This document shows, piece by piece, positions 1-64,000 of a DNA stretch of 64,000 nucleotides. Each line of letters begins with the position of its first letter. The first letter of the stretch is position 1. Position numbers and translations under genes: made by a program. Below the pieces are notes generated by a model, which did no database searches, had not been told where the DNA came from, and was given only the letters and a program-made list of their open reading frames with translations. The DNA comes from Streptosporangiaceae bacterium. GTDB taxonomy: Bacteria; Actinomycetota; Actinomycetes; Streptosporangiales; Streptosporangiaceae. The stretch spans positions 22,414 through 86,413 of the forward strand of contig DATJQX010000059.1 of assembly GCA_035505275.1 (NCBI GenBank), given 5' to 3'.

Positions 1-1
1 C

Positions 2-319
2 AGGGCGATCCTGGCCGACCAGCACCCGGCCCGGCCGGCGCTGTCGCAGCAGGAGCGGCAGGCGCTGCTGCTGTGGTTCCAGGGCATGTCGAAAGAATCG
101 GTCGGGCGGCGCATGTCGATCAGCGAGAATACGGTCCGGCAGTACATCACCCGCGCGCGCGCCAAGTACGCGGCCACCGGGCGGACCGCGCCGAGCAAGG
201 ACGCGCTGCTCGCCCGCGCGATCGAGGACGGCGTGATCAAGCCGGGCGACATCGCGCCGTACCAGTCATTCGCCCGCGCCGAGCCCGGCCACCCCGTCCT
301 GGGTGCCCCGGGCCAGTGA
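2..319 (+). CDS. LuxR/GerE-type HTH transcriptional regulator, C-terminal part (5' end lies outside the window)
   Basis: The frame is open from the window edge to the stop at 317-319. The translation LSQQERQALLLWFQGMSKESVGRRMSISENTVRQYITRARAKY is a GerE/LuxR HTH pattern, and GC3 is high. Confidence 0.8.
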   Translation, partial: RAILADQHPARPALSQQERQALLLWFQGMSKESVGRRMSISENTVRQYITRARAKYAATGRTAPSKDALLARAIEDGVIKPGDIAPYQSFARAEPGHPVLGAPGQ

Positions 320-527
320 ATGGCCCGGGGCCCAAGTCCCCCCCGGGAGCTGCCCTCCAGGCGAATCGGCTGCAGGCCGACGCCGGGCATGGCCAGACGC
401 CGCGGCCGTCATCAGATCGCGGGCTGGCGCACCATCAGCATTCCCGATCGAGGGCGACGCTGTCTTGACGCCCGATCGGGTGACACGACGGTCCGCATCC
501 GGCAGCCCGGCGGCTGGTCACTAATTT

Positions 528-541
528 AGCTATACTTATAG
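528..541. promoter_or_regulatory. Inverted repeat GCTATA-CT-TATAGC immediately 5' of the antitoxin start; candidate TA autoregulatory operator or -10 region
   Basis: A perfect 6-2-6 palindrome sits in a locally AT-rich stretch (taatttagctatacttatagcc) that ends 2 nt before ATG 544. Confidence 0.3.
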
Positions 542-543
542 CC

Positions 544-828
544 ATGTCCATCTCCGAGCAGATGCCGCTTGCCGACGTCAAGAACCACCTGTCGGAAGTC
601 GTAGACCGCTTGCAGCGCGAGCACGGCCGCGTCATCATCACCCGGCACGGCCACCCTGCCGCCGTCGTCATGAGCGTCGAAGATCTGGAATCGCTTGAAG
701 AGACTCTCGACATCATGGACAGTGCCGCATTGCTCAGTGATATCCGGGAAAGCCTCGCCGAGCTTGGCGCCGCCGACGCATCCGTGCTAACCAAAGACGA
801 TGCCCTGCGCCTGATCTCCGGGCCGTGA
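544..828 (+). CDS. Phd/YefM family type II antitoxin
   Basis: 94 aa. The sequence LADVKNHLSEVVDRL...RVIITRHGHPAAVVMSVEDLESLEETLDI is the Phd/YefM pattern. Its stop overlaps the next gene's start by 4 nt. Confidence 0.85.
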   Translation: MSISEQMPLADVKNHLSEVVDRLQREHGRVIITRHGHPAAVVMSVEDLESLEETLDIMDSAALLSDIRESLAELGAADASVLTKDDALRLISGP

Positions 829-1106
829 GCGGGAGCGATTTCGCGGTCGCGTGGACCACGGCTTCGCGCCGGGCGCTGACCAAGCTCCCGGAGAAAGTGG
901 CGACTGCTGTGGTGGAGTTCTTGTACGGCTCGCTGGCCGCCGACCCGCATCGCATCGGCAAGCCCCTGAAGCTCGGCCTTGCGGGACTTCACAGCGCTCG
1001 CCGCGGCGATTATCGCGTTATCTACCGTATCGACGACCAGCAGCGCCTGGTCACCGTCATAGCCATCGAACACCGCTCCGACATCTACCGGCCGCGGGGA
1101 ACCTGA
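825..1106 (+). CDS. RelE/ParE family type II toxin
   Basis: 93 aa. The sequence GDYRVIYRIDDQQRLVTVIAIEHRSDIY matches the RelE/ParE core. The gene is translationally coupled to the upstream antitoxin. Confidence 0.85.
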   Translation: MSGSDFAVAWTTASRRALTKLPEKVATAVVEFLYGSLAADPHRIGKPLKLGLAGLHSARRGDYRVIYRIDDQQRLVTVIAIEHRSDIYRPRGT

Positions 1107-1143
1107 CCCAGCGACACGATCTCGCCCGGATTACCATGCGGTC

Positions 1144-1929
1144 ATGCTGGAGACGAGGAAAACGTTCGGTGACGTGAGCGTCTGGCCGAGCCGTGACCTC
1201 GTGGCGACGGTGGAGATCGGGCGCGCGCCGGCCAACTTCTTCGATGCCGAGCTCATCACCTCGCTGGCGGACGCCTACGCCTGGCTGGACGAGCAGCCGG
1301 AGTTCCGCGCCGTGGTGCTGTGCTCGGACGGCAGGCATTTCTGCGCGGGCGCAAACTTCACCGAACGCTCCGGGGGGCCCGCGGTGGGCAGCGTGAAGGA
1401 ACTCTACGCCGCGGCGGCCCGGCTGTTCGAGGTCCGGACGCCGGTGGTCGCCGCCGTGCAGGGCGCCGCGGTGGGCGGCGGGTTCGGGCTGGCCTGCGCC
1501 GCTGACTTCCGGGTCGCCAGTCCGCAGACCAGGTTCTGGGCGAACTTCGCCCGGCTCGGCCTGCACCATGGCTTCGCGCTTACGGTCACGCTGCCCGCGA
1601 TCATCGGCGAGCAGCGCGCGCTTGACCTGCTGTGCACGGGCCGCCGGGTCGGCGGCGAGGAGGCCGCCCAGATCGGGCTGGCCGACCGGCTGGCCGAGCC
1701 CGAAGGCCTGCGGGCGGCCGCGCAGGAGCTGGCCGCCGAGATCGCCGCCGCCGCCCCGCTCGCAGTGCGGTCGATCCGGGAGACGATGCGCGGGACGCTG
1801 GCGGACCGGGCCCGGGCCGCGATGGACCGGGAACTGACGGAGCAGGACCGGCTTCGGCAGACGGCGGACTTCGCCGAGGGCATCCGCGCGTCCGCGCAGC
1901 GGCGGCCGCCCCGATTCGAGGCCCGGTGA
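1144..1929 (+). CDS. Enoyl-CoA hydratase/isomerase (crotonase) family protein
   Basis: 261 aa with crotonase motifs CSDGRHFCAGANF and AAVQGAAVGGGFGLACAADFRVA. Confidence 0.85.
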   Translation: MLETRKTFGDVSVWPSRDLVATVEIGRAPANFFDAELITSLADAYAWLDEQPEFRAVVLCSDGRHFCAGANFTERSGGPAVGSVKELYAAAARLFEVRTPVVAAVQGAAVGGGFGLACAADFRVASPQTRFWANFARLGLHHGFALTVTLPAIIGEQRALDLLCTGRRVGGEEAAQIGLADRLAEPEGLRAAAQELAAEIAAAAPLAVRSIRETMRGTLADRARAAMDRELTEQDRLRQTADFAEGIRASAQRRPPRFEAR

Positions 1930-1978
1930 CCGCGGCCTTCTCCCCGGCGTGCTGCTCGGGGACGCCGCTGGTTAAGCG

Positions 1979-3175
1979 ATGACGGACGGCCAGTTTTTCA
2001 CGTCGCGGCTGAAGGGCCGTCCGCTGCTGGATGGCGAGGGCCTCGCGATCGGCCGGATCCGCGATGTCGTGATCCTGCCCACCGCCGGAAACGACCCGCC
2101 GCGAGCGCTGGGCCTGGTGGTGACGTGGCACCGGCGCCGGATCTTCGTCAACCTCGGGCGGATCGCGGAGATCTCCGTGGACGGCGCCCATCTGCTGGGC
2201 GCCACTGTCGACCTCGAGCGCTTCAGCCGGCGCGCCGGGGAGCTCTTGGCGTCTGAGCTGTACGGCCGCCGCGTCGACGGCGGAACCGTTGCCGACGTCG
2301 CCATTACGCCCTGCGAGCAGCGGCGGATCGGCTGGGAGGTCTGTGCGCTGGCCATCACGCATGGACTGCGGCTCCGTGGTCCGATGATCGTCCCGTGGGA
2401 CAAGTACACGGAGCTCTTCCAGGCCGGGGCTCTAGCCGAGCAGCTGGCCGACCTGCGTGAGCTGAAGCCGGCGGATCTGGCCAGCGCCGTGGAAGGCATG
2501 CCGCCGAGCCGGCGCAGCCAGATCGCCGCTGCCCTTGATGACGAGTCGCTGGCCGATCTGCTTGAGGAGATGCCCGAGGAGGATCAGGTGCGGCTGCTGG
2601 CCAGCCTCGGGCTGGAGCGCAGCGCCGACGTGGTGGAGGAAATGCAGCCTGATGACGCGGCCGACCTGCTGGCCGAGATGTCGCCCGAACAGCGCGAACG
2701 GTTGCTGGCGACGATGGAGTCGGTCCAGGCCGCGGACCTGCGGCGGCTGCTGCGCTACGACGCGACCACGGCGGGCGGCCTGATGACCTCCCAGCCCATC
2801 ATCGTCACACCAGACACACCGGTTGCTGAGGCGCTGGCGCGGGTCAGGGATCCGGACGTGCCGACGACGGTGGCGGCACAGGTGTATGTGTGCGAGCCGC
2901 CCGTGGCCACGCCGACCGGCCGGTACCTGGGCAGCGTGACATTCCAGCGGCTGCTGCGCCGGCCGCCGTCGGCCCTGATCGGCCAGTGTGTCGATGAGAA
3001 AAGCGTCTTCGTAAGGCCCGACCTGCCCGAGCGCGAGCTCGCGGTCCGGCTGGCCGCCTACAACCTGGTCAGCGTGGCCGTGTGCGACGAGGACGGCCAC
3101 CTGCTCGGCGCGGTCACGGTAGACGACGTCCTCGATCACCTGCTGCCCCCCGACTGGCGAAGGACAGGAGGCTGA
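1979..3175 (+). CDS. Soluble MgtE-N plus CBS-pair domain protein (no channel domain)
   Basis: 398 aa. Acidic MgtE-N-type helical repeats (LADLLEEMPEEDQVRLL, DDAADLLAEMSPEQRERLL) are followed by a CBS-like C-terminus. No TM segments are visible. Confidence 0.8.
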   Translation: MTDGQFFTSRLKGRPLLDGEGLAIGRIRDVVILPTAGNDPPRALGLVVTWHRRRIFVNLGRIAEISVDGAHLLGATVDLERFSRRAGELLASELYGRRVDGGTVADVAITPCEQRRIGWEVCALAITHGLRLRGPMIVPWDKYTELFQAGALAEQLADLRELKPADLASAVEGMPPSRRSQIAAALDDESLADLLEEMPEEDQVRLLASLGLERSADVVEEMQPDDAADLLAEMSPEQRERLLATMESVQAADLRRLLRYDATTAGGLMTSQPIIVTPDTPVAEALARVRDPDVPTTVAAQVYVCEPPVATPTGRYLGSVTFQRLLRRPPSALIGQCVDEKSVFVRPDLPERELAVRLAAYNLVSVAVCDEDGHLLGAVTVDDVLDHLLPPDWRRTGG

Positions 3176-3176
3176 C

Positions 3177-3707
3177 ATGGCCCGGATTTCACTGCGCCGC
3201 CTCGCCGAGCGGGCCGATCTGTCCGTTCCGCGTGGCACCCCGCAGATGGGCGCCCGCTACGACGCCGACGCCTTCGGGCGTTTCTCCGAGGCCATCGCGA
3301 GGTTCCTCGGCACCGGGCGTTTCCTGTTCTGGCAGACCATGCTCGTGGTCGCGTGGATCATCCTCAACACCGTCGGCTTGGTCAAGCACTGGGATCCGTA
3401 TCCGTTTATCCTGCTCAACCTGGCCTTCTCGACCCAGGCGGCCTACGCCGCGCCGCTGATCCTGCTTGCGCAGAACCGGCAGGACGACCGGGACCGGGCG
3501 TCCATCGAGCGTGACCGCGCGGTGGCGGCGCGGACCCAGGCCGACACGGAGTTCCTCGCCCGCGAACTCGCCGCCGTGCGCTTGGCGCTGTCCGACGTGG
3601 TGACCACGGGGGACCTCGAGGATTCCCTCACCCGGTTGGCCAAGCTGATCGCCGACCGCCCGCTTCCGGCCAAGACCGACCTGCCGACGGCGCCGGACCA
3701 GCAATAA
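3177..3707 (+). CDS. DUF1003 family membrane protein
   Basis: 176 aa. It starts 2 nt after the upstream stop, behind an AGGAGG RBS. It has two TM helices and the motif PYPFILLNLAFSTQAAYAAPLILLAQNRQ. Confidence 0.8.
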   Translation: MARISLRRLAERADLSVPRGTPQMGARYDADAFGRFSEAIARFLGTGRFLFWQTMLVVAWIILNTVGLVKHWDPYPFILLNLAFSTQAAYAAPLILLAQNRQDDRDRASIERDRAVAARTQADTEFLARELAAVRLALSDVVTTGDLEDSLTRLAKLIADRPLPAKTDLPTAPDQQ

Positions 3708-3725
3708 GCCCGCAGTCTCGGGCCC

Positions 3726-3748
3726 GGGCCGCGGCATCGCCGCGGCCC
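3726..3748 (+). terminator. GC-rich hairpin downstream of the MgtE-N/DUF1003 pair
   Basis: gggccgcggc-atc-gccgcggccc forms a 10-bp perfect stem 19 nt after the stop. There is no clear U-tract. Confidence 0.45.
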
Positions 3749-4027
3749 GTCGCCATGCACCAGTTGACCGCGAGCAAGACATAGGCGCCGGAAACTAATT
3801 ATTCAGTAAATCCTCAGATACGGGAGTAATCATACATAAAGCGCGCGCAAGTATGACGGGGGGTACATATATCCCCATACCACGTGGGCCTGGCTAAGGG
3901 CCCACGTGCCGCAACAAAGGCAGGGTAAGCGGCCGAAGGGGAAGTCCAGACGAGATCTATAGCTGTCCTTCAGGTTATACCCAGCGTTCTTATCAGGTAA
4001 TTTCAGGTATTCCTACGGGAGGAAACG

Positions 4028-4534
4028 ATGCGCTTCATGCGCCCCGTGATTTACACCGCCGTCTCAGCGGCGGCTATCGCCACCGCCGGCTTGCTCGCCT
4101 CGCCGGCCTTTGCCTCGACGACCCAATACCCCTTCCATGGGCAGAGCGTCAGCCTGTACAACAACTACGGAAACGCGAGAGGCACGGTCGCCTCCGACCA
4201 GTCCGACCAGTACGGGCAGTACCGCCAGAACGGGCAGCGGGGCCGTGGCTCGGTCACCGTTTCCGGGACGGTGTCGAGCAACCACTCAAACCGCTACGGC
4301 AACCGCCAGGGGACCATTGAGGAAGTGTTCCTGTCCTCTAACTCCTGGAGCCGGGGCAAGCTGATCGGCTCGACCGGTTACGGCCAGAGCGGCCGGTTCA
4401 GCGGCACCGTGGACAACACCGACAGCGTCACGATTACGCTGTGCGCCGCCAACAAGGGCGGTGGCAACGTCCGGGACTGCACGAGCCAGACCGTCAAGGT
4501 CTCCGCCCAGCAGAACAACCCGGGTAACCACTAG
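4028..4534 (+). CDS. Small secreted Gly/Asn/Gln/Ser-rich protein of unknown function
   Basis: 168 aa with a GGGAGG RBS upstream. It has a Sec-type signal peptide (AIATAGLLASPAFA|STT), two Cys residues near the C-terminus, and no recognisable family. Confidence 0.7.
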   Translation: MRFMRPVIYTAVSAAAIATAGLLASPAFASTTQYPFHGQSVSLYNNYGNARGTVASDQSDQYGQYRQNGQRGRGSVTVSGTVSSNHSNRYGNRQGTIEEVFLSSNSWSRGKLIGSTGYGQSGRFSGTVDNTDSVTITLCAANKGGGNVRDCTSQTVKVSAQQNNPGNH

Positions 4535-4538
4535 TCAG

Positions 4539-4572
4539 CAGGCCCCGGCCGGCTATGCCCGGCCGGGGCCTG
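4539..4572 (+). terminator. Hairpin terminator after the secreted-protein gene
   Basis: caggccccggccgg-ctatgc-ccggccggggcctg forms a 14-bp perfect stem starting 5 nt after the stop. Confidence 0.6.
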
Positions 4573-4844
4573 ATCAGCGGTACGGGGAGGCCTGGCATGC
4601 CGCCGACGGCGCTGAAGCCGGAACCGATCCGCAGCACTAATCAAAAGCCCCTTAAGCCCGTGCCCGGGCACGCAGGAGTGCCATTCGCCACGTGTCGCCG
4701 AGCTGACACCACCGGTGTCGCCGAGCCGACTCCGATCGTGTCGGTCCGGTGACTGACCTAGCTCACCGCCATCCCGCACCCTTGACCTCGGTGGAAGTCC
4801 GTCGGGCAGCGCCATAGTCCTTCGGCCAGCCGACCCGCAGGGAG

Positions 4845-5939
4845 ATGCTGATGACTACGGTGTGGAGCTCAGAAATTGGTCTGGGAACCTCGGCGATCGC
4901 GCTGGCCAGGGTGGCGCCGGACAGGCCGCGGACGGTAGCGCAGGTCCTGGCCGAGACGCTGGCGGTGGTGGAGCCCGCGTACCGGGCCGCGGTCAATGAC
5001 CTTCCGCCGGAGATCCGGCATGTAGCCGGTTATCACATCGGCTGGTGGGAGGCCGACGGCAGGGCGGCAGGCGCGTGCGGCAAGGCGGTCCGCCCGGCGC
5101 TCGTGCTGGCCTGCGCGCGTGCCGCCGGCGGGGGAGGCGACCACGCGGAGCTGCCCGGCCGCCCGGCGCCGGCGCAGGCCGCGGTGGCGGTGGAACTGGT
5201 CCACGACTTCTCGCTGCTGCACGACGACGTGATGGACGGGGACCTGACCCGCCGTCACCGGGCTGCGGCGTGGGCGGTGTTCGGCGTGGGCCGGGCCATC
5301 CTGGTCGGGGATTCGCTGCTCGCGCTGGCCATGGACATGCTCAGCGGTGATCCGGGACGGGTGTTGTCCGGGGCGTTGCTGGAGTTGTGCCGCGGGCAGT
5401 CGGCTGACCTGGCCTTCGAAGACCGCGGCAACGTCTTGCTCACCGAGTGCCTCAATATGGCCGAACGCAAAACTGGTGCCCTCCTTGGGGCCGCCTGCCA
5501 GCTCGGGGCTCTGGCCGGTGGCGCCGACCCCCGGGTTGCCGAACTGTACGGCCGTTTCGGCCGGCCGTTGGGAGTGGCGTTCCAGCTGGTCGACGACCTG
5601 CTGGGCATCTGGGGTGACCCGGCGGTGACCGGCAAGCCCGCGGGCAACGACCTGGCCGCGCGGAAGAAGTCGCTGCCCGTGGTGGCGGCCCTGAGCTCCA
5701 ACAGCAGGGCGGCCTATCTCCTGGCCCGGCTCTACGAGCGTGAAGACGCCTTCGATACGGCCACCATCGGGCGCGCCGCCGAGTTGGTCGAGAAGGCGGG
5801 AGGCCGAGCCTGGGCGCTGGCGGAGATCGGCCGGCGCATCGAAGCGGCCCGCGCTGCGCTCGCCCAGGCCCGCCCTGAGCCGTCCGCCGCAGCCGACCTG
5901 CACCTTCTCGCCGACCTGATCACCCGGCGCAACCACTGA
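4845..5939 (+). CDS. Polyprenyl diphosphate synthase (trans-IPPS, GGPP/FPP synthase family)
   Basis: 364 aa with a first Asp-rich motif LLHDDVMDGD and a second Asp-rich motif VDDLLGIWGD. Confidence 0.85.
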   Translation: MLMTTVWSSEIGLGTSAIALARVAPDRPRTVAQVLAETLAVVEPAYRAAVNDLPPEIRHVAGYHIGWWEADGRAAGACGKAVRPALVLACARAAGGGGDHAELPGRPAPAQAAVAVELVHDFSLLHDDVMDGDLTRRHRAAAWAVFGVGRAILVGDSLLALAMDMLSGDPGRVLSGALLELCRGQSADLAFEDRGNVLLTECLNMAERKTGALLGAACQLGALAGGADPRVAELYGRFGRPLGVAFQLVDDLLGIWGDPAVTGKPAGNDLAARKKSLPVVAALSSNSRAAYLLARLYEREDAFDTATIGRAAELVEKAGGRAWALAEIGRRIEAARAALAQARPEPSAAADLHLLADLITRRNH

Positions 5940-6340
5940 CCGGCCCCGCATCCGGCCCGCCGCTACCTTGAGACGGGCCGCCGCTCAGCACGGCGGGCCC
6001 GTGTCCGTCTTCGGCCCGTCCACGGTCATGGAGCGGGCCTGCACGCCGTCACGGCCCTACGCCATCCAGATCCTGGCATCCACCGGAGGTGCCGCGGTGC
6101 CGGCCCGGACGATCGGATTCCTGTCCGCCGCCGACGACACCGGACACCCGCCCCTGCGGCTCGCCAAGGACCCCTACTGGCCCTTGAAGTGCCCCGAGCC
6201 ATCGTCGAGGCCGCCATCCTCGCGGCACTCCGCCTGTCGGGCAATCCGGCTAAACCGCACTCCGCCGCTGCCTGACGCTCACTCCTGAGTCAACCGCGGT
6301 ACCGCCCGTGGCGTGACAAAGAAGGTCGGCCGAGCGAACA

Positions 6341-6847
6341 ATGAGCCGTGTGGCAAGGCTGCTGATTGACGACCGTGCCGTCATCGTGTCCATGTCGGTC
6401 ATGGAGAAGCTCGAAGCGCTGCACGGGAATGTGACCATACCGCGGACGGCGGTGATCGCCGCGCGAGGAGTCCCGGACGGGTTGGCGGAACTCCGCGACA
6501 GGGACGCCGGCACCGGCACCGGCCTGCCGGGACTGATGATGGTCGGCACCATCCGGAACAATGGCAGCGTTACCTTCGCGGTCTGCCGCGGGCGCCGGCC
6601 TGCCGTAGTCCTCGACCTGGCGGGTCACTCGTACGACCGGATAGTCGTTACCGTTGACAACCCCGACGAAATCGTCAGCCTCCTGCCCTTACCCGGCCCG
6701 CCCCATGCGCGCGCGTTTCCGCGGAAACGTCTCACGCAATTGCGTGAAGGCACCCGATCCGCGAACGGCGAAGTTTCGCATTTCAGCGGCCCGGGAGCGA
6801 CCGCGACTCTGGATGCAGACGCGGCCAGGGTGACCGCGCAAGGCTAA
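6341..6847 (+). CDS. Hypothetical protein
   Basis: 168 aa. Codon bias is coding-like over the first ~115 codons. No motif is recognised and the RBS is weak. Confidence 0.45.
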   Translation: MSRVARLLIDDRAVIVSMSVMEKLEALHGNVTIPRTAVIAARGVPDGLAELRDRDAGTGTGLPGLMMVGTIRNNGSVTFAVCRGRRPAVVLDLAGHSYDRIVVTVDNPDEIVSLLPLPGPPHARAFPRKRLTQLREGTRSANGEVSHFSGPGATATLDADAARVTAQG

Positions 6848-6858
6848 GGAGCACTGTC

Positions 6859-7143
6859 ATGGCAACCACGCAGACCAGCACCACCACCCCAGCGTCCGGC
6901 AACGGTTACGGCACTCCAGGCACGGCGCACCGCCCGGCTGCCGCCCTGCGCAACCTGGGCCTGCGTCAGATCCGGCTCGGCATCGTCTGGTTCGCGATCG
7001 GCCTGGTGATCACGGTCGTCACCTTCAAGCACCCTGTCGGCGGAGTCTTCATCGCCGCCTACGGCCCCATGGCCTTCGGTGTTGTCTCCGTGGTCCGCGG
7101 AATCGTCACCCTAAGCCGGTCCGTAAAGCTGCGCCAGCAGTAA
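6859..7143 (+). CDS. Small membrane protein (two predicted TM helices)
   Basis: 94 aa with a strong AAGGAG RBS 7 nt upstream. The hydrophobic segments are LGIVWFAIGLVITVVTF and VFIAAYGPMAFGVVSVV. Confidence 0.65.
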   Translation: MATTQTSTTTPASGNGYGTPGTAHRPAAALRNLGLRQIRLGIVWFAIGLVITVVTFKHPVGGVFIAAYGPMAFGVVSVVRGIVTLSRSVKLRQQ

Positions 7144-7155
7144 GGACCTGTCATC

Positions 7156-7179
7156 AATCCCGGGCTTTCGCCCGGGATT
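7156..7179 (+). terminator. Hairpin terminator
   Basis: aatcccgggc-tttc-gcccgggatt forms a 10-bp perfect stem 13 nt after the stop at 7143. Confidence 0.6.
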
Positions 7180-7335
7180 AGCCAGCCAGCCGATTTGACC
7201 TAAAAAGTGCCTTCGGCCTGAGCGGATAGGGCTTGTCTGGAGTCCTTCCCGTTCCCGGCCGAAGGCACTTTCCCATTTCACCGCGCACGTCACCGGCCAG
7301 CGCGTGCAGCGGGCGGTGCCGCCCGGCTCAGTTCC

Positions 7336-7701
7336 TTAGCCCAGCTTGAGCGGCACGTCCGCGTAAGGATCGAGCGCGTAGGCGAGGGAGACACGGTGGT
7401 AGCCGTCCGCGATATCTCCGTCCGCGATGAGAACCGGAGACAGCTTCTCCCCGGCGAGCACCTTCTGCAGGTCTTTCAGCACGCCCGGGTCCGACAGCGG
7501 CAGCGGGTCGCGCGTGGTAGCCCGCAGGATATCGTTGGCGCGGCGCTGGATGACCGGGAGCTTCTGCAGCTTTTCCGACATCTCCTTTGCCCGGCTCTCC
7601 CCGAAGCGGATACTGAGGTAGCTGGAGGCAGCGGCATAGTCGTGGTCGGCTACGTCCTTCCTCCACCGCAAATACTGGACGGGTTCTCCGGCAGCGGTCA
7701 T
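7336..7701 (-). CDS. Hypothetical protein with a possible ParB/Srx-like motif
   Basis: 121 aa with a GGAGGAGGG RBS upstream. The C-terminal LSPVLIADGDIADGYHRVSLAY resembles the DGhHR core of the ParB N-terminal/sulfiredoxin fold. Confidence 0.6.
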   Translation of the reverse strand: MTAAGEPVQYLRWRKDVADHDYAAASSYLSIRFGESRAKEMSEKLQKLPVIQRRANDILRATTRDPLPLSDPGVLKDLQKVLAGEKLSPVLIADGDIADGYHRVSLAYALDPYADVPLKLG

Positions 7702-7925
7702 TCGTCCTCACCCTCCTCCCGTCCCGGGAACGACGTTCTGTACCAAGGTCGTTCAGTTCATCTACACCTTACGGCTTGGTCCGTCCAGAACTAACTCACC
7801 ACTGCTGACCTGGCGCGTTGCCGATAAGGCTCAGGACGTTCCGGCGGAAGCGCCTCGTGAAATCGCGCACGAGCCCCTTTCTGGCGCGGCATGTGCCCTC
7901 GTGCTGTCAACCCGCGCGGGCATGT

Positions 7926-9341
7926 TCATTCAGAACGAGCTGTCGTGATCTCCTCGACCGTCGGCGCCGCCTGGACCGGCGGCGCCGCCTGAGGCCGGGC
8001 AGGCCGGATCAGCGCCAGGGCGAGCACCCCGCCGGCCAGCGCCAGCATTCCGGTGATCACGAACAGGTCGTTCATGCCGGTGGCGAACGAGGTGGCCACG
8101 TGCGACGCGAACACCGTGCCGAGGACCGCGATGCCGGCCGCGATGCCGATCTGCCGGAACGTGGCGTTGATGCCCGAGGCCATGCCGGCCCGCTGCGGCG
8201 GGACTACGGAGATTGCGGTCGAGGCCAGCGGCGGGTTCACCAGGCCGGCGCCAAGGCCCGCCACGATGAAGCCGGGCGCGAGGTGGGTCCAGGACGAGGT
8301 GCTCGTCAGGCCGGTCATGAGCAGCAGCCCCGTGCCGTTGAGCAGGAGTCCGGGGCCGATCAGCCACCTGGCGGGGACGCGGTGGCTGAGTCGGCCGGCC
8401 GCGGTGGCGGTGACGAACTGCGCGCCGCTGATGATGGCCAGCCGGAGGCCGGTGCCAAGCGCCGAGTAGTGCTGCACGTCCTGCAGGTACAGGACGAGGT
8501 ACAGCAGGACGGCGTACAGCGAGCCGTTCATCGCGAATGCCGCGATCGAGGCTCCGGTGAAGGCCGGGATCCGGAACAGGGACACATCGAACATCGGACT
8601 GGCCTTGCGGCTCTCCACGATGCCGAACGCGATCAGCGCCACGGCGCTGATCGCCAGGCAGGTGATCACGCCGGTGTCGGTCCAGCTGTTGCGCTCGCCG
8701 GCCCGGATGAGCCCGTAGACCAGTGCGATCAGCCCGGACGTGAGCATCGCGGCGCCCGCCAGGTCGAGCCGCGGCGCGTGCGGCGAACGAGACTCCTCGA
8801 CCTGCCACCAGGTCACGGCCACGGCGAGCACGCCGACCGGAACGTTGATCAGGAAGATGCCCCGCCAGTCCCACTCGGTGGTGATCAGGCCGCCGAGCAC
8901 GGGCCCGAGCGCGGTCGCGATGCCCGCGATCGCGCCCCACGCGCCGAACGCGATGCCCCTTTCCCTGCCGCGGAAGCTCTGTCCGAGCAGGGCCAGGGAG
9001 ACCGAGAACATGACGGCGCCGCCGATGCCCTGAAAGCTGCGCGAGGCGATCAGCATGCCCGGGTTCCTGGCCAGCCCGCACAGCAGCGAGCCGGCGGTGA
9101 ACACGACGAGGCCGATCTGGAACAGCAGCTTGCGGCCGTACCGGTCGGCGAGGATGCCCGAGGTGAGCAGCAGCGCCGCCAGGGTGAGCGCGTACGCGTC
9201 GACCACCCACTGGATGTCGCCGAGGCTGGCGTGCAGTGCGGTCTGAATCTCCGGCTGCGCGACCACGACGATCGTCACGTCGAGTAGCAGCATGAAAGTA
9301 CCCGCAAGGACTGCGATCAGGGTCCACCACTTCTTGTCCAC
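7926..9341 (-). CDS. MFS transporter, DHA2 (EmrB/QacA, 14-TMS) type
   Basis: This is the C-terminal 472 codons of the 796-aa ORF. The GTG at 9341 gives VDKKWWTLIAVLAGTFMLLLDVTIV. It carries the motif ILADRYGRKLLF and has many TM helices. The longer ORF is antisense to the Lrp/AsnC gene. Confidence 0.85.
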   Translation of the reverse strand: MDKKWWTLIAVLAGTFMLLLDVTIVVVAQPEIQTALHASLGDIQWVVDAYALTLAALLLTSGILADRYGRKLLFQIGLVVFTAGSLLCGLARNPGMLIASRSFQGIGGAVMFSVSLALLGQSFRGRERGIAFGAWGAIAGIATALGPVLGGLITTEWDWRGIFLINVPVGVLAVAVTWWQVEESRSPHAPRLDLAGAAMLTSGLIALVYGLIRAGERNSWTDTGVITCLAISAVALIAFGIVESRKASPMFDVSLFRIPAFTGASIAAFAMNGSLYAVLLYLVLYLQDVQHYSALGTGLRLAIISGAQFVTATAAGRLSHRVPARWLIGPGLLLNGTGLLLMTGLTSTSSWTHLAPGFIVAGLGAGLVNPPLASTAISVVPPQRAGMASGINATFRQIGIAAGIAVLGTVFASHVATSFATGMNDLFVITGMLALAGGVLALALIRPARPQAAPPVQAAPTVEEITTARSE

Positions 9342-9425
9342 GCCCCCAGACAACCCGAGGCGACCTGCTGGTATCCATAAAAGTGAGCTATATCGCCCGA
9401 TCTCGATTTTGCTAGCCTGGATTTT

Positions 9426-10421
9426 GTGGAAATCGACACCTTGGACGTCGTAGACCGTCAGATCGTCCACGTGCTGGCCGTGGATCCCCGGGCGTCGTTC
9501 CGCGCGATCGCCGAGGTAGTGGGGGTGTCCGACCAGACCGCCGCGCGGCGTTATCGCAGGCTGCGCGAGGTCGCCGCGCTGCGTGTGATCGGCCTGGTCA
9601 GCGGCGCCCGGGTCGGCTGGACCGACTGGGTGGTCCGGGTGCAGACCACGCCCGGCAGCGCGAGTGCGATCGCCGATTCGCTGGCCCGGCGCCCCGATAC
9701 CAGGTGGATCCGCATGTACGCCGGCGGCACCGAGGTCGTGTGCGTGCTGCAGGCGCGGACCAGCGAGCAGCGCGACGCGCTGTTCCTGCGCGGGCTGCCG
9801 GGGAGCCGGCGCGTGGTGCAGGTCTCCGCGCACGCCACCTTGCATATGTTCAGCCCGGTGGCGTGGGGCGGCCTGACCAGGGCGCTGTCGCCCGAGCAGG
9901 CCGCGCGGCTGGCCGCACATGCCGGCCTCGCCGGGAACGACGGCCTCGCCGGGAACGACGGGCACACCGGTGCCGACGTGCACCTGAAACCCGACGACGA
10001 ACCGCTCCTGGCCGAACTCACCCGCGACGGGCGCGCCAGCAGCGCCGCCATCGCCGCCGCGATCCACTGGCATGAGTCGACCGTGCGCCGCCGGATCGCG
10101 GACCTGCACGCCGCCGGCCTGCTGTACTTCGACGTCGACATCGACGACCGGGCGCTCGGCTACAACGTTGCGGCGATGTTCTGGCTTTCCATCGAGCCGG
10201 CCAAGCTGGAGGCGGCCGGCCGCGCCATCGCCACGCACGCCGAGATCCCGTTCGCGGCGGCGATGACCGGACCGAGCAACCTGGTCGCCGACGGCCAGTT
10301 CCGCGATACCCAGCACCTGTACGAGTACCTCAGCGGCCGCCTCATCGAACTGCCAGGCCTGCGCTCGGTCGAGACCGTCCCGGCGATCGGCACGGTCAAG
10401 CGGGCAGGCTCGCTCGGCTAG
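9426..10421 (+). CDS. Lrp/AsnC family transcriptional regulator with duplicated HTH-ligand modules
   Basis: 331 aa with a GTG start. Two AsnC-type HTH units are present (DRQIVHVLAVDPRASFRAIAEVVGVSDQTAARRYRRL and LLAELTRDGRASSAAIAAAIHWHESTVRRRIADL). The gene is divergent from the MFS gene. Confidence 0.85.
   Translation: MEIDTLDVVDRQIVHVLAVDPRASFRAIAEVVGVSDQTAARRYRRLREVAALRVIGLVSGARVGWTDWVVRVQTTPGSASAIADSLARRPDTRWIRMYAGGTEVVCVLQARTSEQRDALFLRGLPGSRRVVQVSAHATLHMFSPVAWGGLTRALSPEQAARLAAHAGLAGNDGLAGNDGHTGADVHLKPDDEPLLAELTRDGRASSAAIAAAIHWHESTVRRRIADLHAAGLLYFDVDIDDRALGYNVAAMFWLSIEPAKLEAAGRAIATHAEIPFAAAMTGPSNLVADGQFRDTQHLYEYLSGRLIELPGLRSVETVPAIGTVKRAGSLG
9924..9959 (+). repeat. 18-bp in-frame tandem duplication (GLAGND x2) in the inter-module linker of the Lrp/AsnC gene
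   Basis: ggcctcgccgggaacgac occurs twice, back to back. Confidence 0.9.
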
Positions 10422-10538
10422 ACCAGGCCCAGGATGATCGTGGCAGTCTGACCGTCGCCGGATTCACGCACAGGGTGGTCCGCAACGGCACACCGCACAC
10501 GGCGATATGACGAGTTCGCCATCAAGCCCCTGTTACCG

Positions 10539-10618
10539 TATACATTCCTGCTGTAGCCCGATGACTCCACGATCTGCTCCCCGCGGCGGATGGGAACCCC
10601 GGGGGGTCTGCTCTGCCG
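10539..10618 (+). promoter_or_regulatory. Conserved promoter/5' leader shared with two other kinase-WD40 paralogues
   Basis: tatacattcctgctgta...gatctgctcc...ggatggg...ggggtctgctc...ATG aligns with 41191-41268 and 45432-45503. Confidence 0.4.
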
Positions 10619-12715
10619 ATGGACGCTCTTCAGCGCGGCGATCCCGTCAGCGTGGGCGGTTACCAGCTGCTGGGCAGGCTGGGTGCCGGGGGAATGGGGC
10701 AGGTGTATCTCGGGGCGTCGCCGGGCGGCCGCAAGGTCGCGGTGAAGCTGATCCATTCGGTGCACGCCCGGGACGCTCAGTTCCGGGAGCGGTTCGCCAG
10801 GGAGATCCGGGCCGCGCAGCGGGTCGGGGGTTTCCACACCGCTCTCGTGGTCGACGCCGACCCGTATGCCGACCCGCCGTGGATGGTAACCGCTTACATC
10901 GAGGGGCCGTCGCTGCAGGAGGCGGTTCGCCGGGCCGGGCCATTGCCGGCCGGCCAGGTGCGGGCGCTGGGCGCCGGGCTGGCCGAGGGGCTGGGCGCGA
11001 TCCACGCCTGCGGGCTGGTGCACCGGGACCTCAAGCCAGGCAACGTGATCCTGGCCGCGGACGGGCCGCGGATCATCGACTTCGGCATCGCCCGGGTGGT
11101 CGACGCGAGCACGGCAATCACCATGACCGGCGCGGTGGTGGGCACGATCGCCTACATGTCACCGGAGCAGATCCGGGCCGAGGTGGCCGGGCCGGCCAGC
11201 GACGTGTTCTCGCTGGGCAGCGTGCTGGGGTTCGCGGCCACGGGTCACCCGCCGTTCGGCGCCGACTCGCCCGTGTCGATCATGTACCGCCTCGTCAACG
11301 AGCCACCGGACCTGGCGGGGGTGGCCGACGACGGGCTTCGGGAGGTGATCGCCGCCTGCCTGGCCAAGTCTCCCGGCGACAGGCCGCCGGTCCGTACCGT
11401 CATGGCCGCGTTCAGCCGCCCGGGCCTGGCGCCGGCCGCGTTCAGCCGCCCGGGCCTGGCGCCGGCCGCGTTCGGCAGCCCGGCGCCGGCGGCCGGGACG
11501 GCGCCGCCCAGGACTTCGCCATCGAGGAAACCGCCGCCCAGGCCCGGGCACGCCCGGCGACCTCGCCGGACGGCCGGGCTCGTCGCGGCCGTCGCGGTCG
11601 CGGCCGTCGCGGTCGCCGTCATCCTCGTCGTCTCGCTGATCCCTCGCAGCACTCCGCCGGCCGCGGCCGGCCATCGCCCGAGCGGAACCGCCAGCGCCGG
11701 GAGCACGGCGACGACGCGGGGCACGAAAGGCCCCCACCCGGCAACCAGCCAGGTCAGCGCGGGCGGAACGACCCCGGTCCATGACCTCACCCTGACGGAC
11801 CCGGACAACACGGGACTGAACGACATCTCCTTCAGCGCGGACGGCAGGCTGCTGACCGACACCGGTCCCGACGGCCGTGCCTACGTCTGGGATCTCGCCA
11901 CCGGCACGCTCGCCCACGCCCTGACCACGCCGAACGAGACCGTCGTCGTCCCGGCGTTCAGCCCGAACGGCACGCTGCTCGCCAGCAGCGCGGGCGCTGT
12001 CTCCCTCGGCGTGGACCTGTGGGACGTCGCCACCGGCCAGCGCCTCACCACCCTGATCAACCCGTCGCAGCCCCTCGGCGTCAACAGGCTGGCGTTCAGC
12101 CCGAACGGCAAGCTCCTGGCCGTCGGTGTCGGCGGGCACGTCTGCCTGTGGAATCTCGCCACCGACACCCTCATCTACACCCTCGCCACCCCCGGCACCC
12201 TCATCAACGCGCTGGCGTTCAGTCCGGACAGCACGATGCTGGCGGCCTCCGCCATCCTCGGCGGCGGCAACTCCGTACGCCTGTGGGACGTCGCCACGGG
12301 CGACCTGATAGCCACGCCGCTGGCCGGCATCCCGGACGTCGAGAAAATCGGCATCGGGGCTCTCGCGTTCAGCCCGGACGGCAAGCTCCTGGCCGCCAGC
12401 GGCGGCGGCCACGGCGGCATCTACCTGTGGAGCGTCGGCACCCAGAGTCTGGTCAACACCATTTCTTCCTCGGGCGAGGGCACCATGCCGATGGCGTTCA
12501 GCCCGGACGGCGGGCTGCTGGCCGCAGCCGACTGGGGGAGTTCGGATCGCGGCTACATCTGGGACGCGGCCAGCGGTGCGCTCCTGCGCACCTTCACCGA
12601 CCCAGGCGGATATGCCATCTCGGACGTGGCGTTCAGCCCGGACGGCAAGCTCCTGGCCTTCGCCGACCAGATCGGCGACGTCTATGTCAAGGTCACGAGC
12701 CAGTTCGTCTCGTGA
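10619..12715 (+). CDS. Receptor-type Ser/Thr protein kinase with a C-terminal seven-blade WD40 propeller (PkwA-like), paralogue 1
   Basis: 698 aa. Hanks motifs are present (GRLGAGGMGQV, VAVK, HRDLKPGN, DFG, MSPE). A Pro-rich linker and one TM helix (VAAVAVAAVAVAVILVVSLI) are followed by 7 AFSP(D/N)G blades. Confidence 0.9.
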   Translation: MDALQRGDPVSVGGYQLLGRLGAGGMGQVYLGASPGGRKVAVKLIHSVHARDAQFRERFAREIRAAQRVGGFHTALVVDADPYADPPWMVTAYIEGPSLQEAVRRAGPLPAGQVRALGAGLAEGLGAIHACGLVHRDLKPGNVILAADGPRIIDFGIARVVDASTAITMTGAVVGTIAYMSPEQIRAEVAGPASDVFSLGSVLGFAATGHPPFGADSPVSIMYRLVNEPPDLAGVADDGLREVIAACLAKSPGDRPPVRTVMAAFSRPGLAPAAFSRPGLAPAAFGSPAPAAGTAPPRTSPSRKPPPRPGHARRPRRTAGLVAAVAVAAVAVAVILVVSLIPRSTPPAAAGHRPSGTASAGSTATTRGTKGPHPATSQVSAGGTTPVHDLTLTDPDNTGLNDISFSADGRLLTDTGPDGRAYVWDLATGTLAHALTTPNETVVVPAFSPNGTLLASSAGAVSLGVDLWDVATGQRLTTLINPSQPLGVNRLAFSPNGKLLAVGVGGHVCLWNLATDTLIYTLATPGTLINALAFSPDSTMLAASAILGGGNSVRLWDVATGDLIATPLAGIPDVEKIGIGALAFSPDGKLLAASGGGHGGIYLWSVGTQSLVNTISSSGEGTMPMAFSPDGGLLAAADWGSSDRGYIWDAASGALLRTFTDPGGYAISDVAFSPDGKLLAFADQIGDVYVKVTSQFVS
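11405..11473 (+). repeat. 30-bp in-frame tandem repeat (AAFSRPGLAP x2 plus a partial copy) in the kinase juxtamembrane linker
   Basis: gccgcgttcagccgcccgggcctggcgccg is repeated exactly, followed by a 9-nt partial third copy. Confidence 0.9.
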
Positions 12716-12741
12716 AGCACGGGGCGGCCAGCCTCAACCGT

Positions 12742-13281
12742 TCAGGGTTCCCGAGGTGCGGGCACCAGCAGCCCGTCCGGGTCGTGCAGCACAACCGTGC
12801 CGGCGAAGAAGTCGCCGACCGAATTCAGGGTGGGGCTGAGCAGCATGATGAAAGGGCCCATCAGCAGTTCGCCGTTGAGGAGGATGCCGGTGACCTGGCG
12901 TATCGCCATCTTCCCCCGGCCGGCCACCTGTCCGGCCACGCCGCCGGCCCCCCGGTCGGCGGACGGCTCCCAGCAGCGCAGGCCCAGCAGCCGCTGGGCG
13001 GGAGTCTGCCCGTGGCCCCAGGTCACCAGGGCCCAGATCAGGTAGCCGACCCCGAGCGTGCCGATGAAGAGCGCGACGGCGAGGCAGTAGGCACCGGCCA
13101 CCCGGCCCACGCTGGCCGGCCGCACCCCCTGCGGCAGGACGAGCCCGGTCGGCCGGTCGTAGTACATCCCCGCCGGCACCTGCGGCGGCGCGAACTGCTC
13201 GTAGCCGCGCCTGATCGCCTCGGCCTCGCTGTCCGGGGCTGGATACGGCTCTATGGCCCCATCCCCAGCCGTGTCTTCCAT
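12742..13281 (-). CDS. RDD family membrane protein
   Basis: GQTPAQRLLGLR and GDFFAGTVVLHDPD are typical RDD-domain ends. The start is placed at ATG 13281 because the first 10 codons of the longer ORF are AT-rich and non-coding-like. Confidence 0.7.
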   Translation of the reverse strand: MEDTAGDGAIEPYPAPDSEAEAIRRGYEQFAPPQVPAGMYYDRPTGLVLPQGVRPASVGRVAGAYCLAVALFIGTLGVGYLIWALVTWGHGQTPAQRLLGLRCWEPSADRGAGGVAGQVAGRGKMAIRQVTGILLNGELLMGPFIMLLSPTLNSVGDFFAGTVVLHDPDGLLVPAPREP

Positions 13282-13328
13282 ATCTGTGAATATTACCAGT
13301 TCTATGAGCAATAGGTTAGGCTTCCGGC

Positions 13329-13865
13329 ATGGCGAGCGCGGACCTGCTGCTGCACCCGGTGCGCCTGCGCATCGTCAAGGCGTTCCTGGGCGACCGGGCG
13401 CTCACCACCGCGCAGCTCGCCGCCGAGCTCGACGACGTGCCCGCCGGGAGCCTGTACCGCCACGTCGCCCTGCTCGCCAGGGCGGGGGTCCTCCAGGTGG
13501 TCGCCGAGCGGCGCGTCCGCGGCACCATCGAGCGCACGTACACCCTCCGGCTCTTCGCCGCGCAGATCCAGCCGGAGGAGGCCGCGGCGATGACCCCGCA
13601 GGAGCACGCCCAGGCCTTCATGGCTTATATCGCCGGGCTGCTCGCCGACTTCGACCGCTACCTCGCCGCCGGCGCTCCCGACCCCGCCCGCGACGGCGCC
13701 GACTACCGCGTGGCCGCCATGTGGCTCACCGACGCCGAGCTCGCCGGCTTTCTCCAGGATCTCCGTGCCATCGCTCAGCCCCGGCTCGCCAACGCCCCGG
13801 GCCAGGGACGGCGGCGGCGCATGTTGTTCACCGTCCTGCTCCCGGAGCCCGGTGAGCCACGCTAG
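13329..13865 (+). CDS. ArsR-like winged-helix transcriptional regulator
   Basis: 178 aa with LLHPVRLRIVKAFLGDRALTTAQLAAELDDVPAGSLYRHVALLARAGVL. The gene is divergent from the RDD gene across an AT-rich spacer. Confidence 0.75.
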   Translation: MASADLLLHPVRLRIVKAFLGDRALTTAQLAAELDDVPAGSLYRHVALLARAGVLQVVAERRVRGTIERTYTLRLFAAQIQPEEAAAMTPQEHAQAFMAYIAGLLADFDRYLAAGAPDPARDGADYRVAAMWLTDAELAGFLQDLRAIAQPRLANAPGQGRRRRMLFTVLLPEPGEPR

Positions 13866-13918
13866 GCTCTCGAGCTCGGCCCGCAGACCGACGGCGGTTA
13901 GGTCCAGCGGCCAAGGAT

Positions 13919-15169
13919 TCAGGCGGGATCGAACCGGACCGGCAGGTTCGGCGGCGACCGGAAGATCAGCCCGTGGATGTGCGTATCCTCCGCGTCGGGA
14001 TCCAGCCGCAACCCCGGCAGCCGATCAAGCACCGCGTTCAGCAGCACCCGCATCTCCAGTCGTGCCAAGTGCATACCCAGGCACTTGTGCGCCCCATCGC
14101 CGAACGACAGGTGCTGCTTGTCCTCCCGGAACACGTCGAACAAATCCGGATCCGGATACCGCTCCGGATCCCGGTTCGCCGCCCCCAGCGAGACCGCCAC
14201 GAACCCGCCAGCAGGAATGGGCACTCCACCCAGCGACACATCCTCGGTCGCCGTCCGGGCGACGGTCAGCAGCGGCGTCTCCCACCGCAGCGCCTCCTCG
14301 ATCGCCTGCGGCACCAGGTCCCTATCGCCGCGGACCGCCGCAAGCTGCCCCGGATCTGCCAGCAACCCGAACAGCAGGTTGCTCGACGACCGGTACGTCG
14401 TCTCCGCCCCGGCGGGCAGGAGCAACAGCAGAAACGGATAGATCTCCTCATCGCTGAGCCGGTGCCCCTCGACCTCGGCCGAGATCAGCTGACTCACCAG
14501 GTCATCGCGCGTATTCCGCCGCCGGTCGGCGATAATCTCGCCGAAGTAACCCCGAAGCTCCCGGCTGGCCGCCACCGCGCGTTCCCAGTTCCCCATGACC
14601 GCGATCAGCTCGGTCGACAGCCGCAGGAACCGAGGCCAGTCGGCCTCGGGCAGCCCGAGGACCCGGGCGATGACCCGGACCGGGAACGGGAACGCCAGTT
14701 GCGGGACGAGATCAGCGCGCCCGTCCCCGGCGAAGGCGTCGATCAGCTCAGTCACGGTCGCGCCGATGATCGTGTCGCTCCAGGTGTCCAGCACCCGGGC
14801 GCGGAACGCCTTGGCGACCAGCGCCCGGTGGCGCAGGTGCTCCGGCGGGTCCATCTGCAGGATGGTCCGGCCCATGACCTGCCCGATGGTCAACGCGTAC
14901 CCGCCCGAGGAGAACCGCGCGGTGTCGGTGAGCACCTCCTGCGCCAGCGCGTGGCTGGTGACGGTGAACAGCGACGTCATCCGCGGACCCGGCCGCTGCG
15001 GCCGCGACCCGCCGCCCGGCCGCGACCCGAAGTGGACCTCAAGCACCGGGCTGTCCGCCCGGATCCCGGCGAACATCGGGTACGGGTCGCGCACATCCCC
15101 GGCGAGCTCGGCGAACTGCCGCATCGGGTCGTAGCCGTCCTCAGGAGAACCTTCCTGCTGGGACGCCAT
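13919..15169 (-). CDS. Cytochrome P450
   Basis: 416 aa with a heme loop FGDGAHKCLGMHLARLE, an ExxR motif EEALRWETP, and an I-helix PAGAETT. Confidence 0.9.
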   Translation of the reverse strand: MASQQEGSPEDGYDPMRQFAELAGDVRDPYPMFAGIRADSPVLEVHFGSRPGGGSRPQRPGPRMTSLFTVTSHALAQEVLTDTARFSSGGYALTIGQVMGRTILQMDPPEHLRHRALVAKAFRARVLDTWSDTIIGATVTELIDAFAGDGRADLVPQLAFPFPVRVIARVLGLPEADWPRFLRLSTELIAVMGNWERAVAASRELRGYFGEIIADRRRNTRDDLVSQLISAEVEGHRLSDEEIYPFLLLLLPAGAETTYRSSSNLLFGLLADPGQLAAVRGDRDLVPQAIEEALRWETPLLTVARTATEDVSLGGVPIPAGGFVAVSLGAANRDPERYPDPDLFDVFREDKQHLSFGDGAHKCLGMHLARLEMRVLLNAVLDRLPGLRLDPDAEDTHIHGLIFRSPPNLPVRFDPA

Positions 15170-15224
15170 GCCCTCAATTTATCCCGAACGTACCGTGGTG
15201 CCCCTCTCGCTCAACCCGGCGTTT

Positions 15225-16829
15225 TCAGTAGTAGCCGTAACGGGCCAGCGGCTCGACGAGCTCCCGTTCCTCGTAAGACAGGTGGGACAGCAGCGTGTCG
15301 GTCAGCAGGTCAACCGCGTCCTGCAGCCCGGTGAAATCGTCCGGGCGCCCGACGAAGCTCACCAGCGCGCGGTCGACCGAATCAAGCACGCCGTGGATGA
15401 TCACATGCTCCTCGTGCAACCGGTCGAGCACCGGGCCGAGGCCGGCGTCCCTGGCCCTCAGGTGCGGGAAGACCGCCGTGTCCTCGAGCCCGTGGTGCGC
15501 CGTGACCACGCGGCAGTAGCTCTGGCAGTAGGTGCCCATCGTCCAGTTGTTCTGCCGCATCGTCATCTGGTTCAGCTCGGACCTGGCCCGCGCCGCGTCG
15601 ATGGCGCCCTTCTGGACCTGCACGATCAGGTCGCGGATCGTGGTGAGTTCCTGCCGGAGCATGTCGTGCACCCGGACCAGGTCCTCACCCGCGCCGCGGC
15701 CGGCTCGCGTGTACCCGGCCGCAGGCGGCGGCGAGGCCGGCCGGGTCGGCCGGGCCGCCTCGTCCCACAGCCGCGTGCCGCTGAGGCGGATACCGTCGTC
15801 CGGAGTCGGCTGCACGTCCAGCGCCGACCCGGCCTGCCTCTGGACCATGGGAGACGACTTGGCCCCAGCCGCGGCCCCTCCGCTATCGGCCCCTCCGCTA
15901 TCGGGCCGTCCCGAGCCGGACCTCGCGGCCGCGACCAGTTCACGGACGGCCGGGGCCACCTCGGCGGCGTAGGTTTCGATCGTGACCGGATCGTCGGCCG
16001 CGAGGATGAAGGTGCTGATCCCCTCGGTCACGGCAAGTTCGGCAAGCTGATCGGCCCAGTGCCCGGGTGGGCCGTCAAGCAGGCCCGATGCGGTCGGCGC
16101 GAACCGCCCGCCGACGTTCAGCAGCCTGCGCACCGCGGCCGGCTCGCGGCCGGCCTGCGCGGCCGCGTCGTCGATGATGGCGTTGCCCTCAGCCAGCTGG
16201 CCGGGCTGCAGGTAACCAAGCGACGGCAGCCAGCCGTCGGCCAGGCGCCCGGTCAGCCGCAGCATCCTTGGCTTGTAGGCGCCGACCCAGATCCCGATCG
16301 GATGCGCCGGAGCCGGGCCGGGCTTGGCGCCGGACAGCTTGTAGTACCGCCCGTCGAACCGGACGCCGCCCCTGGTCCTGACGTCCCAGATCTGCCGGAT
16401 GACCTCGATGCCCTCCGCTAGCGCGTCGACCGCCTCGCCGGGAGATAGTCTCGGTCCGCCCATCGCCGCGATGGCGTCATGGAACCCGCCCGCGCCGATG
16501 CCCAGCTCGACGCGACCGCCGCTGAGCAGGTCCAGGCTGGCGAGGCTGCGCGCCAGCACGGCCGGGTTGCGCAGCGGCAGGTTCAGCACGTTGCCCGCGA
16601 GCTTCACCCGCTGGGTCCGGGCCGCCACATAGGACATCAGCGTCCAGGCGTCCAGGAACGCGGGCTGGTAAGGGTGGTCCTGGAAGGTGATCAGGTCAAG
16701 CCCTGAACCCTCGGCCACGACCGCCAGGTCGACCACGTCGTGCGGCGTCTGGCTGGACGGCGTCACGAAGATCCCGAACTCGAGTTCGTGCCCGTAGTCC
16801 GTCATCGGTGCGCTCCCTCCGGCTACCAT
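15225..16829 (-). CDS. Fusion protein: luciferase-like (LLM/F420-type) oxidoreductase N-domain plus hemerythrin/HHE-like C-domain
   Basis: 534 aa. The N-terminal ~300 aa are LLM-like (ELEFGIFVTP, GRVELGIGAG). The C-terminus has His/Glu-rich motifs HDMLRQEL, HHGLEDTAVFPHL, HEEHVIIH and HLSYEEREL. An alternative start is ATG 16805. Confidence 0.8.
   Translation of the reverse strand: MVAGGSAPMTDYGHELEFGIFVTPSSQTPHDVVDLAVVAEGSGLDLITFQDHPYQPAFLDAWTLMSYVAARTQRVKLAGNVLNLPLRNPAVLARSLASLDLLSGGRVELGIGAGGFHDAIAAMGGPRLSPGEAVDALAEGIEVIRQIWDVRTRGGVRFDGRYYKLSGAKPGPAPAHPIGIWVGAYKPRMLRLTGRLADGWLPSLGYLQPGQLAEGNAIIDDAAAQAGREPAAVRRLLNVGGRFAPTASGLLDGPPGHWADQLAELAVTEGISTFILAADDPVTIETYAAEVAPAVRELVAAARSGSGRPDSGGADSGGAAAGAKSSPMVQRQAGSALDVQPTPDDGIRLSGTRLWDEAARPTRPASPPPAAGYTRAGRGAGEDLVRVHDMLRQELTTIRDLIVQVQKGAIDAARARSELNQMTMRQNNWTMGTYCQSYCRVVTAHHGLEDTAVFPHLRARDAGLGPVLDRLHEEHVIIHGVLDSVDRALVSFVGRPDDFTGLQDAVDLLTDTLLSHLSYEERELVEPLARYGYY
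15873..15902 (-). repeat. 15-bp in-frame tandem duplication (DSGGA x2) in the inter-domain linker
   Basis: ggcccctccgctatc occurs twice, back to back. Confidence 0.9.
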
Positions 16830-16883
16830 CCCTTAACGCTGAATAGTTTAGCATTGAACCATCTACTGGATTATCCTGGAGAT

Positions 16884-17438
16884 GTGACCACCGAGGTCGT
16901 CCGCGACCGCGCCGACGTGCTCGTCGGCCTGCTCTGCAGCCAGACGCCTGACGTCGACACGGCGACCAAGAAGCTCGGCGTCCGGCTGCGCCGGATGGCC
17001 CACCACCTGGAACGCGAGCTGCGCCGCGAATTCGCCGCGGAAGGCATCGAGGCGTGGGAACTGGAAGTCCTGCTCGCTCTGCACAGCGCGCCTGGCCAGC
17101 GCCGCAGCGCGGGAGCGCTACTGCGCGGCTCACAGGTCACCGCGGGCGCGATCTCCAACCGGATCGCGCGGATGGAGGCCAGGGGCTGGGTCAGGCGCGA
17201 TCTCGACCCGGCCGACCGGCGTCACGTCCTGGTCACCCTCACGCCGGACGGCCTGCGGCGTACCGAGCAGATCCTGGCTATCCGGACCACCGCGGAGCAG
17301 CGCCTGTTCGGCCAGGCGGACGCGGCCACGATCGAGCGCCTGTCAAATGACCTGCGCGAACTCCTGCTCGCGATCGAGGGCCCGGCGGTCGACGAGGACG
17401 CCAAGCAGGCGTGCGCGGAGGAAGCGGCGCCGATCTGA
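16884..17438 (+). CDS. MarR family transcriptional regulator
   Basis: GTG 16884 was chosen because the upstream part of the ORF overlaps the divergent LLM gene. The wHTH is SAGALLRGSQVTAGAISNRIARMEARGWVRRDLDPADRRHVLVTLTPDG. Confidence 0.8.
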   Translation: MTTEVVRDRADVLVGLLCSQTPDVDTATKKLGVRLRRMAHHLERELRREFAAEGIEAWELEVLLALHSAPGQRRSAGALLRGSQVTAGAISNRIARMEARGWVRRDLDPADRRHVLVTLTPDGLRRTEQILAIRTTAEQRLFGQADAATIERLSNDLRELLLAIEGPAVDEDAKQACAEEAAPI

Positions 17439-17462
17439 CCCGATGCGTGCCGCCCGCCCGGA

Positions 17463-18236
17463 TCAGCCGTCCCGGCGGACCCGAACGGGACCGTGCTGGC
17501 CGCCGACAGCGTAGATGACCTGGCCGGTAATGAACCCGGCGTCCTCGCAGGCGAGGAACGCGACGAGGGCGGCCGTGTCGGCCGGCTCGCCGATCCGGCC
17601 GAGGGCGAACGCCGATCCCGCCTCGGCCCGCTGCGCCTCGGTCAGCCGGGCGAACGGGCCGGTGGCCGTGCTCCCGGGCCCGACCGCGTTGACCGTGATC
17701 CGGCGGGGCGCGAACTCGATCGCGGCGACCCTGGTGACCTGGTCGAGGAAGGCCTTCGCGCCGGAGTAGAGCCCGATGCCCGCCACCGCCGTGCCGGTGA
17801 CGCCGGAAGATATGTTCACTATCCGCCCGCCGTCGGCGAGCCTGCCCGCCGCTGCCTGCATCATCAGGAACGGTGCGCGAGCGTCGACGGCCACGAGGCG
17901 GTCGAAGTCGGCCACCGAGGTCTGGGCCAGCGCTCCCCAGTGGGTGATCCCGGCGTTGTTGACCAGGATGTCCAGCCTCCCGAACTCGCCCGCCACCGCG
18001 TCTACCAGGGCCGCGGCCGCGGCCGGGTCCTCCAGGTCCGCGGCGACCGCGATCACCCGGCGGCCGAGGCCCCGCACCTGCTCGGCCACCCGCTCGGCCT
18101 CGTCCTTACCGGTGTGGTAGGAAAAGCCGACGTCGGCTCCCTCGGCGGCCAGCCGGCGCACGATCTCCGCCCCGATCCCACGGCTCCCGCCGGTGACCAG
18201 CGCCACAAGCCCCGCCAGCCGGTTGGTGATATCCAT
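17463..18236 (-). CDS. SDR family oxidoreductase
   Basis: ATG 18236 gives MDITNRLAGLVALVTGGSRGIG, with NNAG and YSGAK motifs. The 531-aa ORF extension is antisense to the LysR gene. Confidence 0.85.
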   Translation of the reverse strand: MDITNRLAGLVALVTGGSRGIGAEIVRRLAAEGADVGFSYHTGKDEAERVAEQVRGLGRRVIAVAADLEDPAAAAALVDAVAGEFGRLDILVNNAGITHWGALAQTSVADFDRLVAVDARAPFLMMQAAAGRLADGGRIVNISSGVTGTAVAGIGLYSGAKAFLDQVTRVAAIEFAPRRITVNAVGPGSTATGPFARLTEAQRAEAGSAFALGRIGEPADTAALVAFLACEDAGFITGQVIYAVGGQHGPVRVRRDG

Positions 18237-18327
18237 CGCGTCTCCTTCTCTTAGGGCAGCACCCAGTACAGCCGCCCGCCGGCCCGGGCGGAAGGACGCG
18301 CTGGGTCCGGCTCCATACACTGCGGGT

Positions 18328-19260
18328 ATGGATGACGTCGAGCTGCGCGAGCTCCGGTACTTCATCGCGGTCGGCGAGGAACTGAACTTCACCCGCGCCG
18401 CGGCACGCCTGGGCCTGGCCCAGCCGCCGCTCTCGGCGGCCATCGGCAAGCTCGAACGCAAGCTCGGCGTCCGGCTGCTTGAGCGCACCAGCCGCCGGGT
18501 CGCCCTGACCCCGGCCGGAGCCGTCCTGCTTGAACAAGGCCGGATCGCGGTCGAGGCGGCCGGCGCCGCGATCGAGCGAACCCGCAGGGCCGGAACCCAG
18601 CCCGCCCGCCTCACCGTCGCGGTCAAGCCGGGCACGGGCACCGACCTGCTCAGGAAGGTGGTCCGGCGCTGCGCCAGGGACCCGCGGATGCCGCGGCTGC
18701 ACGTCATGTTCGGCCACCCTGGCGGGCCCGCCGCCGCGGTCCGCGGCGGCGCCGCCGACGTCGCGATCCTGCGCGCCCCGTTCGACCGGCGCGGCCTGGA
18801 CACCGAACTACTCCTGACCGAACCCCGCCTGGCGGTCCTGCCCGCCGACCACCGCCTGGCCGGAAGAGCCGAACTGCGCCGCGCTGACCTGGCCGGCGAG
18901 CCGATGCCACGCTGGACCGGATCACCCGACCCGGCCGCCGCCGCGCACTGGATCGGCGCCGACACCCCAGGCCTGGCCGACGGCACCCCCGACGGCCCGC
19001 TGGACGGTCCCGAGATCAACGACATCAGCCAGCTCATGGCCGCTGTCACCCTCGGCAACGCCGTCGCCTACCTGCCAGCTTCGTTCGCGCACCAGCACCG
19101 CTCCGCCGACCTGGCCTTCGTGCCGGTCACCGACCTGAGCCCGAGCGAGGTCATGGTGGCCTGGCCGTCCACCAGCCGCTCGCGCGCCGTGGCCGCCTTC
19201 GTCCGCGCCGCCGTCGAGGCCGCCGCCGCCCACGCCGGCCAGCCCGCGGCCCTGGCCTGA
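18328..19260 (+). CDS. LysR family transcriptional regulator
   Basis: ATG 18328 gives MDDVELRELRYFIAVGEELNFTRAAARLGLAQPPLSAAIGKLE. The gene is divergent from the SDR gene. Confidence 0.85.
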   Translation: MDDVELRELRYFIAVGEELNFTRAAARLGLAQPPLSAAIGKLERKLGVRLLERTSRRVALTPAGAVLLEQGRIAVEAAGAAIERTRRAGTQPARLTVAVKPGTGTDLLRKVVRRCARDPRMPRLHVMFGHPGGPAAAVRGGAADVAILRAPFDRRGLDTELLLTEPRLAVLPADHRLAGRAELRRADLAGEPMPRWTGSPDPAAAAHWIGADTPGLADGTPDGPLDGPEINDISQLMAAVTLGNAVAYLPASFAHQHRSADLAFVPVTDLSPSEVMVAWPSTSRSRAVAAFVRAAVEAAAAHAGQPAALA

Positions 19261-20030
19261 TGACTCAGCCACCCTCACCCGAACTCGAAGGCGTCCGCGC
19301 GCTCGTCACCGGGGGTACCAGCGGCCTTGGCTTCGCCATGAGCCGGGCGCTGGCCGGAGCCGGCGCCCGGGTCGTCCTGACCGGCCGGACCGAACGCCGC
19401 GTCCAGGATGCCGCTAGCCGGATCGGCGACCTCGTGACCGGCCTCGTCATGGACGTCCGCGACGAGCAGTCCGTCTCCGCCAGCGTCGACCGCGCTCTAG
19501 GCGCACTGGGCGGCATCGACGTCCTGGTCAACAACGCCGGCCTCGGCATGCGCACGGTGAACCCGGACTTCATGACCGAGCCGATGGGCTTCTGGCAGGT
19601 CAGCCCCGACGCCTTCCGCGACCTGCTCGCCACTAACGTCGTCGGCTACTTCCTGGTCGCCCGCGCGGTCGTGCCGCACATGCTCCGGGCCGGCCGCGGC
19701 AAGATCGTCAACATCTCGATCAACGAGCCGACGATGCGGCGCAGGGGCTTCACGCCGTACGGCCCGTCGCGCGCGGCGACCGACGCGCTGTCCCACATCA
19801 TGGCCGCCGACCTGGCCGGCACCGGCATCGACGTGAACCTGCTGCTGCCCGGCGGCGCCACCAGAACCGGCATGACGCCGGACGCAGCGCCGGAAGACGT
19901 GCGGGCCACCTGGCTCGACCCGGCGATCATGGGCCCGCCGGTCTGCTGGCTCGCGTCCGGCGCCTCCGACGGCCGCACCGACCAGCGCGTCGTCGCCACC
20001 GAGTTCGCGCTTCACGGCCCTCCTGCTTAA
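19260..20030 (+). CDS. SDR family oxidoreductase (atypical YxxxR)
   Basis: 256 aa with TGGTSGLG and NNAG motifs. The active-site segment reads PYGPSRAA (Arg where Lys is expected). Its start overlaps the LysR stop. Confidence 0.8.
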   Translation: MTQPPSPELEGVRALVTGGTSGLGFAMSRALAGAGARVVLTGRTERRVQDAASRIGDLVTGLVMDVRDEQSVSASVDRALGALGGIDVLVNNAGLGMRTVNPDFMTEPMGFWQVSPDAFRDLLATNVVGYFLVARAVVPHMLRAGRGKIVNISINEPTMRRRGFTPYGPSRAATDALSHIMAADLAGTGIDVNLLLPGGATRTGMTPDAAPEDVRATWLDPAIMGPPVCWLASGASDGRTDQRVVATEFALHGPPA

Positions 20031-21712
20031 CCGCGCAACCACACCGCGGTGTCGGGCGGCAGCAGCTCACCGTCCAGCGGGCCGCTCGCCAGTAGCAGGC
20101 CCGCGTGCTCGGGCAGCGGCGCCGCGGCCGCCGAGATGTTCACCACGCAGCGCACGCTCCCGCCGCGGTCGAACGCCAGCACGCCGTCGCCAGCCGGCAG
20201 CCAGGTCATCGGCCCGTCGCCGAGGCCGGGCTCGGTCCTGCGCAGCGCCAGCGCGGCCCGGTACAGCTCGAGCATCGAGCCCGGCTTCCCGGTCTCCGCC
20301 TCGACGGTCAGATCCCGCCACTCCTTGGGCTGCGGCAGCCAGGGCTCGGACGCGGCACCGTCCGGCGAGAAGCCGAACGAAGGTTCGGCCCCCGTCCACG
20401 GCAGCGGCACGCGGCTGCCGTCCCGGCCCGGGTCGGCGCCGTGAGTGCGCCGCCAGATGGGGTCCTGCCGGCGCTCATCCGGGATGTCCTGCACCTCCCA
20501 CAGGCCGAGTTCCTCGCCCTGATAGACGTAGACCGAGCCGGGCAGCGCCATCGTCAGCAGCGCAGCCGCCCTGGCCCGCCGGGTACCGAGTTCCAGGTCG
20601 ACCGGCAGGCTGTGGAAGTACGCTCGCTGCTGCAGGCTGAACGCGGTGTCTGGGCGGCCGTACCGCGACACGATCCGGTCAACGTCGTGGTTGGACAGCA
20701 CCCACGTGGCCGGGGCACCAACCGGCGCGTGCAGGGCCAGCGTGTGGTCGATGACCTCGCGCAGCCGCGCGGCGTCCCACGGACAGGTCAGGTAAGGGAA
20801 ATTGAACACGGTATGCAGCTCGCCTGGGCTCACGTACCGGGCCAGCCGGGCTGCGTCCGGGATCCAGATCTCGCCGATGAGCACCCGGCCCCGGTAGTTG
20901 TCGGCCAGCGCGCGCCAGGACCGGTAGATCTCGTGTACGTCGTCGCGGTCGGTATACGGATGCGCGGGGCCGGGCGGCTGGTCCGGCGTCACCTCGGGCA
21001 GCGACGCGTCCTTGGTGAGCAGCGCCGCGGAGTCGATCCGGATGCCGTCCGCGCCGCGATCGAACCAGAACCGCAGCACGTCCTCGAACTCGGCGCGAAC
21101 CGCCGGGTTCGCCCAGTTGAAATCGGGCTGCTCGGGCGCGAACAGGTGCAGGTACCACTCTGCCGGAGCGGAGTCCGGCCCGGTGGTCCGGGTCCAGGCC
21201 GGCCCGCCGAAGATCGACTGCCAGTCGTTGGGCGGCAGGTCGCCGCCCGGGCCGCGGCCCGGGCGGAACCAGAATCGGTCCCGCTCCGCCGATCCCGGCG
21301 CGGCGCCGAGCGCGGCCAGGAACCAGGGGTGCTGATCCGAGCCGTGGTTCGGCACGACGTCGATGATGACCCGGATGCCGAGCGCGTGCGCCTCGGCGAT
21401 GAGCGCGTCCGCATCCTCCAGCGTGCCGAACACCGGGTCGATGCCCCGGTAGTCGGAGATGTCGTAACCCGCGTCCGACATCGGCGACGGGTACCACGGG
21501 TTGAACCAGATCGCGTCGATGCCGAGTCCGGCCAGGTAGGGCAGGCGCGCGCGCACGCCGGCGATGTCGCCGATCCCGTCCCCGTTCCCGTCGGCGAAGC
21601 TGCGCACGTACAGCTGATAGATGGCGGCGCTGCGCCACCAGGCGCCTTCGTGAGCGGGGCCGGGACCGAAAGATCCGGGGTCTAGCAAGGGAACCTCTTT
21701 CTCTGGGGTCAC
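20027..21712 (-). CDS. GH13 alpha-glucosidase / oligo-1,6-glucosidase family
   Basis: 561 aa with GH13 conserved regions DVVPNHGS, GADGIRIDSA, GEIW and LSNHD. It overlaps the upstream permease gene by 4 nt. Confidence 0.9.
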   Translation of the reverse strand: MTPEKEVPLLDPGSFGPGPAHEGAWWRSAAIYQLYVRSFADGNGDGIGDIAGVRARLPYLAGLGIDAIWFNPWYPSPMSDAGYDISDYRGIDPVFGTLEDADALIAEAHALGIRVIIDVVPNHGSDQHPWFLAALGAAPGSAERDRFWFRPGRGPGGDLPPNDWQSIFGGPAWTRTTGPDSAPAEWYLHLFAPEQPDFNWANPAVRAEFEDVLRFWFDRGADGIRIDSAALLTKDASLPEVTPDQPPGPAHPYTDRDDVHEIYRSWRALADNYRGRVLIGEIWIPDAARLARYVSPGELHTVFNFPYLTCPWDAARLREVIDHTLALHAPVGAPATWVLSNHDVDRIVSRYGRPDTAFSLQQRAYFHSLPVDLELGTRRARAAALLTMALPGSVYVYQGEELGLWEVQDIPDERRQDPIWRRTHGADPGRDGSRVPLPWTGAEPSFGFSPDGAASEPWLPQPKEWRDLTVEAETGKPGSMLELYRAALALRRTEPGLGDGPMTWLPAGDGVLAFDRGGSVRCVVNISAAAAPLPEHAGLLLASGPLDGELLPPDTAVWLRG

Positions 21713-22644
21713 CCGCGCAGGCCGCCCGCGGTGAGACCAGCCATGATGTTGCGCTGGAAGAACAAGAAGAAGACGATCGTCGGTATTGCGGCCATGGCGG
21801 AGGCGGCGATGATCAGGTTCACCTGCGTGCCGTACGCGGCCTGCCAGATGCCGACGTTCAGGGTTTCCCTGGTCGGGGTGTAGCCGTACTCGACCAGCAG
21901 CGGCCAGAGGAAGTCCTTCCAGACGGCGACCAGGCCGAAGATCGAGACCACGCCGATGATCGGCCGGGAGATCGGCAGCACCACCGAGCGCAGGATCCGC
22001 AGCCGGGACGCGCCGTCGATCTGCGCGGCGTCGATGTAGTCGGTCGGGATCGAGTCGAAGAACCGCTTGAGCAGGAAGATGTTGAACGCATTGGCCACCG
22101 AAGGCAGCCAGATCGCTTCCGGGGTGCCGATCAGGTTCAGGTGCAGGATGGGCAGGTCGGCCACGGTGATGTACTGCGGCACGACCAGCACGGTGGTCGG
22201 GATCATGAGCGTGGCCAGCATGAGGAAGAAGACGACGTTCCCGAACACCGGCCGCAGCCTGGACAGCGAGTAGGCCGCGGCCACGTCGAAGGTGAGCTGG
22301 AACGCCAGCGCGCCGAACGCGTAATAGATGCTGTTCCAGAGCAGCCGCGCGACGTCCAGCCGGTCGAACGCCTGCCGGTAGCTGCCCGGGTACAGGTGGT
22401 GCGGGTACAGCGTCGGCGGCGTCGCGATCGCCTCCTGGGTCGACTTCAGCCCGTCGGTGAACAGGAAGTACATCGGTCCGATGAAGACCAGCGTGAACAC
22501 GATGATGGCCAGGGTGAGGACGATCCGGTAGACGATCTTCCCGCGGCGCCGGTTCAGCGCCGAGCTCGAGATCAGCGTCCGGGTCGTCGTTCCGGCCGCC
22601 GGCCGGCTCCGCAGCGGGCCGGCGATAGCGGAAAGCGATGCCAT
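21709..22644 (-). CDS. Carbohydrate ABC transporter permease (MalG-like)
   Basis: 311 aa, multi-TM, with EAA-type loop AAQIDGASRLRILRSVVLPISRP. Confidence 0.9.
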   Translation of the reverse strand: MASLSAIAGPLRSRPAAGTTTRTLISSSALNRRRGKIVYRIVLTLAIIVFTLVFIGPMYFLFTDGLKSTQEAIATPPTLYPHHLYPGSYRQAFDRLDVARLLWNSIYYAFGALAFQLTFDVAAAYSLSRLRPVFGNVVFFLMLATLMIPTTVLVVPQYITVADLPILHLNLIGTPEAIWLPSVANAFNIFLLKRFFDSIPTDYIDAAQIDGASRLRILRSVVLPISRPIIGVVSIFGLVAVWKDFLWPLLVEYGYTPTRETLNVGIWQAAYGTQVNLIIAASAMAAIPTIVFFLFFQRNIMAGLTAGGLRG

Positions 22645-22654
22645 CTCAGCTCTC

Positions 22655-23629
22655 CTAACGGCGCTCTCGGGTGGCCCACAGGAACCCGCCGGAGAAGACG
22701 GCGAGCACCAGCATGAGCATCACGCCGAGGGCCGACGCGCTGTTGTAGTTGCTGGCGCCGCTCATCGCGAACGCGTACTGGTAGATGAGCATCACGACCG
22801 ACAGCGTGTTGTCGCCGACCCCGCCACCGCCGTTGGTCAGCACGAACGACTCCACGAACATCTGCATGGTGGCCACGATCTGCAGCATCAGCAGCATGAG
22901 CAGGATCAGCCGGGTCTGCGGGATGGTGACGTGCCGGATCCGGCGCCATAGCCCGGCGCCGTCCAGCTCGGCCGCCTCGTACAGCTCGCCGGGGATGTTC
23001 TGCAGCGCGGCCAGGTAGATCAGCGTCGCCGCGCCCATGTTCATCCAGGTGGAGGCGATCACCACCGACACCATCGCCACGCTGATGAACCCGCTGCCGG
23101 GCTGGAACACCCACTGCGAGGCCGGCAGGTGGACGAGCCGCAGGATTTCGTCGAACAGGCCGTACTGCGGGTTGTAGAAGTAGGCGAACAGCAGCAGCGC
23201 CGACGCCGGCGGCAGCATCACCGGCAGGTAGACCAGGATCCGCAGGTACCCCCTTGCGTGCCGCAGCTCGTTCAGCAGCAGTGCTACGAAGAACGGCGCC
23301 GCGTAGCCGAAGACCAGGGCCAGGACGGTGAATTCCAGCGTGTTGCGCCAGGCCAGCCAGAACGTCGGGTCGCGGAAGATCCGGATGTAGTTGGTCCAGC
23401 CCGCCCAGGCGTAGCCGCCGCCGAGGACCGCCTTCTGGAAGCTCATGATGACTTCGCGGACGATCGGGTACCAGGAGAAGAACGTGAAGCAGAGCACCGC
23501 GCCGATCAGGAAGCCGTGCGCCGACAGGTTGCGCCGCACCTTCGGCCCGAGCCGGCCGGCCGACCGCGTGCGCGCCGCCCGGGGTTCGGCCCTGGGCTTC
23601 CGCAGCGTCGCGACACCTGCCATCCGCAC
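22655..23629 (-). CDS. Carbohydrate ABC transporter permease (MalF-like)
   Basis: 324 aa, multi-TM, with EAA-type loop AAELDGAGLWRRIRHVTIPQTRL. Confidence 0.9.
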   Translation of the reverse strand: MRMAGVATLRKPRAEPRAARTRSAGRLGPKVRRNLSAHGFLIGAVLCFTFFSWYPIVREVIMSFQKAVLGGGYAWAGWTNYIRIFRDPTFWLAWRNTLEFTVLALVFGYAAPFFVALLLNELRHARGYLRILVYLPVMLPPASALLLFAYFYNPQYGLFDEILRLVHLPASQWVFQPGSGFISVAMVSVVIASTWMNMGAATLIYLAALQNIPGELYEAAELDGAGLWRRIRHVTIPQTRLILLMLLMLQIVATMQMFVESFVLTNGGGGVGDNTLSVVMLIYQYAFAMSGASNYNSASALGVMLMLVLAVFSGGFLWATRERR

Positions 23630-23703
23630 TCTCCTATCCTGGTCCGCCGGGCGCGGGGCCGGCCCTCGACGATGACCGGCCCCACGCGACGGGAGGCAGC
23701 GGG

Positions 23704-25104
23704 CTATCCCGCGCTGTTGGCCAAGATCGTGTTGACGTTGGCCGCGGCCGTCTTCAGCAGGTCGCTCATGTTGACGTTCGGCTCGGTCAGCACGGCCAGC
23801 ATCACCGGGTCCAGCGTCTTGTAGACCGCCTGGGCGTCGGTCGGCTCGCCGTCGCCGGCCTCGTTCGCGTTCACGAACGGCGCGTAGTACGAGGTGTTGA
23901 TGGTCGCGTACTTGGCCCGCAGGGCGTTGATCGCAGCCCCGGCCGCGCCGTCGAAGAGCTCAGGCTCCGGGAATCCGACCGGCAGCCCGTCTGCCTTCAT
24001 CCTGGCGAAGTTGAACTGCCCCAGGCCCGGCGTCAGGTCCTCGAAATCGATCCACTTGATGCCGGCCTCGATCTGCGCCGGGGTGTCGTGCTTGGCGAAG
24101 ATGTAGTCGTTGCCGCCGGACAGCGACCCGGCCGGCGTGCCGGTCAGGCTCGGCAGCGGGCCCATCCCGATGTCGTTGACGTTGCCCTTGTCGGTCGGCA
24201 CGATCACGTTGTAGATGTCATCCGGCGCGGCGATGTACATGCCCAGCTTGCCCGCGGCGAACTGCTGCTGCAGCGTGCCCCAGGCCAGGCCCTGAGTCGC
24301 GCTCATCGCGTGGTCGGTGAACCGCAGCGTGTGCAGCGCCTCCAGGATCGCCATGCCGTCGGAGTTGTCGAAGTTGGCGGTGGGCGGCGTGGCGTTGTTG
24401 TTGACCATCGAGCCGCCGAGCGCGTCCATGTAGGACGAGAAATGCCAGCCGCCGTTGTTGCCGGCGCTGTAGTCGCCCCAGCCCTCAATGCCGTGGCCGA
24501 GCTTGGCGATGGCGGTGGCATCCGTCTCCACCTGCGCCCACGTCGTGGGCGGATCGTTCGGGTTCAGCCCCGCCTGGCTGAACAGGCTGCGGTTGTAGAT
24601 CAGGCCCTGGGTGTAGTTGACGGTAGGCAGGCCGTAGATCGTGGTGCCCGCCGTCACCGCCTTCATCGAGCTGGGCACGATGTCGTTGAGCGTCGGCACC
24701 GTCTTGCTGTTCACGTACTGCGTGATGTCCGCCGCCTGCCCGGCCAGCAGCACCTGCGGCAGGTCCGTGAAGTAGGAGTAGAAGACGTCCGGCTCGGTCC
24801 CGGCCCGCAGCATGGCGGTAAACGTGGCAGGCACTTCGCACGGGTAGTTGTAGACGCTGTCGATCGTGATGTTCGGATTCGCCTTCTCGAAGGTGGTGAC
24901 GTCCTCCACCCACTCCTTGTGCTGCACCGGGTTCTCGGCCGCCGGCGGAGCGCAGTCGACGCTGACGGTCACATTGCCGGTGCCGCCCGAACTCGGGGCG
25001 CTGCTGCTGCTCGAGCAGGCCGCAGCGCCGAGCCCCAGACACGCAACGGCGATCACGGCGGCCCCCTTGCGGAAGCCGGCCAGCTGGTAGAGCTGTCTGC
25101 TCAT
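23704..25104 (-). CDS. Sugar ABC transporter substrate-binding lipoprotein
   Basis: 466 aa with a lipobox LGLGAAAC followed by a Ser-rich linker. It is the first gene of the permease/GH13 operon. Confidence 0.85.
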   Translation of the reverse strand: MSRQLYQLAGFRKGAAVIAVACLGLGAAACSSSSSAPSSGGTGNVTVSVDCAPPAAENPVQHKEWVEDVTTFEKANPNITIDSVYNYPCEVPATFTAMLRAGTEPDVFYSYFTDLPQVLLAGQAADITQYVNSKTVPTLNDIVPSSMKAVTAGTTIYGLPTVNYTQGLIYNRSLFSQAGLNPNDPPTTWAQVETDATAIAKLGHGIEGWGDYSAGNNGGWHFSSYMDALGGSMVNNNATPPTANFDNSDGMAILEALHTLRFTDHAMSATQGLAWGTLQQQFAAGKLGMYIAAPDDIYNVIVPTDKGNVNDIGMGPLPSLTGTPAGSLSGGNDYIFAKHDTPAQIEAGIKWIDFEDLTPGLGQFNFARMKADGLPVGFPEPELFDGAAGAAINALRAKYATINTSYYAPFVNANEAGDGEPTDAQAVYKTLDPVMLAVLTEPNVNMSDLLKTAAANVNTILANSAG

Positions 25105-25222
25105 CGATCAATCCTTCTTCCTCAGGGCGAACGTGGGCGATGCGCTACACCGGTGAACCGGCGCTGCCCTTTTGGCACTGAACATACAGAGGCGGACATC
25201 TGACCGCAAGATATCGATGAAA

Positions 25223-25232
25223 CTTTGCAAAG
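25223..25232. promoter_or_regulatory. Palindrome CTTTGCAAAG in the divergent LacI/ABC promoter region; candidate LacI-family operator
   Basis: A perfect 10-bp palindrome with a TGCA core lies in an AT-richer spacer. Confidence 0.25.
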
Positions 25233-25373
25233 AAACAACTTGATCACCTGTTCTAGTCGCCGGTACCACCTGATCTTGACCATGTATCCGGTTGCAGTCG
25301 AGTTTCTTGCTCTCTTTCAAGCCACTTGCGGACGACATCGCAGGCCAGCGGCCGACAGAGTGATTCAGGTCAC

Positions 25374-25385
25374 GCAAGTTCTTGC
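25374..25385. promoter_or_regulatory. Inverted repeat GCAAG-TT-CTTGC upstream of the LacI start; second candidate operator
   Basis: A 5-2-5 inverted repeat lies 25 nt upstream of ATG 25410. Confidence 0.2.
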
Positions 25386-25409
25386 AGCCAGATGTCGTAT
25401 TGTTGCGCC

Positions 25410-26501
25410 ATGACGCGAACCCCCGCCCGGCGGCTCGCCGACGTGGCCCAGAAGGTCGGAGTCAGCGAGGCCACCGTGAGCCGGGTCCTGCACGGCAAGG
25501 CCGGCGTGTCCGACAGCACCCGCGAGGCCGTGCTCAGGGCGCTGGACGTACTCGGCTACGAGCGCCCGACTCAGCTGCGCGGGAATCGTGCCCGCCTGGT
25601 CGGCCTGGTCCTGCCCGAATTGCAGAACCCGATCTTTCCGGCCCTGGCCGAGGTGATCGGGGGCGCACTGGCGCAGCGCGGGTTCACGCCGGTGCTGTGC
25701 ACCCGGACCGCGGGCGGCCTGTCCGAGGCCGACTACGTTGAGCTGCTGCTCGACCAGCACGCCTCCGGGGTGGTATTCGCCGGCGGTCACTTTGCCGAGC
25801 TGGCCTCTCCGCACGAGCATTACAAGCTGCTGCACGCCCGGGGCATCCCGGCCGTGCTGGTCAATGCGGCGGTCGACAACCTCGATTTCCCGTGCGTGGC
25901 GACGGACGACATGGCCGCTGCCGGGCAGGCCTTCCGGCACCTGGCCTCGCTCGGGCACGAGCGGATCGGCCTCGTGGTCGGGCCTGAGGACCACATGCCC
26001 TCGCGCGGCAAGCTGGCCGCGTTCCTGGATCACGTGCACCAGGCAGAACTCACCGTGGCGCCCGTCGAGCACACCCTGTTCTCCCTCGAAGGCGGCCAGG
26101 CGGCGGCGACCCGGATCCTTCGGCAGCAGGTCACCGGCATCATCTGCGGCAGCGACGTGCTCGCCCTCGGCGCGATTCGCGCGGCGCGCCGCGCCGGACT
26201 TCGCGTGCCCGGTGACGTCTCGGTGGTCGGTTACGACGACTCCTGGTTGCTGAACTGCACCGATCCGCCGCTCACCACGGTCAGGCAGCCCATCGAGTCG
26301 ATGGGCAAGGCAGCGGTCGCCCTGCTGGTGAACCAGATGGAGAGCGTCTCCGTCCACCCGGAGACGCTGCTGTTCGAGCCTGAGCTGGTGGTCCGCGGAT
26401 CCACTGCGCCAGCGCCGGGCGAGACCGCATCCTCCGCAAGCTCCGGGACTGATCGCCTCGCCGCCGGTACCGATTCCGACGTCATGGGGTCGGGGGGATG
26501 A
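25410..26501 (+). CDS. LacI family transcriptional regulator
   Basis: ATG 25410 gives MTRTPARRLADVAQKVGVSEATVSRVLHGKAGVSDSTREAVLRAL, followed by a periplasmic-binding-fold core. Confidence 0.85.
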   Translation: MTRTPARRLADVAQKVGVSEATVSRVLHGKAGVSDSTREAVLRALDVLGYERPTQLRGNRARLVGLVLPELQNPIFPALAEVIGGALAQRGFTPVLCTRTAGGLSEADYVELLLDQHASGVVFAGGHFAELASPHEHYKLLHARGIPAVLVNAAVDNLDFPCVATDDMAAAGQAFRHLASLGHERIGLVVGPEDHMPSRGKLAAFLDHVHQAELTVAPVEHTLFSLEGGQAAATRILRQQVTGIICGSDVLALGAIRAARRAGLRVPGDVSVVGYDDSWLLNCTDPPLTTVRQPIESMGKAAVALLVNQMESVSVHPETLLFEPELVVRGSTAPAPGETASSASSGTDRLAAGTDSDVMGSGG

Positions 26502-27363
26502 AGGTCTCGCTTGCCGGCGGCGCGCTCACCGATACCGGCAGCCCGAAGTCCCCGAAGGTGATCTCGAGATTCCGCTCCGTCTGCCCGACCGAGTCCAGGA
26601 CGGTGAGCTGCCGGACCCGCCCCTGTGCGTCGACATCGACCGTGCCGCTGATGCTCGCGGCCGGGGCCGAGGGCGCGGAGAACGTGACGCCGAACGTGTA
26701 CGCCGAGCCCGTCCAGCCAGGCCCGGACGCCGCACCCGCCGCGCTAACCTGAGTGGCCGACTCCAGCAGGGCCAGCATGTCCTGCGGGTCGATCAGGCTC
26801 AGGAACGCCGGGCGGCGGGCCAGCGCGGCAAGCTGCGCCGTCGTCGCGTTCGCGCCCGGCGGCAGCGGGCTGGCCAGCCGCTCCCAGGACGCCCACGCCG
26901 GGATCGCCCCGCCGATCTTGCGGCCAGAGGCGGTCCGCAGAGCAGCGGTCACGAACCTGTATGCGTAGCCACCGGCGAAACGGATCTGGTCGCCCAGGTT
27001 GTCCGTCCCTTCCCCGACCCCCCGCGCCGGGTCGAACTCGCCCGAGGCAGTGGTCCACGACTGCGAATACTTCCCGCCGGCCGCCACTATTTTCTGGGTC
27101 TCACTCACCTGGTAGCTTGTCGCCGCCGTCAGGGCGGCGGCCCGCGACACCTGGGCGAACGCCGATGGCGCCTGGACCGCCGAGAGCGTGATCACCGTGG
27201 CGGCGGCCACGATCCCGGCCGCGCCGACGGCCACCACCGACCGGGTCCGCACCACACGTGCCCGGCTCCGGGCCCGCACGCCGTGCAGCAGGTCGATCCC
27301 CGGCGGGACGTCCTCGGCGGCCATGGCGAACAGGCGGCGCGCGGTTTCTTCGGCGTCGTTCAT
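26482..27363 (-). CDS. Single-pass membrane protein downstream of the ECF sigma factor (possible anti-sigma/partner)
   Basis: ATG 27363 is preceded by AAGGAG. The TM helix is VVAVGAAGIVAAATVITLSAV. There is no ZAS motif, so the function is inferred from position only. Confidence 0.6.
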   Translation of the reverse strand: MNDAEETARRLFAMAAEDVPPGIDLLHGVRARSRARVVRTRSVVAVGAAGIVAAATVITLSAVQAPSAFAQVSRAAALTAATSYQVSETQKIVAAGGKYSQSWTTASGEFDPARGVGEGTDNLGDQIRFAGGYAYRFVTAALRTASGRKIGGAIPAWASWERLASPLPPGANATTAQLAALARRPAFLSLIDPQDMLALLESATQVSAAGAASGPGWTGSAYTFGVTFSAPSAPAASISGTVDVDAQGRVRQLTVLDSVGQTERNLEITFGDFGLPVSVSAPPASETFIPPTP

Positions 27364-27385
27364 GGGATGCTCCTTCATCGCAGGT

Positions 27386-27934
27386 TCACCTGCTGTCACG
27401 CTGCGGGCCTTGCGTCTCGTTGACCGCGTACCGGTCGAACTCGCTGCCCAGCAGATGGCGCAGCGCCCGCAGGCCGCGATGCGCGTGGGTCTTGACCGTC
27501 CCCACCGTGCAGCCCAGCAGCCAGGCGACCTCGGACTCGGGCAGGTCTTCGCAGTACCGCAGCACCAGCACGGCACGCTGCTGCCGGGGGAGTCCGGCCA
27601 GCGCCTGTCTGACCAGCGCACCGAGCACCTGCCGGTCCGCGATGTCCTCGACGCAGGAGCTCTCGGGCAGCGCCGCTGCCGGGGCTTCCCGCCGCCAGCG
27701 AGCGCGCCACCAGGACCGGTGCGTGTTGATCATGATGCGGCGCAGGTAGGCGTCCGGGTCCGCGGCGGTGTCGAGCCGCGGCCACGCCCGGTACAGCTTG
27801 ACCAGGCTGGCCTGGACTAGATCCTCCGCCGCGTGCCAGTCCCCGGTAAGCAGGACGGCCACCCGCAGATGGTGTTCGCCGCGCTCGCGGACATAGGCCG
27901 CGAAACGCTCCTCGATCCCGCTATCGCGCCGCAT
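27386..27934 (-). CDS. ECF (sigma-70 family, SigE-type) RNA polymerase sigma factor
   Basis: 182 aa with region 2 AEDLVQASLVKLYRAW and region 4 LPRQQRAVLVLRYCEDLPESEVAWLLGCTVGTVKTHAHRGLRAL. Confidence 0.85.
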   Translation of the reverse strand: MRRDSGIEERFAAYVRERGEHHLRVAVLLTGDWHAAEDLVQASLVKLYRAWPRLDTAADPDAYLRRIMINTHRSWWRARWRREAPAAALPESSCVEDIADRQVLGALVRQALAGLPRQQRAVLVLRYCEDLPESEVAWLLGCTVGTVKTHAHRGLRALRHLLGSEFDRYAVNETQGPQRDSR

Positions 27935-28031
27935 CCGCCGTCCTTCAGTCGGCCCACCTCACCATTACACGCTGGCCGGCCGGCCCCAGGTTGACATCGC
28001 AGTTCTCAGCGCGTGTAGCGCAACCGCCGGC

Positions 28032-29537
28032 CTAATCCTTTGGCTGCATCCCCGGCCGGGCCGCGGCCGGGACGGGTACGGCCGCCGCCGTGCCTTCGGC
28101 GGGACCAGGCGCCGCGGCCTCGCGCGGCGGAACCGGCCGGTCGGCCCGCGTCAGCAGCACCGCGGAGACGACGCCCGCCGCGGCGAAGAACGCGATGATC
28201 AGGACCAGGGCGTTCCGGTAGGACGCCACCGGGTCGACGGGGGAGAGCCGGGACAGGATGGCCACCAGCGCGGCCACCCCGAGCACGGTGCCCACCTGGC
28301 GCCCGGTGTTGAGGATCCCGCTGCCGGTGCCGAACCGGGCCGGCGTCAGCGAGATGCTGCCCGCCCCGAGCAGCGACGGAATGGCCAGTCCGACCCCGGC
28401 GCCGCCCAGGAGCTGGGCGGGCAGCAGGTGGGTCACATAGGCGGGGTGGGCCTGGATCCGGGACAGCCACAGCAGCTGGGCCCCGGCGTTGACCAGGCAG
28501 CCGATCGCGGCGACACGGCCGGGCCCGCCAAGCAAACCCGCCAGGCGGGGCGCGACGACCCGGGCGAACGGCAGCACCATGAGCGGCCCGGGCGCGATGG
28601 CCAGCCCGGCCACCACCGCCGAGTAGTGCCACACTCCGGTCAGGAACTCGACCGCGCTGAGCACGAACGCCCCGAACCCCGCGTAGTACAAGATCGACGC
28701 CGCGAACGCGCCGCTGAACGTCCGCGAGCGCAGCAACTCGAGCTCGATGACCGGCGAATGGTGCCGCCGCGACCGCCAGACCATGCCCGCGCCGCAGGCC
28801 AGCGAGGCGGCCAGCAAGCCGATGAACCCGGCCGAGCCCCACCCCCAGTCCGGGGCCTTGACCAGCGCGAGCGCGACCAGCCCGACCGACGCGGCCAGCA
28901 GCCCGGCACCGATCAGGTCGGGCCGGCCGCGCGACGTCACATCACGGCTCTCCGGCACGACCCGAACGGCCAGGATCACGGCGGCCACCCCGACCGGCAC
29001 GTTGATCCAGAACACCCAGCGCCAGTCGACCTGGACCAGGCTGCCGCCGATGACCGGGCCGAGGGCCGCGCCGAGCGCGCCCAGCGCCGACCAGGTGCCC
29101 AGGGCCTTCGCCCGGGCGTGCGCCGGGACGGCGGCCAGCAGCAGCGACAGCGACGCGGGCACCATCGCCCCCGCCCCGGCCGCCTGGATGACCCGGGCCC
29201 CGATCAGCGCGGCCACCCCCGGCGCCAGCCCGCACAGCACCGACCCGGCGCTGAAGACGGCCAGCCCGGCCACGAACAGCTTGCGCCGCCCGATCCGGTC
29301 GGCCCACCGCCCGGCCGGGACCAGGACCGCCGCGAACACGATCGTGTAGGCGTTGAGCACCCAGGACAGCGAGCTGAGGCTGGTGTCCGGGTACTGCCTG
29401 CTGATGTACGGGAACGCCAGGTTGACGATGAACAGGTCCAGGCTGGACATGAACACGGCCAGCGCCAGCACGCCGACCACGGCCGCGACCCGGCGGGAAT
29501 CCGGACCTGCCGTGGGTGCCGGGGGAGTGGAGCTCAC
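28032..29537 (-). CDS. MFS transporter, DHA2 (14-TMS) type
   Basis: 501 aa with LDLFIVNLAFPYI and GRWADRIGRRKLF motifs and many TM helices. Confidence 0.85.
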   Translation of the reverse strand: MSSTPPAPTAGPDSRRVAAVVGVLALAVFMSSLDLFIVNLAFPYISRQYPDTSLSSLSWVLNAYTIVFAAVLVPAGRWADRIGRRKLFVAGLAVFSAGSVLCGLAPGVAALIGARVIQAAGAGAMVPASLSLLLAAVPAHARAKALGTWSALGALGAALGPVIGGSLVQVDWRWVFWINVPVGVAAVILAVRVVPESRDVTSRGRPDLIGAGLLAASVGLVALALVKAPDWGWGSAGFIGLLAASLACGAGMVWRSRRHHSPVIELELLRSRTFSGAFAASILYYAGFGAFVLSAVEFLTGVWHYSAVVAGLAIAPGPLMVLPFARVVAPRLAGLLGGPGRVAAIGCLVNAGAQLLWLSRIQAHPAYVTHLLPAQLLGGAGVGLAIPSLLGAGSISLTPARFGTGSGILNTGRQVGTVLGVAALVAILSRLSPVDPVASYRNALVLIIAFFAAAGVVSAVLLTRADRPVPPREAAAPGPAEGTAAAVPVPAAARPGMQPKD

Positions 29538-29632
29538 TGGTCATCCTCCTAGTAAGTCCGGAATCTGGATTTACTCTACTTCAGACTGGCTAGTGCGTCC
29601 AGAAAACTGACTGACGAGGTAGACTGCGAAAC

Positions 29633-30100
29633 ATGGTGAGTGTCCCGGCCGAGCCGCGCCCTTGCTCGATCGCGCGGACCCTCGACATCGTCGGCGAGAA
29701 GTGGGCCCTGCTGGCCGTGCGCGAGGTCTTCCTCGGCAACCGAAGGTTCGACGAGATCGTGCGCCGCACCGGGGCGCCGCGCGACACGCTCGCGGCCCGG
29801 CTCCGCACCCTGGTCGGCGCCGGGATCCTGGAACGGCGCCCCTACAACGAGCACCCGGCCCGCTACGAGTACTACCTGACCAGCGCGGGCCGCGACCTGT
29901 ACCCCGTCATCGTCACGCTGATGCGCTGGGGCGACCAGTACCTGGCGGGCGAGGACGGCCCGCCGCTGGTCCTGGAACACCACTGCGGGCACCAGGTGAC
30001 CGCCCAGGTCGTCTGCGAGGCCTGCGGCGAACCGCTCCGCCCCACCGACACCAGGCCGCTCACCCGAGGCCGGCAGGACGCGGCCAGCGTCACGGCCTAA
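29633..30100 (+). CDS. HxlR family transcriptional regulator
   Basis: 155 aa with CSIARTLDIVGEKWALLAVREVFLGNRRFDEIVRRTGAPRDTLAARLRTLVGAGILERR. The gene is divergent from the MFS gene. Confidence 0.85.
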   Translation: MVSVPAEPRPCSIARTLDIVGEKWALLAVREVFLGNRRFDEIVRRTGAPRDTLAARLRTLVGAGILERRPYNEHPARYEYYLTSAGRDLYPVIVTLMRWGDQYLAGEDGPPLVLEHHCGHQVTAQVVCEACGEPLRPTDTRPLTRGRQDAASVTA

Positions 30101-30222
30101 CCGCAAGTCTGCTGCCGTCGTCGCCCGTGACACCACTACGCGTTCGGATAATTAGATCCCGAATTTTTGCCCGAACGAATCGTGGTGCTTCTCCCGCGCC
30201 AGCGAATCCCTCTGGACGCTGG

Positions 30223-31200
30223 CTACCCGATCACCGAGACCGTGTCGTCGCCTTCGTTTACGACGTACACGTCGCCGGTCTGCGGGCTCACCGCGACTCC
30301 CTCGGGGTCGTGGCCCACGGCCACCGTGCCGGTGACCGCGTTGGTCTGGCCGTTGATCAGCGTCACGGTGTTCTCCGCGCGGTTGGCCAGGTAGATGGTG
30401 CCCGACGCGTTCACCGCGACGCCGTACGGGCCGGCCCCCACCGCGATCGTGGCGGTGACGAGGGGCGTGTGGGTGTTACTGATCACGTACTCGGTGCTGC
30501 CCTGGCCGCCGCTGACGTACGCCTCGCCGGTTACCGGGCTGACCGCTACCGAGTTGTAACCGCCGCCGCTAGCCGGGATGGTGCTGATGACCGCGTCGGT
30601 ATAGTCCTTGAGCACCTGCAGCATGCCCGGGTTGTAGCCGGTCACGTAGATGTTCCCGTTGACCGGGCTGACCGCGACCGCGGCGGGGTCGGCGATCACC
30701 GGGACGGTGGTCCCGACCAGGTTGAAGTAGCCGCCGATCACCGAGAGGGTGTTGCTGCCGCTGTTCGCGACGTAGACGGCGGCGGTGCCCTGGTTGACCG
30801 CGACTCCTTCCGGGTCTGATCCGACCGGGATGGTGTCGATGACCGCGTTGGTCTTGCCGCTGATCACCGACACCGTGTCGCTGCCGCTGTTGGTCACGTA
30901 GATCTCGCCGGTCACGCCGCTGACCGCGACCGACCACGGGTCGCTGCCGACCGGGATCGTCGCGATGACCTTGTTGGTCGTGCCGCTGATCACCGACACC
31001 GAGTCGCTGGAATAGCTGGTGACGTAGACGTCGCCGGTCACCGGGCTGACCGCTACCGCGCTCGGCGCGCTGCCCACCGGAATGACTGCGGTCACGGGAG
31101 GCACGTCGGGCATGGCATCGGCGCCGGGACCCAGCGCCGTCAGGACAGCAACCGCCGTGGCGGCGCACGAGACAAGGAACCACCGTGCTGACATTTCCAC
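30223..31200 (-). CDS. Secreted YVTN-type beta-propeller repeat protein
   Basis: 325 aa with a signal peptide. The ~40-aa unit VAVSPxTGxVYVTNxGSDTVSVIxGxTNxVxxTIPVGxxPxGVAV recurs. Confidence 0.85.
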   Translation of the reverse strand: MEMSARWFLVSCAATAVAVLTALGPGADAMPDVPPVTAVIPVGSAPSAVAVSPVTGDVYVTSYSSDSVSVISGTTNKVIATIPVGSDPWSVAVSGVTGEIYVTNSGSDTVSVISGKTNAVIDTIPVGSDPEGVAVNQGTAAVYVANSGSNTLSVIGGYFNLVGTTVPVIADPAAVAVSPVNGNIYVTGYNPGMLQVLKDYTDAVISTIPASGGGYNSVAVSPVTGEAYVSGGQGSTEYVISNTHTPLVTATIAVGAGPYGVAVNASGTIYLANRAENTVTLINGQTNAVTGTVAVGHDPEGVAVSPQTGDVYVVNEGDDTVSVIG

Positions 31201-31399
31201 CCCGTAGCTAATTCATTCCCCGGCGCATTGGGCGCAATGCAAAATCACTCATGCCCAGCGTGCTATGAAAATAAACGCAGGCCGGGAAGGCGCGGATTTC
31301 CGGCATGTCATAATCTGGACGCTTATTCCGGCAATTACTGAAGCTCGGTAATATGACGCGCGTTACGCGGGCTGCGCTTCTCGCGGCCGGGCGGTTCCG

Positions 31400-31546
31400 T
31401 CAGCCAGTGACGTTGATCACGTCGGCGTTGACCATGGTGGACAGCCGGTGCGCGATCGCGACGGTGGTCCGCGAGCCCATCAGTTCGTCGAGGGCCCGCT
31501 GGACCTTTTCGGCTCCCGCGCGTAGCCTCACGATCCGCCTCCTGCG
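31400..31546 (-). pseudogene. Orphan C-terminal fragment of an ABC transporter ATP-binding protein
   Basis: A 48-codon stop-to-stop frame reads ...[38 protein letters not shown]. This matches the D-loop/H-loop region (GRTTxxIAHRLST..AD.I.V) of ABC exporters. No Walker A/B or signature motif lies upstream. Confidence 0.55.
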
Positions 31547-31663
31547 TCAACGGCTCTGCCTCGCTACCGCCGACAGCGCAAGATTCAGCCGAGGCCTTTG
31601 CCCGGCGCGTATCGTAGGGCCGTCTCGCCCGTCCGGGTTCCGCGTCTTTGCTGGAGGCTCGCC

Positions 31664-32305
31664 ATGCGGTTCACCAAGCTCGGGCACTCGTGCGTCAGGC
31701 TGGAGAAGGACGGCGCCGTCCTGGTCATCGACCCCGGCACGTTCAGCGACGCGGCCGCGGCGCTGGCCGGAGCGGCCGCGGTCCTGGTCACCCACGAGCA
31801 CCCGGACCACCTCGACGCCGACGCGATCCGTGCCGCGCTCCACGCCGACCCGGACCTGACGCTGTGGGCCAACCCGTCGGTCACGGCGCAGTTCGGGGAG
31901 TTCGGCGGCCGGGTGCACGAGACCCGCCATGGCGACGCGCCGTCCGTCTCGGGCTTCTCGGTGCACGTGTACGGCGTGGACCACGCGCTGATCCACCGGG
32001 ACATCCCGCTGGTGGTGAACACGGGGTTCCTGGTCGAGGGCGAGGTGTTCCATCCCGGTGACTCCTACACGGTCCCCGAAGAGCCCGTCGGCACGCTGCT
32101 GCTCCCGATCAGCGCCCCCTGGCTGCAGGCGGGGGAGATGATCGACTACTTCCGCGCCGTCGCGCCCTCCCGCGGCTATGCGATCCACGACGCGATCCTG
32201 AACGAGGCCGGCCTGGGCTTGATGACCAGGATGATGTCCGTGGCGGCCGCCCCCAGCGGAGCGCCGGTCGCCCGGCTGGAACCCGGCACCACCCTGGACC
32301 TGTGA
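31664..32305 (+). CDS. MBL-fold metallo-hydrolase
   Basis: ATG 31664 gives MRFTKLGHSCVRLEKDGAVLVIDPG, and the HxHxDH motif is THEHPDHLD. Confidence 0.8.
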   Translation: MRFTKLGHSCVRLEKDGAVLVIDPGTFSDAAAALAGAAAVLVTHEHPDHLDADAIRAALHADPDLTLWANPSVTAQFGEFGGRVHETRHGDAPSVSGFSVHVYGVDHALIHRDIPLVVNTGFLVEGEVFHPGDSYTVPEEPVGTLLLPISAPWLQAGEMIDYFRAVAPSRGYAIHDAILNEAGLGLMTRMMSVAAAPSGAPVARLEPGTTLDL

Positions 32306-32316
32306 AGGAGCGGACA

Positions 32317-33132
32317 GTGGACGAGCAGCGCATCACCGTGGAAGGTCAGGAGCTCGCGTACACGTGGAGCGAGGGCCAGGATCGCCCCGTCATCTTCGTG
32401 CACGGCAACTCCTCCTCCTCGCGCACCTGGCACGGCGTCATGACCGGGCCGTTCGGGCGGCGCTTCCATTGCCTGGCCTTCGACCTGCCCGGCCACGGGG
32501 CTTCGGCCCGGGCCGGGAACCCCGGGGACTACTCGCTGCCCGGTTATGCGAGGACCCTCACCGGGTTCGCCCAGGCCACCGAAGCCACCGACGCGGTGAT
32601 CGTGGGCTGGAGCCTGGGCGGGCACATCGCGCTGGAGGCCGCTCCGGGCCTGCCGACGGCGGCCGGGTACGTGGTGTTCGGCACTCCGCCGGTCTCCACC
32701 ATGGCCCAGATGGCCGAGGCCTTCCTGCCGAACCCGGCGATGAACGTCGGGTTCGCCGCCGTCGTCTCCCCGCAGGACGCACGCACCTACGCCGCCAGCT
32801 TCACCGCGCCTGGTTCGGCCCTGCCGCTGGACGATTTCGTCGCGGACATCGAGCGGACCGACGGCGAGGCCCGGGCCGGCCTGTTCGCCAGCGTCGTCGA
32901 GGGCCGGTTCGCCGACCAGGTCGCGGTCGCCGAATCCCTCGGGCAGCCGCTCGCCATCCTGCAGGGCGAGGGCGAGCAGCTGGTGAGTCTCGACTATCTG
33001 CAAAAGCTCACCATCCCGCCCCTGTGGCGCGGCACCGTCCAGGTGATCCCCAACGCCGGCCACGCCCTCCACCAGGAGGCCCCCGAGGCGTTCGCCGCCC
33101 TCCTCGCGGACTTCATCGCCGATCTCCCCTGA
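32317..33132 (+). CDS. Alpha/beta hydrolase
   Basis: GTG 32317 lies behind a GAAGGAG RBS (the ORF is open from 32302). It has VIFVHGNSSSS and the nucleophile elbow GWSLGG. Confidence 0.8.
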   Translation: MDEQRITVEGQELAYTWSEGQDRPVIFVHGNSSSSRTWHGVMTGPFGRRFHCLAFDLPGHGASARAGNPGDYSLPGYARTLTGFAQATEATDAVIVGWSLGGHIALEAAPGLPTAAGYVVFGTPPVSTMAQMAEAFLPNPAMNVGFAAVVSPQDARTYAASFTAPGSALPLDDFVADIERTDGEARAGLFASVVEGRFADQVAVAESLGQPLAILQGEGEQLVSLDYLQKLTIPPLWRGTVQVIPNAGHALHQEAPEAFAALLADFIADLP

Positions 33133-33226
33133 CCGGGACTGGTCAGATCGTCACGTCACCGTCCTGCTTCCGGTACGCTACCTATCGTGATGATTTGGTC
33201 TCATTGCGCAACCTGGACGATACCCG

Positions 33227-34252
33227 GTGGGAATCGACCGCTCTGACGACGCCGGCGACCCGCCCGCCGAGCAACCAGACCGTTCGGCCGACCGGGCGGA
33301 CGCCGCCCCTGCGGACCACGGCAAGCAGCCATCCCGGCGCGAGCAGATCGAGCCCCGCAGTCGCGAGGAAGCCTGGACCGACCTCCGCGGCACCGTCGGC
33401 CTGCAGGAGCGAACCGAGCCGGCCGGCCCCTCCGAACCCGGCGCCCGCTCCAAGACAGGAGAACCATCCGAGAACGGCCACCAACCCAAGGCCGAACCGA
33501 GCTGGGAAGAGAAGGCCAACGAGTCCCGCTGGATGTGGGGCGAGTTCAAACGCCGCTTCCCCGCCGAAGAGCGCCCGCCAGTAGACCGCTCGAAGGACCC
33601 CATCGGCTCATGGCGCGCCGAAGGGGACAGATACCTAGACCCCGTCAAAAACCAACGCATTGACGCGGAGTGCGACCGTATCGCAGACCGCGAGAAGGAA
33701 AGGATCTTGCCCGGGTTGCGCGCTGTTGAAAGCCAAGATCCACAGCGGCACCTGGTCGGTTTCGACCACCGCCTCAAAAGCCGCGATCGCATCAAGGAAA
33801 AAGTCTGCGATACCCTCAAGGAGCAGTCTGAGCTCTCCGTAGATGGAGCTGTCTCGCTTGTTCCAGACGCGATTCGGTTTACCTTTCAGTACGAGGATGC
33901 GCGTTACACGCGGGGCGTCTACGCGGACATGGCGCGCATGCGAGAGCAGGGCTTCCAGCTGAAAAGCACAAGGAATACCTGGTCCGATGACCAATACAAG
34001 GGCATTAACAGCCAGTGGATTGAGCCAGTAAGTGGCCAGCGGTTCGAAGTGCAGTTTCATACGCGCATCAGCCGCGAGGCAAAGGAGCTCACCCACCCTG
34101 CCTACGAACGGATCCGCGCCGTACCGAAGCCTGATAAATTCGAGCAGATGGTCTTGGAAGCCTTCCAGAAAAAGGTCACCGCCGAGGTGCCAATACCGCC
34201 CGGTGCCACCGATATTCCCGACTACCCGAAGAGAGGCACAGATGCCAGATAA
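33227..34252 (+). CDS. RelA/SpoT-fold (small alarmone synthetase / toxSAS-like) nucleotidyltransferase with a disordered acidic N-terminal region
   Basis: 341 aa. Motifs occur in RSH-synthetase order: HRLKSRDRIKEK (RxKxxxSIxxK-like), VPDAIRFTF, QYKGINSQW, FEVQFHT (ExQxxT) and THPAYERIR (HxxxY). The start is GTG 33227, with an alternative at ATG 33533. Confidence 0.6.
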   Translation: MGIDRSDDAGDPPAEQPDRSADRADAAPADHGKQPSRREQIEPRSREEAWTDLRGTVGLQERTEPAGPSEPGARSKTGEPSENGHQPKAEPSWEEKANESRWMWGEFKRRFPAEERPPVDRSKDPIGSWRAEGDRYLDPVKNQRIDAECDRIADREKERILPGLRAVESQDPQRHLVGFDHRLKSRDRIKEKVCDTLKEQSELSVDGAVSLVPDAIRFTFQYEDARYTRGVYADMARMREQGFQLKSTRNTWSDDQYKGINSQWIEPVSGQRFEVQFHTRISREAKELTHPAYERIRAVPKPDKFEQMVLEAFQKKVTAEVPIPPGATDIPDYPKRGTDAR

Positions 34253-34508
34253 GGTCACGTATTACGCTATTGTCAACGACTTGAGCAGTCGTGACCGGCC
34301 TGCAGGTGTATTCCGCCGTATCTACACAGAGGACGGCGGCAAACTCGACGAAGCCTTCACCCGGAATCTCATCTGGGAATTCAGCCCATCGCTTATCTCC
34401 GCCGAGCGCGGAGATCTGCAAAACGAGTTCATCGAGATCACCGAGGACGAGGCGAACCAGATCGTAGACCGCATCCGAGCTACAGTCGCTGGCGCGAACG
34501 ACGGCTAA
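34242..34508 (+). CDS. Small acidic protein overlapping the RelA/SpoT-fold gene by 11 nt; candidate cognate antitoxin/immunity protein
   Basis: 88 aa (MPDKVTYYAIVNDLSSRDRPAGVFRRIY...EITEDEANQIVDRIRA). Its ATG lies inside the last codons of the upstream gene, it shares the same atypical low GC, and no family is recognised. Confidence 0.55.
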   Translation: MPDKVTYYAIVNDLSSRDRPAGVFRRIYTEDGGKLDEAFTRNLIWEFSPSLISAERGDLQNEFIEITEDEANQIVDRIRATVAGANDG

Positions 34509-34598
34509 CCAAGCTGGCACTCGGGGCACCAAAATGCTCGACCACCTCGTCCGCGACCCTTCCTCGCATCTGCTACTGCCAGGGCCCGGCTCGCTTAA

Positions 34599-34652
34599 CC
34601 AATGGTTGTGACAACGTACCCATTCTTCTGGGTAGGTTGCCACAACCATTGG
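34599..34652. terminator. Long hairpin between convergent genes (17-bp arms, one mismatch, 20-nt loop); candidate bidirectional terminator and island boundary
   Basis: ccaatggttgtgacaac ... gttgccacaaccattgg. Confidence 0.45.
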
Positions 34653-34835
34653 GTCGGTACCCGGGCTCCGATGGAACGGATGGTGCGGGTGCGATTCATG
34701 TGATGCCGACAGGGTTCTCCGGGGTTCCGCCAGCGGTAACGCAGCGAGCCGGTCGCGGCAGCGTTGATAAGGGCTTGGCCTAGGCTGATCCTACCGCCTA
34801 CGCCTCCGCCGCCCTACGCCCGCCGAGCCGCCGCC

Positions 34836-36131
34836 CTACGCCTCCGCCGAACCGCCCAGCGTCCGTTCCGCCCCGCGCACCACCGCACCATCCTCCACGC
34901 TGACCACCACGAACCCGCTGAACCCGTCCGCCTCGAGCCGCCTCAACTGAGCCCCGAACTTCCCGCTTCGCCGCACCGTCTCAACCACGCGTCCGGCCCC
35001 GTAAACCCCGCGCAGTTCCCGCGCCACTTCCAGCGCGTCCGCCACCGGCACGTCCGGCTCCACCAGCACCGCCACCGCGTCCCGCGAGGGCCGGCGGGCC
35101 AGCAGGTCCGCGATCCGCTCGAATCCGATCGAGAACCCGCACGCCGGAACGTCTCGCCCCAGCGACCGCCCGATCAGCTTGTCGTACCGCCCGCCTCCGG
35201 CCACCGAACCGCTCATGTCCGGGTGGATGATCTCGAACACCTGCCCGGTGTAATACCCGAGCCCCCGCACAAGCGTCGGGTCGAAACGCCAGCTCAGCGC
35301 CCGTTCGGCCGCCAGCCGGTCCAGGCATGCGGCCGTATCAGCCAGGTCCGACACGACCTCCGCAGGCAGCTTAGGCAGGCGGTCAAGCAAGGCCCCGGCC
35401 AGCCGAGAACCGGGCACGCCCTCCAGACCCTGGATCGTCTCCTGCACCGCAGAGACCACCGCAGCGTCGAACCCGAGCTCGGCCAGTTCGGCCCGCACCC
35501 CGTCCCACCCGATCTTGTCCAGCTTGTCGACCGTGATAAAGAACGACTCCCAGGCCTCAGCAGGAACCCCGCACTCCTCGGCCAGCGCCGAAAGGAACCG
35601 CCGGTCCGACACCCTCACCACAGTGCCCGAAAGCCCCACCGCCGCCAGCGCCGCGCTGGTCGCCTCGATCAGTTCCGCCTCCGCGAGCACGGAAGCCTCG
35701 CCGATCATGTCGATGTCGCACTGGTAGAACTGCCGGTACCGCCCCCGCTGCGGCCGCTCCGCCCGCCACACCGGTCCCACCTGCAACGACCGGAACGGCA
35801 GCGGCAGCGACGCGTGGTTGTGCCCGTAGAACCGGCTCAGCGGCATGGTCAGGTCGTACCGCAGCCCGAGGTCGACCAGGTCCCGCAGCGGAGTATCGGC
35901 GCCGACCGAAGCAGGCAGCCCCCGCCGCAGCACCCAGTAGGCAAGCTTCTCGTTCTCCCCGCCCTGCCCGCTCGTCAGCCGCGCGATGTCCTCCAGCGCC
36001 GGCGTCTCGATCCGCTGGTACCCGAACCGCCGGTACACCGCCGCGACCGACTCCAGCACACGGTCACGGACCGCGACGTCAGCAGGCAGCAGATCCCGCA
36101 TCCCCCTGGCCGGGCTGTTATCGATCTTCAT
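34836..36131 (-). CDS. hisS: Histidine--tRNA ligase, archaeal/eukaryal-like subtype
   Basis: ATG 36131 gives MKIDNSPARGMRDLLP. It carries LRYDLTMPLSRFY, motif 2 WRAERPQRGRYRQFYQCDIDMIG, and motif 3 GGGRYDKLIG. Confidence 0.85.
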   Translation of the reverse strand: MKIDNSPARGMRDLLPADVAVRDRVLESVAAVYRRFGYQRIETPALEDIARLTSGQGGENEKLAYWVLRRGLPASVGADTPLRDLVDLGLRYDLTMPLSRFYGHNHASLPLPFRSLQVGPVWRAERPQRGRYRQFYQCDIDMIGEASVLAEAELIEATSAALAAVGLSGTVVRVSDRRFLSALAEECGVPAEAWESFFITVDKLDKIGWDGVRAELAELGFDAAVVSAVQETIQGLEGVPGSRLAGALLDRLPKLPAEVVSDLADTAACLDRLAAERALSWRFDPTLVRGLGYYTGQVFEIIHPDMSGSVAGGGRYDKLIGRSLGRDVPACGFSIGFERIADLLARRPSRDAVAVLVEPDVPVADALEVARELRGVYGAGRVVETVRRSGKFGAQLRRLEADGFSGFVVVSVEDGAVVRGAERTLGGSAEA

Positions 36132-36292
36132 TGAGGCCTTCCGCACATGAGGTACCGAGCACGACACCGCCAGCGCACGGCGGCACACGCAATGCTAGGT
36201 GAGCGTCTCGGGTGTTCGCCTCTAGATTTTCCCGCAGGACGTGGGAGGTGAGGCCGGCGCGCAGTGGTGCGCCCCGGCCCGCCTGAAAGATT

Positions 36293-36368
36293 GCGGAAGA
36301 TCCGTGCTCCGCGGAAGATTGGGCGCCGTATTTGACGCCTTTTCCTCCGTCAAGCACGGATCTTCCGC
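36293..36368. repeat. Perfect 16-bp inverted repeat (GCGGAAGATCCGTGCT / AGCACGGATCTTCCGC) with 44-nt spacer, plus an extra direct GCGGAAGAT copy, in the hisS 5' region
   Basis: The arms are at 36293-36308 and 36353-36368. The third GCGGAAGAT copy is at 36311-36319. Confidence 0.8.
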
Positions 36369-36418
36369 CGTAAATCCCAGATACGTCGAATTCCCGATCG
36401 AAGGGGCGCCCAAGACAT

Positions 36419-36790
36419 TTAGGCCGAACGATCGGTGGTGCCACTCCCGGGGACACCGCCGACCTCAGGACCGCGCCGCGCCAGCACCAGGGCTCCGACC
36501 TGGAACCCGAGCAGAACGCACAGCACCGCGGGCGTAATAACGTCCCGCACCCCGGGCACCCAGTCCGCCGCCAGCCCGCTAGCGGCCACGCCCCCCAGCA
36601 CCCCGAACACGACCGCCCCCGCCACCGGCCAGACCACCAGCCCCACAGGCTTGGACGCCCAGTAACAGTGCTCGGCCGAGCCGAAGTGCAAAGGCACCCG
36701 CGCGTTCGAGGCCAACGTGAAACAAGCGCGCCCGGACGCCGCGATCATCGCCAGCAGGAGCACCCCGCCCACCGCCAGCGACGCCGTCAC
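36419..36790 (-). CDS. Hypothetical membrane protein
   Basis: 123 aa with high GC3 and 3-4 hydrophobic helices. No family is recognised. Confidence 0.5.
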   Translation of the reverse strand: MTASLAVGGVLLLAMIAASGRACFTLASNARVPLHFGSAEHCYWASKPVGLVVWPVAGAVVFGVLGGVAASGLAADWVPGVRDVITPAVLCVLLGFQVGALVLARRGPEVGGVPGSGTTDRSA

Positions 36791-37040
36791 GACGTCAGGC
36801 TATCGAAAGCGACGGCAGGTTAGCGGGGACTTAACCGGCCATGGGCATCGGCCGCATTGTGCCCGACGGACTCGATGCCGCATCGCGCGCCGTCATAACT
36901 GGCTGGTAGCAATAACCTGCCCATTGGCAGCCTGCAAGCCGAAATGGAGTGTGCCGGTGCTGCCTTTTCAAGTACGAACTTTCCGCTCATTGAGGCCCGC
37001 CCCCCGATGGTCCATAGTCAGAGAATGAGGTCGACCTCCG

Positions 37041-37913
37041 GTGACGGTGAGCCGCGCCATGCGGGTCATTGAGCTGTCCAACCACCCCGGCGACATGCTG
37101 AACGACGTCGCCCGGCGACGCCGGGCCGCGGACACGAAAGCGCACTCGGCGTACGAGGACGCGCTGATCCAGCATCAAGCCAAGGTCCGGGCCGTGCGGG
37201 TCAAGCGCGACCGGGCGCGTAAGCAGCACCAGTGGTGGACCTGGCTGCGGCTGGCGCTCGCCCTCTTGGCCCAGAAACGCCGAGCGCCCAGTCCGCCGGG
37301 CCCGAGCACCGAGCCCACCGATGCCGAGGAGAAGATCAGGGCCGGGATCGCCGGCGAGCAGCTGGTCGCTACCGAGCTCGGCCGCGCGCTGACCGACGAC
37401 TGGACGCTGCTGCGCGGGTACCGCAACCGGCGCGGCGAGATCGATCACCTTCTCCTGGGCCCGAAGGGGCTGTTCGCCATCGAGGTCAAGAACGTCAACG
37501 CCACCGTGCACGTCGACGGCGGCACCTGGCGGGCCGACAAGTACGACAACTACGGCAACCTCGTGGAGCAGTACCAGATCACCGACCGGAAGGGCCGCTC
37601 GCCGAGCGAGCAGCTCAACGAATCCGCCGACGAGCTGGAACGCTTCCTGCGCGACCGCGGCCAGCCCGTAAGAGCCCAGCGCGTCGTGGTCCTCACCCAC
37701 CGCCGGTCCCGGCTCGCCGCCGCCAGCCGCCCCACGGTCAACGTCGGAACCTCGACCGGCTACCTACTCCACCTCGCCGACGACTCACCCGACCATCTCG
37801 ACGAGAAACAGCGCACCGAGCTCCAGCGCCTCATCCGGCGCGACCACGACTTCCACGAGAGAACTCGCCGTAAGCCCGGTCCGCAGAACCAGCGCACGAA
37901 CCGCGGCCACTGA
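37041..37913 (+). CDS. NERD (nuclease-related) domain protein
   Basis: 290 aa. The core GEQLVATELGRAL...GEIDHLLLGPKGLFAIEVKN is typical of NERD, and an N-terminal hydrophobic helix WWTWLRLALALLA is present. An alternative start is ATG 37059. Confidence 0.7.
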   Translation: MTVSRAMRVIELSNHPGDMLNDVARRRRAADTKAHSAYEDALIQHQAKVRAVRVKRDRARKQHQWWTWLRLALALLAQKRRAPSPPGPSTEPTDAEEKIRAGIAGEQLVATELGRALTDDWTLLRGYRNRRGEIDHLLLGPKGLFAIEVKNVNATVHVDGGTWRADKYDNYGNLVEQYQITDRKGRSPSEQLNESADELERFLRDRGQPVRAQRVVVLTHRRSRLAAASRPTVNVGTSTGYLLHLADDSPDHLDEKQRTELQRLIRRDHDFHERTRRKPGPQNQRTNRGH

Positions 37914-37999
37914 ACGGCGTTCGTCAAAAGCGCAACCCCCACCGCCACGCCTACCGGGCAAACGGGCCAGAATCGGTAGACGAGGGAGGCCCGAACACC

Positions 38000-40900
38000 A
38001 TGACCGAACGCCATGCGCCGTCGAGTTCTCCAGGAGGACGGGGCCGGCTCGCCCAGGTCATCGCGACGCGGGGAGGCCTGGCGCCGCCCGAGGCCCCGTT
38101 CGTGATCGAGCACCGCGAGGCGCTGATCTACATGCTGTGCGAGGCCGCCGAGCTCGAGCACGGCATCATGTGCCAGTACCTGTACGCCGCGTTCTCGCTG
38201 AAGCAGTCCGAAGCCGAGGGCCTGACCGCGACCGAACTAGAAGCCGTCCAACGCTGGCGCAAGCAAATATCGCACGTGGCCACCCAGGAGATGCTGCACT
38301 TGTCCCTGGTCCAGAACCTGCTGTCCGCCATCGGCTGCGCGCCGCACCTGTCCCGGTCGAACTTCCCGCACCCGGCCAGCAACTACCCGGCGGGCGTCCA
38401 CCTGGCGCTGGTCCCGTTCGGCGAGACCGCCCTTCAGCACTTCATGTTCCTTGAGCGCCCGGAGGGCATGGACCTGGACGACGCCCAGGGGATGGCCGCG
38501 TTCGGCCGTGCCCGGCCCGCCATGCAGAAAACCGAGATCGTAGCCCGCGGCCAGGACTTCGCCACCGTCGGGCACCTGTACCGGTCGATCGAGGCCGGGA
38601 TCGCCCACCTGGCCGACAAGTTCGGCGAGCGGTGGCTGTTCGTCGGCCCGCCGCGGGCCCAGGCGACGGAGCAGTATTTCGTCTGGCCCGAACTGGTCGC
38701 GGTGACCGATGTCGCCTCCGCGCAGCAGGCCATCGACGAGATCCTCGAGCAGGGCGAGGGCCCGCGCGGGGACTGGAAGGACGCCCACTTCGGCCAGTTC
38801 GTCGAGATCCTGGACGAGTACACCCAGCTCCGCGACGCCAACCCGGCCTTCGACCCGGTCCGCCCGGTGGTCACGGTCAACGTGCGCCCGGCCGTGCGAG
38901 AGACCGACATCCCGCTGGTCACCGACCCGCTGACCCGTCAGGTCATGGACCTGTTCAACGTCGCCTACGAGATCCTGCTGCTGATGCTGCAGCGCTTCTT
39001 CGTCCACACCGAGGAGACCGACGCGCAGCTCAAGGCGCTGGCCGACGCCACCGTCGCGCTCATGTACCAGGCCATCAAGCCGCTCGGCGACCTGGTGACC
39101 ACGCTCCCGGCGGGCCCGGACTACCCGGGCCGCACGGCCGGCCCCAGCTTCGAGCTGTTCTACGAGACCGATTACGTGCTCCCGCACCGCGAAGCGGCCT
39201 GGATCCTGCTCACCCACCGCATCCGCCAGGCCGCCGACTTCTGCGAGCCCGGGATGCCGTGCGCCCCGCAGGTCGCGGGGGACCTGGACGCGGTCAAGTC
39301 CAGCCTGACCGGGATCGCCGAGGCCCTCGAGGCGCACATGCCGGCCCGCGACGTCCGCCCGGCCGCCCCGGCCCCCGCTCCGCCTGACGTCCTGCCCGCC
39401 CTCCTAGCCCGCGCGGACGATATTTACCGAACGACCAGTGCTTTCACCGGTCACCCCAACGAACTCCTGTCCCACCTAGGCGACGCCGTGCGCTCAACGT
39501 ACCAGGCGGTGCTAGCCCACCAGGACGACTCCCGGGTGGTCGCCCGCCTCGTCGACAGCGTCCTGCGCCCGCTGGGCCAAGCGCTGAACGACGTGTCAGC
39601 CGCCCACCACATCGCTCCCGTCGCTCCCATCCCCGCCGAGCCCGCCCCCGCCCCTACCGCCGATGACCCCCTGTGGGACGCCGCGCACCACGTCACCCGG
39701 CTGCGGGCGCAGTTCGCCAACCACAGCCCGGACGGCCTGCTCGAGGCGGCCGCCGCGCTTCAGCACCTGGCCTGTGACCGGGCCTCGCCGGGAGAGCGGG
39801 CCCGCCGGATCGCCGTGCTGGCGGACCTGCAGAAGTCGCTGCGCCCCGCGATCGTCGTCGCGGAGAACGGCCCCTACCTGGTCACCAACGTCCCGGTGCG
39901 TGACCACCTCGGCGAGCGCCTCACCGTCCCGCCACAGGTGGCGTTCTGCCGGTGCGGCGCCTCGTCGATGAAGCCGTTCTGCGACGGCACCCATGCCACG
40001 AACGGGTTCACCGGCGCCAAGGACCCGGACCGCGTGCCCGACCGCCGCGACACCTACCCGGGCCAGCAGGTGACGATCTTCGACAACCGGGGCATCTGCC
40101 AGCACGCGGGACTGTGCACCGACCGGCTGCCCACGGCGTTCCGCACGGACAAGGAGCCGTTCGTCGCCCCCAGCGGCGCCCGGATGGACGAGCTCGTCCG
40201 GGCCGTCCGCGACTGCCCGTCCGGCGCGCTGAGCCTGGCCTTCGACGGCGAGGAGGCCCGCGGCCTGGCCGACTGGCACGGCCGGCGCGAGCGCGCCATC
40301 GAGATCACCCAGGACGGCCCCTACCGGGTGACCGGCGGCGTCCCGCTGGCCGGCGCGGCAAGCGCCGATCTGCCCCGCGCCGACGTACCCCGCGTCGCGG
40401 GCTCGTCCCGCGAGCACTACGCGCTCTGCCGGTGCGGTCACTCGCAGAACAAGCCGTTCTGCAGCGGCGCCCACTGGTACGCCGGCTTCCGCGACCCGGT
40501 GCGCCCGCCCGGCGCGGAGCCGAGCCTGTTCGACTGGGCCGGCGGGCTGCCCGCCCTGACCCGGATGACCCGCCTGCTGTACGAGAAGCACGTCCCCGCC
40601 GACGACCTGCTGGCCCCGCTGTTCGCCGCGATGCCACCCGACCAGCCACAGCGCGAGGCCGCCGTGCTGGCCGAGGCGTTCGGCGGACCCGCCCGGGACA
40701 GTTCCGCGGACCTGCGCCAGGATTTCACCGAACCGCAGCGGGCCCGCTGGGTCGCCCTGGCCACCCGGGCCGCTGACGAGGCAATGCTGCCTGCCGACCC
40801 CGCGTTCCGCGCGGCCCTGTCGTCTTACCTGGAGTGGAGCTCGCACGCCAATGGCACGACCCCGCTCCCGTGGGACTGGAGCCCGGCAGGCCCGCCCGCC

Positions 40901-41182
40901 GAGGAGCCGGCCCAGGCCAGCACCGACACGACCGAGGAGGTCACGTTGCCAGGACCCGACGAGACGGTGAGCTTCGAGGCCAACGTCAAGCCGCTGTTCC
41001 GCGAGAAGGACAGGCAATCCATGGCCCGCGCGTTCGACCTGTGGTCCCGCGACGACGTCCAGGCGCACGCCGCGGCCATCCTCACCCACCTCAGCAACGG
41101 CACCATGCCCTGCGACGGCGCCTGGCCGCCCGAGAAGGTCGAGGTCTTCCGGCGCTGGACCGAATCCGGCTTCCAGCCCTAG
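38000..41182 (+). CDS. Large multidomain redox-type protein: ferritin-like domain + CDGSH + divergent 4Fe-4S + CDGSH + truncated-globin-like + conserved C-terminal domain
   Basis: 1060 aa behind a GGGAGG RBS. N-terminus: ALIYMLCEAAELEHGIMCQYLYAAFSL...QEMLHLSLVQNLL (ferritin-like). Further domains: CRCGASSMKPFCDGTH and CRCGHSQNKPFCSGAH (CDGSH-type), GICQHAGLCTD...VRDCPSGAL (Cys cluster), then FDWAGGLPALTRMTRLLYEKH...AFGGP (globin-like). Confidence 0.85.
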   Translation: MTERHAPSSSPGGRGRLAQVIATRGGLAPPEAPFVIEHREALIYMLCEAAELEHGIMCQYLYAAFSLKQSEAEGLTATELEAVQRWRKQISHVATQEMLHLSLVQNLLSAIGCAPHLSRSNFPHPASNYPAGVHLALVPFGETALQHFMFLERPEGMDLDDAQGMAAFGRARPAMQKTEIVARGQDFATVGHLYRSIEAGIAHLADKFGERWLFVGPPRAQATEQYFVWPELVAVTDVASAQQAIDEILEQGEGPRGDWKDAHFGQFVEILDEYTQLRDANPAFDPVRPVVTVNVRPAVRETDIPLVTDPLTRQVMDLFNVAYEILLLMLQRFFVHTEETDAQLKALADATVALMYQAIKPLGDLVTTLPAGPDYPGRTAGPSFELFYETDYVLPHREAAWILLTHRIRQAADFCEPGMPCAPQVAGDLDAVKSSLTGIAEALEAHMPARDVRPAAPAPAPPDVLPALLARADDIYRTTSAFTGHPNELLSHLGDAVRSTYQAVLAHQDDSRVVARLVDSVLRPLGQALNDVSAAHHIAPVAPIPAEPAPAPTADDPLWDAAHHVTRLRAQFANHSPDGLLEAAAALQHLACDRASPGERARRIAVLADLQKSLRPAIVVAENGPYLVTNVPVRDHLGERLTVPPQVAFCRCGASSMKPFCDGTHATNGFTGAKDPDRVPDRRDTYPGQQVTIFDNRGICQHAGLCTDRLPTAFRTDKEPFVAPSGARMDELVRAVRDCPSGALSLAFDGEEARGLADWHGRRERAIEITQDGPYRVTGGVPLAGAASADLPRADVPRVAGSSREHYALCRCGHSQNKPFCSGAHWYAGFRDPVRPPGAEPSLFDWAGGLPALTRMTRLLYEKHVPADDLLAPLFAAMPPDQPQREAAVLAEAFGGPARDSSADLRQDFTEPQRARWVALATRAADEAMLPADPAFRAALSSYLEWSSHANGTTPLPWDWSPAGPPAEEPAQASTDTTEEVTLPGPDETVSFEANVKPLFREKDRQSMARAFDLWSRDDVQAHAAAILTHLSNGTMPCDGAWPPEKVEVFRRWTESGFQP

Positions 41183-41190
41183 GCCTTTCC

Positions 41191-41268
41191 TATATGTTCC
41201 CGTAGTACGGCAAACGAACTTTTCGCGGTCTGCTCCGGGAGCAGGTAGGGGCGGGGTCTGGTCGGGTA
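41191..41268 (+). promoter_or_regulatory. Conserved promoter/5' leader of kinase-WD40 paralogue 2
   Basis: tatatgttcccgtagta...cggtctgctccgggagcaggtaggggcggggtctggtcgggtaATG is near-identical to 45432-45503. Confidence 0.4.
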
Positions 41269-43290
41269 ATGGAGGGTCTTCGGCACGGTGATCCGGCCAG
41301 CGTGGGCGGCTACCAGCTGCTGGGCAGGCTGGGAGCCGGCGGGATGGGCCAGGTGTTCCTGGGGATCTCGCCGAGCGGCCGCCGGGTCGCGGTCAAGCTG
41401 ATCCATCCCGTCCACGCCGGGACCGAGCACTTCCGGGAGCGGTTCGCCAGGGAGATCGAGGCCGCCCGGCGAGTCGGGGGGTTTCACACGGCCCCCGTAG
41501 TCGACGCGGACCCGCACGCCGAAACGCCGTGGATGGTCACCGCCTACATCGACGGCCCTTCGCTGGAGGAGGCGGTCGCCCGGCACGGGCCGCTGCCGCC
41601 CGGGCAGGTGCGCGCGCTGGGCGCCGGGCTGGCCGAGGGGCTGGCGGCGATCCACGCGCATGGCCTCGTGCACAGGGACCTGAAGCCCGGCAACGTGATC
41701 ATGGCCGAGGACGGCCCGCGGATCATCGACTTCGGGATCGCCCGGGCGATCGGCGCGACCGCGCTGACCACGGCCGGCTCGGTGGTGGGCACGTTCGCGT
41801 ACATGTCTCCCGAGCAGGTCCGCGGCAATCCGGTCCTGCCGGTCAGCGATGTGTTCTCCCTCGGCTCCGTGCTGGCGTTCGCGGCGACCGGCCGGCCCCC
41901 GTTCGGCAGCGACACCGCCGCCACGGTCATGTTCCGCATCGTCAGCCAGCCGCCCGACCTGGGTGGCCTGGCCGACCAGGACCTCCGCACGCTGATCGAG
42001 GCCTGCCTGGCCAAGTCTCCCGCCGATCGCCCGCAGCTACCGGCGGTCCTGGCCGCACTGACCGGCCGCGGCCCCGTGCCCGCCCCCGTCGTTCCCCGCA
42101 CGACCCCCGTCGCCGGCGGCCGCGACGCCCAGACCCGGACGCACCCGGGCACGAACCCGCCCGCGACCAGCACGCCCGGACCCCCGGTCCACGCCCGGCC
42201 CGCCGGCCGCCGGCCTCGCCGCCGGACCGTCACGCTCATCGCCGCCGTGGCCGTCCTCGCCGTGCTGGGGGCCGTGATTCCCATCCTGCTGACCAGCGGC
42301 AGCCCGGGGACGCCGGCCGGCCACGACCCGGGCACGGGATCCAGCCCGGGCGGCGCCGTCGCGGCGCGGGACTTTACCGTGCAACTCCCGGCCAACGCAG
42401 AAGCCAACGACCTGGCGTTCAGCCCGGACGGCAGGTTCCTGGCCATCGGCGCAGAAAATACCGGGGCTACCTACCTGTGGGATGTCGCCACCGACAAGCA
42501 AGCCGCCATCCTCAAGGTGCGCGGCAGCAGCAGCATCACCAGCGTGGCGTTCAGCCCGGATGGCAAGCTCCTGGCCAGTGCCAACGCGAACGGCCAGGTC
42601 TTCCTGTGGGACGTCCCCACCGGGACGCTGGTCGCCACCCTGACCAGCCCGGGTAGCGGCGAGGCGGACGGGGTGGCGTTCAGCCCGGACGGCACGCTCC
42701 TGGCCATCGGCCAGGGCAACCGTCAGGTCTACGTATGGAGCGTGGCTACCCGCCGGGTTGATCGCACCTTCAGCGCCGCGAGCAACATCAACGGGGTCGC
42801 GTTCAGCCCGGACGGCCAGTTTCTCGCCGGCGCCGGCCTGCCCGCGATCATCTGGAACGTTGCCACCGGCCAGCGATACGCCGCCTTCTACGACCCGCAC
42901 GGCCAGAACGCCGGGAACGTCGCGTTCAGCCCGGACGGCAAGGTGCTCGCCGTGGTCGACGGGAACGAAAGGACCTACCTGTGGGACGTGGCGAGCGGCA
43001 ATGTCATCGCCACGCTTGTCGTCGCGACCCACCCGTTCGTCTTGGCCACCTACAACGAATCGGTGGCGTTCAGCCCCGATGGCAAGCTCCTGGCGACCGG
43101 CGACTCCTACTCCCACGTCTACCTGTGGAACGTCGCCACCGGTAAGGTCGTCGGCTCCATAATCGACCCGAGGCAATCTGGCTTCTGGGGGGTGGCGTTC
43201 AGCCCAGACGGTCGTCTGGTCGCCGCCGCCAACGGGGACGGCACCGTCTGGGTCCGGGTGGTCAGCCAGCTTGTGGGACCTGGTGGGTAA
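41269..43290 (+). CDS. Receptor-type Ser/Thr kinase with WD40 propeller, paralogue 2
   Basis: 673 aa with a Hanks kinase core, a Pro-rich linker, a TM helix (VTLIAAVAVLAVLGAVIPILL) and 7 AFSPDG blades. Confidence 0.9.
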   Translation: MEGLRHGDPASVGGYQLLGRLGAGGMGQVFLGISPSGRRVAVKLIHPVHAGTEHFRERFAREIEAARRVGGFHTAPVVDADPHAETPWMVTAYIDGPSLEEAVARHGPLPPGQVRALGAGLAEGLAAIHAHGLVHRDLKPGNVIMAEDGPRIIDFGIARAIGATALTTAGSVVGTFAYMSPEQVRGNPVLPVSDVFSLGSVLAFAATGRPPFGSDTAATVMFRIVSQPPDLGGLADQDLRTLIEACLAKSPADRPQLPAVLAALTGRGPVPAPVVPRTTPVAGGRDAQTRTHPGTNPPATSTPGPPVHARPAGRRPRRRTVTLIAAVAVLAVLGAVIPILLTSGSPGTPAGHDPGTGSSPGGAVAARDFTVQLPANAEANDLAFSPDGRFLAIGAENTGATYLWDVATDKQAAILKVRGSSSITSVAFSPDGKLLASANANGQVFLWDVPTGTLVATLTSPGSGEADGVAFSPDGTLLAIGQGNRQVYVWSVATRRVDRTFSAASNINGVAFSPDGQFLAGAGLPAIIWNVATGQRYAAFYDPHGQNAGNVAFSPDGKVLAVVDGNERTYLWDVASGNVIATLVVATHPFVLATYNESVAFSPDGKLLATGDSYSHVYLWNVATGKVVGSIIDPRQSGFWGVAFSPDGRLVAAANGDGTVWVRVVSQLVGPGG

Positions 43291-45374
43291 TGGAGGGTCT
43301 TCAGCGCGGTGATCCGGCCAGCGTGGGCGGCTACGTGCTGCTAGGCAGGCTGGGGGCCGGCGGGATGGGCCAGGTGTTCCTGGGGGTCTCCCCTAGCGGC
43401 CGCCGGGTCGCGGTCAAGCTGATCCATCCGGTGCACGCCGGGACCGGGCATTTCCGCGAGCGGTTCGCCAGGGAGGTCGCGGCGGCCAGGCGAGTCGGGG
43501 GCTTTCACACGGCCCCGGTGGTCGACGCCGACCCGCACGCCGCAACGCCGTGGATGGTCACCGCTTACATCGAAGGCCCGTCGCTCCAGCAGGCGATCGG
43601 ATGGCACGGGCCCCTGCCGCCCGGCGGAGTACGCGCGCTGGGCGCCGGCCTTTCCGAGGGGCTGGCCGCGATCCACGCGCACGGCCTGGTCCACCGGGAC
43701 CTGAAGCCCGGCAACGTGATCATGGCCGAGGACGGCCCGCGGATCATCGACTTCGGGATCGCCCGCGCGATCGGCGCGACCGCGCTGACCAGTGCCGGCG
43801 CGGTGGTGGGCACGTTCGCGTACATGTCTCCCGAGCAGGTCCGCGGCGATCCGGTCATGCCGCCGAGCGACGTGTTTTCCCTGGGCTCGGTGCTGGCGTT
43901 CGCCGCGACCGGCCGGCCCCCGTTCGGCACCGACACGGCCGCCACCGTCATGTTCCGCATCGTCAGCCAGCCGCCGGACCTGGCTGGCCTGGCCGACCAG
44001 GACCTCCGCGCGCTGATCGAGGCCTGCCTGGCCAAGTCGCCGGAGGACCGGCCGTCGGTCGCGGCCGTCCTGGCCGCGCTCCTCGGCCGCGCCCCGCTAC
44101 CCCCCGTTACTCCGCGCCCCGCGCCAGCCCCCGACGGCCATGATCCCCTGGCCGGGGCACGCGCGCCGCGGGTGCCGCCCGGGACGAAGCCCGGCCCTGA
44201 CCGCCTCGCCGAACCCGGCACCGCCCCGTCAAGACCGGTCCCGCCCAGTACGGATCCGCCTGGCACGGTCCCGTTCCCGACGCTCCCGCCCGGCTCGGCG
44301 GTGCACGCTCACCCCGCCGGCCGCCGGCCCGGCCGTCGGCCCGGCCGCCGGCTCGGCCGCCGGCCCGCTGCGTTCATCGCGGCCGCGGCCGTCATCGCCG
44401 TGCTCGCCGCCGTCCTTCCCGTCCTGCTGACCAGCGGCCGCCCGGGCCAGGCAGGACCGACCGCGGGCCCCAGCCTGGGCAGCACCATCCCGGAGCGCTA
44501 CCTCCGCATAACGCCCCCGGGCAGCGCTCAGCCTTACACCGTCGCGCTGAGCCCTGACGGCGGGCTCCTGGCCGTCGGCGGCGAGTTCTGGGGGTCCACC
44601 TACCTGTACGACGCCGCCACCGGCAAGCTGGCCGCCACCCTTAAGGTACGCGGCAGCGGCCCCATCACCGACGTCGCGTTCAGCCCGGACGGCAAACTCC
44701 TGGCCAGCACCGACGGCAACCGGATCTTCCTATGGGACGTCCCCGCCGGGAAGCTCGCCGCCACCCTGACCAACGCGGGCGGCAGCGGGCTGGCGTTCAG
44801 CCCGGACGGTCAGTTCCTGGCCACCGGTGATGGCAGGAACGTCGACGTGCGGTACGTGGCCAGCCGCCGGATTACCTTCACCTCCAAAGTCGTCGCGAGC
44901 GGCATCAGCGCGGTGGCGTTCAGCCCGGACGGCAAGCTCCTGGCCGCCGCCGGAGCTCCGGCCTTCCTATGGGATGTCGCCACCGGCCAGCGCGTTGCCG
45001 CCCTCTACGATCCAGGCGGGTATGGCGACGATGACGTCGCGTTCAGCCCGGACGGCAAGCTCCTGGCCGTTGCCGACCACAAGGGCATCACCTACCTATG
45101 GAACGTCGCCACGCACGGCCTCATCGCCACCCTTCCTGACTCCGGGCCGAACTCACAAGAGAACCTGGTGGCGTTCAGCCCTGACGGCAAGCTGCTGGCC
45201 ACGGCCAACGGCGACCTGTGGAACGTCGCGACCAGAAAGCTCGCCGGCAGCATCGCCGGCCCAGGCGGGTGGCACTTCGCGAGCGTGTCGTTCAGCGCCG
45301 ACGGCAGGCTCGTCGCCGCCGCCGACTGGAACGGTCCCGTCTTTGTCCGCGTCGTCAGCCAGCTCGTCTCCTGA
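43290..45374 (+). CDS. Receptor-type Ser/Thr kinase with WD40 propeller, paralogue 3
   Basis: 694 aa. Its ATG overlaps the paralogue 2 stop (TAATG). The kinase domain is about 90% identical to paralogue 2 by eye. It has a TM helix and 7 blades. Confidence 0.9.
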   Translation: MEGLQRGDPASVGGYVLLGRLGAGGMGQVFLGVSPSGRRVAVKLIHPVHAGTGHFRERFAREVAAARRVGGFHTAPVVDADPHAATPWMVTAYIEGPSLQQAIGWHGPLPPGGVRALGAGLSEGLAAIHAHGLVHRDLKPGNVIMAEDGPRIIDFGIARAIGATALTSAGAVVGTFAYMSPEQVRGDPVMPPSDVFSLGSVLAFAATGRPPFGTDTAATVMFRIVSQPPDLAGLADQDLRALIEACLAKSPEDRPSVAAVLAALLGRAPLPPVTPRPAPAPDGHDPLAGARAPRVPPGTKPGPDRLAEPGTAPSRPVPPSTDPPGTVPFPTLPPGSAVHAHPAGRRPGRRPGRRLGRRPAAFIAAAAVIAVLAAVLPVLLTSGRPGQAGPTAGPSLGSTIPERYLRITPPGSAQPYTVALSPDGGLLAVGGEFWGSTYLYDAATGKLAATLKVRGSGPITDVAFSPDGKLLASTDGNRIFLWDVPAGKLAATLTNAGGSGLAFSPDGQFLATGDGRNVDVRYVASRRITFTSKVVASGISAVAFSPDGKLLAAAGAPAFLWDVATGQRVAALYDPGGYGDDDVAFSPDGKLLAVADHKGITYLWNVATHGLIATLPDSGPNSQENLVAFSPDGKLLATANGDLWNVATRKLAGSIAGPGGWHFASVSFSADGRLVAAADWNGPVFVRVVSQLVS

Positions 45375-45431
45375 CGGCCGAGCCACCACCCTATTTCCGG
45401 CTGAAGCCGGGGTCCGGGTCGCCGTTGGCGG

Positions 45432-45503
45432 TATGTTCCTGTGTTAATGCAGCCGTTTCTTACGGTCTGCTCCGGGAGCGGATGGGGCGGGTCTGGTCGG
45501 GTC
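45432..45503 (+). promoter_or_regulatory. Conserved promoter/5' leader of kinase-WD40 paralogue 4
   Basis: tatgttcctgtgtta...cggtctgctccgggagcggatggggcgggtctggtcgggtcATG. Confidence 0.4.
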
Positions 45504-47588
<2,085 letters not shown>

Positions 47589-47884
47589 CCGCCTGGCGGC
47601 CGGCAACCGCGGCCGCGGCGGGCACGTCCTCGGCTGGCACCGCATCCGGAGCCTGCTCCCCGCCAGCAGCCGCCGAACGCCCGGCCGGACCCGGATCCTT
47701 CCAAACGCCGCCGCCCGCGGTGGGCACCGGGGAATTCGCCGGGCCGCGCGTCCGATCCCGTGCGAATCGTCGGCAGGCTGTTCGCGGGCGCCTGGCCGAA
47801 CTACTGCGGTTACATCGACTGGCGAGATCAGTTCGCCTGGTACAGCTGATCACACCGACCGGACTGCCCGCCGTATGGACACGT

Positions 47885-48427
47885 TCAGGCGCCGGGGGTG
47901 CTGACCGGCGCGCCGGCCCCAGCCGGCGGGGGAGTCCTCCGCTGCGGGCGGAGCGCGATCACCGCGCAGGCCGCGGCGACCACCGTGCCGAGCGTGGAAG
48001 CGCCGCTTTCGAGGGAACCCACATTCACCCCGCCGGAATGCCGTTCGGCAACGGTCCTGGTCGTGGTCACGGTGACCACGACCGTGGTCGGCGCGGGTGA
48101 GGAGGAGGGCACTGGAGTTGACCCCGGTGACGGGGAAGGCGCAGGAGGCGTCATGGTGAGGGTGATTGGGACTTTGACGATCTTCACGACTCCGGAGGCG
48201 GGCTGCGTTGTCGAGCGGGTGAACGCGAGAGCGCCAAAGACGACCGCCACCACCACGAACATCCCCGCCGAGCCCAGGAGCACCAAGCGCCTCCGGTCAA
48301 GGTGCATCACCCGGTGCGGGCCCGCGACGAGGCCGTCACGCGTCGGGGATGGGGGCGTCATACCTGCCACGTTAGACCTTCCGCCGGTGCGCAGACAGGC
48401 GCGGCCGCCGGAGCGGATCCTGGACAC
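47885..48427 (-). CDS. Hypothetical membrane protein with a Pro/Thr/Ser-rich middle region and hydrophobic C-terminus
   Basis: The maximal ORF is 180 aa and the likely start is Met23 or Met41. It has an N-terminal TM helix (LVLLGSAGMFVVVAVVFGALAF) and a C-terminal hydrophobic stretch plus RPQRR tail. Confidence 0.4.
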   Translation of the reverse strand: MSRIRSGGRACLRTGGRSNVAGMTPPSPTRDGLVAGPHRVMHLDRRRLVLLGSAGMFVVVAVVFGALAFTRSTTQPASGVVKIVKVPITLTMTPPAPSPSPGSTPVPSSSPAPTTVVVTVTTTRTVAERHSGGVNVGSLESGASTLGTVVAAACAVIALRPQRRTPPPAGAGAPVSTPGA

Positions 48428-48498
48428 CGGGTGGCGACATCGCTACCGCACGGACCGCTACACTAGCCCTGCTGGCCTGCGGTGACGCTGAGGAGACC

Positions 48499-48618
48499 AT
48501 GGTGGGCGGACGGCATATGGCGCCGAAGCCCGGCAACGACGTGTTCATGGCCGTGACCATCCTCGTCCTGCTCGCCGTCCTGGCCGCGGTAGTCATCCCC
48601 GCCGCGCTCGGCATGTGA
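48499..48618 (+). CDS. 39-aa small hydrophobic peptide upstream of lysK
   Basis: A GAGGAG RBS lies 6 nt before the ATG. The sequence is MVGGRHMAPKPGNDVFMAVTILVLLAVLAAVVIPAALGM, with very high GC3. It is below the ORF-track size cut-off. Confidence 0.4.
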   Translation: MVGGRHMAPKPGNDVFMAVTILVLLAVLAAVVIPAALGM

Positions 48619-48700
48619 GCAGCAACCGTCTCCGGCACCGTCATATTAAGCCCGAACGGGCGCTGGTTTCCGTTCACCATCCCCTGGCACGTGGACAGCG

Positions 48701-50395
48701 GTGCACCGCGCCGGCCCCGGTACGCTGATGCCTGCAGAACAGGGAGGTGGCCGTCTCGTGGCTGCGGCGGACGACTGGGTGGCGCGCACGGCTGGTGAGG
48801 TGTGCGCCGAGGGGGAGCGCCGGCATCCCGGCGAGGCTCCGACCTGTGCGTCGGGGATCAGCCCGTCCGGGCGCGTGCACCTGGGGAACCTGCGCGAGCT
48901 GATGGTCCCGCACCTGGTCGCCGACGAGGTCCGCCGCCAGGGCGCGCCCTGCCGTCACATCCTGTCCTGGGACGACTATGACCGCTTCCGCCGGGTCCCG
49001 GCCGGCCTGCCGGAGGAGTTCGCCGAATACGTCGGCCGGCCGCTGACTTCGGTGCCCGATCCGTGCGGCCTGCACGAGAACTGGGCCGAGCACTTCAAGG
49101 AGCCGTTGCGCGAAGCGCTGGACCGCCTGGGCGTGCAGGTCACCGAGATCAGCCAGACCGAGATGTACACGGGCGGGGCCTACGCGGCGCAGATCGTGAC
49201 CGCGATGCGCCGCCGGGCCGACATCGAGGCGGTGCTGGCCAGGTACCGGACCAAGCGCGCGGCCGGCCCGGACGACGACGAACCGCAGGCGGCGGTCTAC
49301 TATCCGTTCCGCCCTTACTGCTCGGCCTGCGGGCGCGATGACACGACGGTGACCGCCTTCGACGACGAGACGACGGACATCACCTACACCTGCGCGTGCG
49401 GCGCGGTGGTGGGTCCCACGCCGATCGTGCAGGTCGCGGGCAAGCTGGTCTGGAAGGTCGACTGGCCGATGCGCTGGGCGTACGAGCACGTGACGTTCGA
49501 GCCCGCCGGGGTCGACCACTCCACGCCCGGGTCGAGCTTCACCGTGGGTGCGGAACTGGTCTCGGAGATCTTCGGCGGGCAGACGCCGCTGCACTTCGGG
49601 TACTCCTTCGTCGGCACGCAGGGGTCGGCGAAGATGAGCAGTTCCCGTGGCGGCGCGCCGACCCCCGCCGACGCGCTGGAGATCTTCGAGGCCCCGCTGG
49701 TGCGCTGGCTGTACGCGCGCCGGCGCCCCGAGCAGTCCATCACGCTGGCCTTTGACGCCGAGGTCGGCCGGGTCTACGACGAGTGGGACGCCCTGTCCCG
49801 CAAGGTCGCGGAGGGCACCGCCGACCCGGCCGCCCGGGTGATCTTCGTCCGCGCGTCCGGCCCGGCCGAGGGGCCGCTCCCGGTCACGCCGCGCCCGCTG
49901 CCGTTCCGCACCCTGGCCTCGGTCGCCGACATCACGGCCGGCGACCCGACGCAGATCCTGCGGATCGTGCGCGATCTCACCGCCGGTGACCCGGTCGCCG
50001 ACCTGGACGAGGTGCGCCCGAGGCTGGACTGCGCGCAGGCGTGGATCACCGACTACGCGGCGCCCGAGGACCGGACGCAGGTCCGCGATCACCCGGACAC
50101 CGCCAGGCTCGCCACGCTCACCGACGAGGAGCGCGGCGCCCTCAAGCTGCTCATCGACGGCATGGCGGCCGACTGGTCCCTGGACGGCCTGACCACCCTG
50201 CTGTACGGGATCCCCAAGCTCCAGCGCGGCCTGCCGATCTCGGCACCCCCGACGCCGGAGCTGAAGGCCAGCCAGCGGCACTGGTTCATCCTGCTGTACG
50301 AGCTGCTCATCGGCAAGGACACCGGCCCGCGGCTGCCGACGCTGCTGCTGGCCCTCGGCCAGGACCGGGTGCGCTCCCTGATCACGGACCAGTGA
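48701..50395 (+). CDS. lysK: Lysine--tRNA ligase, class I
   Basis: It has a HIGH-type motif GISPSGRVHLGNLRE and a KMSKS-type motif KMSSSRGG. The start is uncertain: ATG 48701, ATG 48728, or GTG 48758 behind GGGAGG. Confidence 0.85.
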   Translation: MHRAGPGTLMPAEQGGGRLVAAADDWVARTAGEVCAEGERRHPGEAPTCASGISPSGRVHLGNLRELMVPHLVADEVRRQGAPCRHILSWDDYDRFRRVPAGLPEEFAEYVGRPLTSVPDPCGLHENWAEHFKEPLREALDRLGVQVTEISQTEMYTGGAYAAQIVTAMRRRADIEAVLARYRTKRAAGPDDDEPQAAVYYPFRPYCSACGRDDTTVTAFDDETTDITYTCACGAVVGPTPIVQVAGKLVWKVDWPMRWAYEHVTFEPAGVDHSTPGSSFTVGAELVSEIFGGQTPLHFGYSFVGTQGSAKMSSSRGGAPTPADALEIFEAPLVRWLYARRRPEQSITLAFDAEVGRVYDEWDALSRKVAEGTADPAARVIFVRASGPAEGPLPVTPRPLPFRTLASVADITAGDPTQILRIVRDLTAGDPVADLDEVRPRLDCAQAWITDYAAPEDRTQVRDHPDTARLATLTDEERGALKLLIDGMAADWSLDGLTTLLYGIPKLQRGLPISAPPTPELKASQRHWFILLYELLIGKDTGPRLPTLLLALGQDRVRSLITDQ

Positions 50396-51695
50396 GGAAC
50401 CGGTCCATGATCCGGACACCCGCGTCGAGCGCGGACAGCGGGATGCGCTCGTCGGTGCCGTGGAACATCGCGTAGTAGTCGTAGCCCTCGGGCAGCACCA
50501 GCGGCGTGAAGCCGTAGCAGGCCATCCCCAGCCGGGCGAACTGCTTGGCGTCGGTGCCGCCGCTCATGCAGTAGGGGACGACGACCGACCCCGGGTCCTC
50601 CGCCAGCAGGGCCCCGGCCATGCGAGCGACCACCGGGGCGTCGGGCGGGGCTTGCAGTGCTCTCTCCTGGAGCGCGTACTCCCAGGTCACGTCGGCCCCG
50701 GTGAGTTCGTCAAGGGTCGCGACGAACTCGTCCTCGGCGCCCGGCACGACCCGCCCGTCCACGTACCCGATCGCCTCTGCCGGGATGACGTTGACCTTGT
50801 GCCCCGCCTGCATCATGGTCGGGTTGGCGCTGTTCCTGATCGTCCCGGCGACCAGGGCGGCCGCGGGGCCAAGCCGGGCCAGCAACTCGTCGGCCCCCAG
50901 GTCGCCGGGCGGCGCGGGCTGGCCCGACGCGGCGGCGATGGCCTCGATCGCGGCCTGCACGGTCGGGATCAGCCTGACCGGCCAGCGGTACGTCCCGATC
51001 CTCGCCATCGCCGCGCTCAACCAGGTCACCGCGTTGTCTGGGTGAGGCTTGGCGCCGTGGCCGGCGCGGCCCCGCGCGGTCAGCTTCAGCCAGGCGGTGC
51101 CCCGCTCGGCCGAGGCGATCGGGTACAGCCGCTGACCGGGCCCGGCGTGGAACGTGAAGGCGCCCGACTCACCGACCGCCTCCGTGCACCCCTCGAAGAG
51201 CTCCGGGTGCCGCTCGACCAGCCACTGGGACCCGTACCGCAGCGTGTCTTCCTCGTCCGCGGTGAACGCGAGCACGAGGTCGCGGCGCGGGCGCCGGCCG
51301 TCGCGCGCCCACTGGCGGGCCACCGCGAGCAGTACCGCGTCCGCGTTCTTCATGTCGACCGCGCCGCGTCCCCACAGCACCCCGTCGCGGATCTCGCCGG
51401 AGAAGGGGTGCACCGCCCAGGCTGCCGGGTCCGCGGGGACCACATCGAGGTGGCCGTGCAGCAGCAGGCCCGGCCCGCCCGGCTCGCGGCCGGCGATCCG
51501 CGCCACCACGTTCGTGCGCCCCGGCGCGGACTCCAGCAGCACCGGCTCGGCGCCGGCCTCGGCCAGCCGCGCCGCCACGTATTCCGCGGCCGGGCGCTCG
51601 CAGGCGTCCCCGCCGCCCCGGTTGGTGGTATCGATCCTGATCAGGTCGGCGGCCAGGCGCGCCGCGTCGGCCCCGGCCTCGGAGAGCTGGTCCAC
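50382..51695 (-). CDS. M20/M25/M40 family metallopeptidase (dipeptidase/desuccinylase-like)
   Basis: It carries LLLHGHLDVVP and WGRGAVDMKN. GTG 51695 is preferred because the first 12 codons of the maximal ORF (to 51785) have atypical low-GC3 usage. Confidence 0.8.
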   Translation of the reverse strand: MDQLSEAGADAARLAADLIRIDTTNRGGGDACERPAAEYVAARLAEAGAEPVLLESAPGRTNVVARIAGREPGGPGLLLHGHLDVVPADPAAWAVHPFSGEIRDGVLWGRGAVDMKNADAVLLAVARQWARDGRRPRRDLVLAFTADEEDTLRYGSQWLVERHPELFEGCTEAVGESGAFTFHAGPGQRLYPIASAERGTAWLKLTARGRAGHGAKPHPDNAVTWLSAAMARIGTYRWPVRLIPTVQAAIEAIAAASGQPAPPGDLGADELLARLGPAAALVAGTIRNSANPTMMQAGHKVNVIPAEAIGYVDGRVVPGAEDEFVATLDELTGADVTWEYALQERALQAPPDAPVVARMAGALLAEDPGSVVVPYCMSGGTDAKQFARLGMACYGFTPLVLPEGYDYYAMFHGTDERIPLSALDAGVRIMDRFLTGP

Positions 51696-51808
51696 GCCTG
51701 GCCAGCCTAGGGCACCCCGCCGACACGCCGTCTCCCGGATGTCGTTCACCTTCCATTCACCAAACGGTTTACTTTGAGTCACCACGGGGCGGGGGCGTAA
51801 CCCGTGGT

Positions 51809-52582
51809 TTGCGCGTGCGGGCGGAGGATGGAGCGTTGAGCCATGGTTACAGCCGTGTCGCGCTGGTCAGCGCCGGCTCCCGCGGCATCGGCGCGGCTAC
51901 GGTGCGCAGGCTCGCCGCGGACGGCTGGGACATCAGCTTCTGCCACCACGACGACGAGATGTCGGCCCGCGAGGTGGAGAAGTCCGCGTTCGAGCTGGGC
52001 GCGCGGGTGCTGGCCCTCCAGGTGGACGTGACCGCGGGCTACGAGGTCGCCTCGTGGGTCCGGCGGGTCCAGGAGGAACTCGGGCCGGTGGAGGCCGTGG
52101 TCAGCTGCGCGGGGATCACCCGGGATCAGCCGCTGACGCGGCTTGACGACGCCGACTGGCGCGCGGTGACCGACACCACCCTGGACGGGGTGTTCAACCT
52201 GTGCCAGGCCACCCTGCTTTCCATGATGAGACGGCACTCCGGCCGCATCGCCATGGTTTCCTCGGTGTTCGGCGTGTACGCCCACCCGTCATGGGGCCGC
52301 TACCCGGTGCCCAGGGCCGGGATCGTCGGGTTCACCCAGGCGCTGGCCAAAGTGACCAGCCAGTTCGGCATCCGCGCCAACGTCATCGCCCCGGGCGTGA
52401 CCGTCACCGACACCACCGCGATCGTGCCTGAGGCGACCGGTGCCGCGATGACCGAGACGATCATCCTGCGCCGCTTCGGCAGCGCCGCCGAGGTCGCGGA
52501 CCGGGTCGCGTTCCTGCTGTCCGACAAGGGCGCCGCCCTTACCGGCCGCGTCCTGGAGGCGCCCGGCGGCATCTGGCGGTAA
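51809..52582 (+). CDS. SDR family oxidoreductase (FabG-like)
   Basis: It has a Gly motif SAGSRGIG and a CAGI(T) segment. The probable true start is TTG 51836, behind a GGAGGA RBS. Confidence 0.75.
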   Translation: MRVRAEDGALSHGYSRVALVSAGSRGIGAATVRRLAADGWDISFCHHDDEMSAREVEKSAFELGARVLALQVDVTAGYEVASWVRRVQEELGPVEAVVSCAGITRDQPLTRLDDADWRAVTDTTLDGVFNLCQATLLSMMRRHSGRIAMVSSVFGVYAHPSWGRYPVPRAGIVGFTQALAKVTSQFGIRANVIAPGVTVTDTTAIVPEATGAAMTETIILRRFGSAAEVADRVAFLLSDKGAALTGRVLEAPGGIWR

Positions 52583-52611
52583 CCCTCACGCGCCCCCGGC
52601 CCACAGGCTGG

Positions 52612-52794
52612 CCAGGCCGAGCCCGGCCAGACGGCCACGAAGGCGACGGCGTTCGTCGCGTTGGCCGCCAGCGGCGGAATCCCGGCCGCCAGCAGCAGCC
52701 GGGTAGGAGATCAGCGAGGCGGTGCCCCCAGCCGTCCCGCGATCCCGGCCAGGGCCCCCGCCAGGCGCAGGAGCGTCCGCGCGAGATCGGTCAT
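52612..52794 (-). pseudogene. Frameshifted, truncated N-terminal remnant of a TauE/SafE-type membrane protein
   Basis: ATG 52794 gives MTDLARTLLRLAGALAGIAG..., then a stop. The adjacent frames read GTASLISYP and LLLAAGIPPLAANATNAVAFVAVWPGSA, matching the TauE/SafE N-terminus (SLISYPALLAxGxPPLAANxTN...WPGSA). The rest of the gene is missing. Confidence 0.45.
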
Positions 52795-52948
52795 CACCGC
52801 GGTATGCCTACCGCGCGGGCGGCCCCGGAGGTGACCTGAGCCCGCCGGTGCGGCCGTTCACAAGGTAGGGTGTCGCGCATATCGCCGGCGCGGCAGCATG
52901 AGGTCGTCCAGGCGCGATCCGTGACGCCGGGCGGGAGGGGGGCTTGGT

Positions 52949-54601
52949 GTGGCTCGCGAGCCTCTGCTGAACAGCGACCCCACGCGGGTCGGGCGCTACC
53001 GCCTGTCCGCGCGGCTGGGCTCGGGCGGGATGGGCGTCGTGTACCTCGGCGCGGCCGAGGACGGACGCCAGGTCGCGGTGAAGGTGGTGCGCCCGCAACT
53101 GGCGCAGGACCAGGAGTTCCGGAAGCGGTTCGGCCGTGAGGTGGCCGCGCTGGTCCGGGTCAGTGGCGTGTGCACGGTGCGGGTCATCGAGGCCGACACC
53201 ACCTCGGCCCGGCCGTTCCTGGTCACCGAGTACGTCGACGGGCCGTCGCTCGCCGAGTACATCGACGGGCGCGGGCCTCTCGGCAGCCGGATGCTGTACG
53301 GCCTGGCGACCGGGCTCGCGGAGGCGCTGACCGCGATCCACGACGCCGGCATAGTGCACAGGGACCTCAAGCCCTCCAACGTGCTCCTCAGCGGGAGCGG
53401 GCCGAAGGTTATCGACTTCGGAATCGCCCAGCCGCTGGACGCGACCGCCCTGACCAGGCCGGGAGTGACGATCGGCTCGACCGGGTTCGTGGCGCCCGAG
53501 CAGATCACGGGCGGCCGGTCAGGCACGGCGGCCGACATCTTCGCCTGGGGCGTGACGATCGCCTACGCAGCCAGCGGGCAGCCCCCGTTCGGTACGGGCA
53601 CCCCCGAGTCCATCCTCTACCGCGTCCTGCGCGTCGCCCCCGACCTCATCACGGTCCCGGCCGAACTGCGCCCGATGGTGGCGGCGGCCCTGGCCAAAGA
53701 GCCCGGGAACCGGCCGACCGCGCACGACCTGCTGGACCAGCTGACCAAGACATCCGCGCAGCCATCCCAGGCCACGCACACCATCCTCGCCCAGAACTGG
53801 CGCCCGCCCGAGCCCGGCCCCGCCGCCGGAGCCGCACGCCCACCTGCCCCTTCCCCCGCCGGCGGAGCGCCACGGCCACCTGCCCCTGCTCCGGCCGCCG
53901 GAGCCGTACGCCCATCCGCCTCCGCCCCCGCCGGCGGAGCGCCACGGCCACCTAGTCCTGCCCCGCCCGCCAGGGCCGCACGCCCGCCCGAGCCCGCCCG
54001 GGCCCCAGACGCCTTCGGTCCGACCGCCGAGACCGTGATCCCCCAGGCCTTCCGGAGCGCCGATCCGCCGCGGCCCCCGCAATCCTGGCCGCCTCAGCCG
54101 GCGTCCGGCGGGACGGGGCCGAAGCGCCCCGGACGCCGGCGTGTGATCCTGGGCGTGCTCGCGCTGTGCCTGGCGTTCGCGCTCGCCGCGGGCGGCACGG
54201 TGCTGGGCATCTCCCTGGCCGGGCACCACCCCAAGCCGGGCAAGGGCGGTACCTCGCCATCTGCCACCGCCACCTCGTCCGCGACCTCGGCCCTGCCGGT
54301 CCTCACCGCGGGCACCTACCACGGCGTCAAGCCGAAGGAGATCGACTTCAGCGCCGACGCGGGGAACGTCGTGACGGGCATCACCTGGTCCTCGTGGACC
54401 GCGACCACCGCAATCGGCTCCGGCACCTCCGACATCGACAGCTGCGTCCCGAGCTGCGCCGCGGCGCCAACCGATCTGGTCGCGACGACCCTGATGCTCT
54501 CCGACCCGGTGAACGGGCGGTTCACGGTGATCCGGGAGATGCGCGACAGCACCACGCAGGCGTTCGTCTATCCCAGTACCTGGGCGCTGGGCGCCTCCTA
54601 G
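52949..54601 (+). CDS. Ser/Thr protein kinase with Pro-rich repeat linker, one TM helix and a small extracytoplasmic domain
   Basis: 550 aa with a GTG start. Hanks motifs are ARLGSGGMGVVY, VAVK, HRDLKPSN and DFG. The TM helix is VILGVLALCLAFALAAGGTVLGI. Confidence 0.9.
   Translation: MAREPLLNSDPTRVGRYRLSARLGSGGMGVVYLGAAEDGRQVAVKVVRPQLAQDQEFRKRFGREVAALVRVSGVCTVRVIEADTTSARPFLVTEYVDGPSLAEYIDGRGPLGSRMLYGLATGLAEALTAIHDAGIVHRDLKPSNVLLSGSGPKVIDFGIAQPLDATALTRPGVTIGSTGFVAPEQITGGRSGTAADIFAWGVTIAYAASGQPPFGTGTPESILYRVLRVAPDLITVPAELRPMVAAALAKEPGNRPTAHDLLDQLTKTSAQPSQATHTILAQNWRPPEPGPAAGAARPPAPSPAGGAPRPPAPAPAAGAVRPSASAPAGGAPRPPSPAPPARAARPPEPARAPDAFGPTAETVIPQAFRSADPPRPPQSWPPQPASGGTGPKRPGRRRVILGVLALCLAFALAAGGTVLGISLAGHHPKPGKGGTSPSATATSSATSALPVLTAGTYHGVKPKEIDFSADAGNVVTGITWSSWTATTAIGSGTSDIDSCVPSCAAAPTDLVATTLMLSDPVNGRFTVIREMRDSTTQAFVYPSTWALGAS
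53822..53965 (+). repeat. 72-bp in-frame tandem repeat x2 (24-aa AAGA(A/V)RP...APAGGAPRPP.PAP units)
   Basis: Copies at 53822-53893 and 53894-53965 differ at a few positions. Confidence 0.85.
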
Positions 54602-54607
54602 GCGTCA

Positions 54608-55843
54608 CTAAGGAACCGAGCGGATCTTCCAGACCAGCCCCGAGCTGAGCACGACCAGCGCGGCGACGGTCAGGAACAGCGTGGGGTACCCGCCGAGCCT
54701 GCCGACCAGCGGGGCGGCGATCGCCGGGCCGAGCACCGCCGGCGCGGAGCCGGCGATGCTCAAGACGCCCAGGTCCTTGGCGCGACCTGCCGCCGAGGGC
54801 AGCACCTGGGTGATCAGGGCCTGGTCGACCGACAGGTACACGCCGTACCCTAGCCCCAGGATGATGGCCGAGACGATGGCCACCGGCCACGAAGGCCAGA
54901 ACGCGAGCATGACCGCCGGGATCGCCATGACCAGGCCGGACACCGTCACGGGGAGCCTGCGACGGCCGGTGCGGTCCGAGATCATGCCGCCCGCCACCGC
55001 GGTCAGGACGACCCCGGCGGAGTAGATCAGGACGAGGATGAGCAGGCCTTGCTCGGCGGTATGCCCGGGGAACAGCCGGGTGTAGTGGATCCGGTCCCGC
55101 AGGAAGTACAGCAGGTACAAGATCGCCATCGCGTTACCGAGGCTGATCGTGAACCTGGTCAGCCAGGCCCAGGCAAAATCGGGGTAGAGCCGCGGGCTCA
55201 GCCAGAATGACCTCGCGAATTCGCCCCAGTCGAAGGCCGGCCGTGCGGACCGGGTCAGCGGCGGGTCGGGCGTGGTCAGCGCGAACGGCAGCGCGCACGC
55301 CACCACGAGCGCCGCGATCAGCGCGTACCCGCCGTTGCCCGTGACCACCAGGCTCACCAGCGCCACGGCCAGTACCACCCCGATGATCTGCGGCATGCCG
55401 ATCCAGCCGGATACCGCGCCGCGCTGCGACACCGGGACGTGATCGGGCACGCCCGCCGCGATGCTGGCCTGCATGGCGTTCAGGCCGGCCTGCGCCAGGC
55501 TCCAGCTGATGATGACCCCGCCGATGGTGTGCTGCCCGGCCAGCAGGACCAGGGCGGTGCCGCCCACCAGGGCGCCGCCCGCCGTCCACGGGTGCCGCCG
55601 CCCGAACCGCCCGGTGGTCCGGTCCGACAGCGCCCCCGAGACCGGGTTGGCGACCAGCGCTACGGCCGCCCCGATCCCGGTCACCCAGCCGAGCGCGGCG
55701 ATCTTGCCGGCAGGCCCGGCGATCGCCTGGACCTGATCGGGCAGCAGGACCTCGAGCGGCCCGAAGTACCCGAGGTACAGCCCGAGGTTGGCCAGCGCGA
55801 TGAGCGCGACCCACCGCTTCCCCACGTTCCGGGTCGGCTGCAC
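54608..55843 (-). CDS. GPH-type (MFS_2) glycoside/cation symporter-like transporter
   Basis: 411 aa with the motif GALSDRTTGRFGRRHPW and ~12 TM helices. It lies immediately downstream of the GH1 gene. Confidence 0.8.
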   Translation of the reverse strand: MQPTRNVGKRWVALIALANLGLYLGYFGPLEVLLPDQVQAIAGPAGKIAALGWVTGIGAAVALVANPVSGALSDRTTGRFGRRHPWTAGGALVGGTALVLLAGQHTIGGVIISWSLAQAGLNAMQASIAAGVPDHVPVSQRGAVSGWIGMPQIIGVVLAVALVSLVVTGNGGYALIAALVVACALPFALTTPDPPLTRSARPAFDWGEFARSFWLSPRLYPDFAWAWLTRFTISLGNAMAILYLLYFLRDRIHYTRLFPGHTAEQGLLILVLIYSAGVVLTAVAGGMISDRTGRRRLPVTVSGLVMAIPAVMLAFWPSWPVAIVSAIILGLGYGVYLSVDQALITQVLPSAAGRAKDLGVLSIAGSAPAVLGPAIAAPLVGRLGGYPTLFLTVAALVVLSSGLVWKIRSVP

Positions 55844-55855
55844 GGCGGGGGGCTG

Positions 55856-57214
55856 CTACGCGCGCTGGCGGGCAATAAGGCGGCGGTACCAGTCGTAGGA
55901 CCGCTTCGGGGTGCGGGCCTGCGTGGCGTGGTCGACGTAGACCAGGCCGAACCGCTGGCGGAAGCCCTCGTTCCACTCGAAGTTGTCGGCCAGCGTCCAG
56001 TGGAAGTAGCCGCGCACGTCAGCGCCCGCGGTGATCGCGGCGTGCACGGCCCGAAGGTGGCCGTCCAGGTAGTCGACGCGGAACTGGTCGTCGACCGTCC
56101 CGTCGCCGGCCGGCCGGTCATCGTTCGAGCAGCCGTTCTCCGTGACGTACAGCGGCGGCAGCGCCGGGCCGTAACGCCCGGCGAGCAGGCCGAACAGCTC
56201 GGTCAGGCCACCGGGGATGACCGGCCAGCCGAACGCGGTGACCGGGTAGCCGGAGATCGGCTGGAGCTGGAAAGGCTGCGGCGAGTCCGCCGCGTCCGGC
56301 GGCGCGGCCACGCCGGTCGGCATGTAGTAGTTGACCCCGAGGCCGTCGAGGCGCGCGGAGATCACGGCCAGGTCCCCGTCGTGCACCCAGGCCTGCCCGC
56401 TGGTCTCGTCGTCCCCGCCGCCCAGGCCGAACGCCGAAAGGTCCGGGTAGCGCCCGAGCAGCACCGGGTCGGTGAAGATCCGGTTGTGCAGGGTGTCGTA
56501 GGCGCGCGCGGCCGCCTCGTCGGCTGGCGACGGCGAGGCCGGCCAGGCGGGGGAGTAGTTGTTGGTGAGCATGACCTGGCTCGCGCCCGCCGCCCGCAGC
56601 GCGGCGGTGGCCAGCCCGTGCCCGAGCAGCTGGTGGTGGGCGGAAGGCAGCCCGTCCAGCAGCAGCGCCCGGCCCGGCGCGTGCAGCCCGAGCATGTAGC
56701 CGAGCGCGGTCACCACGAACGGCTCGTTCAGCGTGATCCACAGCCCGACCCGGTCGGCCAGCCGCCCGGCGGCGATCGCGGCGTAGTCGGCGAGCCGCTG
56801 CGCCGTCTCCCGGCTCATCCAGCCGCCCGCATCCTCCAGCGGCTGCGGCAGGTCCCAGTGGTACAGGGTCGGTACCGGCGTGATCCCCGCCGCGAGCAGC
56901 GCGTCGGTGAGCCGGTCGTAGTAGTCGAGCCCGGCGCGGTTGACCGGGCCCGTGCCGTCCGGCTGGACGCGCGGCCAGGCGATCGAGAACCGGTACGCGG
57001 TCGCGCCCAGGCCGGCCAGCAGCGCGACGTCCTGCTCCCAGCGGTGGTAGGAGTCGGTGGCCACCGCGCCGCTCTGGCCGTCGGCGATCACGCCCGGCCG
57101 CTGGCAGAACGTATCCCAGATCGACACGCCCCGGCCGTCCTGGTCGACGGCCCCCTCGATCTGGTACGCGGCCGTCGCGACTCCCCAGTAGAACCCGGCG
57201 GGGAACCGGGGCAT
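55856..57214 (-). CDS. GH1 beta-glucosidase
   Basis: ATG 57214 gives MPRFPAGFYWGVATAAYQIEGA. The acid/base motif is TLNEP and the nucleophile motif is YVTENG. Confidence 0.9.
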   Translation of the reverse strand: MPRFPAGFYWGVATAAYQIEGAVDQDGRGVSIWDTFCQRPGVIADGQSGAVATDSYHRWEQDVALLAGLGATAYRFSIAWPRVQPDGTGPVNRAGLDYYDRLTDALLAAGITPVPTLYHWDLPQPLEDAGGWMSRETAQRLADYAAIAAGRLADRVGLWITLNEPFVVTALGYMLGLHAPGRALLLDGLPSAHHQLLGHGLATAALRAAGASQVMLTNNYSPAWPASPSPADEAAARAYDTLHNRIFTDPVLLGRYPDLSAFGLGGGDDETSGQAWVHDGDLAVISARLDGLGVNYYMPTGVAAPPDAADSPQPFQLQPISGYPVTAFGWPVIPGGLTELFGLLAGRYGPALPPLYVTENGCSNDDRPAGDGTVDDQFRVDYLDGHLRAVHAAITAGADVRGYFHWTLADNFEWNEGFRQRFGLVYVDHATQARTPKRSYDWYRRLIARQRA

Positions 57215-57236
57215 CGGCTCGTTCACCACCGGGCCG

Positions 57237-58220
57237 TCAGGGCGTGAACACGATCCGGCCGACGACCGTGCCGTCGGCCAGCCCTTGCACCCCGGCACCG
57301 ACGGCGTCCAGGTCCAGCCGCGAGCCGATCAGCGGCCGGATCGCGCCGTCGGCGGCCAGCTTGGACAGCTGCGCGTGGCAGTCCTTGATGGCCTGCGGTT
57401 CCTTGGTCTGGTACAGGCCCCAGTGCAGCCCCACGATCGCGTAGTTCTTGATCAGCGCGTGGTTCAGCGCGACCGAGGGGATCTGCCCGCTGGCGAAACC
57501 GATCACCAGGATCCGGCCCTCGAATGCGACGCACTTGGTCGAGCGGGCGTACGTCTCGCCGCCCACCGGGTCGTAGATCACGTCGGCCCCGCGCCCGCCG
57601 GTAACGTCCTTGACCACCTCGACGAAGTCCTCGCTGAGCCGGTCGATCACCACGTCCGCGCCGAGGGCCCGCGCCGCGTCGGCCTTGTGCGCCCCGCCCA
57701 CCACGCCGATGACCCGGGCCCCGGCCGCCTTGCCGAGCTGGACGGCGCCGCTGCCGACCCCGCCGGCCGCGGCGTGCACAAGCAGCGTCTCGCCGGGCGC
57801 GAGCCGCGCCCGGCGGTGCAGCCCGAACCATCCGGTCTGGTACGTGATGAAGAACGCCGCGGCCTCGTCGTCCGCCAGGGCGTCCGGTGCGGGCAGGACG
57901 GCGTCCGCGTTCATCAGCGCGAGCTCCGCGAAGGCCCCGCGCGGCAGCGCCGTCCCGCCGATCACCCGGTCGCCGGCGGTGAAGCCGGCCACGCCGGGCC
58001 CGCTCGCCACGACCTCGCCGCACAGCTCGATGCCGGGGGTGAACGGCAGGGGCGGGCGGACCTGGTAGAGGCCGCGGCACATGAGCACGTCGGGGAAGTT
58101 CGCCGCGGCGCCAAGCACCCGGACCAGCACCTGCCCGGGCCCGGGTTCCGGGTCGGGGACCTCGCCCAGTACCAGCACGTCGCGCGGCTCGCCGAGCTCG
58201 TGCACCTGCCATGCTCTCAC
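57237..58220 (-). CDS. NADPH:quinone oxidoreductase / zinc-type MDR dehydrogenase
   Basis: GTG 58220 gives VRAWQVHELGEP. The NAD(P) motif is HAAAGGVGSGAVQLGKAAGARVIG. It overlaps the upstream SDR by 4 nt (GTGA). Confidence 0.85.
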   Translation of the reverse strand: MRAWQVHELGEPRDVLVLGEVPDPEPGPGQVLVRVLGAAANFPDVLMCRGLYQVRPPLPFTPGIELCGEVVASGPGVAGFTAGDRVIGGTALPRGAFAELALMNADAVLPAPDALADDEAAAFFITYQTGWFGLHRRARLAPGETLLVHAAAGGVGSGAVQLGKAAGARVIGVVGGAHKADAARALGADVVIDRLSEDFVEVVKDVTGGRGADVIYDPVGGETYARSTKCVAFEGRILVIGFASGQIPSVALNHALIKNYAIVGLHWGLYQTKEPQAIKDCHAQLSKLAADGAIRPLIGSRLDLDAVGAGVQGLADGTVVGRIVFTP

Positions 58221-59002
58221 CGCGACGCCTCCGCTTCTTCGATCCGCTGCTGCATCCGGTTCATCCCGCGCAGCCACTTGTCCGGGTCGCCGGCCCGGAA
58301 CGCGTAGTATTCCTGCACCTCCGGGTGCGGCAGGATCAGGAACCTGCCGCCCGCCATGCCCTCCCACAGCGCCTGCGCCACCTGATCCGGCTCGATCGCG
58401 GCCGCGGCCAGGACCACCTTCCCGGCCTCGCCGGTCTCGTCGAGCATCCGGGTCTTGACCCCCTGCGGGCAGATGCAGTGCACGGTCAGCCCGCGGTGGG
58501 CGTAGGTCGCCGCCAGCCATTCCGCGTAGGCCTCGGCCGCGTGCTTGGTCGCCGAGTACGGCGCCGCCCCGAGCATGGTGAGCAGGCCGGCCGCCGAGGC
58601 GGTCACGACGAAGCAGCCCCGCCCCCGGCGCAGCCAGCCGGCCAGGAGCTCCCGTGAGGCCCGGACGTGCGCCATGAGGTTGATCTCCCAGGACCGCTGC
58701 CAGGTCTCCTCGGGGGCGTCGGGGCCATGCCCCTCGGCGATCCCGGCGTTGGAGCAGTAGATATCGATCTCGCCGAGGTGCCCGCGGGCGGCCGCGATGA
58801 GGTCGTGCACGCCGTCGGCGGTGGCGACGTCGCCCGGCGCGGCGTACCCGCCGATCTCCGCGGCGACCGCGGCCGCGGCGCCCGCGTCCAGGTCGTTGAC
58901 CACCACCCGCGCGCCGCCCGCCGCCAGCCTGCGCGCCAGCGCACGGCCGATCCCCGCGCCGGCTCCGGTGACGACCGCTCCCGACCCCTCGATCACCGTC
59001 AC
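58217..59002 (-). CDS. SDR family oxidoreductase
   Basis: It has VVTGAGAGIGRALA, SNAG and YSATK motifs. The start is set at GTG 59002 because the longer ORF would overlap the response-regulator gene. Confidence 0.8.
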   Translation of the reverse strand: MTVIEGSGAVVTGAGAGIGRALARRLAAGGARVVVNDLDAGAAAAVAAEIGGYAAPGDVATADGVHDLIAAARGHLGEIDIYCSNAGIAEGHGPDAPEETWQRSWEINLMAHVRASRELLAGWLRRGRGCFVVTASAAGLLTMLGAAPYSATKHAAEAYAEWLAATYAHRGLTVHCICPQGVKTRMLDETGEAGKVVLAAAAIEPDQVAQALWEGMAGGRFLILPHPEVQEYYAFRAGDPDKWLRGMNRMQQRIEEAEASR

Positions 59003-59052
59003 GGCCGCGCACCCGCCGTCGGCGTCAATGCAACCCAGAACATTCCTTGAGG

Positions 59053-59772
59053 TTATCGTGACCCGGCTTTGCCTCGCGGGGGCACGTACCGGTAGCCGAA
59101 CCCGCGGACGGCCTCGATCCATGAGCCGGGCCCGCCGCCCTGGCCGAGCTTGCGGCGTAGCCGCAGGACCGTGAACTTCACCCGTTCAGGCCCGATCCCC
59201 AGCGGGTCGTTCCAGGCCAGCTCCAGCAGCTGATCGGGGGTCAGGGTGCGGCCGGGATTGCGGATGAGCGCGGCCAGCAGGCGGAACTCGGTCGGGGTCA
59301 GCGCCACGGCCTCGCCGTCCACGCTGACTTCGCGCGTGTCGAGCCGCACCTGCAGCTTCCCGTCCTGGTACACCTCGGCCTGCGGCTGGCCGGTTCTCGG
59401 CCGGCGCAGCAGGGCCTCGACGCGGGCGGCCAGCTCGCCGTTGCCGAACGGCTTGGTCAGGTAGTCGTCGGCGCCGCCGCGCAGCCCGCGCACCTTGTCG
59501 GCCTCGTTCCCGTGCGCGGTAAGCATCAGCACCGGGACGTCGCTCAGGTCACGGATGCGCTCGAGGACCCCCCACCCGTCCAGCGACGGCAGCCCGATGT
59601 CGAGCACGACCAGGTCCGGGCGCGCGTCGTGGAAGGCGCGCAGGCCCTCCTTCCCGTCGGCCGAGTGGGCCACGTCGAACCCGCTCCTGGTCAGCACGGT
59701 ACGGATGCCGAGCGCGATGTCGCGGTCGTCCTCGATCACCAGCACCCGGCCCTTCACGGCGCTCCCGGTCAC
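59053..59772 (-). CDS. OmpR/PhoB-type response regulator
   Basis: 239 aa with a receiver domain (VLVIEDD, DLVVLDIGLP, LTA...K) and a winged-helix output (LTPTEFRLLAALI...GFGYR). Confidence 0.9.
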   Translation of the reverse strand: MTGSAVKGRVLVIEDDRDIALGIRTVLTRSGFDVAHSADGKEGLRAFHDARPDLVVLDIGLPSLDGWGVLERIRDLSDVPVLMLTAHGNEADKVRGLRGGADDYLTKPFGNGELAARVEALLRRPRTGQPQAEVYQDGKLQVRLDTREVSVDGEAVALTPTEFRLLAALIRNPGRTLTPDQLLELAWNDPLGIGPERVKFTVLRLRRKLGQGGGPGSWIEAVRGFGYRYVPPRGKAGSR

Positions 59773-59782
59773 GGTGCCTCCA

Positions 59783-61894
59783 TCACGGTGTCCTCGTCAT
59801 CGGGGCCGCCGGGAGGTAGACGCTGAACGTGCTGCCCAGGCCGAGGACGCTGTGCACCTGGACGTGGCCGCCGTGCATCTCGGACAAGATCTTGACGATG
59901 GACAGCCCCAGGCCGATCCCCGGCAGCCCGGCGGTCCGCGCGTTGGAGGCGCGGACGAAGCGGTTGAAGAGCTGGTCGGCCTCGGCGGGCGGGATCCCGA
60001 TGCCCGAGTCGGCGACGTCGATGCGCCACGTCCGCCCCTCGCAGCGGGCGGTGACGCGCACCACCCCGTTCCGGTGCGAGAACTTGACGGCGTTGGACAG
60101 CAGGTTGTCGAGCACCTGCGTCAGCCGCCTCGAGTCACCCTGGACGGCCGGGCCCTTCCCGGTGGACACGACGATCGTGACCCCCTGCTTGGCGGCGCCC
60201 GCCGAGGCGCTCCGGACGGCTTCCGCGGTGAGTTCGGGGACGGAAACCTCCTCCAGGTCCAGCGGCAGGGCGCCCGCCTCGACCCGGTCCAGCATGAGCA
60301 GGTCGCCGATGAGCCGGTGCAGCCGGTCGGCGTTCCGCTCGATGATGTCGAGGAAGCGCAGCCCCTCGGCGGTGAGCCCTTCGGCTTCCCCCCTGATCAG
60401 CTCGCAGAAGGACACGATCGAGGTCAGCGGCGTGCGCAGCTCGTGCGACACGATGGCCAGGAACTGGTTCCTCGCGTCGTCGACCTTCCGCAGCCTGGCG
60501 TTCTTCTCGCGCTCGGCTTCGAGCATCTGCTGGCGCTGCCGGTCCATCTCCGTGCGGTCCGACATGTCCCAGGAGAGCCACAGGTCACCGCGCCACCGGC
60601 GGTCGACCATCACCGGCCAGTAGTCGCACTCGATAGTGCGGCCGTCGGCACAGCCGAACTGCTCGCCGGAAACCGGCTGCCTGGCCCGGAGCACCTCCAG
60701 GCTCCGCCGGGTGAACGCGGCGGGATCGGCGAACACGCGCTGGATGCGCCGCACGACGGCGGCGCCGCGGGTCCCCACGAGCCGTTCCGGTGCGTCGATG
60801 CCGTACAGGGCGCCGAAACTCCGGCTGACGTGCGTGATCAGGCCCCGCTCGTCGGTGATGAGGATGCCGGGGATGGCCGAGGCGATCAGGCAGTCGAGGC
60901 GCTCGGACTGGTCGGCCAGCGCGGCGTGGGAGCGCTCGAGCTCGGTGAGGTCCCGAAGGAAGCCGGTGAAGACGGCCTGCCCGTTGACGGTGATCGGCAC
61001 CGGAGTCAGCTCGACGGTGCGCTCCGTGCCGTCGGCCTGCAGCGTGGCCATCCGCATCTGCCCGCCCGGCGCGGCCGGCCCGGTCCTGGCGGGGGCCTGG
61101 AGGTGCTCGCGGAACGATGGCCGGTCCCGCACGGGGACCAGGACCTCGGCTAGCGGCTGGCCGAGCACGTCGTCGCGCTGGTAGCCGGACAGTTCCTCGG
61201 CGGCGCGGTTGAATTCCACCAGCCGGCCCCGGTCGTCGGTGGCCAGGATCGCGGTCGGCGAGCCCTCGATCAGCGCGCGGGTCAGTTCCTGCCGCTCGGC
61301 GAGCCTGGCCAGGTCGTTGGCGTGACGCAACTGGCCGGCCACGACGGCGGCCACGGCGTGCGCGACGGAGCGGATCTCGCCGTCCCAGCTGGCCGTATCG
61401 CCGATCAGGGCGAGCGCGCACAGGCACTGACCGCCGACCGGCACCGAGTAGGCGAGCAGCAGGCTCACGGCCCCGTCGTCCGCCGAGCCCTCGGCGGGCA
61501 GCTCGACCGGTCCGCCGAGGGCGGCGGTCGGGTCGCGCTGCGCCATGGACAGCGCGCCGATCCTGGCCAGCAGCGGGGGCTCCACTGAGTCGGCCGGGTG
61601 CACCGCCAGGACGGTGGCCGGCTGTCCGCCCGACGGCTGGAAGGCCAGCGCGGCGCGCAGGCCGAAGGTGGTCACCAGCCGTTCGAGCACGGCGGGCAGC
61701 GCGCCGAGCGTGGTGTCATCCCGCAGGATCTGCGCGACGGCGAATTCGAGGAGCCCAGCCGCCGACCCGCGCCCGCGGTCCGCGGTCAGCGCCGGGCCAA
61801 CCGTGACCGCGGCGGCCCCGGAACCTCCAGAACCCCCAGAAGCTCCCGAGCCACCAGGTCCCCGAGAAGCGCCCATAACCCCCCTAATCCCCAT
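59783..61894 (-). CDS. Cytoplasmic sensor histidine kinase (GAF-like + 2 PAS + HisKA + HATPase)
   Basis: ATG 61894 lies behind GAGAGGG. It has the H-box FLAIVSHELRTPL, an N-box LLSNAVKF, and G-boxes DSGIGIP and GLGLSIV. No TM helix is visible. The 971-aa ORF extension overlaps the divergent gene. Confidence 0.85.
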   Translation of the reverse strand: MGIRGVMGASRGPGGSGASGGSGGSGAAAVTVGPALTADRGRGSAAGLLEFAVAQILRDDTTLGALPAVLERLVTTFGLRAALAFQPSGGQPATVLAVHPADSVEPPLLARIGALSMAQRDPTAALGGPVELPAEGSADDGAVSLLLAYSVPVGGQCLCALALIGDTASWDGEIRSVAHAVAAVVAGQLRHANDLARLAERQELTRALIEGSPTAILATDDRGRLVEFNRAAEELSGYQRDDVLGQPLAEVLVPVRDRPSFREHLQAPARTGPAAPGGQMRMATLQADGTERTVELTPVPITVNGQAVFTGFLRDLTELERSHAALADQSERLDCLIASAIPGILITDERGLITHVSRSFGALYGIDAPERLVGTRGAAVVRRIQRVFADPAAFTRRSLEVLRARQPVSGEQFGCADGRTIECDYWPVMVDRRWRGDLWLSWDMSDRTEMDRQRQQMLEAEREKNARLRKVDDARNQFLAIVSHELRTPLTSIVSFCELIRGEAEGLTAEGLRFLDIIERNADRLHRLIGDLLMLDRVEAGALPLDLEEVSVPELTAEAVRSASAGAAKQGVTIVVSTGKGPAVQGDSRRLTQVLDNLLSNAVKFSHRNGVVRVTARCEGRTWRIDVADSGIGIPPAEADQLFNRFVRASNARTAGLPGIGLGLSIVKILSEMHGGHVQVHSVLGLGSTFSVYLPAAPMTRTP

Positions 61895-62144
61895 TTCCCT
61901 CTCGTGTCCCAGGGCCCATTCTACGACACGGAAAGTGACTGCCCCTACGCTATCGGTTGTCTGCAAGGGAACGGGGCCACGCCGAGCAGAACGCAACGCG
62001 TACGCGCTATCATCGGGACTGGTGGTTCCGGCCGCCTCTGGGTCCGCGGGCAGAGCTGCAAGCTCACCGGTTGCACGGCAGTGATCGACGGCGAGTCTTT
62101 CCCGCCCGAAGCACGCGGACCCCGGGCGTGAGGGAAGGACTGCC

Positions 62145-63722
62145 ATGCCCGACGGGTCGCGTCCGCTACCCAGTCGGCCCAGCCTGCGGTACCTCAGGGT
62201 CGAGGCGAAGCGCCGCCTCGCCGCGCGCGAGTTCCCGAACCTGCACGACGCGCAGTCCGCTGTCGCGCGGGAGCACGGCCTGCCCAGCTGGGCCGCGCTC
62301 AAGAAGCTCCTCGACGCCAAGACCGCGACGCCCGGCCAGGAAAGCCACGCGCTGGCCCAGCTGCACTGGATACAGACCCGCTTCTCCGGTGCCGGAGAAG
62401 CCGGAGAAGCCGGAGAAACAGCCTGGGCGGCACCCGACGAGGACGAGCTTCGGGAGCACTTCACCGAGCAGGTCCTGGCGGTGCTCCCGCCGGCCACCCT
62501 GACCGCCCAGATCGCCATGGCCGTCGGCGACCTGCAAGGCGAGCTGGAGGTCCTCGGGCAGACCCCGCTGGAGGCCCAGGTCCGGGTGGCAGACGTCGAG
62601 TACCTCATCGCCGTCGGGGCCGAACCCCCGCACCGCATAACCGGGCTGCGCGCCCTTCCGCTCGGGCGCCGGATGCGTGATCCGCGGGTCACCCGCACCG
62701 CGCCCGGCCCGACCCGCGCCCTGGGTCAGGTCCCAGAGACGGTGCAGGCCATCGCGGACCAGGCGCAAGAAGAGCTCGGCCTGCCCGCCCTGCTCCTGGC
62801 CGGCGGGACCAACCAGAATAAGGACCCCTGGGTGCTCGCCCAGGGCTGGGCGGACCTGGACCGCGAGCAGGCCCTAGACCCCGGCCACCGCTTCCCGGCG
62901 CCGGGCGTGGCCGCGCTGGTCGCCACGACCGCCGTGCTCCGGCTCGTCGCCGAGGGCCGCATCGTCCTCGACCGCCCGGCCAACGACTACCTGCGCGCGG
63001 TCCGCCTCGAAGACGACACCGTGACCGTCAGGGACCTGCTGGCCCACACCGGCGGCGTCGACGACCCCGCCGAGCTGTACGCGGATACCGTCAAGGACCT
63101 GGCGACGCTCATGGGCCCGGTCATCGGCTGCTCAGGCCCGCGCGGCGTGGCCCACCCGAGCAACGGCGGCGTGGCCGTACTGGGCCAGCTCATCGCCGAC
63201 GTCACCCGAACGCCCTACGCCGACGCGGTCACCACCCTGGTGCTCGCCCCTCTCGGCATGCGCGATTCGACGTTCCCGGCCACCCAGGCCGGGATCGACC
63301 CCGCCGCGGTCACCGGCTACTCGCTGACCCTGGAGGGCGTGTTCGAGCCGGTCCCGGTCCGGATCTGCACGATCCAGGCCGCGGGCGGGCTGTGGTCAAC
63401 GGGGGCCGACCTCGTGCGCCTGGGGCTCGGGTGGTCACGGCTGCTGCCCGAGTCCCTCGCGCACGAGGCGCTAACCCGGCAAGCCCCCCAAGCCCCCCAA
63501 GCCCCCCAAGCCCCCCAAAGCGACGGACCGGTGACCGGCCTCGGCTGGTTCCTCAGCCGGCGCGGCGACATGGCGGTGCACACCGGGGCCGGCCCCGACG
63601 CCACCGCCTCGCTGGCCATCCGCGTCCGCGACCAACGGACGCACGTCGTGCTGACCAGCCGGATGATCCCGATCAACGCCATCGAGGCCCGCCTGCTGCG
63701 CGCCTGGACCAACGCCGAATAA
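62145..63722 (+). CDS. Beta-lactamase/transpeptidase-fold protein lacking catalytic residues, with an N-terminal helical domain
   Basis: 525 aa with fold landmarks LLAHTGGV, PLGMRDSTF, AAGGLWSTGADL, GLGWF and HTGAG. The SxxK position reads GVAA and the YxN position reads PSN. Confidence 0.8.
   Translation: MPDGSRPLPSRPSLRYLRVEAKRRLAAREFPNLHDAQSAVAREHGLPSWAALKKLLDAKTATPGQESHALAQLHWIQTRFSGAGEAGEAGETAWAAPDEDELREHFTEQVLAVLPPATLTAQIAMAVGDLQGELEVLGQTPLEAQVRVADVEYLIAVGAEPPHRITGLRALPLGRRMRDPRVTRTAPGPTRALGQVPETVQAIADQAQEELGLPALLLAGGTNQNKDPWVLAQGWADLDREQALDPGHRFPAPGVAALVATTAVLRLVAEGRIVLDRPANDYLRAVRLEDDTVTVRDLLAHTGGVDDPAELYADTVKDLATLMGPVIGCSGPRGVAHPSNGGVAVLGQLIADVTRTPYADAVTTLVLAPLGMRDSTFPATQAGIDPAAVTGYSLTLEGVFEPVPVRICTIQAAGGLWSTGADLVRLGLGWSRLLPESLAHEALTRQAPQAPQAPQAPQSDGPVTGLGWFLSRRGDMAVHTGAGPDATASLAIRVRDQRTHVVLTSRMIPINAIEARLLRAWTNAE
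62391..62417 (+). repeat. 9-bp in-frame tandem repeat x3 (AGE)
   Basis: gccggagaa x3. Confidence 0.9.
63481..63516 (+). repeat. 9-bp in-frame tandem repeat x4 (QAP)
   Basis: aagcccccc x4. Confidence 0.9.
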
Positions 63723-63745
63723 TCAGCCCAACACAAGGGGACCCC

Positions 63746-64000
63746 ATGTACCAGCCCTACCCGACCGGCGCGCAGATGCCGGCCACGCAGCGCCCGCCCG
63801 TTCCGCCCTCGGTCGCCAACGCGGTGCGCGTCATGTACGTCGGCGCGCTGACCAGCATCCTCGGCATCCTCTTTGACGTCCTGACGGTCAGCGCCACCAA
63901 GCGCAGCATCGAAAAGCGGTCCCCGAACCTGTCGGCGAGCCAGGTCAACTCGGTCCAGCACGTCCTGGTCGTCGCGTTCATCATCGGCGGCCTCATCGGC
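63746..64000 (+). CDS. Membrane protein, N-terminal part (continues beyond the window)
   Basis: ATG 63746 gives MYQPYPTGAQMPATQRPPVPPSVANAVRVMYVGALTSILGILFDVL.... GC3 is strong and the frame is open to the window end. It is absent from the ORF track because no stop is reached. Confidence 0.7.
   Translation, partial: MYQPYPTGAQMPATQRPPVPPSVANAVRVMYVGALTSILGILFDVLTVSATKRSIEKRSPNLSASQVNSVQHVLVVAFIIGGLIG

Follow-up and report, generated by a model that had tools for sequence, protein, structure and literature searches.

The question raised by this locus, which comes from an uncultured actinomycete of soil, is whether two overlapping genes, for a protein of 341 amino acids and an acidic protein of 88 amino acids, encode a toxin together with the protein that neutralises it and, if so, whether the toxin acts inside the cell that makes it or in a competitor. 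Toxic alarmone synthetases are a class of weapon recognised only lately, found as T6SS effectors, phage proteins, toxin–antitoxin (TA) modules and, from 2025 on, exported enzymes. An earlier note on the same DNA had proposed a module similar to those of the toxic small alarmone synthetases (toxSAS). The reading preferred here, at a probability of roughly 0.6, is that a toxin and its neutraliser form a complete cassette here, with coupled translation as in toxSAS modules, and that it is used inside the cell in the manner of a TA system. The core of this reading, i.e., that a toxic SYNTH enzyme is encoded with its cognate neutraliser, can be held with considerable confidence; the intracellular mode of use, taken by itself, stands at even odds or slightly below.

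The toxin gene, taken from a list of open reading frames, occupies positions 33227..34252 of the forward strand of the window (the whole stretch of DNA that was analysed, 64,000 nucleotides), with a GTG start and a TAA stop at 34250-34252. The GTG start is supported by homologues, in which the start and the N-terminal motif are kept. The partner gene (34242..34508, forward strand), for a putative immunity protein or antitoxin, was read from the ATG at 34242 inside a longer listed open reading frame (34032-34508, forward strand), and it overlaps the 3′ end of the toxin gene by 11 nt, as had been claimed. Gene calling carried out independently on the identical contig in ENA likewise predicted both genes. 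A Shine–Dalgarno-like GAGAGG can be read from the sequence at 34231..34236 (forward strand), within the 3′ end of the toxin gene and 5 nt before the ATG of the partner; together with the overlap, this suggests that translation of the two genes is coupled. There is an inverted repeat 90 nt past the partner stop (34599..34652; 24-nt arms, 92% complementary, 6-nt loop), positioned between the cassette and a convergent HisRS-like gene; this repeat is probably a bidirectional terminator hairpin. Scanning the surroundings of the cassette for promoters and terminators gave no useful information and missed this repeat because the repeat has no T-tract. In the window, neither Rfam nor a tRNA scan gave a match. 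The repeat is unique to the present locus. Besides the HisRS-like gene, the neighbours of the cassette are MFS, HxlR, NERD, MBL-fold hydrolase and alpha/beta hydrolase genes.

The larger protein has a SYNTH (pyrophosphokinase) domain at residues 127-335 (33605..34231, forward strand), located by phmmer, an AF2 model, Foldseek, the C-terminal part of an NCBIfam profile for XopAD and the MuF-SAS family of PHROG. Over residues 127-330, phmmer aligned it with the crystal structure of SaEAS (PDB 8VX3; E=2.5e-34, 40% identity, 196 aligned positions). In this alignment, the active-site residues D121, R124, N169, E182 and Q184 of SaEAS correspond to D214, R217, N261, E274 and Q276 of the toxin, which do not vary among the 44 to 109 members of the family compared; the equivalent of SaEAS K154 falls in an alignment gap, for which K246 and R249 are the candidates in the toxin (the consensus has Lys at 249, 'LKN'). 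The AF2 model has pLDDT >90 over residues 90-335, and Foldseek matched it to 8VX3 with E=5e-15 and a TM score of 0.87. RelP, Tas1, RelQ, RelSeq and SpoT were all matched at probability 1.00 (Tas1, 6ox6_A, with E=7.5e-5), and FaRel2 was matched weakly (E about 0.02-0.03); identity to RelP and RelQ in these matches was merely 13-17%. When the PDB was searched with a profile of the family alignment, 8VX3 was the sole match, Tas1 and RelQ being reached by structure only. The XopAD profile (NF041399) matched at E=3.3e-24 over positions 1950-2132 of 2133, and the MuF-SAS family at E=6e-11.

The RSH synthetase fold that had been claimed for this protein is therefore supported both by sequence (8VX3) and by predicted structure, including the Foldseek matches to RelQ and Tas1 that had been suggested as a check. 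The five motifs from which the claim was made are all present in the stated order: HRLKSRDRIKEK at residues 181-192, PDAIRFTF at 213-220, YKGINS at 257-262, FEVQFHT at 273-279 and THPAYER at 289-295. They exceed chance, because they fall on columns that are invariant in 109 homologues and on the active-site residues of SaEAS. The Pfam profile RelA_SpoT (PF04607) gave no match, an outcome which by the terms of the earlier note formally speaks against the call, and no other Pfam family matched the toxin up to E=10. This is outweighed by the 8VX3 and XopAD matches, which demonstrate homology, so that the miss reflects the sensitivity of the profile. The replacement of His by Asn in the YxxxH-like segment is real but is no peculiarity, since Asn is the norm in this clade (N169 in SaEAS, N370 in Apk1). 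RelQ, CapRel and FaRel, to which the protein had been compared, are not its closest characterised relatives; these are found instead in the clade of SaEAS, Apk1 (Tas1) and the C-terminus of XopAD, described in 2025 (PMC12691689). On sequence and predicted structure, the toxin is a RelA/SpoT-family small alarmone synthetase with an intact active site that is invariant throughout its family.

The region preceding the SYNTH domain sets this toxin apart from its relatives. It begins with a motif at residues 1-13, MGIDRSDDAGDPP (33227..33265, forward strand), for which the family consensus is VGIDRPDDADVPP and the version in a distant clade is VGS[LV]DLPDQPD; D4, D7, D8 and P12 are nearly invariant in 109 sequences. 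The motif opens an acidic, Pro-rich region of variable length (residues 1-92; 33227..33502, forward strand; pI 4.76), which contains repeats in some homologues and a second conserved island, ETRxRQEYYxDLRA, around the invariant E42 and R44. The prediction that the N-terminus is acidic and disordered holds for the first ~85-90 residues, with pLDDT <50 for residues 1-85. There follows a structured extension, a Trp-rich helix and linker (residues 93-126, SWEE..RWMWGEFKRRFP..DRSKDP; 33503..33604, forward strand; pLDDT >90), in which helix 93-110 is modelled with pLDDT >90 and W93 and W104 are invariant. The signal-peptide cleavage site of SaEAS is equivalent to residue 127 of the toxin.

No recognisable export signal is present in the toxin. 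There is no h-region of the Sec or Tat type, the maximum hydropathy over 10 residues being 0.07 within residues 1-126 compared with 2.68 in a SaEAS-like signal peptide, and neither Pfam nor NCBIfam detected secretion domains (LXG/WXG, PAAR/Rhs, MuF, DUF4157, or the SKWP repeats of XopAD). Trafficking domains of polymorphic toxins are usually common to many toxin domains. When the N-terminal 126 residues were searched against 1.84 billion representative proteins, there were 13 matches, and all seven of those retrieved were members of the toxin family or fragments of them, with no other toxin domain attached. A regular-expression search for the motif in 1.4 Mb of loci likewise found further toxin paralogues and no non-toxin open reading frames. 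A shared polymorphic-toxin trafficking domain was thus rejected on the present data; the N-terminal 126 residues are specific to this family, in which their motifs persist even between paralogues that are merely ~35% identical.

The partner was correctly described as acidic (pI 4.4; 17 D+E versus 10 K+R) and as unrecognised: it has no relatives in Pfam, NCBIfam, PADLOC, PHROG or the PDB. A sub-threshold Pfam match to PIN-TPR-GreABC (E=0.07) was dismissed as noise. Its AF2 model (pLDDT 80.6) has an alpha/beta structure, and the partner has none of the DNA-binding or disordered features that type II antitoxins classically show. Neither Foldseek (best E=0.36) nor an HMM search found a relative of it in the PDB, a set which includes the complexes of FaRel2 with ATfaRel2 and of Tas1 with its immunity protein (6OX6). 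When the viral models of BFVD were searched with Foldseek, A0A516KX65 (92 aa) was a single marginal match, with E=3.8e-4 and a TM score of 0.73; a 'capsid maturation protease' from a Gordonia phage also came up (TMq 0.68). Homologues of the partner form more than 2450 clusters, and among the top matches conservation is 80-91% for the partner compared with 55-78% for the toxin. Such an order is unusual for antitoxins and immunity proteins alike and, with the lack of resemblance to any known toxSAS antitoxin or immunity protein and of type II features, it tells against the preferred reading. Members of the partner family also occur as orphans that have no SYNTH gene, on pSCL3 of S. clavuligerus and on a plasmid of M. 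alvei, and an orphan in S. lydicus adjoins two Imm49 genes and a pentapeptide-repeat gene, a neighbourhood that resembles an orphan-immunity island. WP_009998456 is such an orphan homologue in S. clavuligerus. Protein 'X', encoded upstream of orphan partner homologues, has no match in Pfam, NCBIfam or the PDB and no similarity to the toxin. The partner is a small, conserved protein whose family had not been described before, and it most likely neutralises the toxin.

The toxin family is large: its homologues form more than 2290 clusters, with more than 2000 toxin clusters across public genomes and metagenomes when the level is set at 90% identity. The 79 related loci compared here all come from uncultured MAGs of the Streptosporangiaceae/Trebonia type, and the genome-resolved relatives are from soil and peat. 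In 78 of the 79, a partner homologue lies directly 3′ of the toxin gene, the exception being a toxin fragment alone. Of the 73 toxin–partner pairs in these loci and the window, 25 have a junction of -11 nt, 3 have one of -8 nt, and in 23 it is 0 or -1 nt. Pairwise identities of toxins and partners are correlated (r=0.87). The small overlapping gene, which the earlier note had proposed as a partner, is real, and it is strictly co-conserved with the toxin gene and diverges along with it; the linkage can be read as toxSAS-like because co-conservation with co-divergence is the signature by which toxSAS modules are defined.

The cassette occurs in several copies per MAG, as tandem or convergent pairs. 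The GC content of the cassette is 0.57-0.58 compared with 0.66-0.74 for the window, and GC3 is 0.69 compared with 0.82-0.96 in adjacent genes; in 53 of 54 related loci, the toxin and partner genes are more than 3 points below the GC content of the locus. Recurrent neighbours in the 79 loci include MBL, PRiA4_ORF3 and SNF2 and UvrD helicase families. In 21 loci, the MBL-fold gene shares the strand of the cassette and is no more than about 4 kb away. It was considered as a third component (an alarmone hydrolase), which was rejected as the simplest reading: it is 70-89% identical where the adjacent toxin is 36-66% identical, and it occurs on either side of the cassette, so it looks like conserved flanking DNA next to a cassette that varies. 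No secretion-system genes (T4SS, T6SS, T7SS) were found within +/-6-10 kb in the 79 loci. Searches of phage sequences and IMG/VR gave only distant MuF-fused SAS proteins (27-37% identity) with no partner homologues, and neither tblastn against the phage collection nor an HMM search of viral SAS loci found any homologue of the partner; a phage origin of this toxin subfamily is unsupported, its viral relatives being distant and partnerless.

How does this cassette compare with known systems? SaEAS is the classical Streptomyces 'ATP nucleotide 3′-pyrophosphokinase'. As an exported alarmone synthetase of Streptomyces albidoflavus, it was described by Ahmad et al., mBio 2025 (PMC12691689); when it lacks its signal peptide, the enzyme proves highly toxic to the cytoplasm, and its products are both pppApp and pppGpp. 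The toxin shares with it the SYNTH fold, 40% identity over ~200 residues and the same D/R/N/E/Q active site. However, the place of the Sec signal peptide of SaEAS is taken in the present toxin by a signal-less acidic disordered extension of ~125 residues, and genes of the SaEAS type have no adjacent immunity gene, whereas this toxin is coupled to its 88-aa partner. Exported alarmone synthetases (EAS) have a Sec signal or a secretion-system recognition domain, or linkage to secretion genes as in Streptomyces clusters A/B (PMC12691689); homology of the SYNTH domain to SaEAS and Apk1 is what the toxin has in common with them, and neither such a signal or domain in the toxin nor such linkage in the window and the 79 loci was found. 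Apk1/Tas1 with Tis1 (a T6SS (p)ppApp synthetase effector and its immunity protein; PDB 6OX6) and Apk2, a phage MuF-fused (p)ppApp synthetase, resemble it as toxic SYNTH enzymes of the same fold, with Asn at YxxxN and a cognate neutraliser encoded alongside; unlike Apk1 and Apk2, the present toxin has no PAAR/Rhs or MuF delivery domain. The last ~180 residues of the XopAD/skwp T3SS effectors are a homologous SYNTH domain, but XopAD proteins belong to proteobacterial plant pathogens and have a body of SKWP repeats of ~1900 residues that is missing here; the toxin reached 84 bits, where the family cut-off is 2000 bits, and covered only the C-terminal 183 positions of the profile.

The toxSAS subfamilies FaRel, FaRel2, PhRel, PhRel2 and CapRel were described by Jimmy et al., PNAS 2020 (PMC7229694). 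The cassette resembles them in being a bicistronic, often overlapping pair of a SAS and a small neighbour, an arrangement found in the 78 loci. Their antitoxins are unrelated across subfamilies and each is specific to its cognate toxin (PMC7229694), which is matched by the co-diverging partner. The cassette falls outside all five validated subfamilies: the similarity to FaRel2 is weak, and PADLOC, including its CapRel-type models, had no match for either protein, so the cassette is not among catalogued defence systems. It further differs in its long disordered N-terminal region and in that its nearest relatives are exported enzymes. As for the suggestion that the subfamily is undescribed, Trebonia kvetii has at least four toxin homologues (A0A6P2BZH5, C2Z0, C8T5 and C1F0) that share the N-terminal motif, and these stand full-length in File S4 of Ahmad et al., and their SYNTH segments in File S3b (PMC12691689), although they are not discussed there; the motif is also found in distant paralogues. 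The kind, a toxSAS/EAS toxin with immunity protein or antitoxin, can thus be regarded as already known.

By analogy with these systems, a course of action can be proposed. The SYNTH domain would move pyrophosphate from ATP to the 3′-OH of adenine and/or guanine nucleotides, as SaEAS does, making (p)ppApp and/or (p)ppGpp, and a very high turnover of the kind typical of the clade would drain the ATP and GTP pools until growth stops. The partner, whose translation from the shared mRNA would be coupled to that of the toxin, would bind the toxin directly and 1:1, block it and shield the producer. If the cassette is used inside the cell, the toxin would be freed by a trigger, e.g., when a phage attacks or the partner is lost, and the conserved disordered N-terminus may be a regulatory or recognition handle.

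The intracellular part of this reading is weakened because every characterised close relative (SaEAS, VpEAS, Apk1, Apk2 and XopAD) is exported or injected. Perhaps, then, the pair is a delivered effector with its immunity protein: the toxin would leave the producer by a route that cannot be recognised in its sequence and strike competing actinomycetes, its N-terminus being the recognition signal, and the partner would protect producer and kin. To our knowledge, an N-terminal extension of 125 residues with conserved motifs is absent from known TA toxins, and this feature favours delivery, as do the retention of its motifs across paralogues of ~35% identity, the order of effector then immunity gene, the variable cassette at a conserved chromosomal site and the orphan partners, above all those beside Imm49 genes in Streptomyces. 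The routes of the relatives are diverse: Sec for SaEAS and VpEAS, T6SS for Apk1, T7SS for AaEAS, T3SS for XopAD and the phage capsid for Apk2 (PMC12691689). Against delivery stand the lack of a Sec/Tat signal and of the known delivery domains in the toxin, the lack of secretion-system genes around the cassettes, and an N-terminal region carried by one toxin domain only, where the usual trafficking domains serve many. On balance, delivery is judged possible but somewhat unlikely. More tentative still is the idea that the conserved signature, i.e., the VGIDRPDDAD..PP motif, the ETRxRQEYY..LRA island and the acidic disordered spacer, is a novel delivery or recognition signal specific to this toxin family.

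Two other explanations concern the enzyme itself. The toxin might pyrophosphorylate the 3′-CCA end of tRNA, as CapRel, FaRel2, PhRel and PhRel2 do, and thereby block translation without making free alarmones. It has the same fold as these enzymes, several toxSAS subfamilies act on tRNA (PMC12691689), and there is the weak match to FaRel2; but the resemblance to SaEAS, a maker of pppApp and pppGpp, is at the level of 40% identity, the structural matches to SaEAS, RelP, Tas1 and RelQ are far above that to FaRel2, and PADLOC gave no CapRel-type match, which together make a tRNA target improbable. Alternatively, the protein could be a non-toxic SAS of the housekeeping type, with the partner as regulator or chaperone rather than neutraliser, given that RelP and RelQ are non-toxic enzymes of the same fold (PMC7229694) and that the partner is unusually conserved. 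Multiple diverging copies per genome, a GC content atypical for the genome, variability beside conserved flanks, the strict coupling of toxin and partner, the lethality of SaEAS in the cytoplasm and the low identity to RelP and RelQ all argue against this, and it is very improbable indeed.

The toxin/neutraliser cassette, as read here, defines a large, multi-copy and fast-diversifying family, a signal-less and partner-protected counterpart of the exported enzyme of Streptomyces. Should it prove to serve TA biology of the ordinary sort, it would add usefully, though without surprise, to the diversity of toxSAS. If the N-terminal signature is a delivery signal, these toxins would act between bacteria as alarmone-synthetase effectors and leave filamentous actinomycetes by means unlike the signals of Sec, Tat, T7SS-LXG or contractile injection; the 88-aa protein would then represent a new family of immunity proteins, and its orphan copies would shield Streptomyces, Pseudonocardia and Mycolicibacterium from such toxins. 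Wild-type SaEAS could not be purified by Ahmad et al., an immunity protein being lacking (PMC12691689); the cassette supplies a putative cognate neutraliser for a SaEAS-like enzyme. The partner is predicted to represent a new small protein family and a new fold for the inhibition of SYNTH enzymes, and the conserved disordered N-terminal signature could reveal how such toxins are controlled or delivered.

The two overlapping genes on the forward strand of the window are read here as encoding a toxic SYNTH enzyme and its cognate neutraliser, with a probability of about 0.8. The first gene (33227-34252), which has a GTG start and a TAA stop at 34250-34252, encodes a protein of 341 amino acids, here called the toxin; the second (34242-34508), whose ATG start lies 11 nt within the 3′ end of the toxin gene, encodes the 88-aa partner. 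Read from the sequence, a Shine-Dalgarno-like GAGAGG (34231-34236, same strand) is situated 5 nt ahead of this ATG. Both genes of the cassette were called independently by a gene finder on an identical 16-kb ENA metagenome contig, so the overlapping reading frames are present as claimed in an earlier note on this DNA. The five synthetase motifs quoted there were all found in the toxin (residues 181-192, 213-220, 257-262, 273-279 and 289-295), and the acidity ascribed to the partner is borne out by a pI of 4.4. Between the cassette and a convergent HisRS-like gene is an inverted repeat (34599-34652; 24-nt arms, 92% complementary, 6-nt loop), probably a hairpin that terminates transcription from both directions; it is without a T-tract and has no second copy in either the window or the related loci.

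The toxin is established to have a synthetase fold of the RelA/SpoT type, with its active site intact. A Pfam search of the toxin gave no match, including to RelA_SpoT, the profile by which the earlier note had proposed to check it. Among PDB sequences, phmmer gave one strong match (E=2.5e-34, residues 127-330), to 8VX3, the exported alarmone synthetase of Streptomyces albidoflavus (SaEAS), with 40% identity over 196 aligned positions. In the alignment, D214, R217, N261, E274 and Q276 of the toxin correspond to D121, R124, N169, E182 and Q184 of SaEAS, and none of the five varies in alignments of 44 diverse and 109 closer family members; SaEAS K154 lies opposite a gap in the toxin. The asparagine that the earlier note regarded as a deviation from histidine is indeed present, but it is the norm for the clade (N169 in SaEAS, N370 in Apk1, i.e., Tas1). 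An AlphaFold2 model built from 109 homologues has pLDDT >90 for residues 90-335, and Foldseek of this model against the PDB returned 8VX3 first (E=5e-15, TM 0.87), followed by RelP, Tas1 (6OX6_A), RelQ/SAS1, RelSeq and SpoT, with FaRel2 matching weakly. The RelA/SpoT fold proposed earlier is thereby upheld. In NCBIfam the toxin also matches XopAD/skwp type III effectors over their final ~180 residues (E=3e-24, far under the family cut-off), and in PHROGs it matches MuF-fused “head morphogenesis” proteins; tblastn located the same SYNTH domain in phage minor head proteins, at their C-terminal end. All of these matches belong to the Apk1/Apk2/XopAD clade, discussed by Ahmad et al. (mBio 2025, PMC12691689), who described SaEAS and 8VX3.

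The Sec signal peptide of SaEAS ends where toxin residue 127 aligns, and the toxin has instead ~125 extra residues. Sec and Tat signals are excluded, because there is no hydrophobic stretch in this N-terminal region (maximum 10-residue Kyte-Doolittle value 0.07, vs 2.68 in a SaEAS-like signal peptide). The first 92 residues are acidic, with a pI of 4.76, and rich in proline, residues 1-85 are predicted by AlphaFold2 to be disordered (pLDDT <50), and among homologues the region differs in length and contains repeats. The N-terminus is nevertheless more than a linker: conservation extends over residues 1-13 (family consensus VGIDRPDDADVPP) and over a second island surrounding E42 and R44, both of them invariant. 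A conserved tryptophan-rich helix (residues 93-110) is modelled, with high confidence, as a structured element that extends the SYNTH domain on its N-terminal side. The version VGS[LV]DLPDQPD of the N-terminal motif recurs in paralogues of only ~35-40% identity, and the motif is also present in A0A6P2BZH5, C2Z0, C8T5 and C1F0 from the supplementary lists of Ahmad et al. (2025). When residues 1-126 were compared with 1.84 billion representative proteins, 13 matches emerged; since the seven that were retrieved are all proteins of the same SYNTH family or pieces of such proteins, the region was rejected as a trafficking domain common to different toxins.

The partner is represented by >2450 homologue clusters, nearly all of 86-91 aa and none with a Pfam domain or a name, and the partner itself had no match in Pfam, NCBIfam, PADLOC or PHROG. 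Its AlphaFold2 model (pLDDT 80.6) predicts a compact α/β unit in the order β-β-β-β-α-β-α, for which neither Foldseek (best E=0.36) nor HMM searches found a match among solved structures. It is thus unrelated to two known neutralisers, the Tas1 immunity protein (6OX6) and ATfaRel2, both of whose complexes are in the PDB. The structural neighbours of the model (m8d3c52ab4313) were predicted viral proteins only: one marginal match, the unnamed 92-aa A0A516KX65 (E=3.8e-4, TM 0.73), and part of the “capsid maturation protease” of Gordonia phage Phendrix (TMq 0.68). By sequence, no phage homologues of the partner were detectable.

The coupling and co-divergence of the two genes are established. Among 185,579 species genomes scanned, 79 related loci were found, all from uncultured MAGs and mostly labelled Streptosporangiaceae, Trebonia, Actinomycetes or Actinomycetota, with other phyla named in a few labels. 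By tblastn, the toxin is directly followed by a partner homologue in 78 of the 79, the exception having only a toxin fragment. In 73 extracted pairs the junction was -11 nt in 25, 0 or -1 nt in 23 and -8 nt in three, the few large negative values reflecting frameshifted assemblies, and pairwise identities of SYNTH domain and partner are correlated (r=0.87, 1128 comparisons). The GC content of the SYNTH region and partner (33605-34508) is 0.58 and 0.57, respectively, vs 0.66-0.74 in the window, and their GC3 is 0.69 vs 0.82-0.96 in neighbouring genes; in 53 of 54 related loci, toxin and partner lie >3 points under the locus GC. Many MAGs have two or three copies of the cassette, some as tandem or convergent pairs. 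Cassettes of different clades stand side by side tail-to-tail in loci L044, L049, L052, L060, L065, L077 and L080 and head-to-tail in L055, L063 and L067, and distant-clade pairs are often near a SNF2/DUF3670 helicase.

Upstream of the cassette are genes for a sugar-binding protein, LacI, an ECF sigma factor, an MFS transporter, HxlR, a β-propeller-like repeat protein (no Pfam match), an MBL-fold hydrolase and an α/β hydrolase; downstream are the HisRS-like gene, a small membrane protein and a NERD protein. When all the ORFs lying up to 6 kb either side of the toxin were clustered across the 79 loci, the recurrent neighbours were the MBL hydrolase (21 loci), PRiA4_ORF3 (14), SNF2/DUF3670 helicase (eight) and UvrD helicase (six), and there were no T4SS, T6SS or T7SS components. 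The MBL gene (31598-32305 in the window) is on the same strand as the toxin and within about 4 kb of it in those 21 loci (among L003-L069). It is 70-89% identical across loci, whereas the adjoining toxins have 36-66% identity to the query, and the cassette is found on either side of it; the cassette thus resembles a variable, exchangeable unit beside a conserved flank or hot spot. The same observations speak against the hydrolase as a third component, although a functional link to the cassette, e.g. nucleotide hydrolysis, may exist. The HisRS-like gene (tRNA-synt_His, ~431-450 aa; 34836-36188, reverse strand) is syntenic in about 10 related loci. Four paralogous proteins of ~700 aa, all encoded on the forward strand (10565-12715 and, in tandem, 41206-43290, 43146-45374 and 45405-47588), have a similar C-terminal tail, …VYV[KR]VTSQ[FL][VL]S; two of them were scanned and proved to be fusions of a Ser/Thr protein kinase with a WD40 β-propeller, and the other two are presumably alike, judging from length and shared C-terminus. 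Just upstream of this array, and downstream of the NERD-domain gene (37029-37913), a 1102-aa protein (37874-41182, forward strand) combines Ferritin-like, divergent 4Fe-4S mono-cluster (Fer4_19) and CDGSH iron-binding zinc finger domains.

Going by the biochemistry of SaEAS (Ahmad et al. 2025, PMC12691689), the toxin would move pyrophosphate from ATP onto the 3′-OH of adenine and/or guanine nucleotides, and free in the cytoplasm it would be lethal. Pyrophosphorylation of tRNA is an improbable alternative activity, and a non-toxic, regulated SAS is more improbable still. A signal-less, cytoplasmically folded toxin of the SaEAS kind would need a neutraliser, for which the coupled, co-diverging 88-aa partner is the obvious candidate; it would most likely act by binding the toxin directly.

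Whether such a pair would serve within the cell or between cells is more finely balanced. An intracellular role like that of a toxin-antitoxin system has close to even odds, favoured by the lack of an export signal and of a secretion context, by the family-specific N-terminus, and by cassettes that are scattered, multi-copy and low in GC. The same two absences weigh against a delivered effector with an immunity partner, which is doubtful, although every characterised relative of the toxin is exported or injected and the N-terminal motifs are conserved. Delivery is also favoured by orphans of the partner family, found by tblastn and by an HMM from 48 partners. Partner homologues without any SYNTH gene occur on S. 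clavuligerus pSCL3 (E=1e-17) and on a Mycolicibacterium alvei plasmid (5e-19; L083, 4986-5267). Homologues of the pSCL3 type number 23 and come from Streptomyces, Pseudonocardia and Saccharopolyspora, and in the three loci examined (pSCL3, L082, 4477-5258; S. lydicus, L110, 4559-5336; Pseudonocardia, L111, 4588-5345) this type overlaps a preceding protein “X” of 137-165 aa, which matches no known family. The S. lydicus pair adjoins two Imm49 immunity genes and a pentapeptide-repeat gene, and an Imm49 fragment is near the orphan on pSCL3; by this association, there is a modest case that the partner fold serves as an immunity protein. In the Pseudonocardia locus, a 9675-aa gene begins about 2 kb downstream.

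The toxin domain is not new to the literature, because the supplementary sequence lists of Ahmad et al. (2025) already include homologues, on which the paper does not comment. For the partner family, the N-terminal signature and the family size, no published description was found in the literature and libraries searched. The earlier call was essentially right, though it overstated the distance from known systems. The toxin is not a XopAD effector, is without the export-signal and secretion-linkage features of the exported alarmone synthetase concept, and falls outside all five validated toxSAS subfamilies. Its homology places it in the SaEAS/Apk1 branch of small alarmone synthetases, and the architecture of the cassette fits the toxSAS definition of a conserved, overlapping bicistron (Jimmy et al. 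2020, PMC7229694).

Follow-up and report, generated by a model that had tools for sequence, protein, structure and literature searches.

A gene for a fusion of several metal- and redox-cofactor domains lies directly upstream of three genes for Ser/Thr kinase-WD40 proteins in a 64,000-nt stretch of Streptosporangiaceae DNA (the window). This arrangement raises the question of whether the fusion protein passes a redox, iron or gas signal to the kinases, as an earlier note on this DNA had suggested, or acts elsewhere.

The gene was complete, spanning 38000..41182 on the forward strand (as do all the features below) with an ATG start and encoding 1060 aa. A Shine-Dalgarno-like GGGAGG (37984..37989), read directly from the sequence, lay 10 nt 5' of the ATG. 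The open reading frame was real, and every motif quoted earlier was present in the stated order. The product was 100% identical to an NCBI MAG protein, 'ferritin-like domain-containing protein [Streptosporangiaceae bacterium]'. No transmembrane-like segment was found in the 1060 residues (maximum KD19, 1.29). As neither a flavin nor an NAD(P)H domain is part of the polypeptide, its electrons must be assumed to come from an external donor. The fusion protein had no Pfam match to Rubrerythrin or rubredoxin and none to the PADLOC models, and an Rfam scan of 36000-48800 returned no RNA family. As judged from its sequence, the protein is a real, soluble, multi-domain product, in which the three predicted Fe-S sites have conserved ligands.

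The ATG of the first kinase is at 41269 on the same strand, 86 nt away, exactly the spacing reported before. The co-orientation, this gap and the lack of a strong terminator between the fusion gene and the kinase would suit a sensor that serves as the input to the three downstream proteins, and redox cofactor domains are common as sensor inputs. On the other hand, the intergenic stretch is relatively AT-rich and could hold a promoter of its own. A promoter and terminator scan of 37000-48800 gave nothing above shuffled expectation, a result that cannot decide co-transcription.

Comparison with related loci argued against the kinase link. None of 80 species-level related loci had an adjacent kinase-WD40 gene, and none had a WD40 match within 10 kb. 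A kinase match was present in only two of them, about 8 kb off, as the positional counterpart of the window kinase at 52958-53716. Seven further homologue contexts also lacked an adjacent kinase-WD40 gene; among the genes downstream were a P-type ATPase, a STAND NTPase and small ORFs. In L009, the closest relative (85% identity), the HisRS-NERD-gene...LysRS synteny was kept, and the slot of the kinases was taken up by a DUF222 gene and a gene for a PD40 propeller protein. The three kinase domains in the window were 86-89% identical to one another, and a fourth paralogue was found at 10619-12709. This indicated that the array is a recent local tandem expansion, which also counts against a sensory partnership. 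The proposed input to the kinase array was thus unsupported, and we regard it as very improbable. The adjacency is an accident of one genome, and a sensor-kinase link that arises from the gene order of one genome should not be propagated.

The NERD and kinase neighbours also brought up the idea of a defence island. It was set aside: the PADLOC matches of the kinases reflected generic Ser/Thr-kinase similarity, and those of the NERD gene were weak.

The family itself is large and belongs to soil bacteria, with culturable Nocardia species and Trebonia kvetii among its members. It was present in single copy in no fewer than 591 species-level genomes of Actinomycetota, Ktedonobacteria and Dormibacterota. 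Literature on PF12902, on CDGSH with ferritin-like or globin domains and on the VioB ferritin-like domain yielded no paper characterising the architecture. It is not a new kind of thing, since each of its domains falls in a known family and the protein already has names from automated pipelines ('ferritin-like domain-containing protein' at NCBI, 'CDGSH-type Zn-finger protein/truncated hemoglobin YjbI' at JGI). The recurrent neighbour was a divergent LysR-type regulator, present in 14 of the 80 loci (plus a remnant) and again upstream in further homologue contexts that were looked up, and absent from the window and from the closest relative. Such a neighbour fits an inducible enzyme gene. Typing of the regulator, as a guide to an inducer, gave only generic sub-threshold matches (AlsR, HcaR, CynR and OxyR). 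Beyond the LysR gene the neighbourhoods were not conserved, and therefore gave no clue to the substrate.

The domain assignments were then compared with the earlier claims. The ferritin-like domain, the two CDGSH fingers and the Fer4_19 domain all scored above the Pfam thresholds. The AF2 model of the whole protein had a pTM of only 0.55, so that the inter-domain arrangement and the cluster-to-cluster distances are not fixed by the model.

The N-terminal unit (38081..39349, aa 28-450) was of the VioB/RebD type, with a PF12902 core at aa 47-271. The Pfam match reached 147.7 bits (cut-off 22.3) and covered profile positions 2-220 of 221. The same unit was also found as stand-alone proteins of ~420 aa. 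Its nearest structure was PDB 3hl1 (Foldseek E 4e-6, TM 0.66-0.68); the profile match to 3hl1 (E 2.4e-5) aligned the EEMLH, DY.TVG.LY and QGEG motifs, with Y194 among the residues kept. The ELEH and EMLH motifs are at aa 51-54 and 97-100. VioB, RebD, StaD and CC_0557 (3hl1) have in common with the window protein a PF12902 domain with ELEH, EEMLH, DY.TVG.LY and QGEG. The first three are iminophenyl-pyruvate dimer synthases, and CC_0557 is a structural-genomics protein without assigned function. VioB-type enzymes differ from the window protein in that they lack Fe-S and globin domains and are encoded within biosynthetic clusters.

Among 44 diverse relatives (33-51% identity), E53, Y60, E97, H100, E152, Y194, E253 and H263 were invariant and H54 was near-invariant. 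All nine residues (four Glu, three His and two Tyr) were present in each of 76 species-level proteins. We interpreted them as a putative metal site. The domain had been described as ferritin-like and di-iron. The first part was borne out by Pfam and by 3hl1, whereas a di-iron site was not established. The canonical pattern (E, ExxH, E and ExxH on helices 1-4) was not seen in the domain: E53 and E97xxH100 were present, the second E/ExxH pair was not conserved, and the third and fourth bundle helices carried N320/Y323. The invariant E152, E253 and H263 sit in insertions.

The region that follows had been taken for a low-complexity linker of ~200 aa. Instead, most of it was a helical domain predicted with confidence (39377..39835, aa 460-612). 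The AF2 model placed six confident helices in aa 464-610, with pLDDT mostly above 90, and disorder was limited to aa ~536-556, a variable stretch rich in Pro and Ala, and aa 450-459. Within the protein, conservation was lowest in this insert (dN/dS 0.78-0.86; linker, 1.3). The isolated 'linker', globin-like and C-terminal segments gave only noise matches against Pfam.

Three Fe-S domains come next. The two zf-CDGSH matches scored 104.4 bits (cut-off 29.5) and Fer4_19 scored 60.6 bits (cut-off 24). Finger 1 (39848..40045, aa 617-682) contains CRCGASSMKPFCDGTH (aa 650-665), a full CxCxxSxxxPxCDGTH motif with ligands C650, C652, C661 and H665. The Fer4_19 mono-cluster domain (40055..40240, aa 686-747) contains GICQHAGLCTD (aa 698-708) and VRDCPSGAL (aa 736-744), with C700, H702, C706 and C739, the last followed by Pro. 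Finger 2 (40313..40495, aa 772-832) contains CRCGHSQNKPFCSGAH (aa 810-825) and reads CSGAH in place of CDGSH, with all four ligands (C810, C812, C821 and H825) kept.

The twelve ligand positions were conserved across 60 diverse relatives save for two. H665 was replaced by Cys in eight of the 60, the only common change of an Fe-S ligand, and C706 was Cys in 59; C700, H702 and C739 were invariant. All but one of the 76 species-level proteins kept the twelve positions. The exception (L081) had Phe at C821, and its sequence looks frameshifted. In Fer4_19 the middle Cys of the CxxCxxC motif is Ala or Ser, which leaves the cluster type unsettled between 3Fe-4S and a 4Fe-4S with a non-Cys ligand.

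Both the CDGSH-Fer4_19-CDGSH order and fusions of it to Ferritin-like (PF12902) domains have been catalogued before (PMC5859297). The order and the 3Cys-1His sets recur in class II CDGSH proteins whose central domain is Fer4_19, and shorter relatives of ~660 aa have exactly this core. The window protein goes beyond these architectures in its ~150-aa helical insert, its truncated-haemoglobin-derived domain and its C-terminal module.

The globin-like domain (40517..40849, aa 840-950) is a true homologue of group II truncated haemoglobins, as the earlier note had sensed. On its own, the window segment matched nothing in Pfam at E <= 10, Bac_globin included, and reached only E 0.19 against THB1. 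On the other hand, two homologues (P0129 and P0135) matched Bac_globin PF01152 at 37 bits (cut-off 21). The family profile matched the trHbO structures 5d1v, 2bmm and 1ux8 at E 5e-11 to 7e-8; over group II truncated haemoglobins, with 1ngk among them, the E values ran from 5e-11 to 5e-4. In Foldseek, the AF2 segment (pLDDT about 85-89) reached TM 0.73 with T. fusca trHbO 2bmm and at most 0.79 with group I trHbs. Helices B, E, G and H are retained, as are the FxWxGG and FGGP motifs of trHbO (FDWAGG...EAFGGP, aa 844-897). The 2-on-2 fold, Tyr-B10 (Y861) and Trp-G8 (W917) are common to the window protein and to M. tuberculosis HbO (1ngk), T. fusca trHbO (2bmm) and B. subtilis YjbI (1ux8). In contrast to trHbO, which stands alone, the window domain is fused to the C-terminal side of the Fe-S module.

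Haem binding had been doubted on account of the LRQDF (aa 905-909) at the place of the proximal His, and rightly so. A loop, 'GPARDSSADLRQDF' (40679..40729, aa 894-910), supplants the F helix 'Y..YGGY.RM.SQH.GK' together with the proximal His; the window reads 'ARDSSADLRQD', and no F helix was predicted by AF2. The loop was short and hypervariable among relatives (dN/dS 0.61). The F helix was lost in all 18 members of the window clade and in about three quarters of the 80 nearest species-level loci, as scored by loose patterns, direct reading and an alignment-column test. Some relatives keep the full F helix 'RM.SQH', as in trHbO. The remaining globin helices were under purifying selection (dN/dS 0.27-0.29), as constrained as the ferritin-like domain (0.34), the CDGSH fingers (0.31-0.33) and the C-terminal module (0.30). 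With no proximal His at the haem site, the 'up to five' cofactor sites first proposed come down to about four, namely three Fe-S sites and one putative metal site.

The ~70-aa C-terminal module that had been noted was present (40949..41170, aa 984-1057) as a conserved unit of five helices outside any Pfam family. Its invariant residues include R1001, D1004, M1008, M1036, P1037, C1038, D1039, W1042 and W1053. The only known relative was the C-terminal tail of the fungal hemocyanin-like cyclopenase AsqI (PDB 5yy2, residues 659-710; profile E 2.4e-4), which has the pattern F..I...F...DR..M....DL..Y..V..HADAIL......MP in common with the module and Leu at the position of the invariant Cys1038. The tail is passed over in the AsqI paper. 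A Foldseek search with the AF2 model of the module (pLDDT 91) found no significant PDB neighbour. A cytochrome-c-like fold minus CxxCH was also considered and was rejected, as the Foldseek search returned no cytochrome c.

Taken with the kinase result, these features led us to a reading that we give about an even chance: the protein would be a soluble redox enzyme with several centres, its ferritin-like metal site being served by an Fe-S relay, and not an input module for kinases. The constant core would be an in-cis electron relay made of a CDGSH [2Fe-2S], the Fer4_19 mono-cluster and a second CDGSH [2Fe-2S]. It most likely moves electrons between an external partner and the N-terminal metal centre, which would be ligated by carboxylates and His. 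Catalysis would take place at this centre, on O2, peroxide, NO or a small-molecule substrate. On this reading the ancestral family carried a haem-binding group II truncated haemoglobin right behind the second CDGSH. In the window clade the F helix and the proximal His have been lost, and a haem-less (or non-canonically liganded) globin persists as a conserved domain with a structural or binding role. A functional analogy is offered by rubrerythrin, in which a four-helix-bundle metal site is likewise fed by an in-cis Fe-S centre: its ferritin-like metal domain and fused Fe-S electron-transfer domain reduce peroxide. Rubrerythrin differs in its ligand pattern and in having one Fe(Cys)4 site against the three clusters of the window protein.

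Three other functions were weighed against this enzyme reading. Handling of iron or Fe-S clusters, with the ferritin-like domain oxidising or storing iron and the labile CDGSH clusters donated to client proteins or repaired in them, is unlikely in our view. Such cluster handling has been proposed for NEET proteins, and bacterioferritin and Bfd already show a ferritin and a 2Fe-2S protein acting as a pair. CDGSH proteins can transfer clusters as well as electrons (PMC5859297), and the ferritin-like fold gave weak Dps and bacterioferritin matches. However, the Dps matches were at TM about 0.46-0.66 and E > 0.1 (Foldseek), and the N-terminal unit is no cage-forming ferritin or Dps but a ~420-aa monomeric domain of the VioB/3hl1 type that carries large insertions. 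Among the homologue contexts looked up, genes for iron uptake or Suf/Isc did not recur, and the fused globin and strict three-cluster chain fit electron transfer better.

An oxidase of natural-product synthesis, which would couple or oxidise an aromatic imine-type substrate, is less probable still. VioB, RebD and StaD are the only characterised proteins with the PF12902 domain, and the VioB model TIGR04492 matched aa 29-384. With 75.5 bits, however, this match lay far below the cut-off of 1250, and it was confined to profile positions 592-938 of 1003, which means that the window protein lacks the N-terminal two thirds of VioB. No biosynthetic cluster surrounded the gene in any inspected context, and a single-copy family in at least 591 species also speaks against this role. 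Equally doubtful is that the protein works on its own as a redox sensor or regulator and acts other than through the kinases, for example by contact with the divergent LysR protein or another partner. The recurrence of the LysR gene upstream and the conservation of the haem-less globin and the C-terminal module, which have no obvious catalytic role, would agree with it, and CDGSH clusters are pH- and redox-sensitive and suit sensing. But divergent LysR genes are normally regulators of their neighbour and not regulated by it, the LysR type is generic, and the gene is missing from the window and from L009. The nine-residue Glu/His/Tyr site, invariant and set in a domain of 420 aa, has the look of an active site.

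Study of the family would open a route to the function of the PF12902 ferritin-like domain. It also presents a CDGSH/ferredoxin relay built into the same protein as candidate catalytic sites, which is rare, and a natural gradation in the loss of the haem site from a globin still under selection.

A broader view, which we hold tentatively, is that the family may be an undescribed 'two-headed' metalloenzyme. Its invariant relay of three Fe-S clusters would serve two alternative terminal redox sites, the ferritin-like metal and the haem, of which one may be lost but never both. The window protein would be a haem-less form that has re-used the globin fold as a cofactor-free domain. If true, this would be the first function of PF12902 outside indolocarbazole and violacein biosynthesis, and the family a natural series on how a globin loses its haem. 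Among the 55 proteins that covered both heads, 23 kept both, 20 kept only the ferritin-like site, 12 kept only the haem His and none had neither; this complementary loss is only suggestive, since it is clade-structured and reflects few independent events.

The fusion gene spanned positions 38000–41182 (+), encoding 1060 residues from an ATG with GGGAGG ten bases ahead of it. The earlier note's observation of a multi-domain ORF of this length was confirmed, and all the motifs it quoted were found in the protein in the order given. NCBI contained an identical protein, 'ferritin-like domain-containing protein [Streptosporangiaceae bacterium]', that comes from a metagenome-assembled genome. Scoring covered more than 1400 homologues, of which the best 120 were all full length with 72–84% identity. 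This ruled out an assembly chimera or a chance ORF, and established the gene as genuine.

The ferritin-like, CDGSH and Fer4_19 domains proposed from the sequence each scored well over the Pfam threshold: Ferritin-like (PF12902; aa 47–271) at 147.7 bits (cut-off 22.3), zf-CDGSH, in two stretches, at 104.4 bits (cut-off 29.5), and Fer4_19 (aa 686–747) at 60.6 bits (cut-off 24). The N-terminal unit exceeded the Pfam core, as stand-alone proteins of ~420 aa aligned to aa 30–450. Its nearest solved structure was the structural-genomics protein 3hl1 (fold E 4e-6, TM 0.66), in agreement with the profile. Comparison of 44 relatives (33–51% identity) showed E53, Y60, E97, H100, E152, Y194, E253 and H263 to be invariant, and H54 nearly so. 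This nine-residue set, of four Glu, three His and two Tyr, would be appropriate for a dinuclear metal site. The second E/ExxH pair of a canonical di-iron bundle was missing from the domain in the same comparison, and 'di-iron' is therefore an interpretation, not a finding. The N-terminal family profile also matched PDB 9viw_A, a recent entry for a 306-aa 'Bacterioferritin' (E 2.2e-5); the match took in the ELEH and EM.HL helices and, further on, another pair of helices. This entry is possibly another relative of the PF12902-type domain with a solved structure.

The first CDGSH finger matched the full motif (C650, C652, C661 and H665), and the second, with CSGAH in its sequence, retained all four of its ligands, three Cys and a His. 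In Fer4_19, C700, C706 and C739-Pro were conserved and H702 was invariant. The middle Cys of its CxxCxxC was replaced by Ala or Ser, so that the cluster may be 3Fe-4S or 4Fe-4S with a non-Cys ligand. The CDGSH–Fer4_19–CDGSH arrangement is ancient and already known, and its combination with Ferritin-like has been listed previously (PMC5859297). The twelve Fe-S ligand positions were kept in 60/60 diverse relatives and in 75 of the 76 species-level proteins; substitution of Cys for the finger 1 His was the only common change. The one exception, from locus L081, had Phe at one ligand position and looked frameshifted. The finger 1 His at aa 665 (39992–39994) was Cys in 8 of the diverse relatives and 22 of the species-level proteins; a Cys here would create a four-Cys site with other redox and pH behaviour. 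The ligands of the second finger did not vary in either set, L081 aside.

The globin-like segment of the window protein alone did not pass Pfam, and gave an E of 0.19 against THB1. Homologues at ~46% identity scored 37 bits with Bac_globin (cut-off 21), the family profile matched trHbO structures (E 5e-11 to 7e-8), and the predicted model gave a TM of 0.73 on T. fusca trHbO. The profile, the Pfam-passing relatives and the predicted fold support the homology suggested in the earlier note, and indicate that the segment is a true relative of the group II truncated haemoglobins.

In the relatives that passed Bac_globin, the F helix, with its proximal His, read GGP..Y..YGGY.RM.SQH.GK. A shorter variable loop took the place of this stretch in the window protein and in 18/18 sampled members of its clade. 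The doubt already raised over haem binding was borne out to this extent, as judged from the aligned sequences. Among the 80 nearest species-level loci, the His motif was kept in 15 and absent in about 60, and the replacement loops were hypervariable, at times consisting of low-complexity repeats. Intermediates were also seen ('AWYSQRFGG...' and 'RLISQGAG'). Tyr-B10 (Y861) and Trp-G8 (W917) were retained.

Values of dN/dS, of which only the between-domain comparison is meaningful because codon bias in this 70% G+C genome inflates the absolute numbers, were 0.27–0.29 for the globin helices, 0.34 for the ferritin-like domain, 0.31–0.33 for CDGSH, 0.19 for Fer4_19, 0.30 for the C-terminal module and a relaxed 0.61 for the F-loop. 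The surviving globin helices were thus constrained on a par with the other domains. In loci L016 and L077 and in homologue P0105, short tandem peptide repeats had invaded the F-loop (VPVPPVPPV..., GPVVSGPVVSG... and AINRAAINRA...), which shows that constraint at that site is very relaxed.

The stretch described in the earlier note as a ~200-aa low-complexity linker fitted that description only in part. Disorder was present at aa 450–459 and ~536–556, but six helices were predicted at aa 464–610, mostly with pLDDT >90 (AlphaFold2, 60-sequence alignment, mean pLDDT 81.4). On the same relative scale, the former 'linker' evolved faster than any other part of the protein (dN/dS 0.78–0.86; 1.3 in the Pro/Ala stretch). 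The conserved C-terminal module (aa 984–1057) was predicted to form five short helices (pLDDT 91), with R1001, D1004, M1008, M1036, P1037, C1038, D1039, W1042 and W1053 invariant. Pfam and structure searches returned no family and no significant structural neighbour for it. Its only known relative was the C-terminal tail of AsqI (PDB 5yy2, residues 659–710; E 2.4e-4), a fungal hemocyanin-like cyclopenase, in a tail on which the AsqI paper contains no discussion.

With each species represented by one genome, a scan found relatives in at least 591 genomes. Hosts among the matches listed included Streptosporangiaceae MAGs, Trebonia kvetii, several Nocardia species, Pseudonocardiaceae, Jatrophihabitantaceae, Acidimicrobiales, Solirubrobacterales and a Dormibacterota MAG. 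The intact-globin form also occurred in Ktedonobacteria, e.g. Reticulibacter mediterranei. In 55 proteins covering both the nine ferritin-like residues and the haem-His position, both sites were kept in 23, and only the ferritin-like set in 20, the type of the window protein. Another 12, mostly ~900-aa Ktedonobacteria-type proteins, had a degraded ferritin-like set and kept the haem His, and 0/55 had lost both. The two sites seemed to vary in a complementary manner, a pattern that is suggestive only, because the classes follow clades and represent few independent events. Ktedonobacteria-type relatives of ~800–940 aa (P0129, P0288, P0271, P0306, P0330, P0340 and similar) had an intact globin F helix, but several of the nine residues were gone from their ferritin-like domain, at times along with its Pfam hit. 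Their pattern is the reverse of that in the window protein.

The window gene order was HisRS-like (34836–36188, −), NERD (+), the fusion gene, three tandem Ser/Thr kinase-WD40 genes (41269–47588) and class I LysRS (48701–50395, +), with the HisRS-like and LysRS genes flanking the region. The 86 nt from the fusion-gene stop to the ATG of the first kinase gene had prompted the tentative suggestion of a redox-, iron- or gas-sensing input to the kinase array. The 80 nearest species-level loci were searched with the window's neighbour genes. The WD40 part matched at 0/80, and the kinase domain only at L009 and L010, ~8 kb downstream of the fusion gene. This kinase lies beyond LysRS and corresponds in position to another window kinase (52958–53716), a more distant one (46%) downstream of LysRS. 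The closest locus, L009 (85% identity), retained HisRS, NERD, the gene and LysRS, with the slot occupied by a DUF222 gene and one for a PD40 propeller protein; L010 had a PD40 protein and an ACT protein. The three window kinase domains shared 86–89% identity, and a fourth kinase-WD40 paralogue (73%) was located at 10619–12709, 30 kb upstream. L009 lacked the array, which is therefore an expansion that arose recently and only in this lineage, within a slot of variable content. In seven further contexts, no kinase directly adjoined the gene and nothing downstream was conserved. With no kinase-WD40 neighbour in either survey, the proposed input was unsupported, and we consider it highly improbable.

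The recurrent neighbour was a divergent LysR-type regulator, generic in type, directly upstream at 14/80 loci (60–96% identity) and also in 3/4 of the first contig look-ups. A remnant was present at one more of the 80 loci and weaker LysR genes upstream at six; the recurrent regulator was absent from the window and from L009. It was the only conserved partner gene across the 80 loci and the further contexts. A redox sensor acting without kinases is a distinctly doubtful role for the window protein. A VioB-like natural-product oxidase is also quite unlikely; the NCBIfam VioB model aligned with aa 29–384 over model positions 592–938 only, at 75 bits (cut-off 1250). Handling of iron or Fe-S clusters is an unlikely role for the protein.

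We interpreted the protein, with confidence evenly balanced, as a multi-centre redox protein in which an Fe-S relay serves the ferritin-like metal site. It is soluble, with three Fe-S sites of conserved ligands, an invariant set of Glu, His and Tyr in the VioB-type ferritin-like domain, a globin that lacks the haem ligand yet is under selection, and no flavin or nucleotide domain. The Fe-S triad would act as an electron relay that links the putative ferritin-like metal centre, the presumed working site in the clade of the window protein, to a donor or acceptor outside the polypeptide. In the ancestral and 'both-heads' forms, the truncated-haemoglobin haem directly after the second CDGSH finger would be a second terminal site. 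The reactant would most likely be O2, peroxide, NO or some small molecule. Rubrerythrin, with its ferritin-like site and in-cis Fe-S centre, offers the closest analogy.

The window protein is a haem-less-globin variant of an annotated yet wholly uncharacterised multi-domain family, and we found no paper on this architecture. None of this runs counter to expectation. The family occurs widely, and culturable Nocardia and Trebonia make it accessible to experiment. Its study could yield the first PF12902 function outside violacein and indolocarbazole biosynthesis, and its members could serve as a natural series in which a globin that is retained loses its haem site.

Several minor features of the region were observed. 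A LysR-family gene at 18334–19164 (+) had just 32% identity to the regulator accompanying the fusion gene elsewhere. The contents of the slot that separates the fusion gene from class I LysRS varied (window 41183–48700 versus L009 13160–17120 and L010/L002), and beta-propeller proteins of differing families recurred in it. The NERD-domain protein (37041–37913, +), whose gene immediately precedes the fusion gene, was syntenic at 11/80 related loci. Its similarity to two defence kinases, PglW and MAD6, was weak and sub-threshold, and lay in their N-terminal regions. At locus L005, a CysRS (5405–6877) lay in the block corresponding to the HisRS/LysRS block of the window; several aminoacyl-tRNA-synthetase-type genes thus cluster in one syntenic block.
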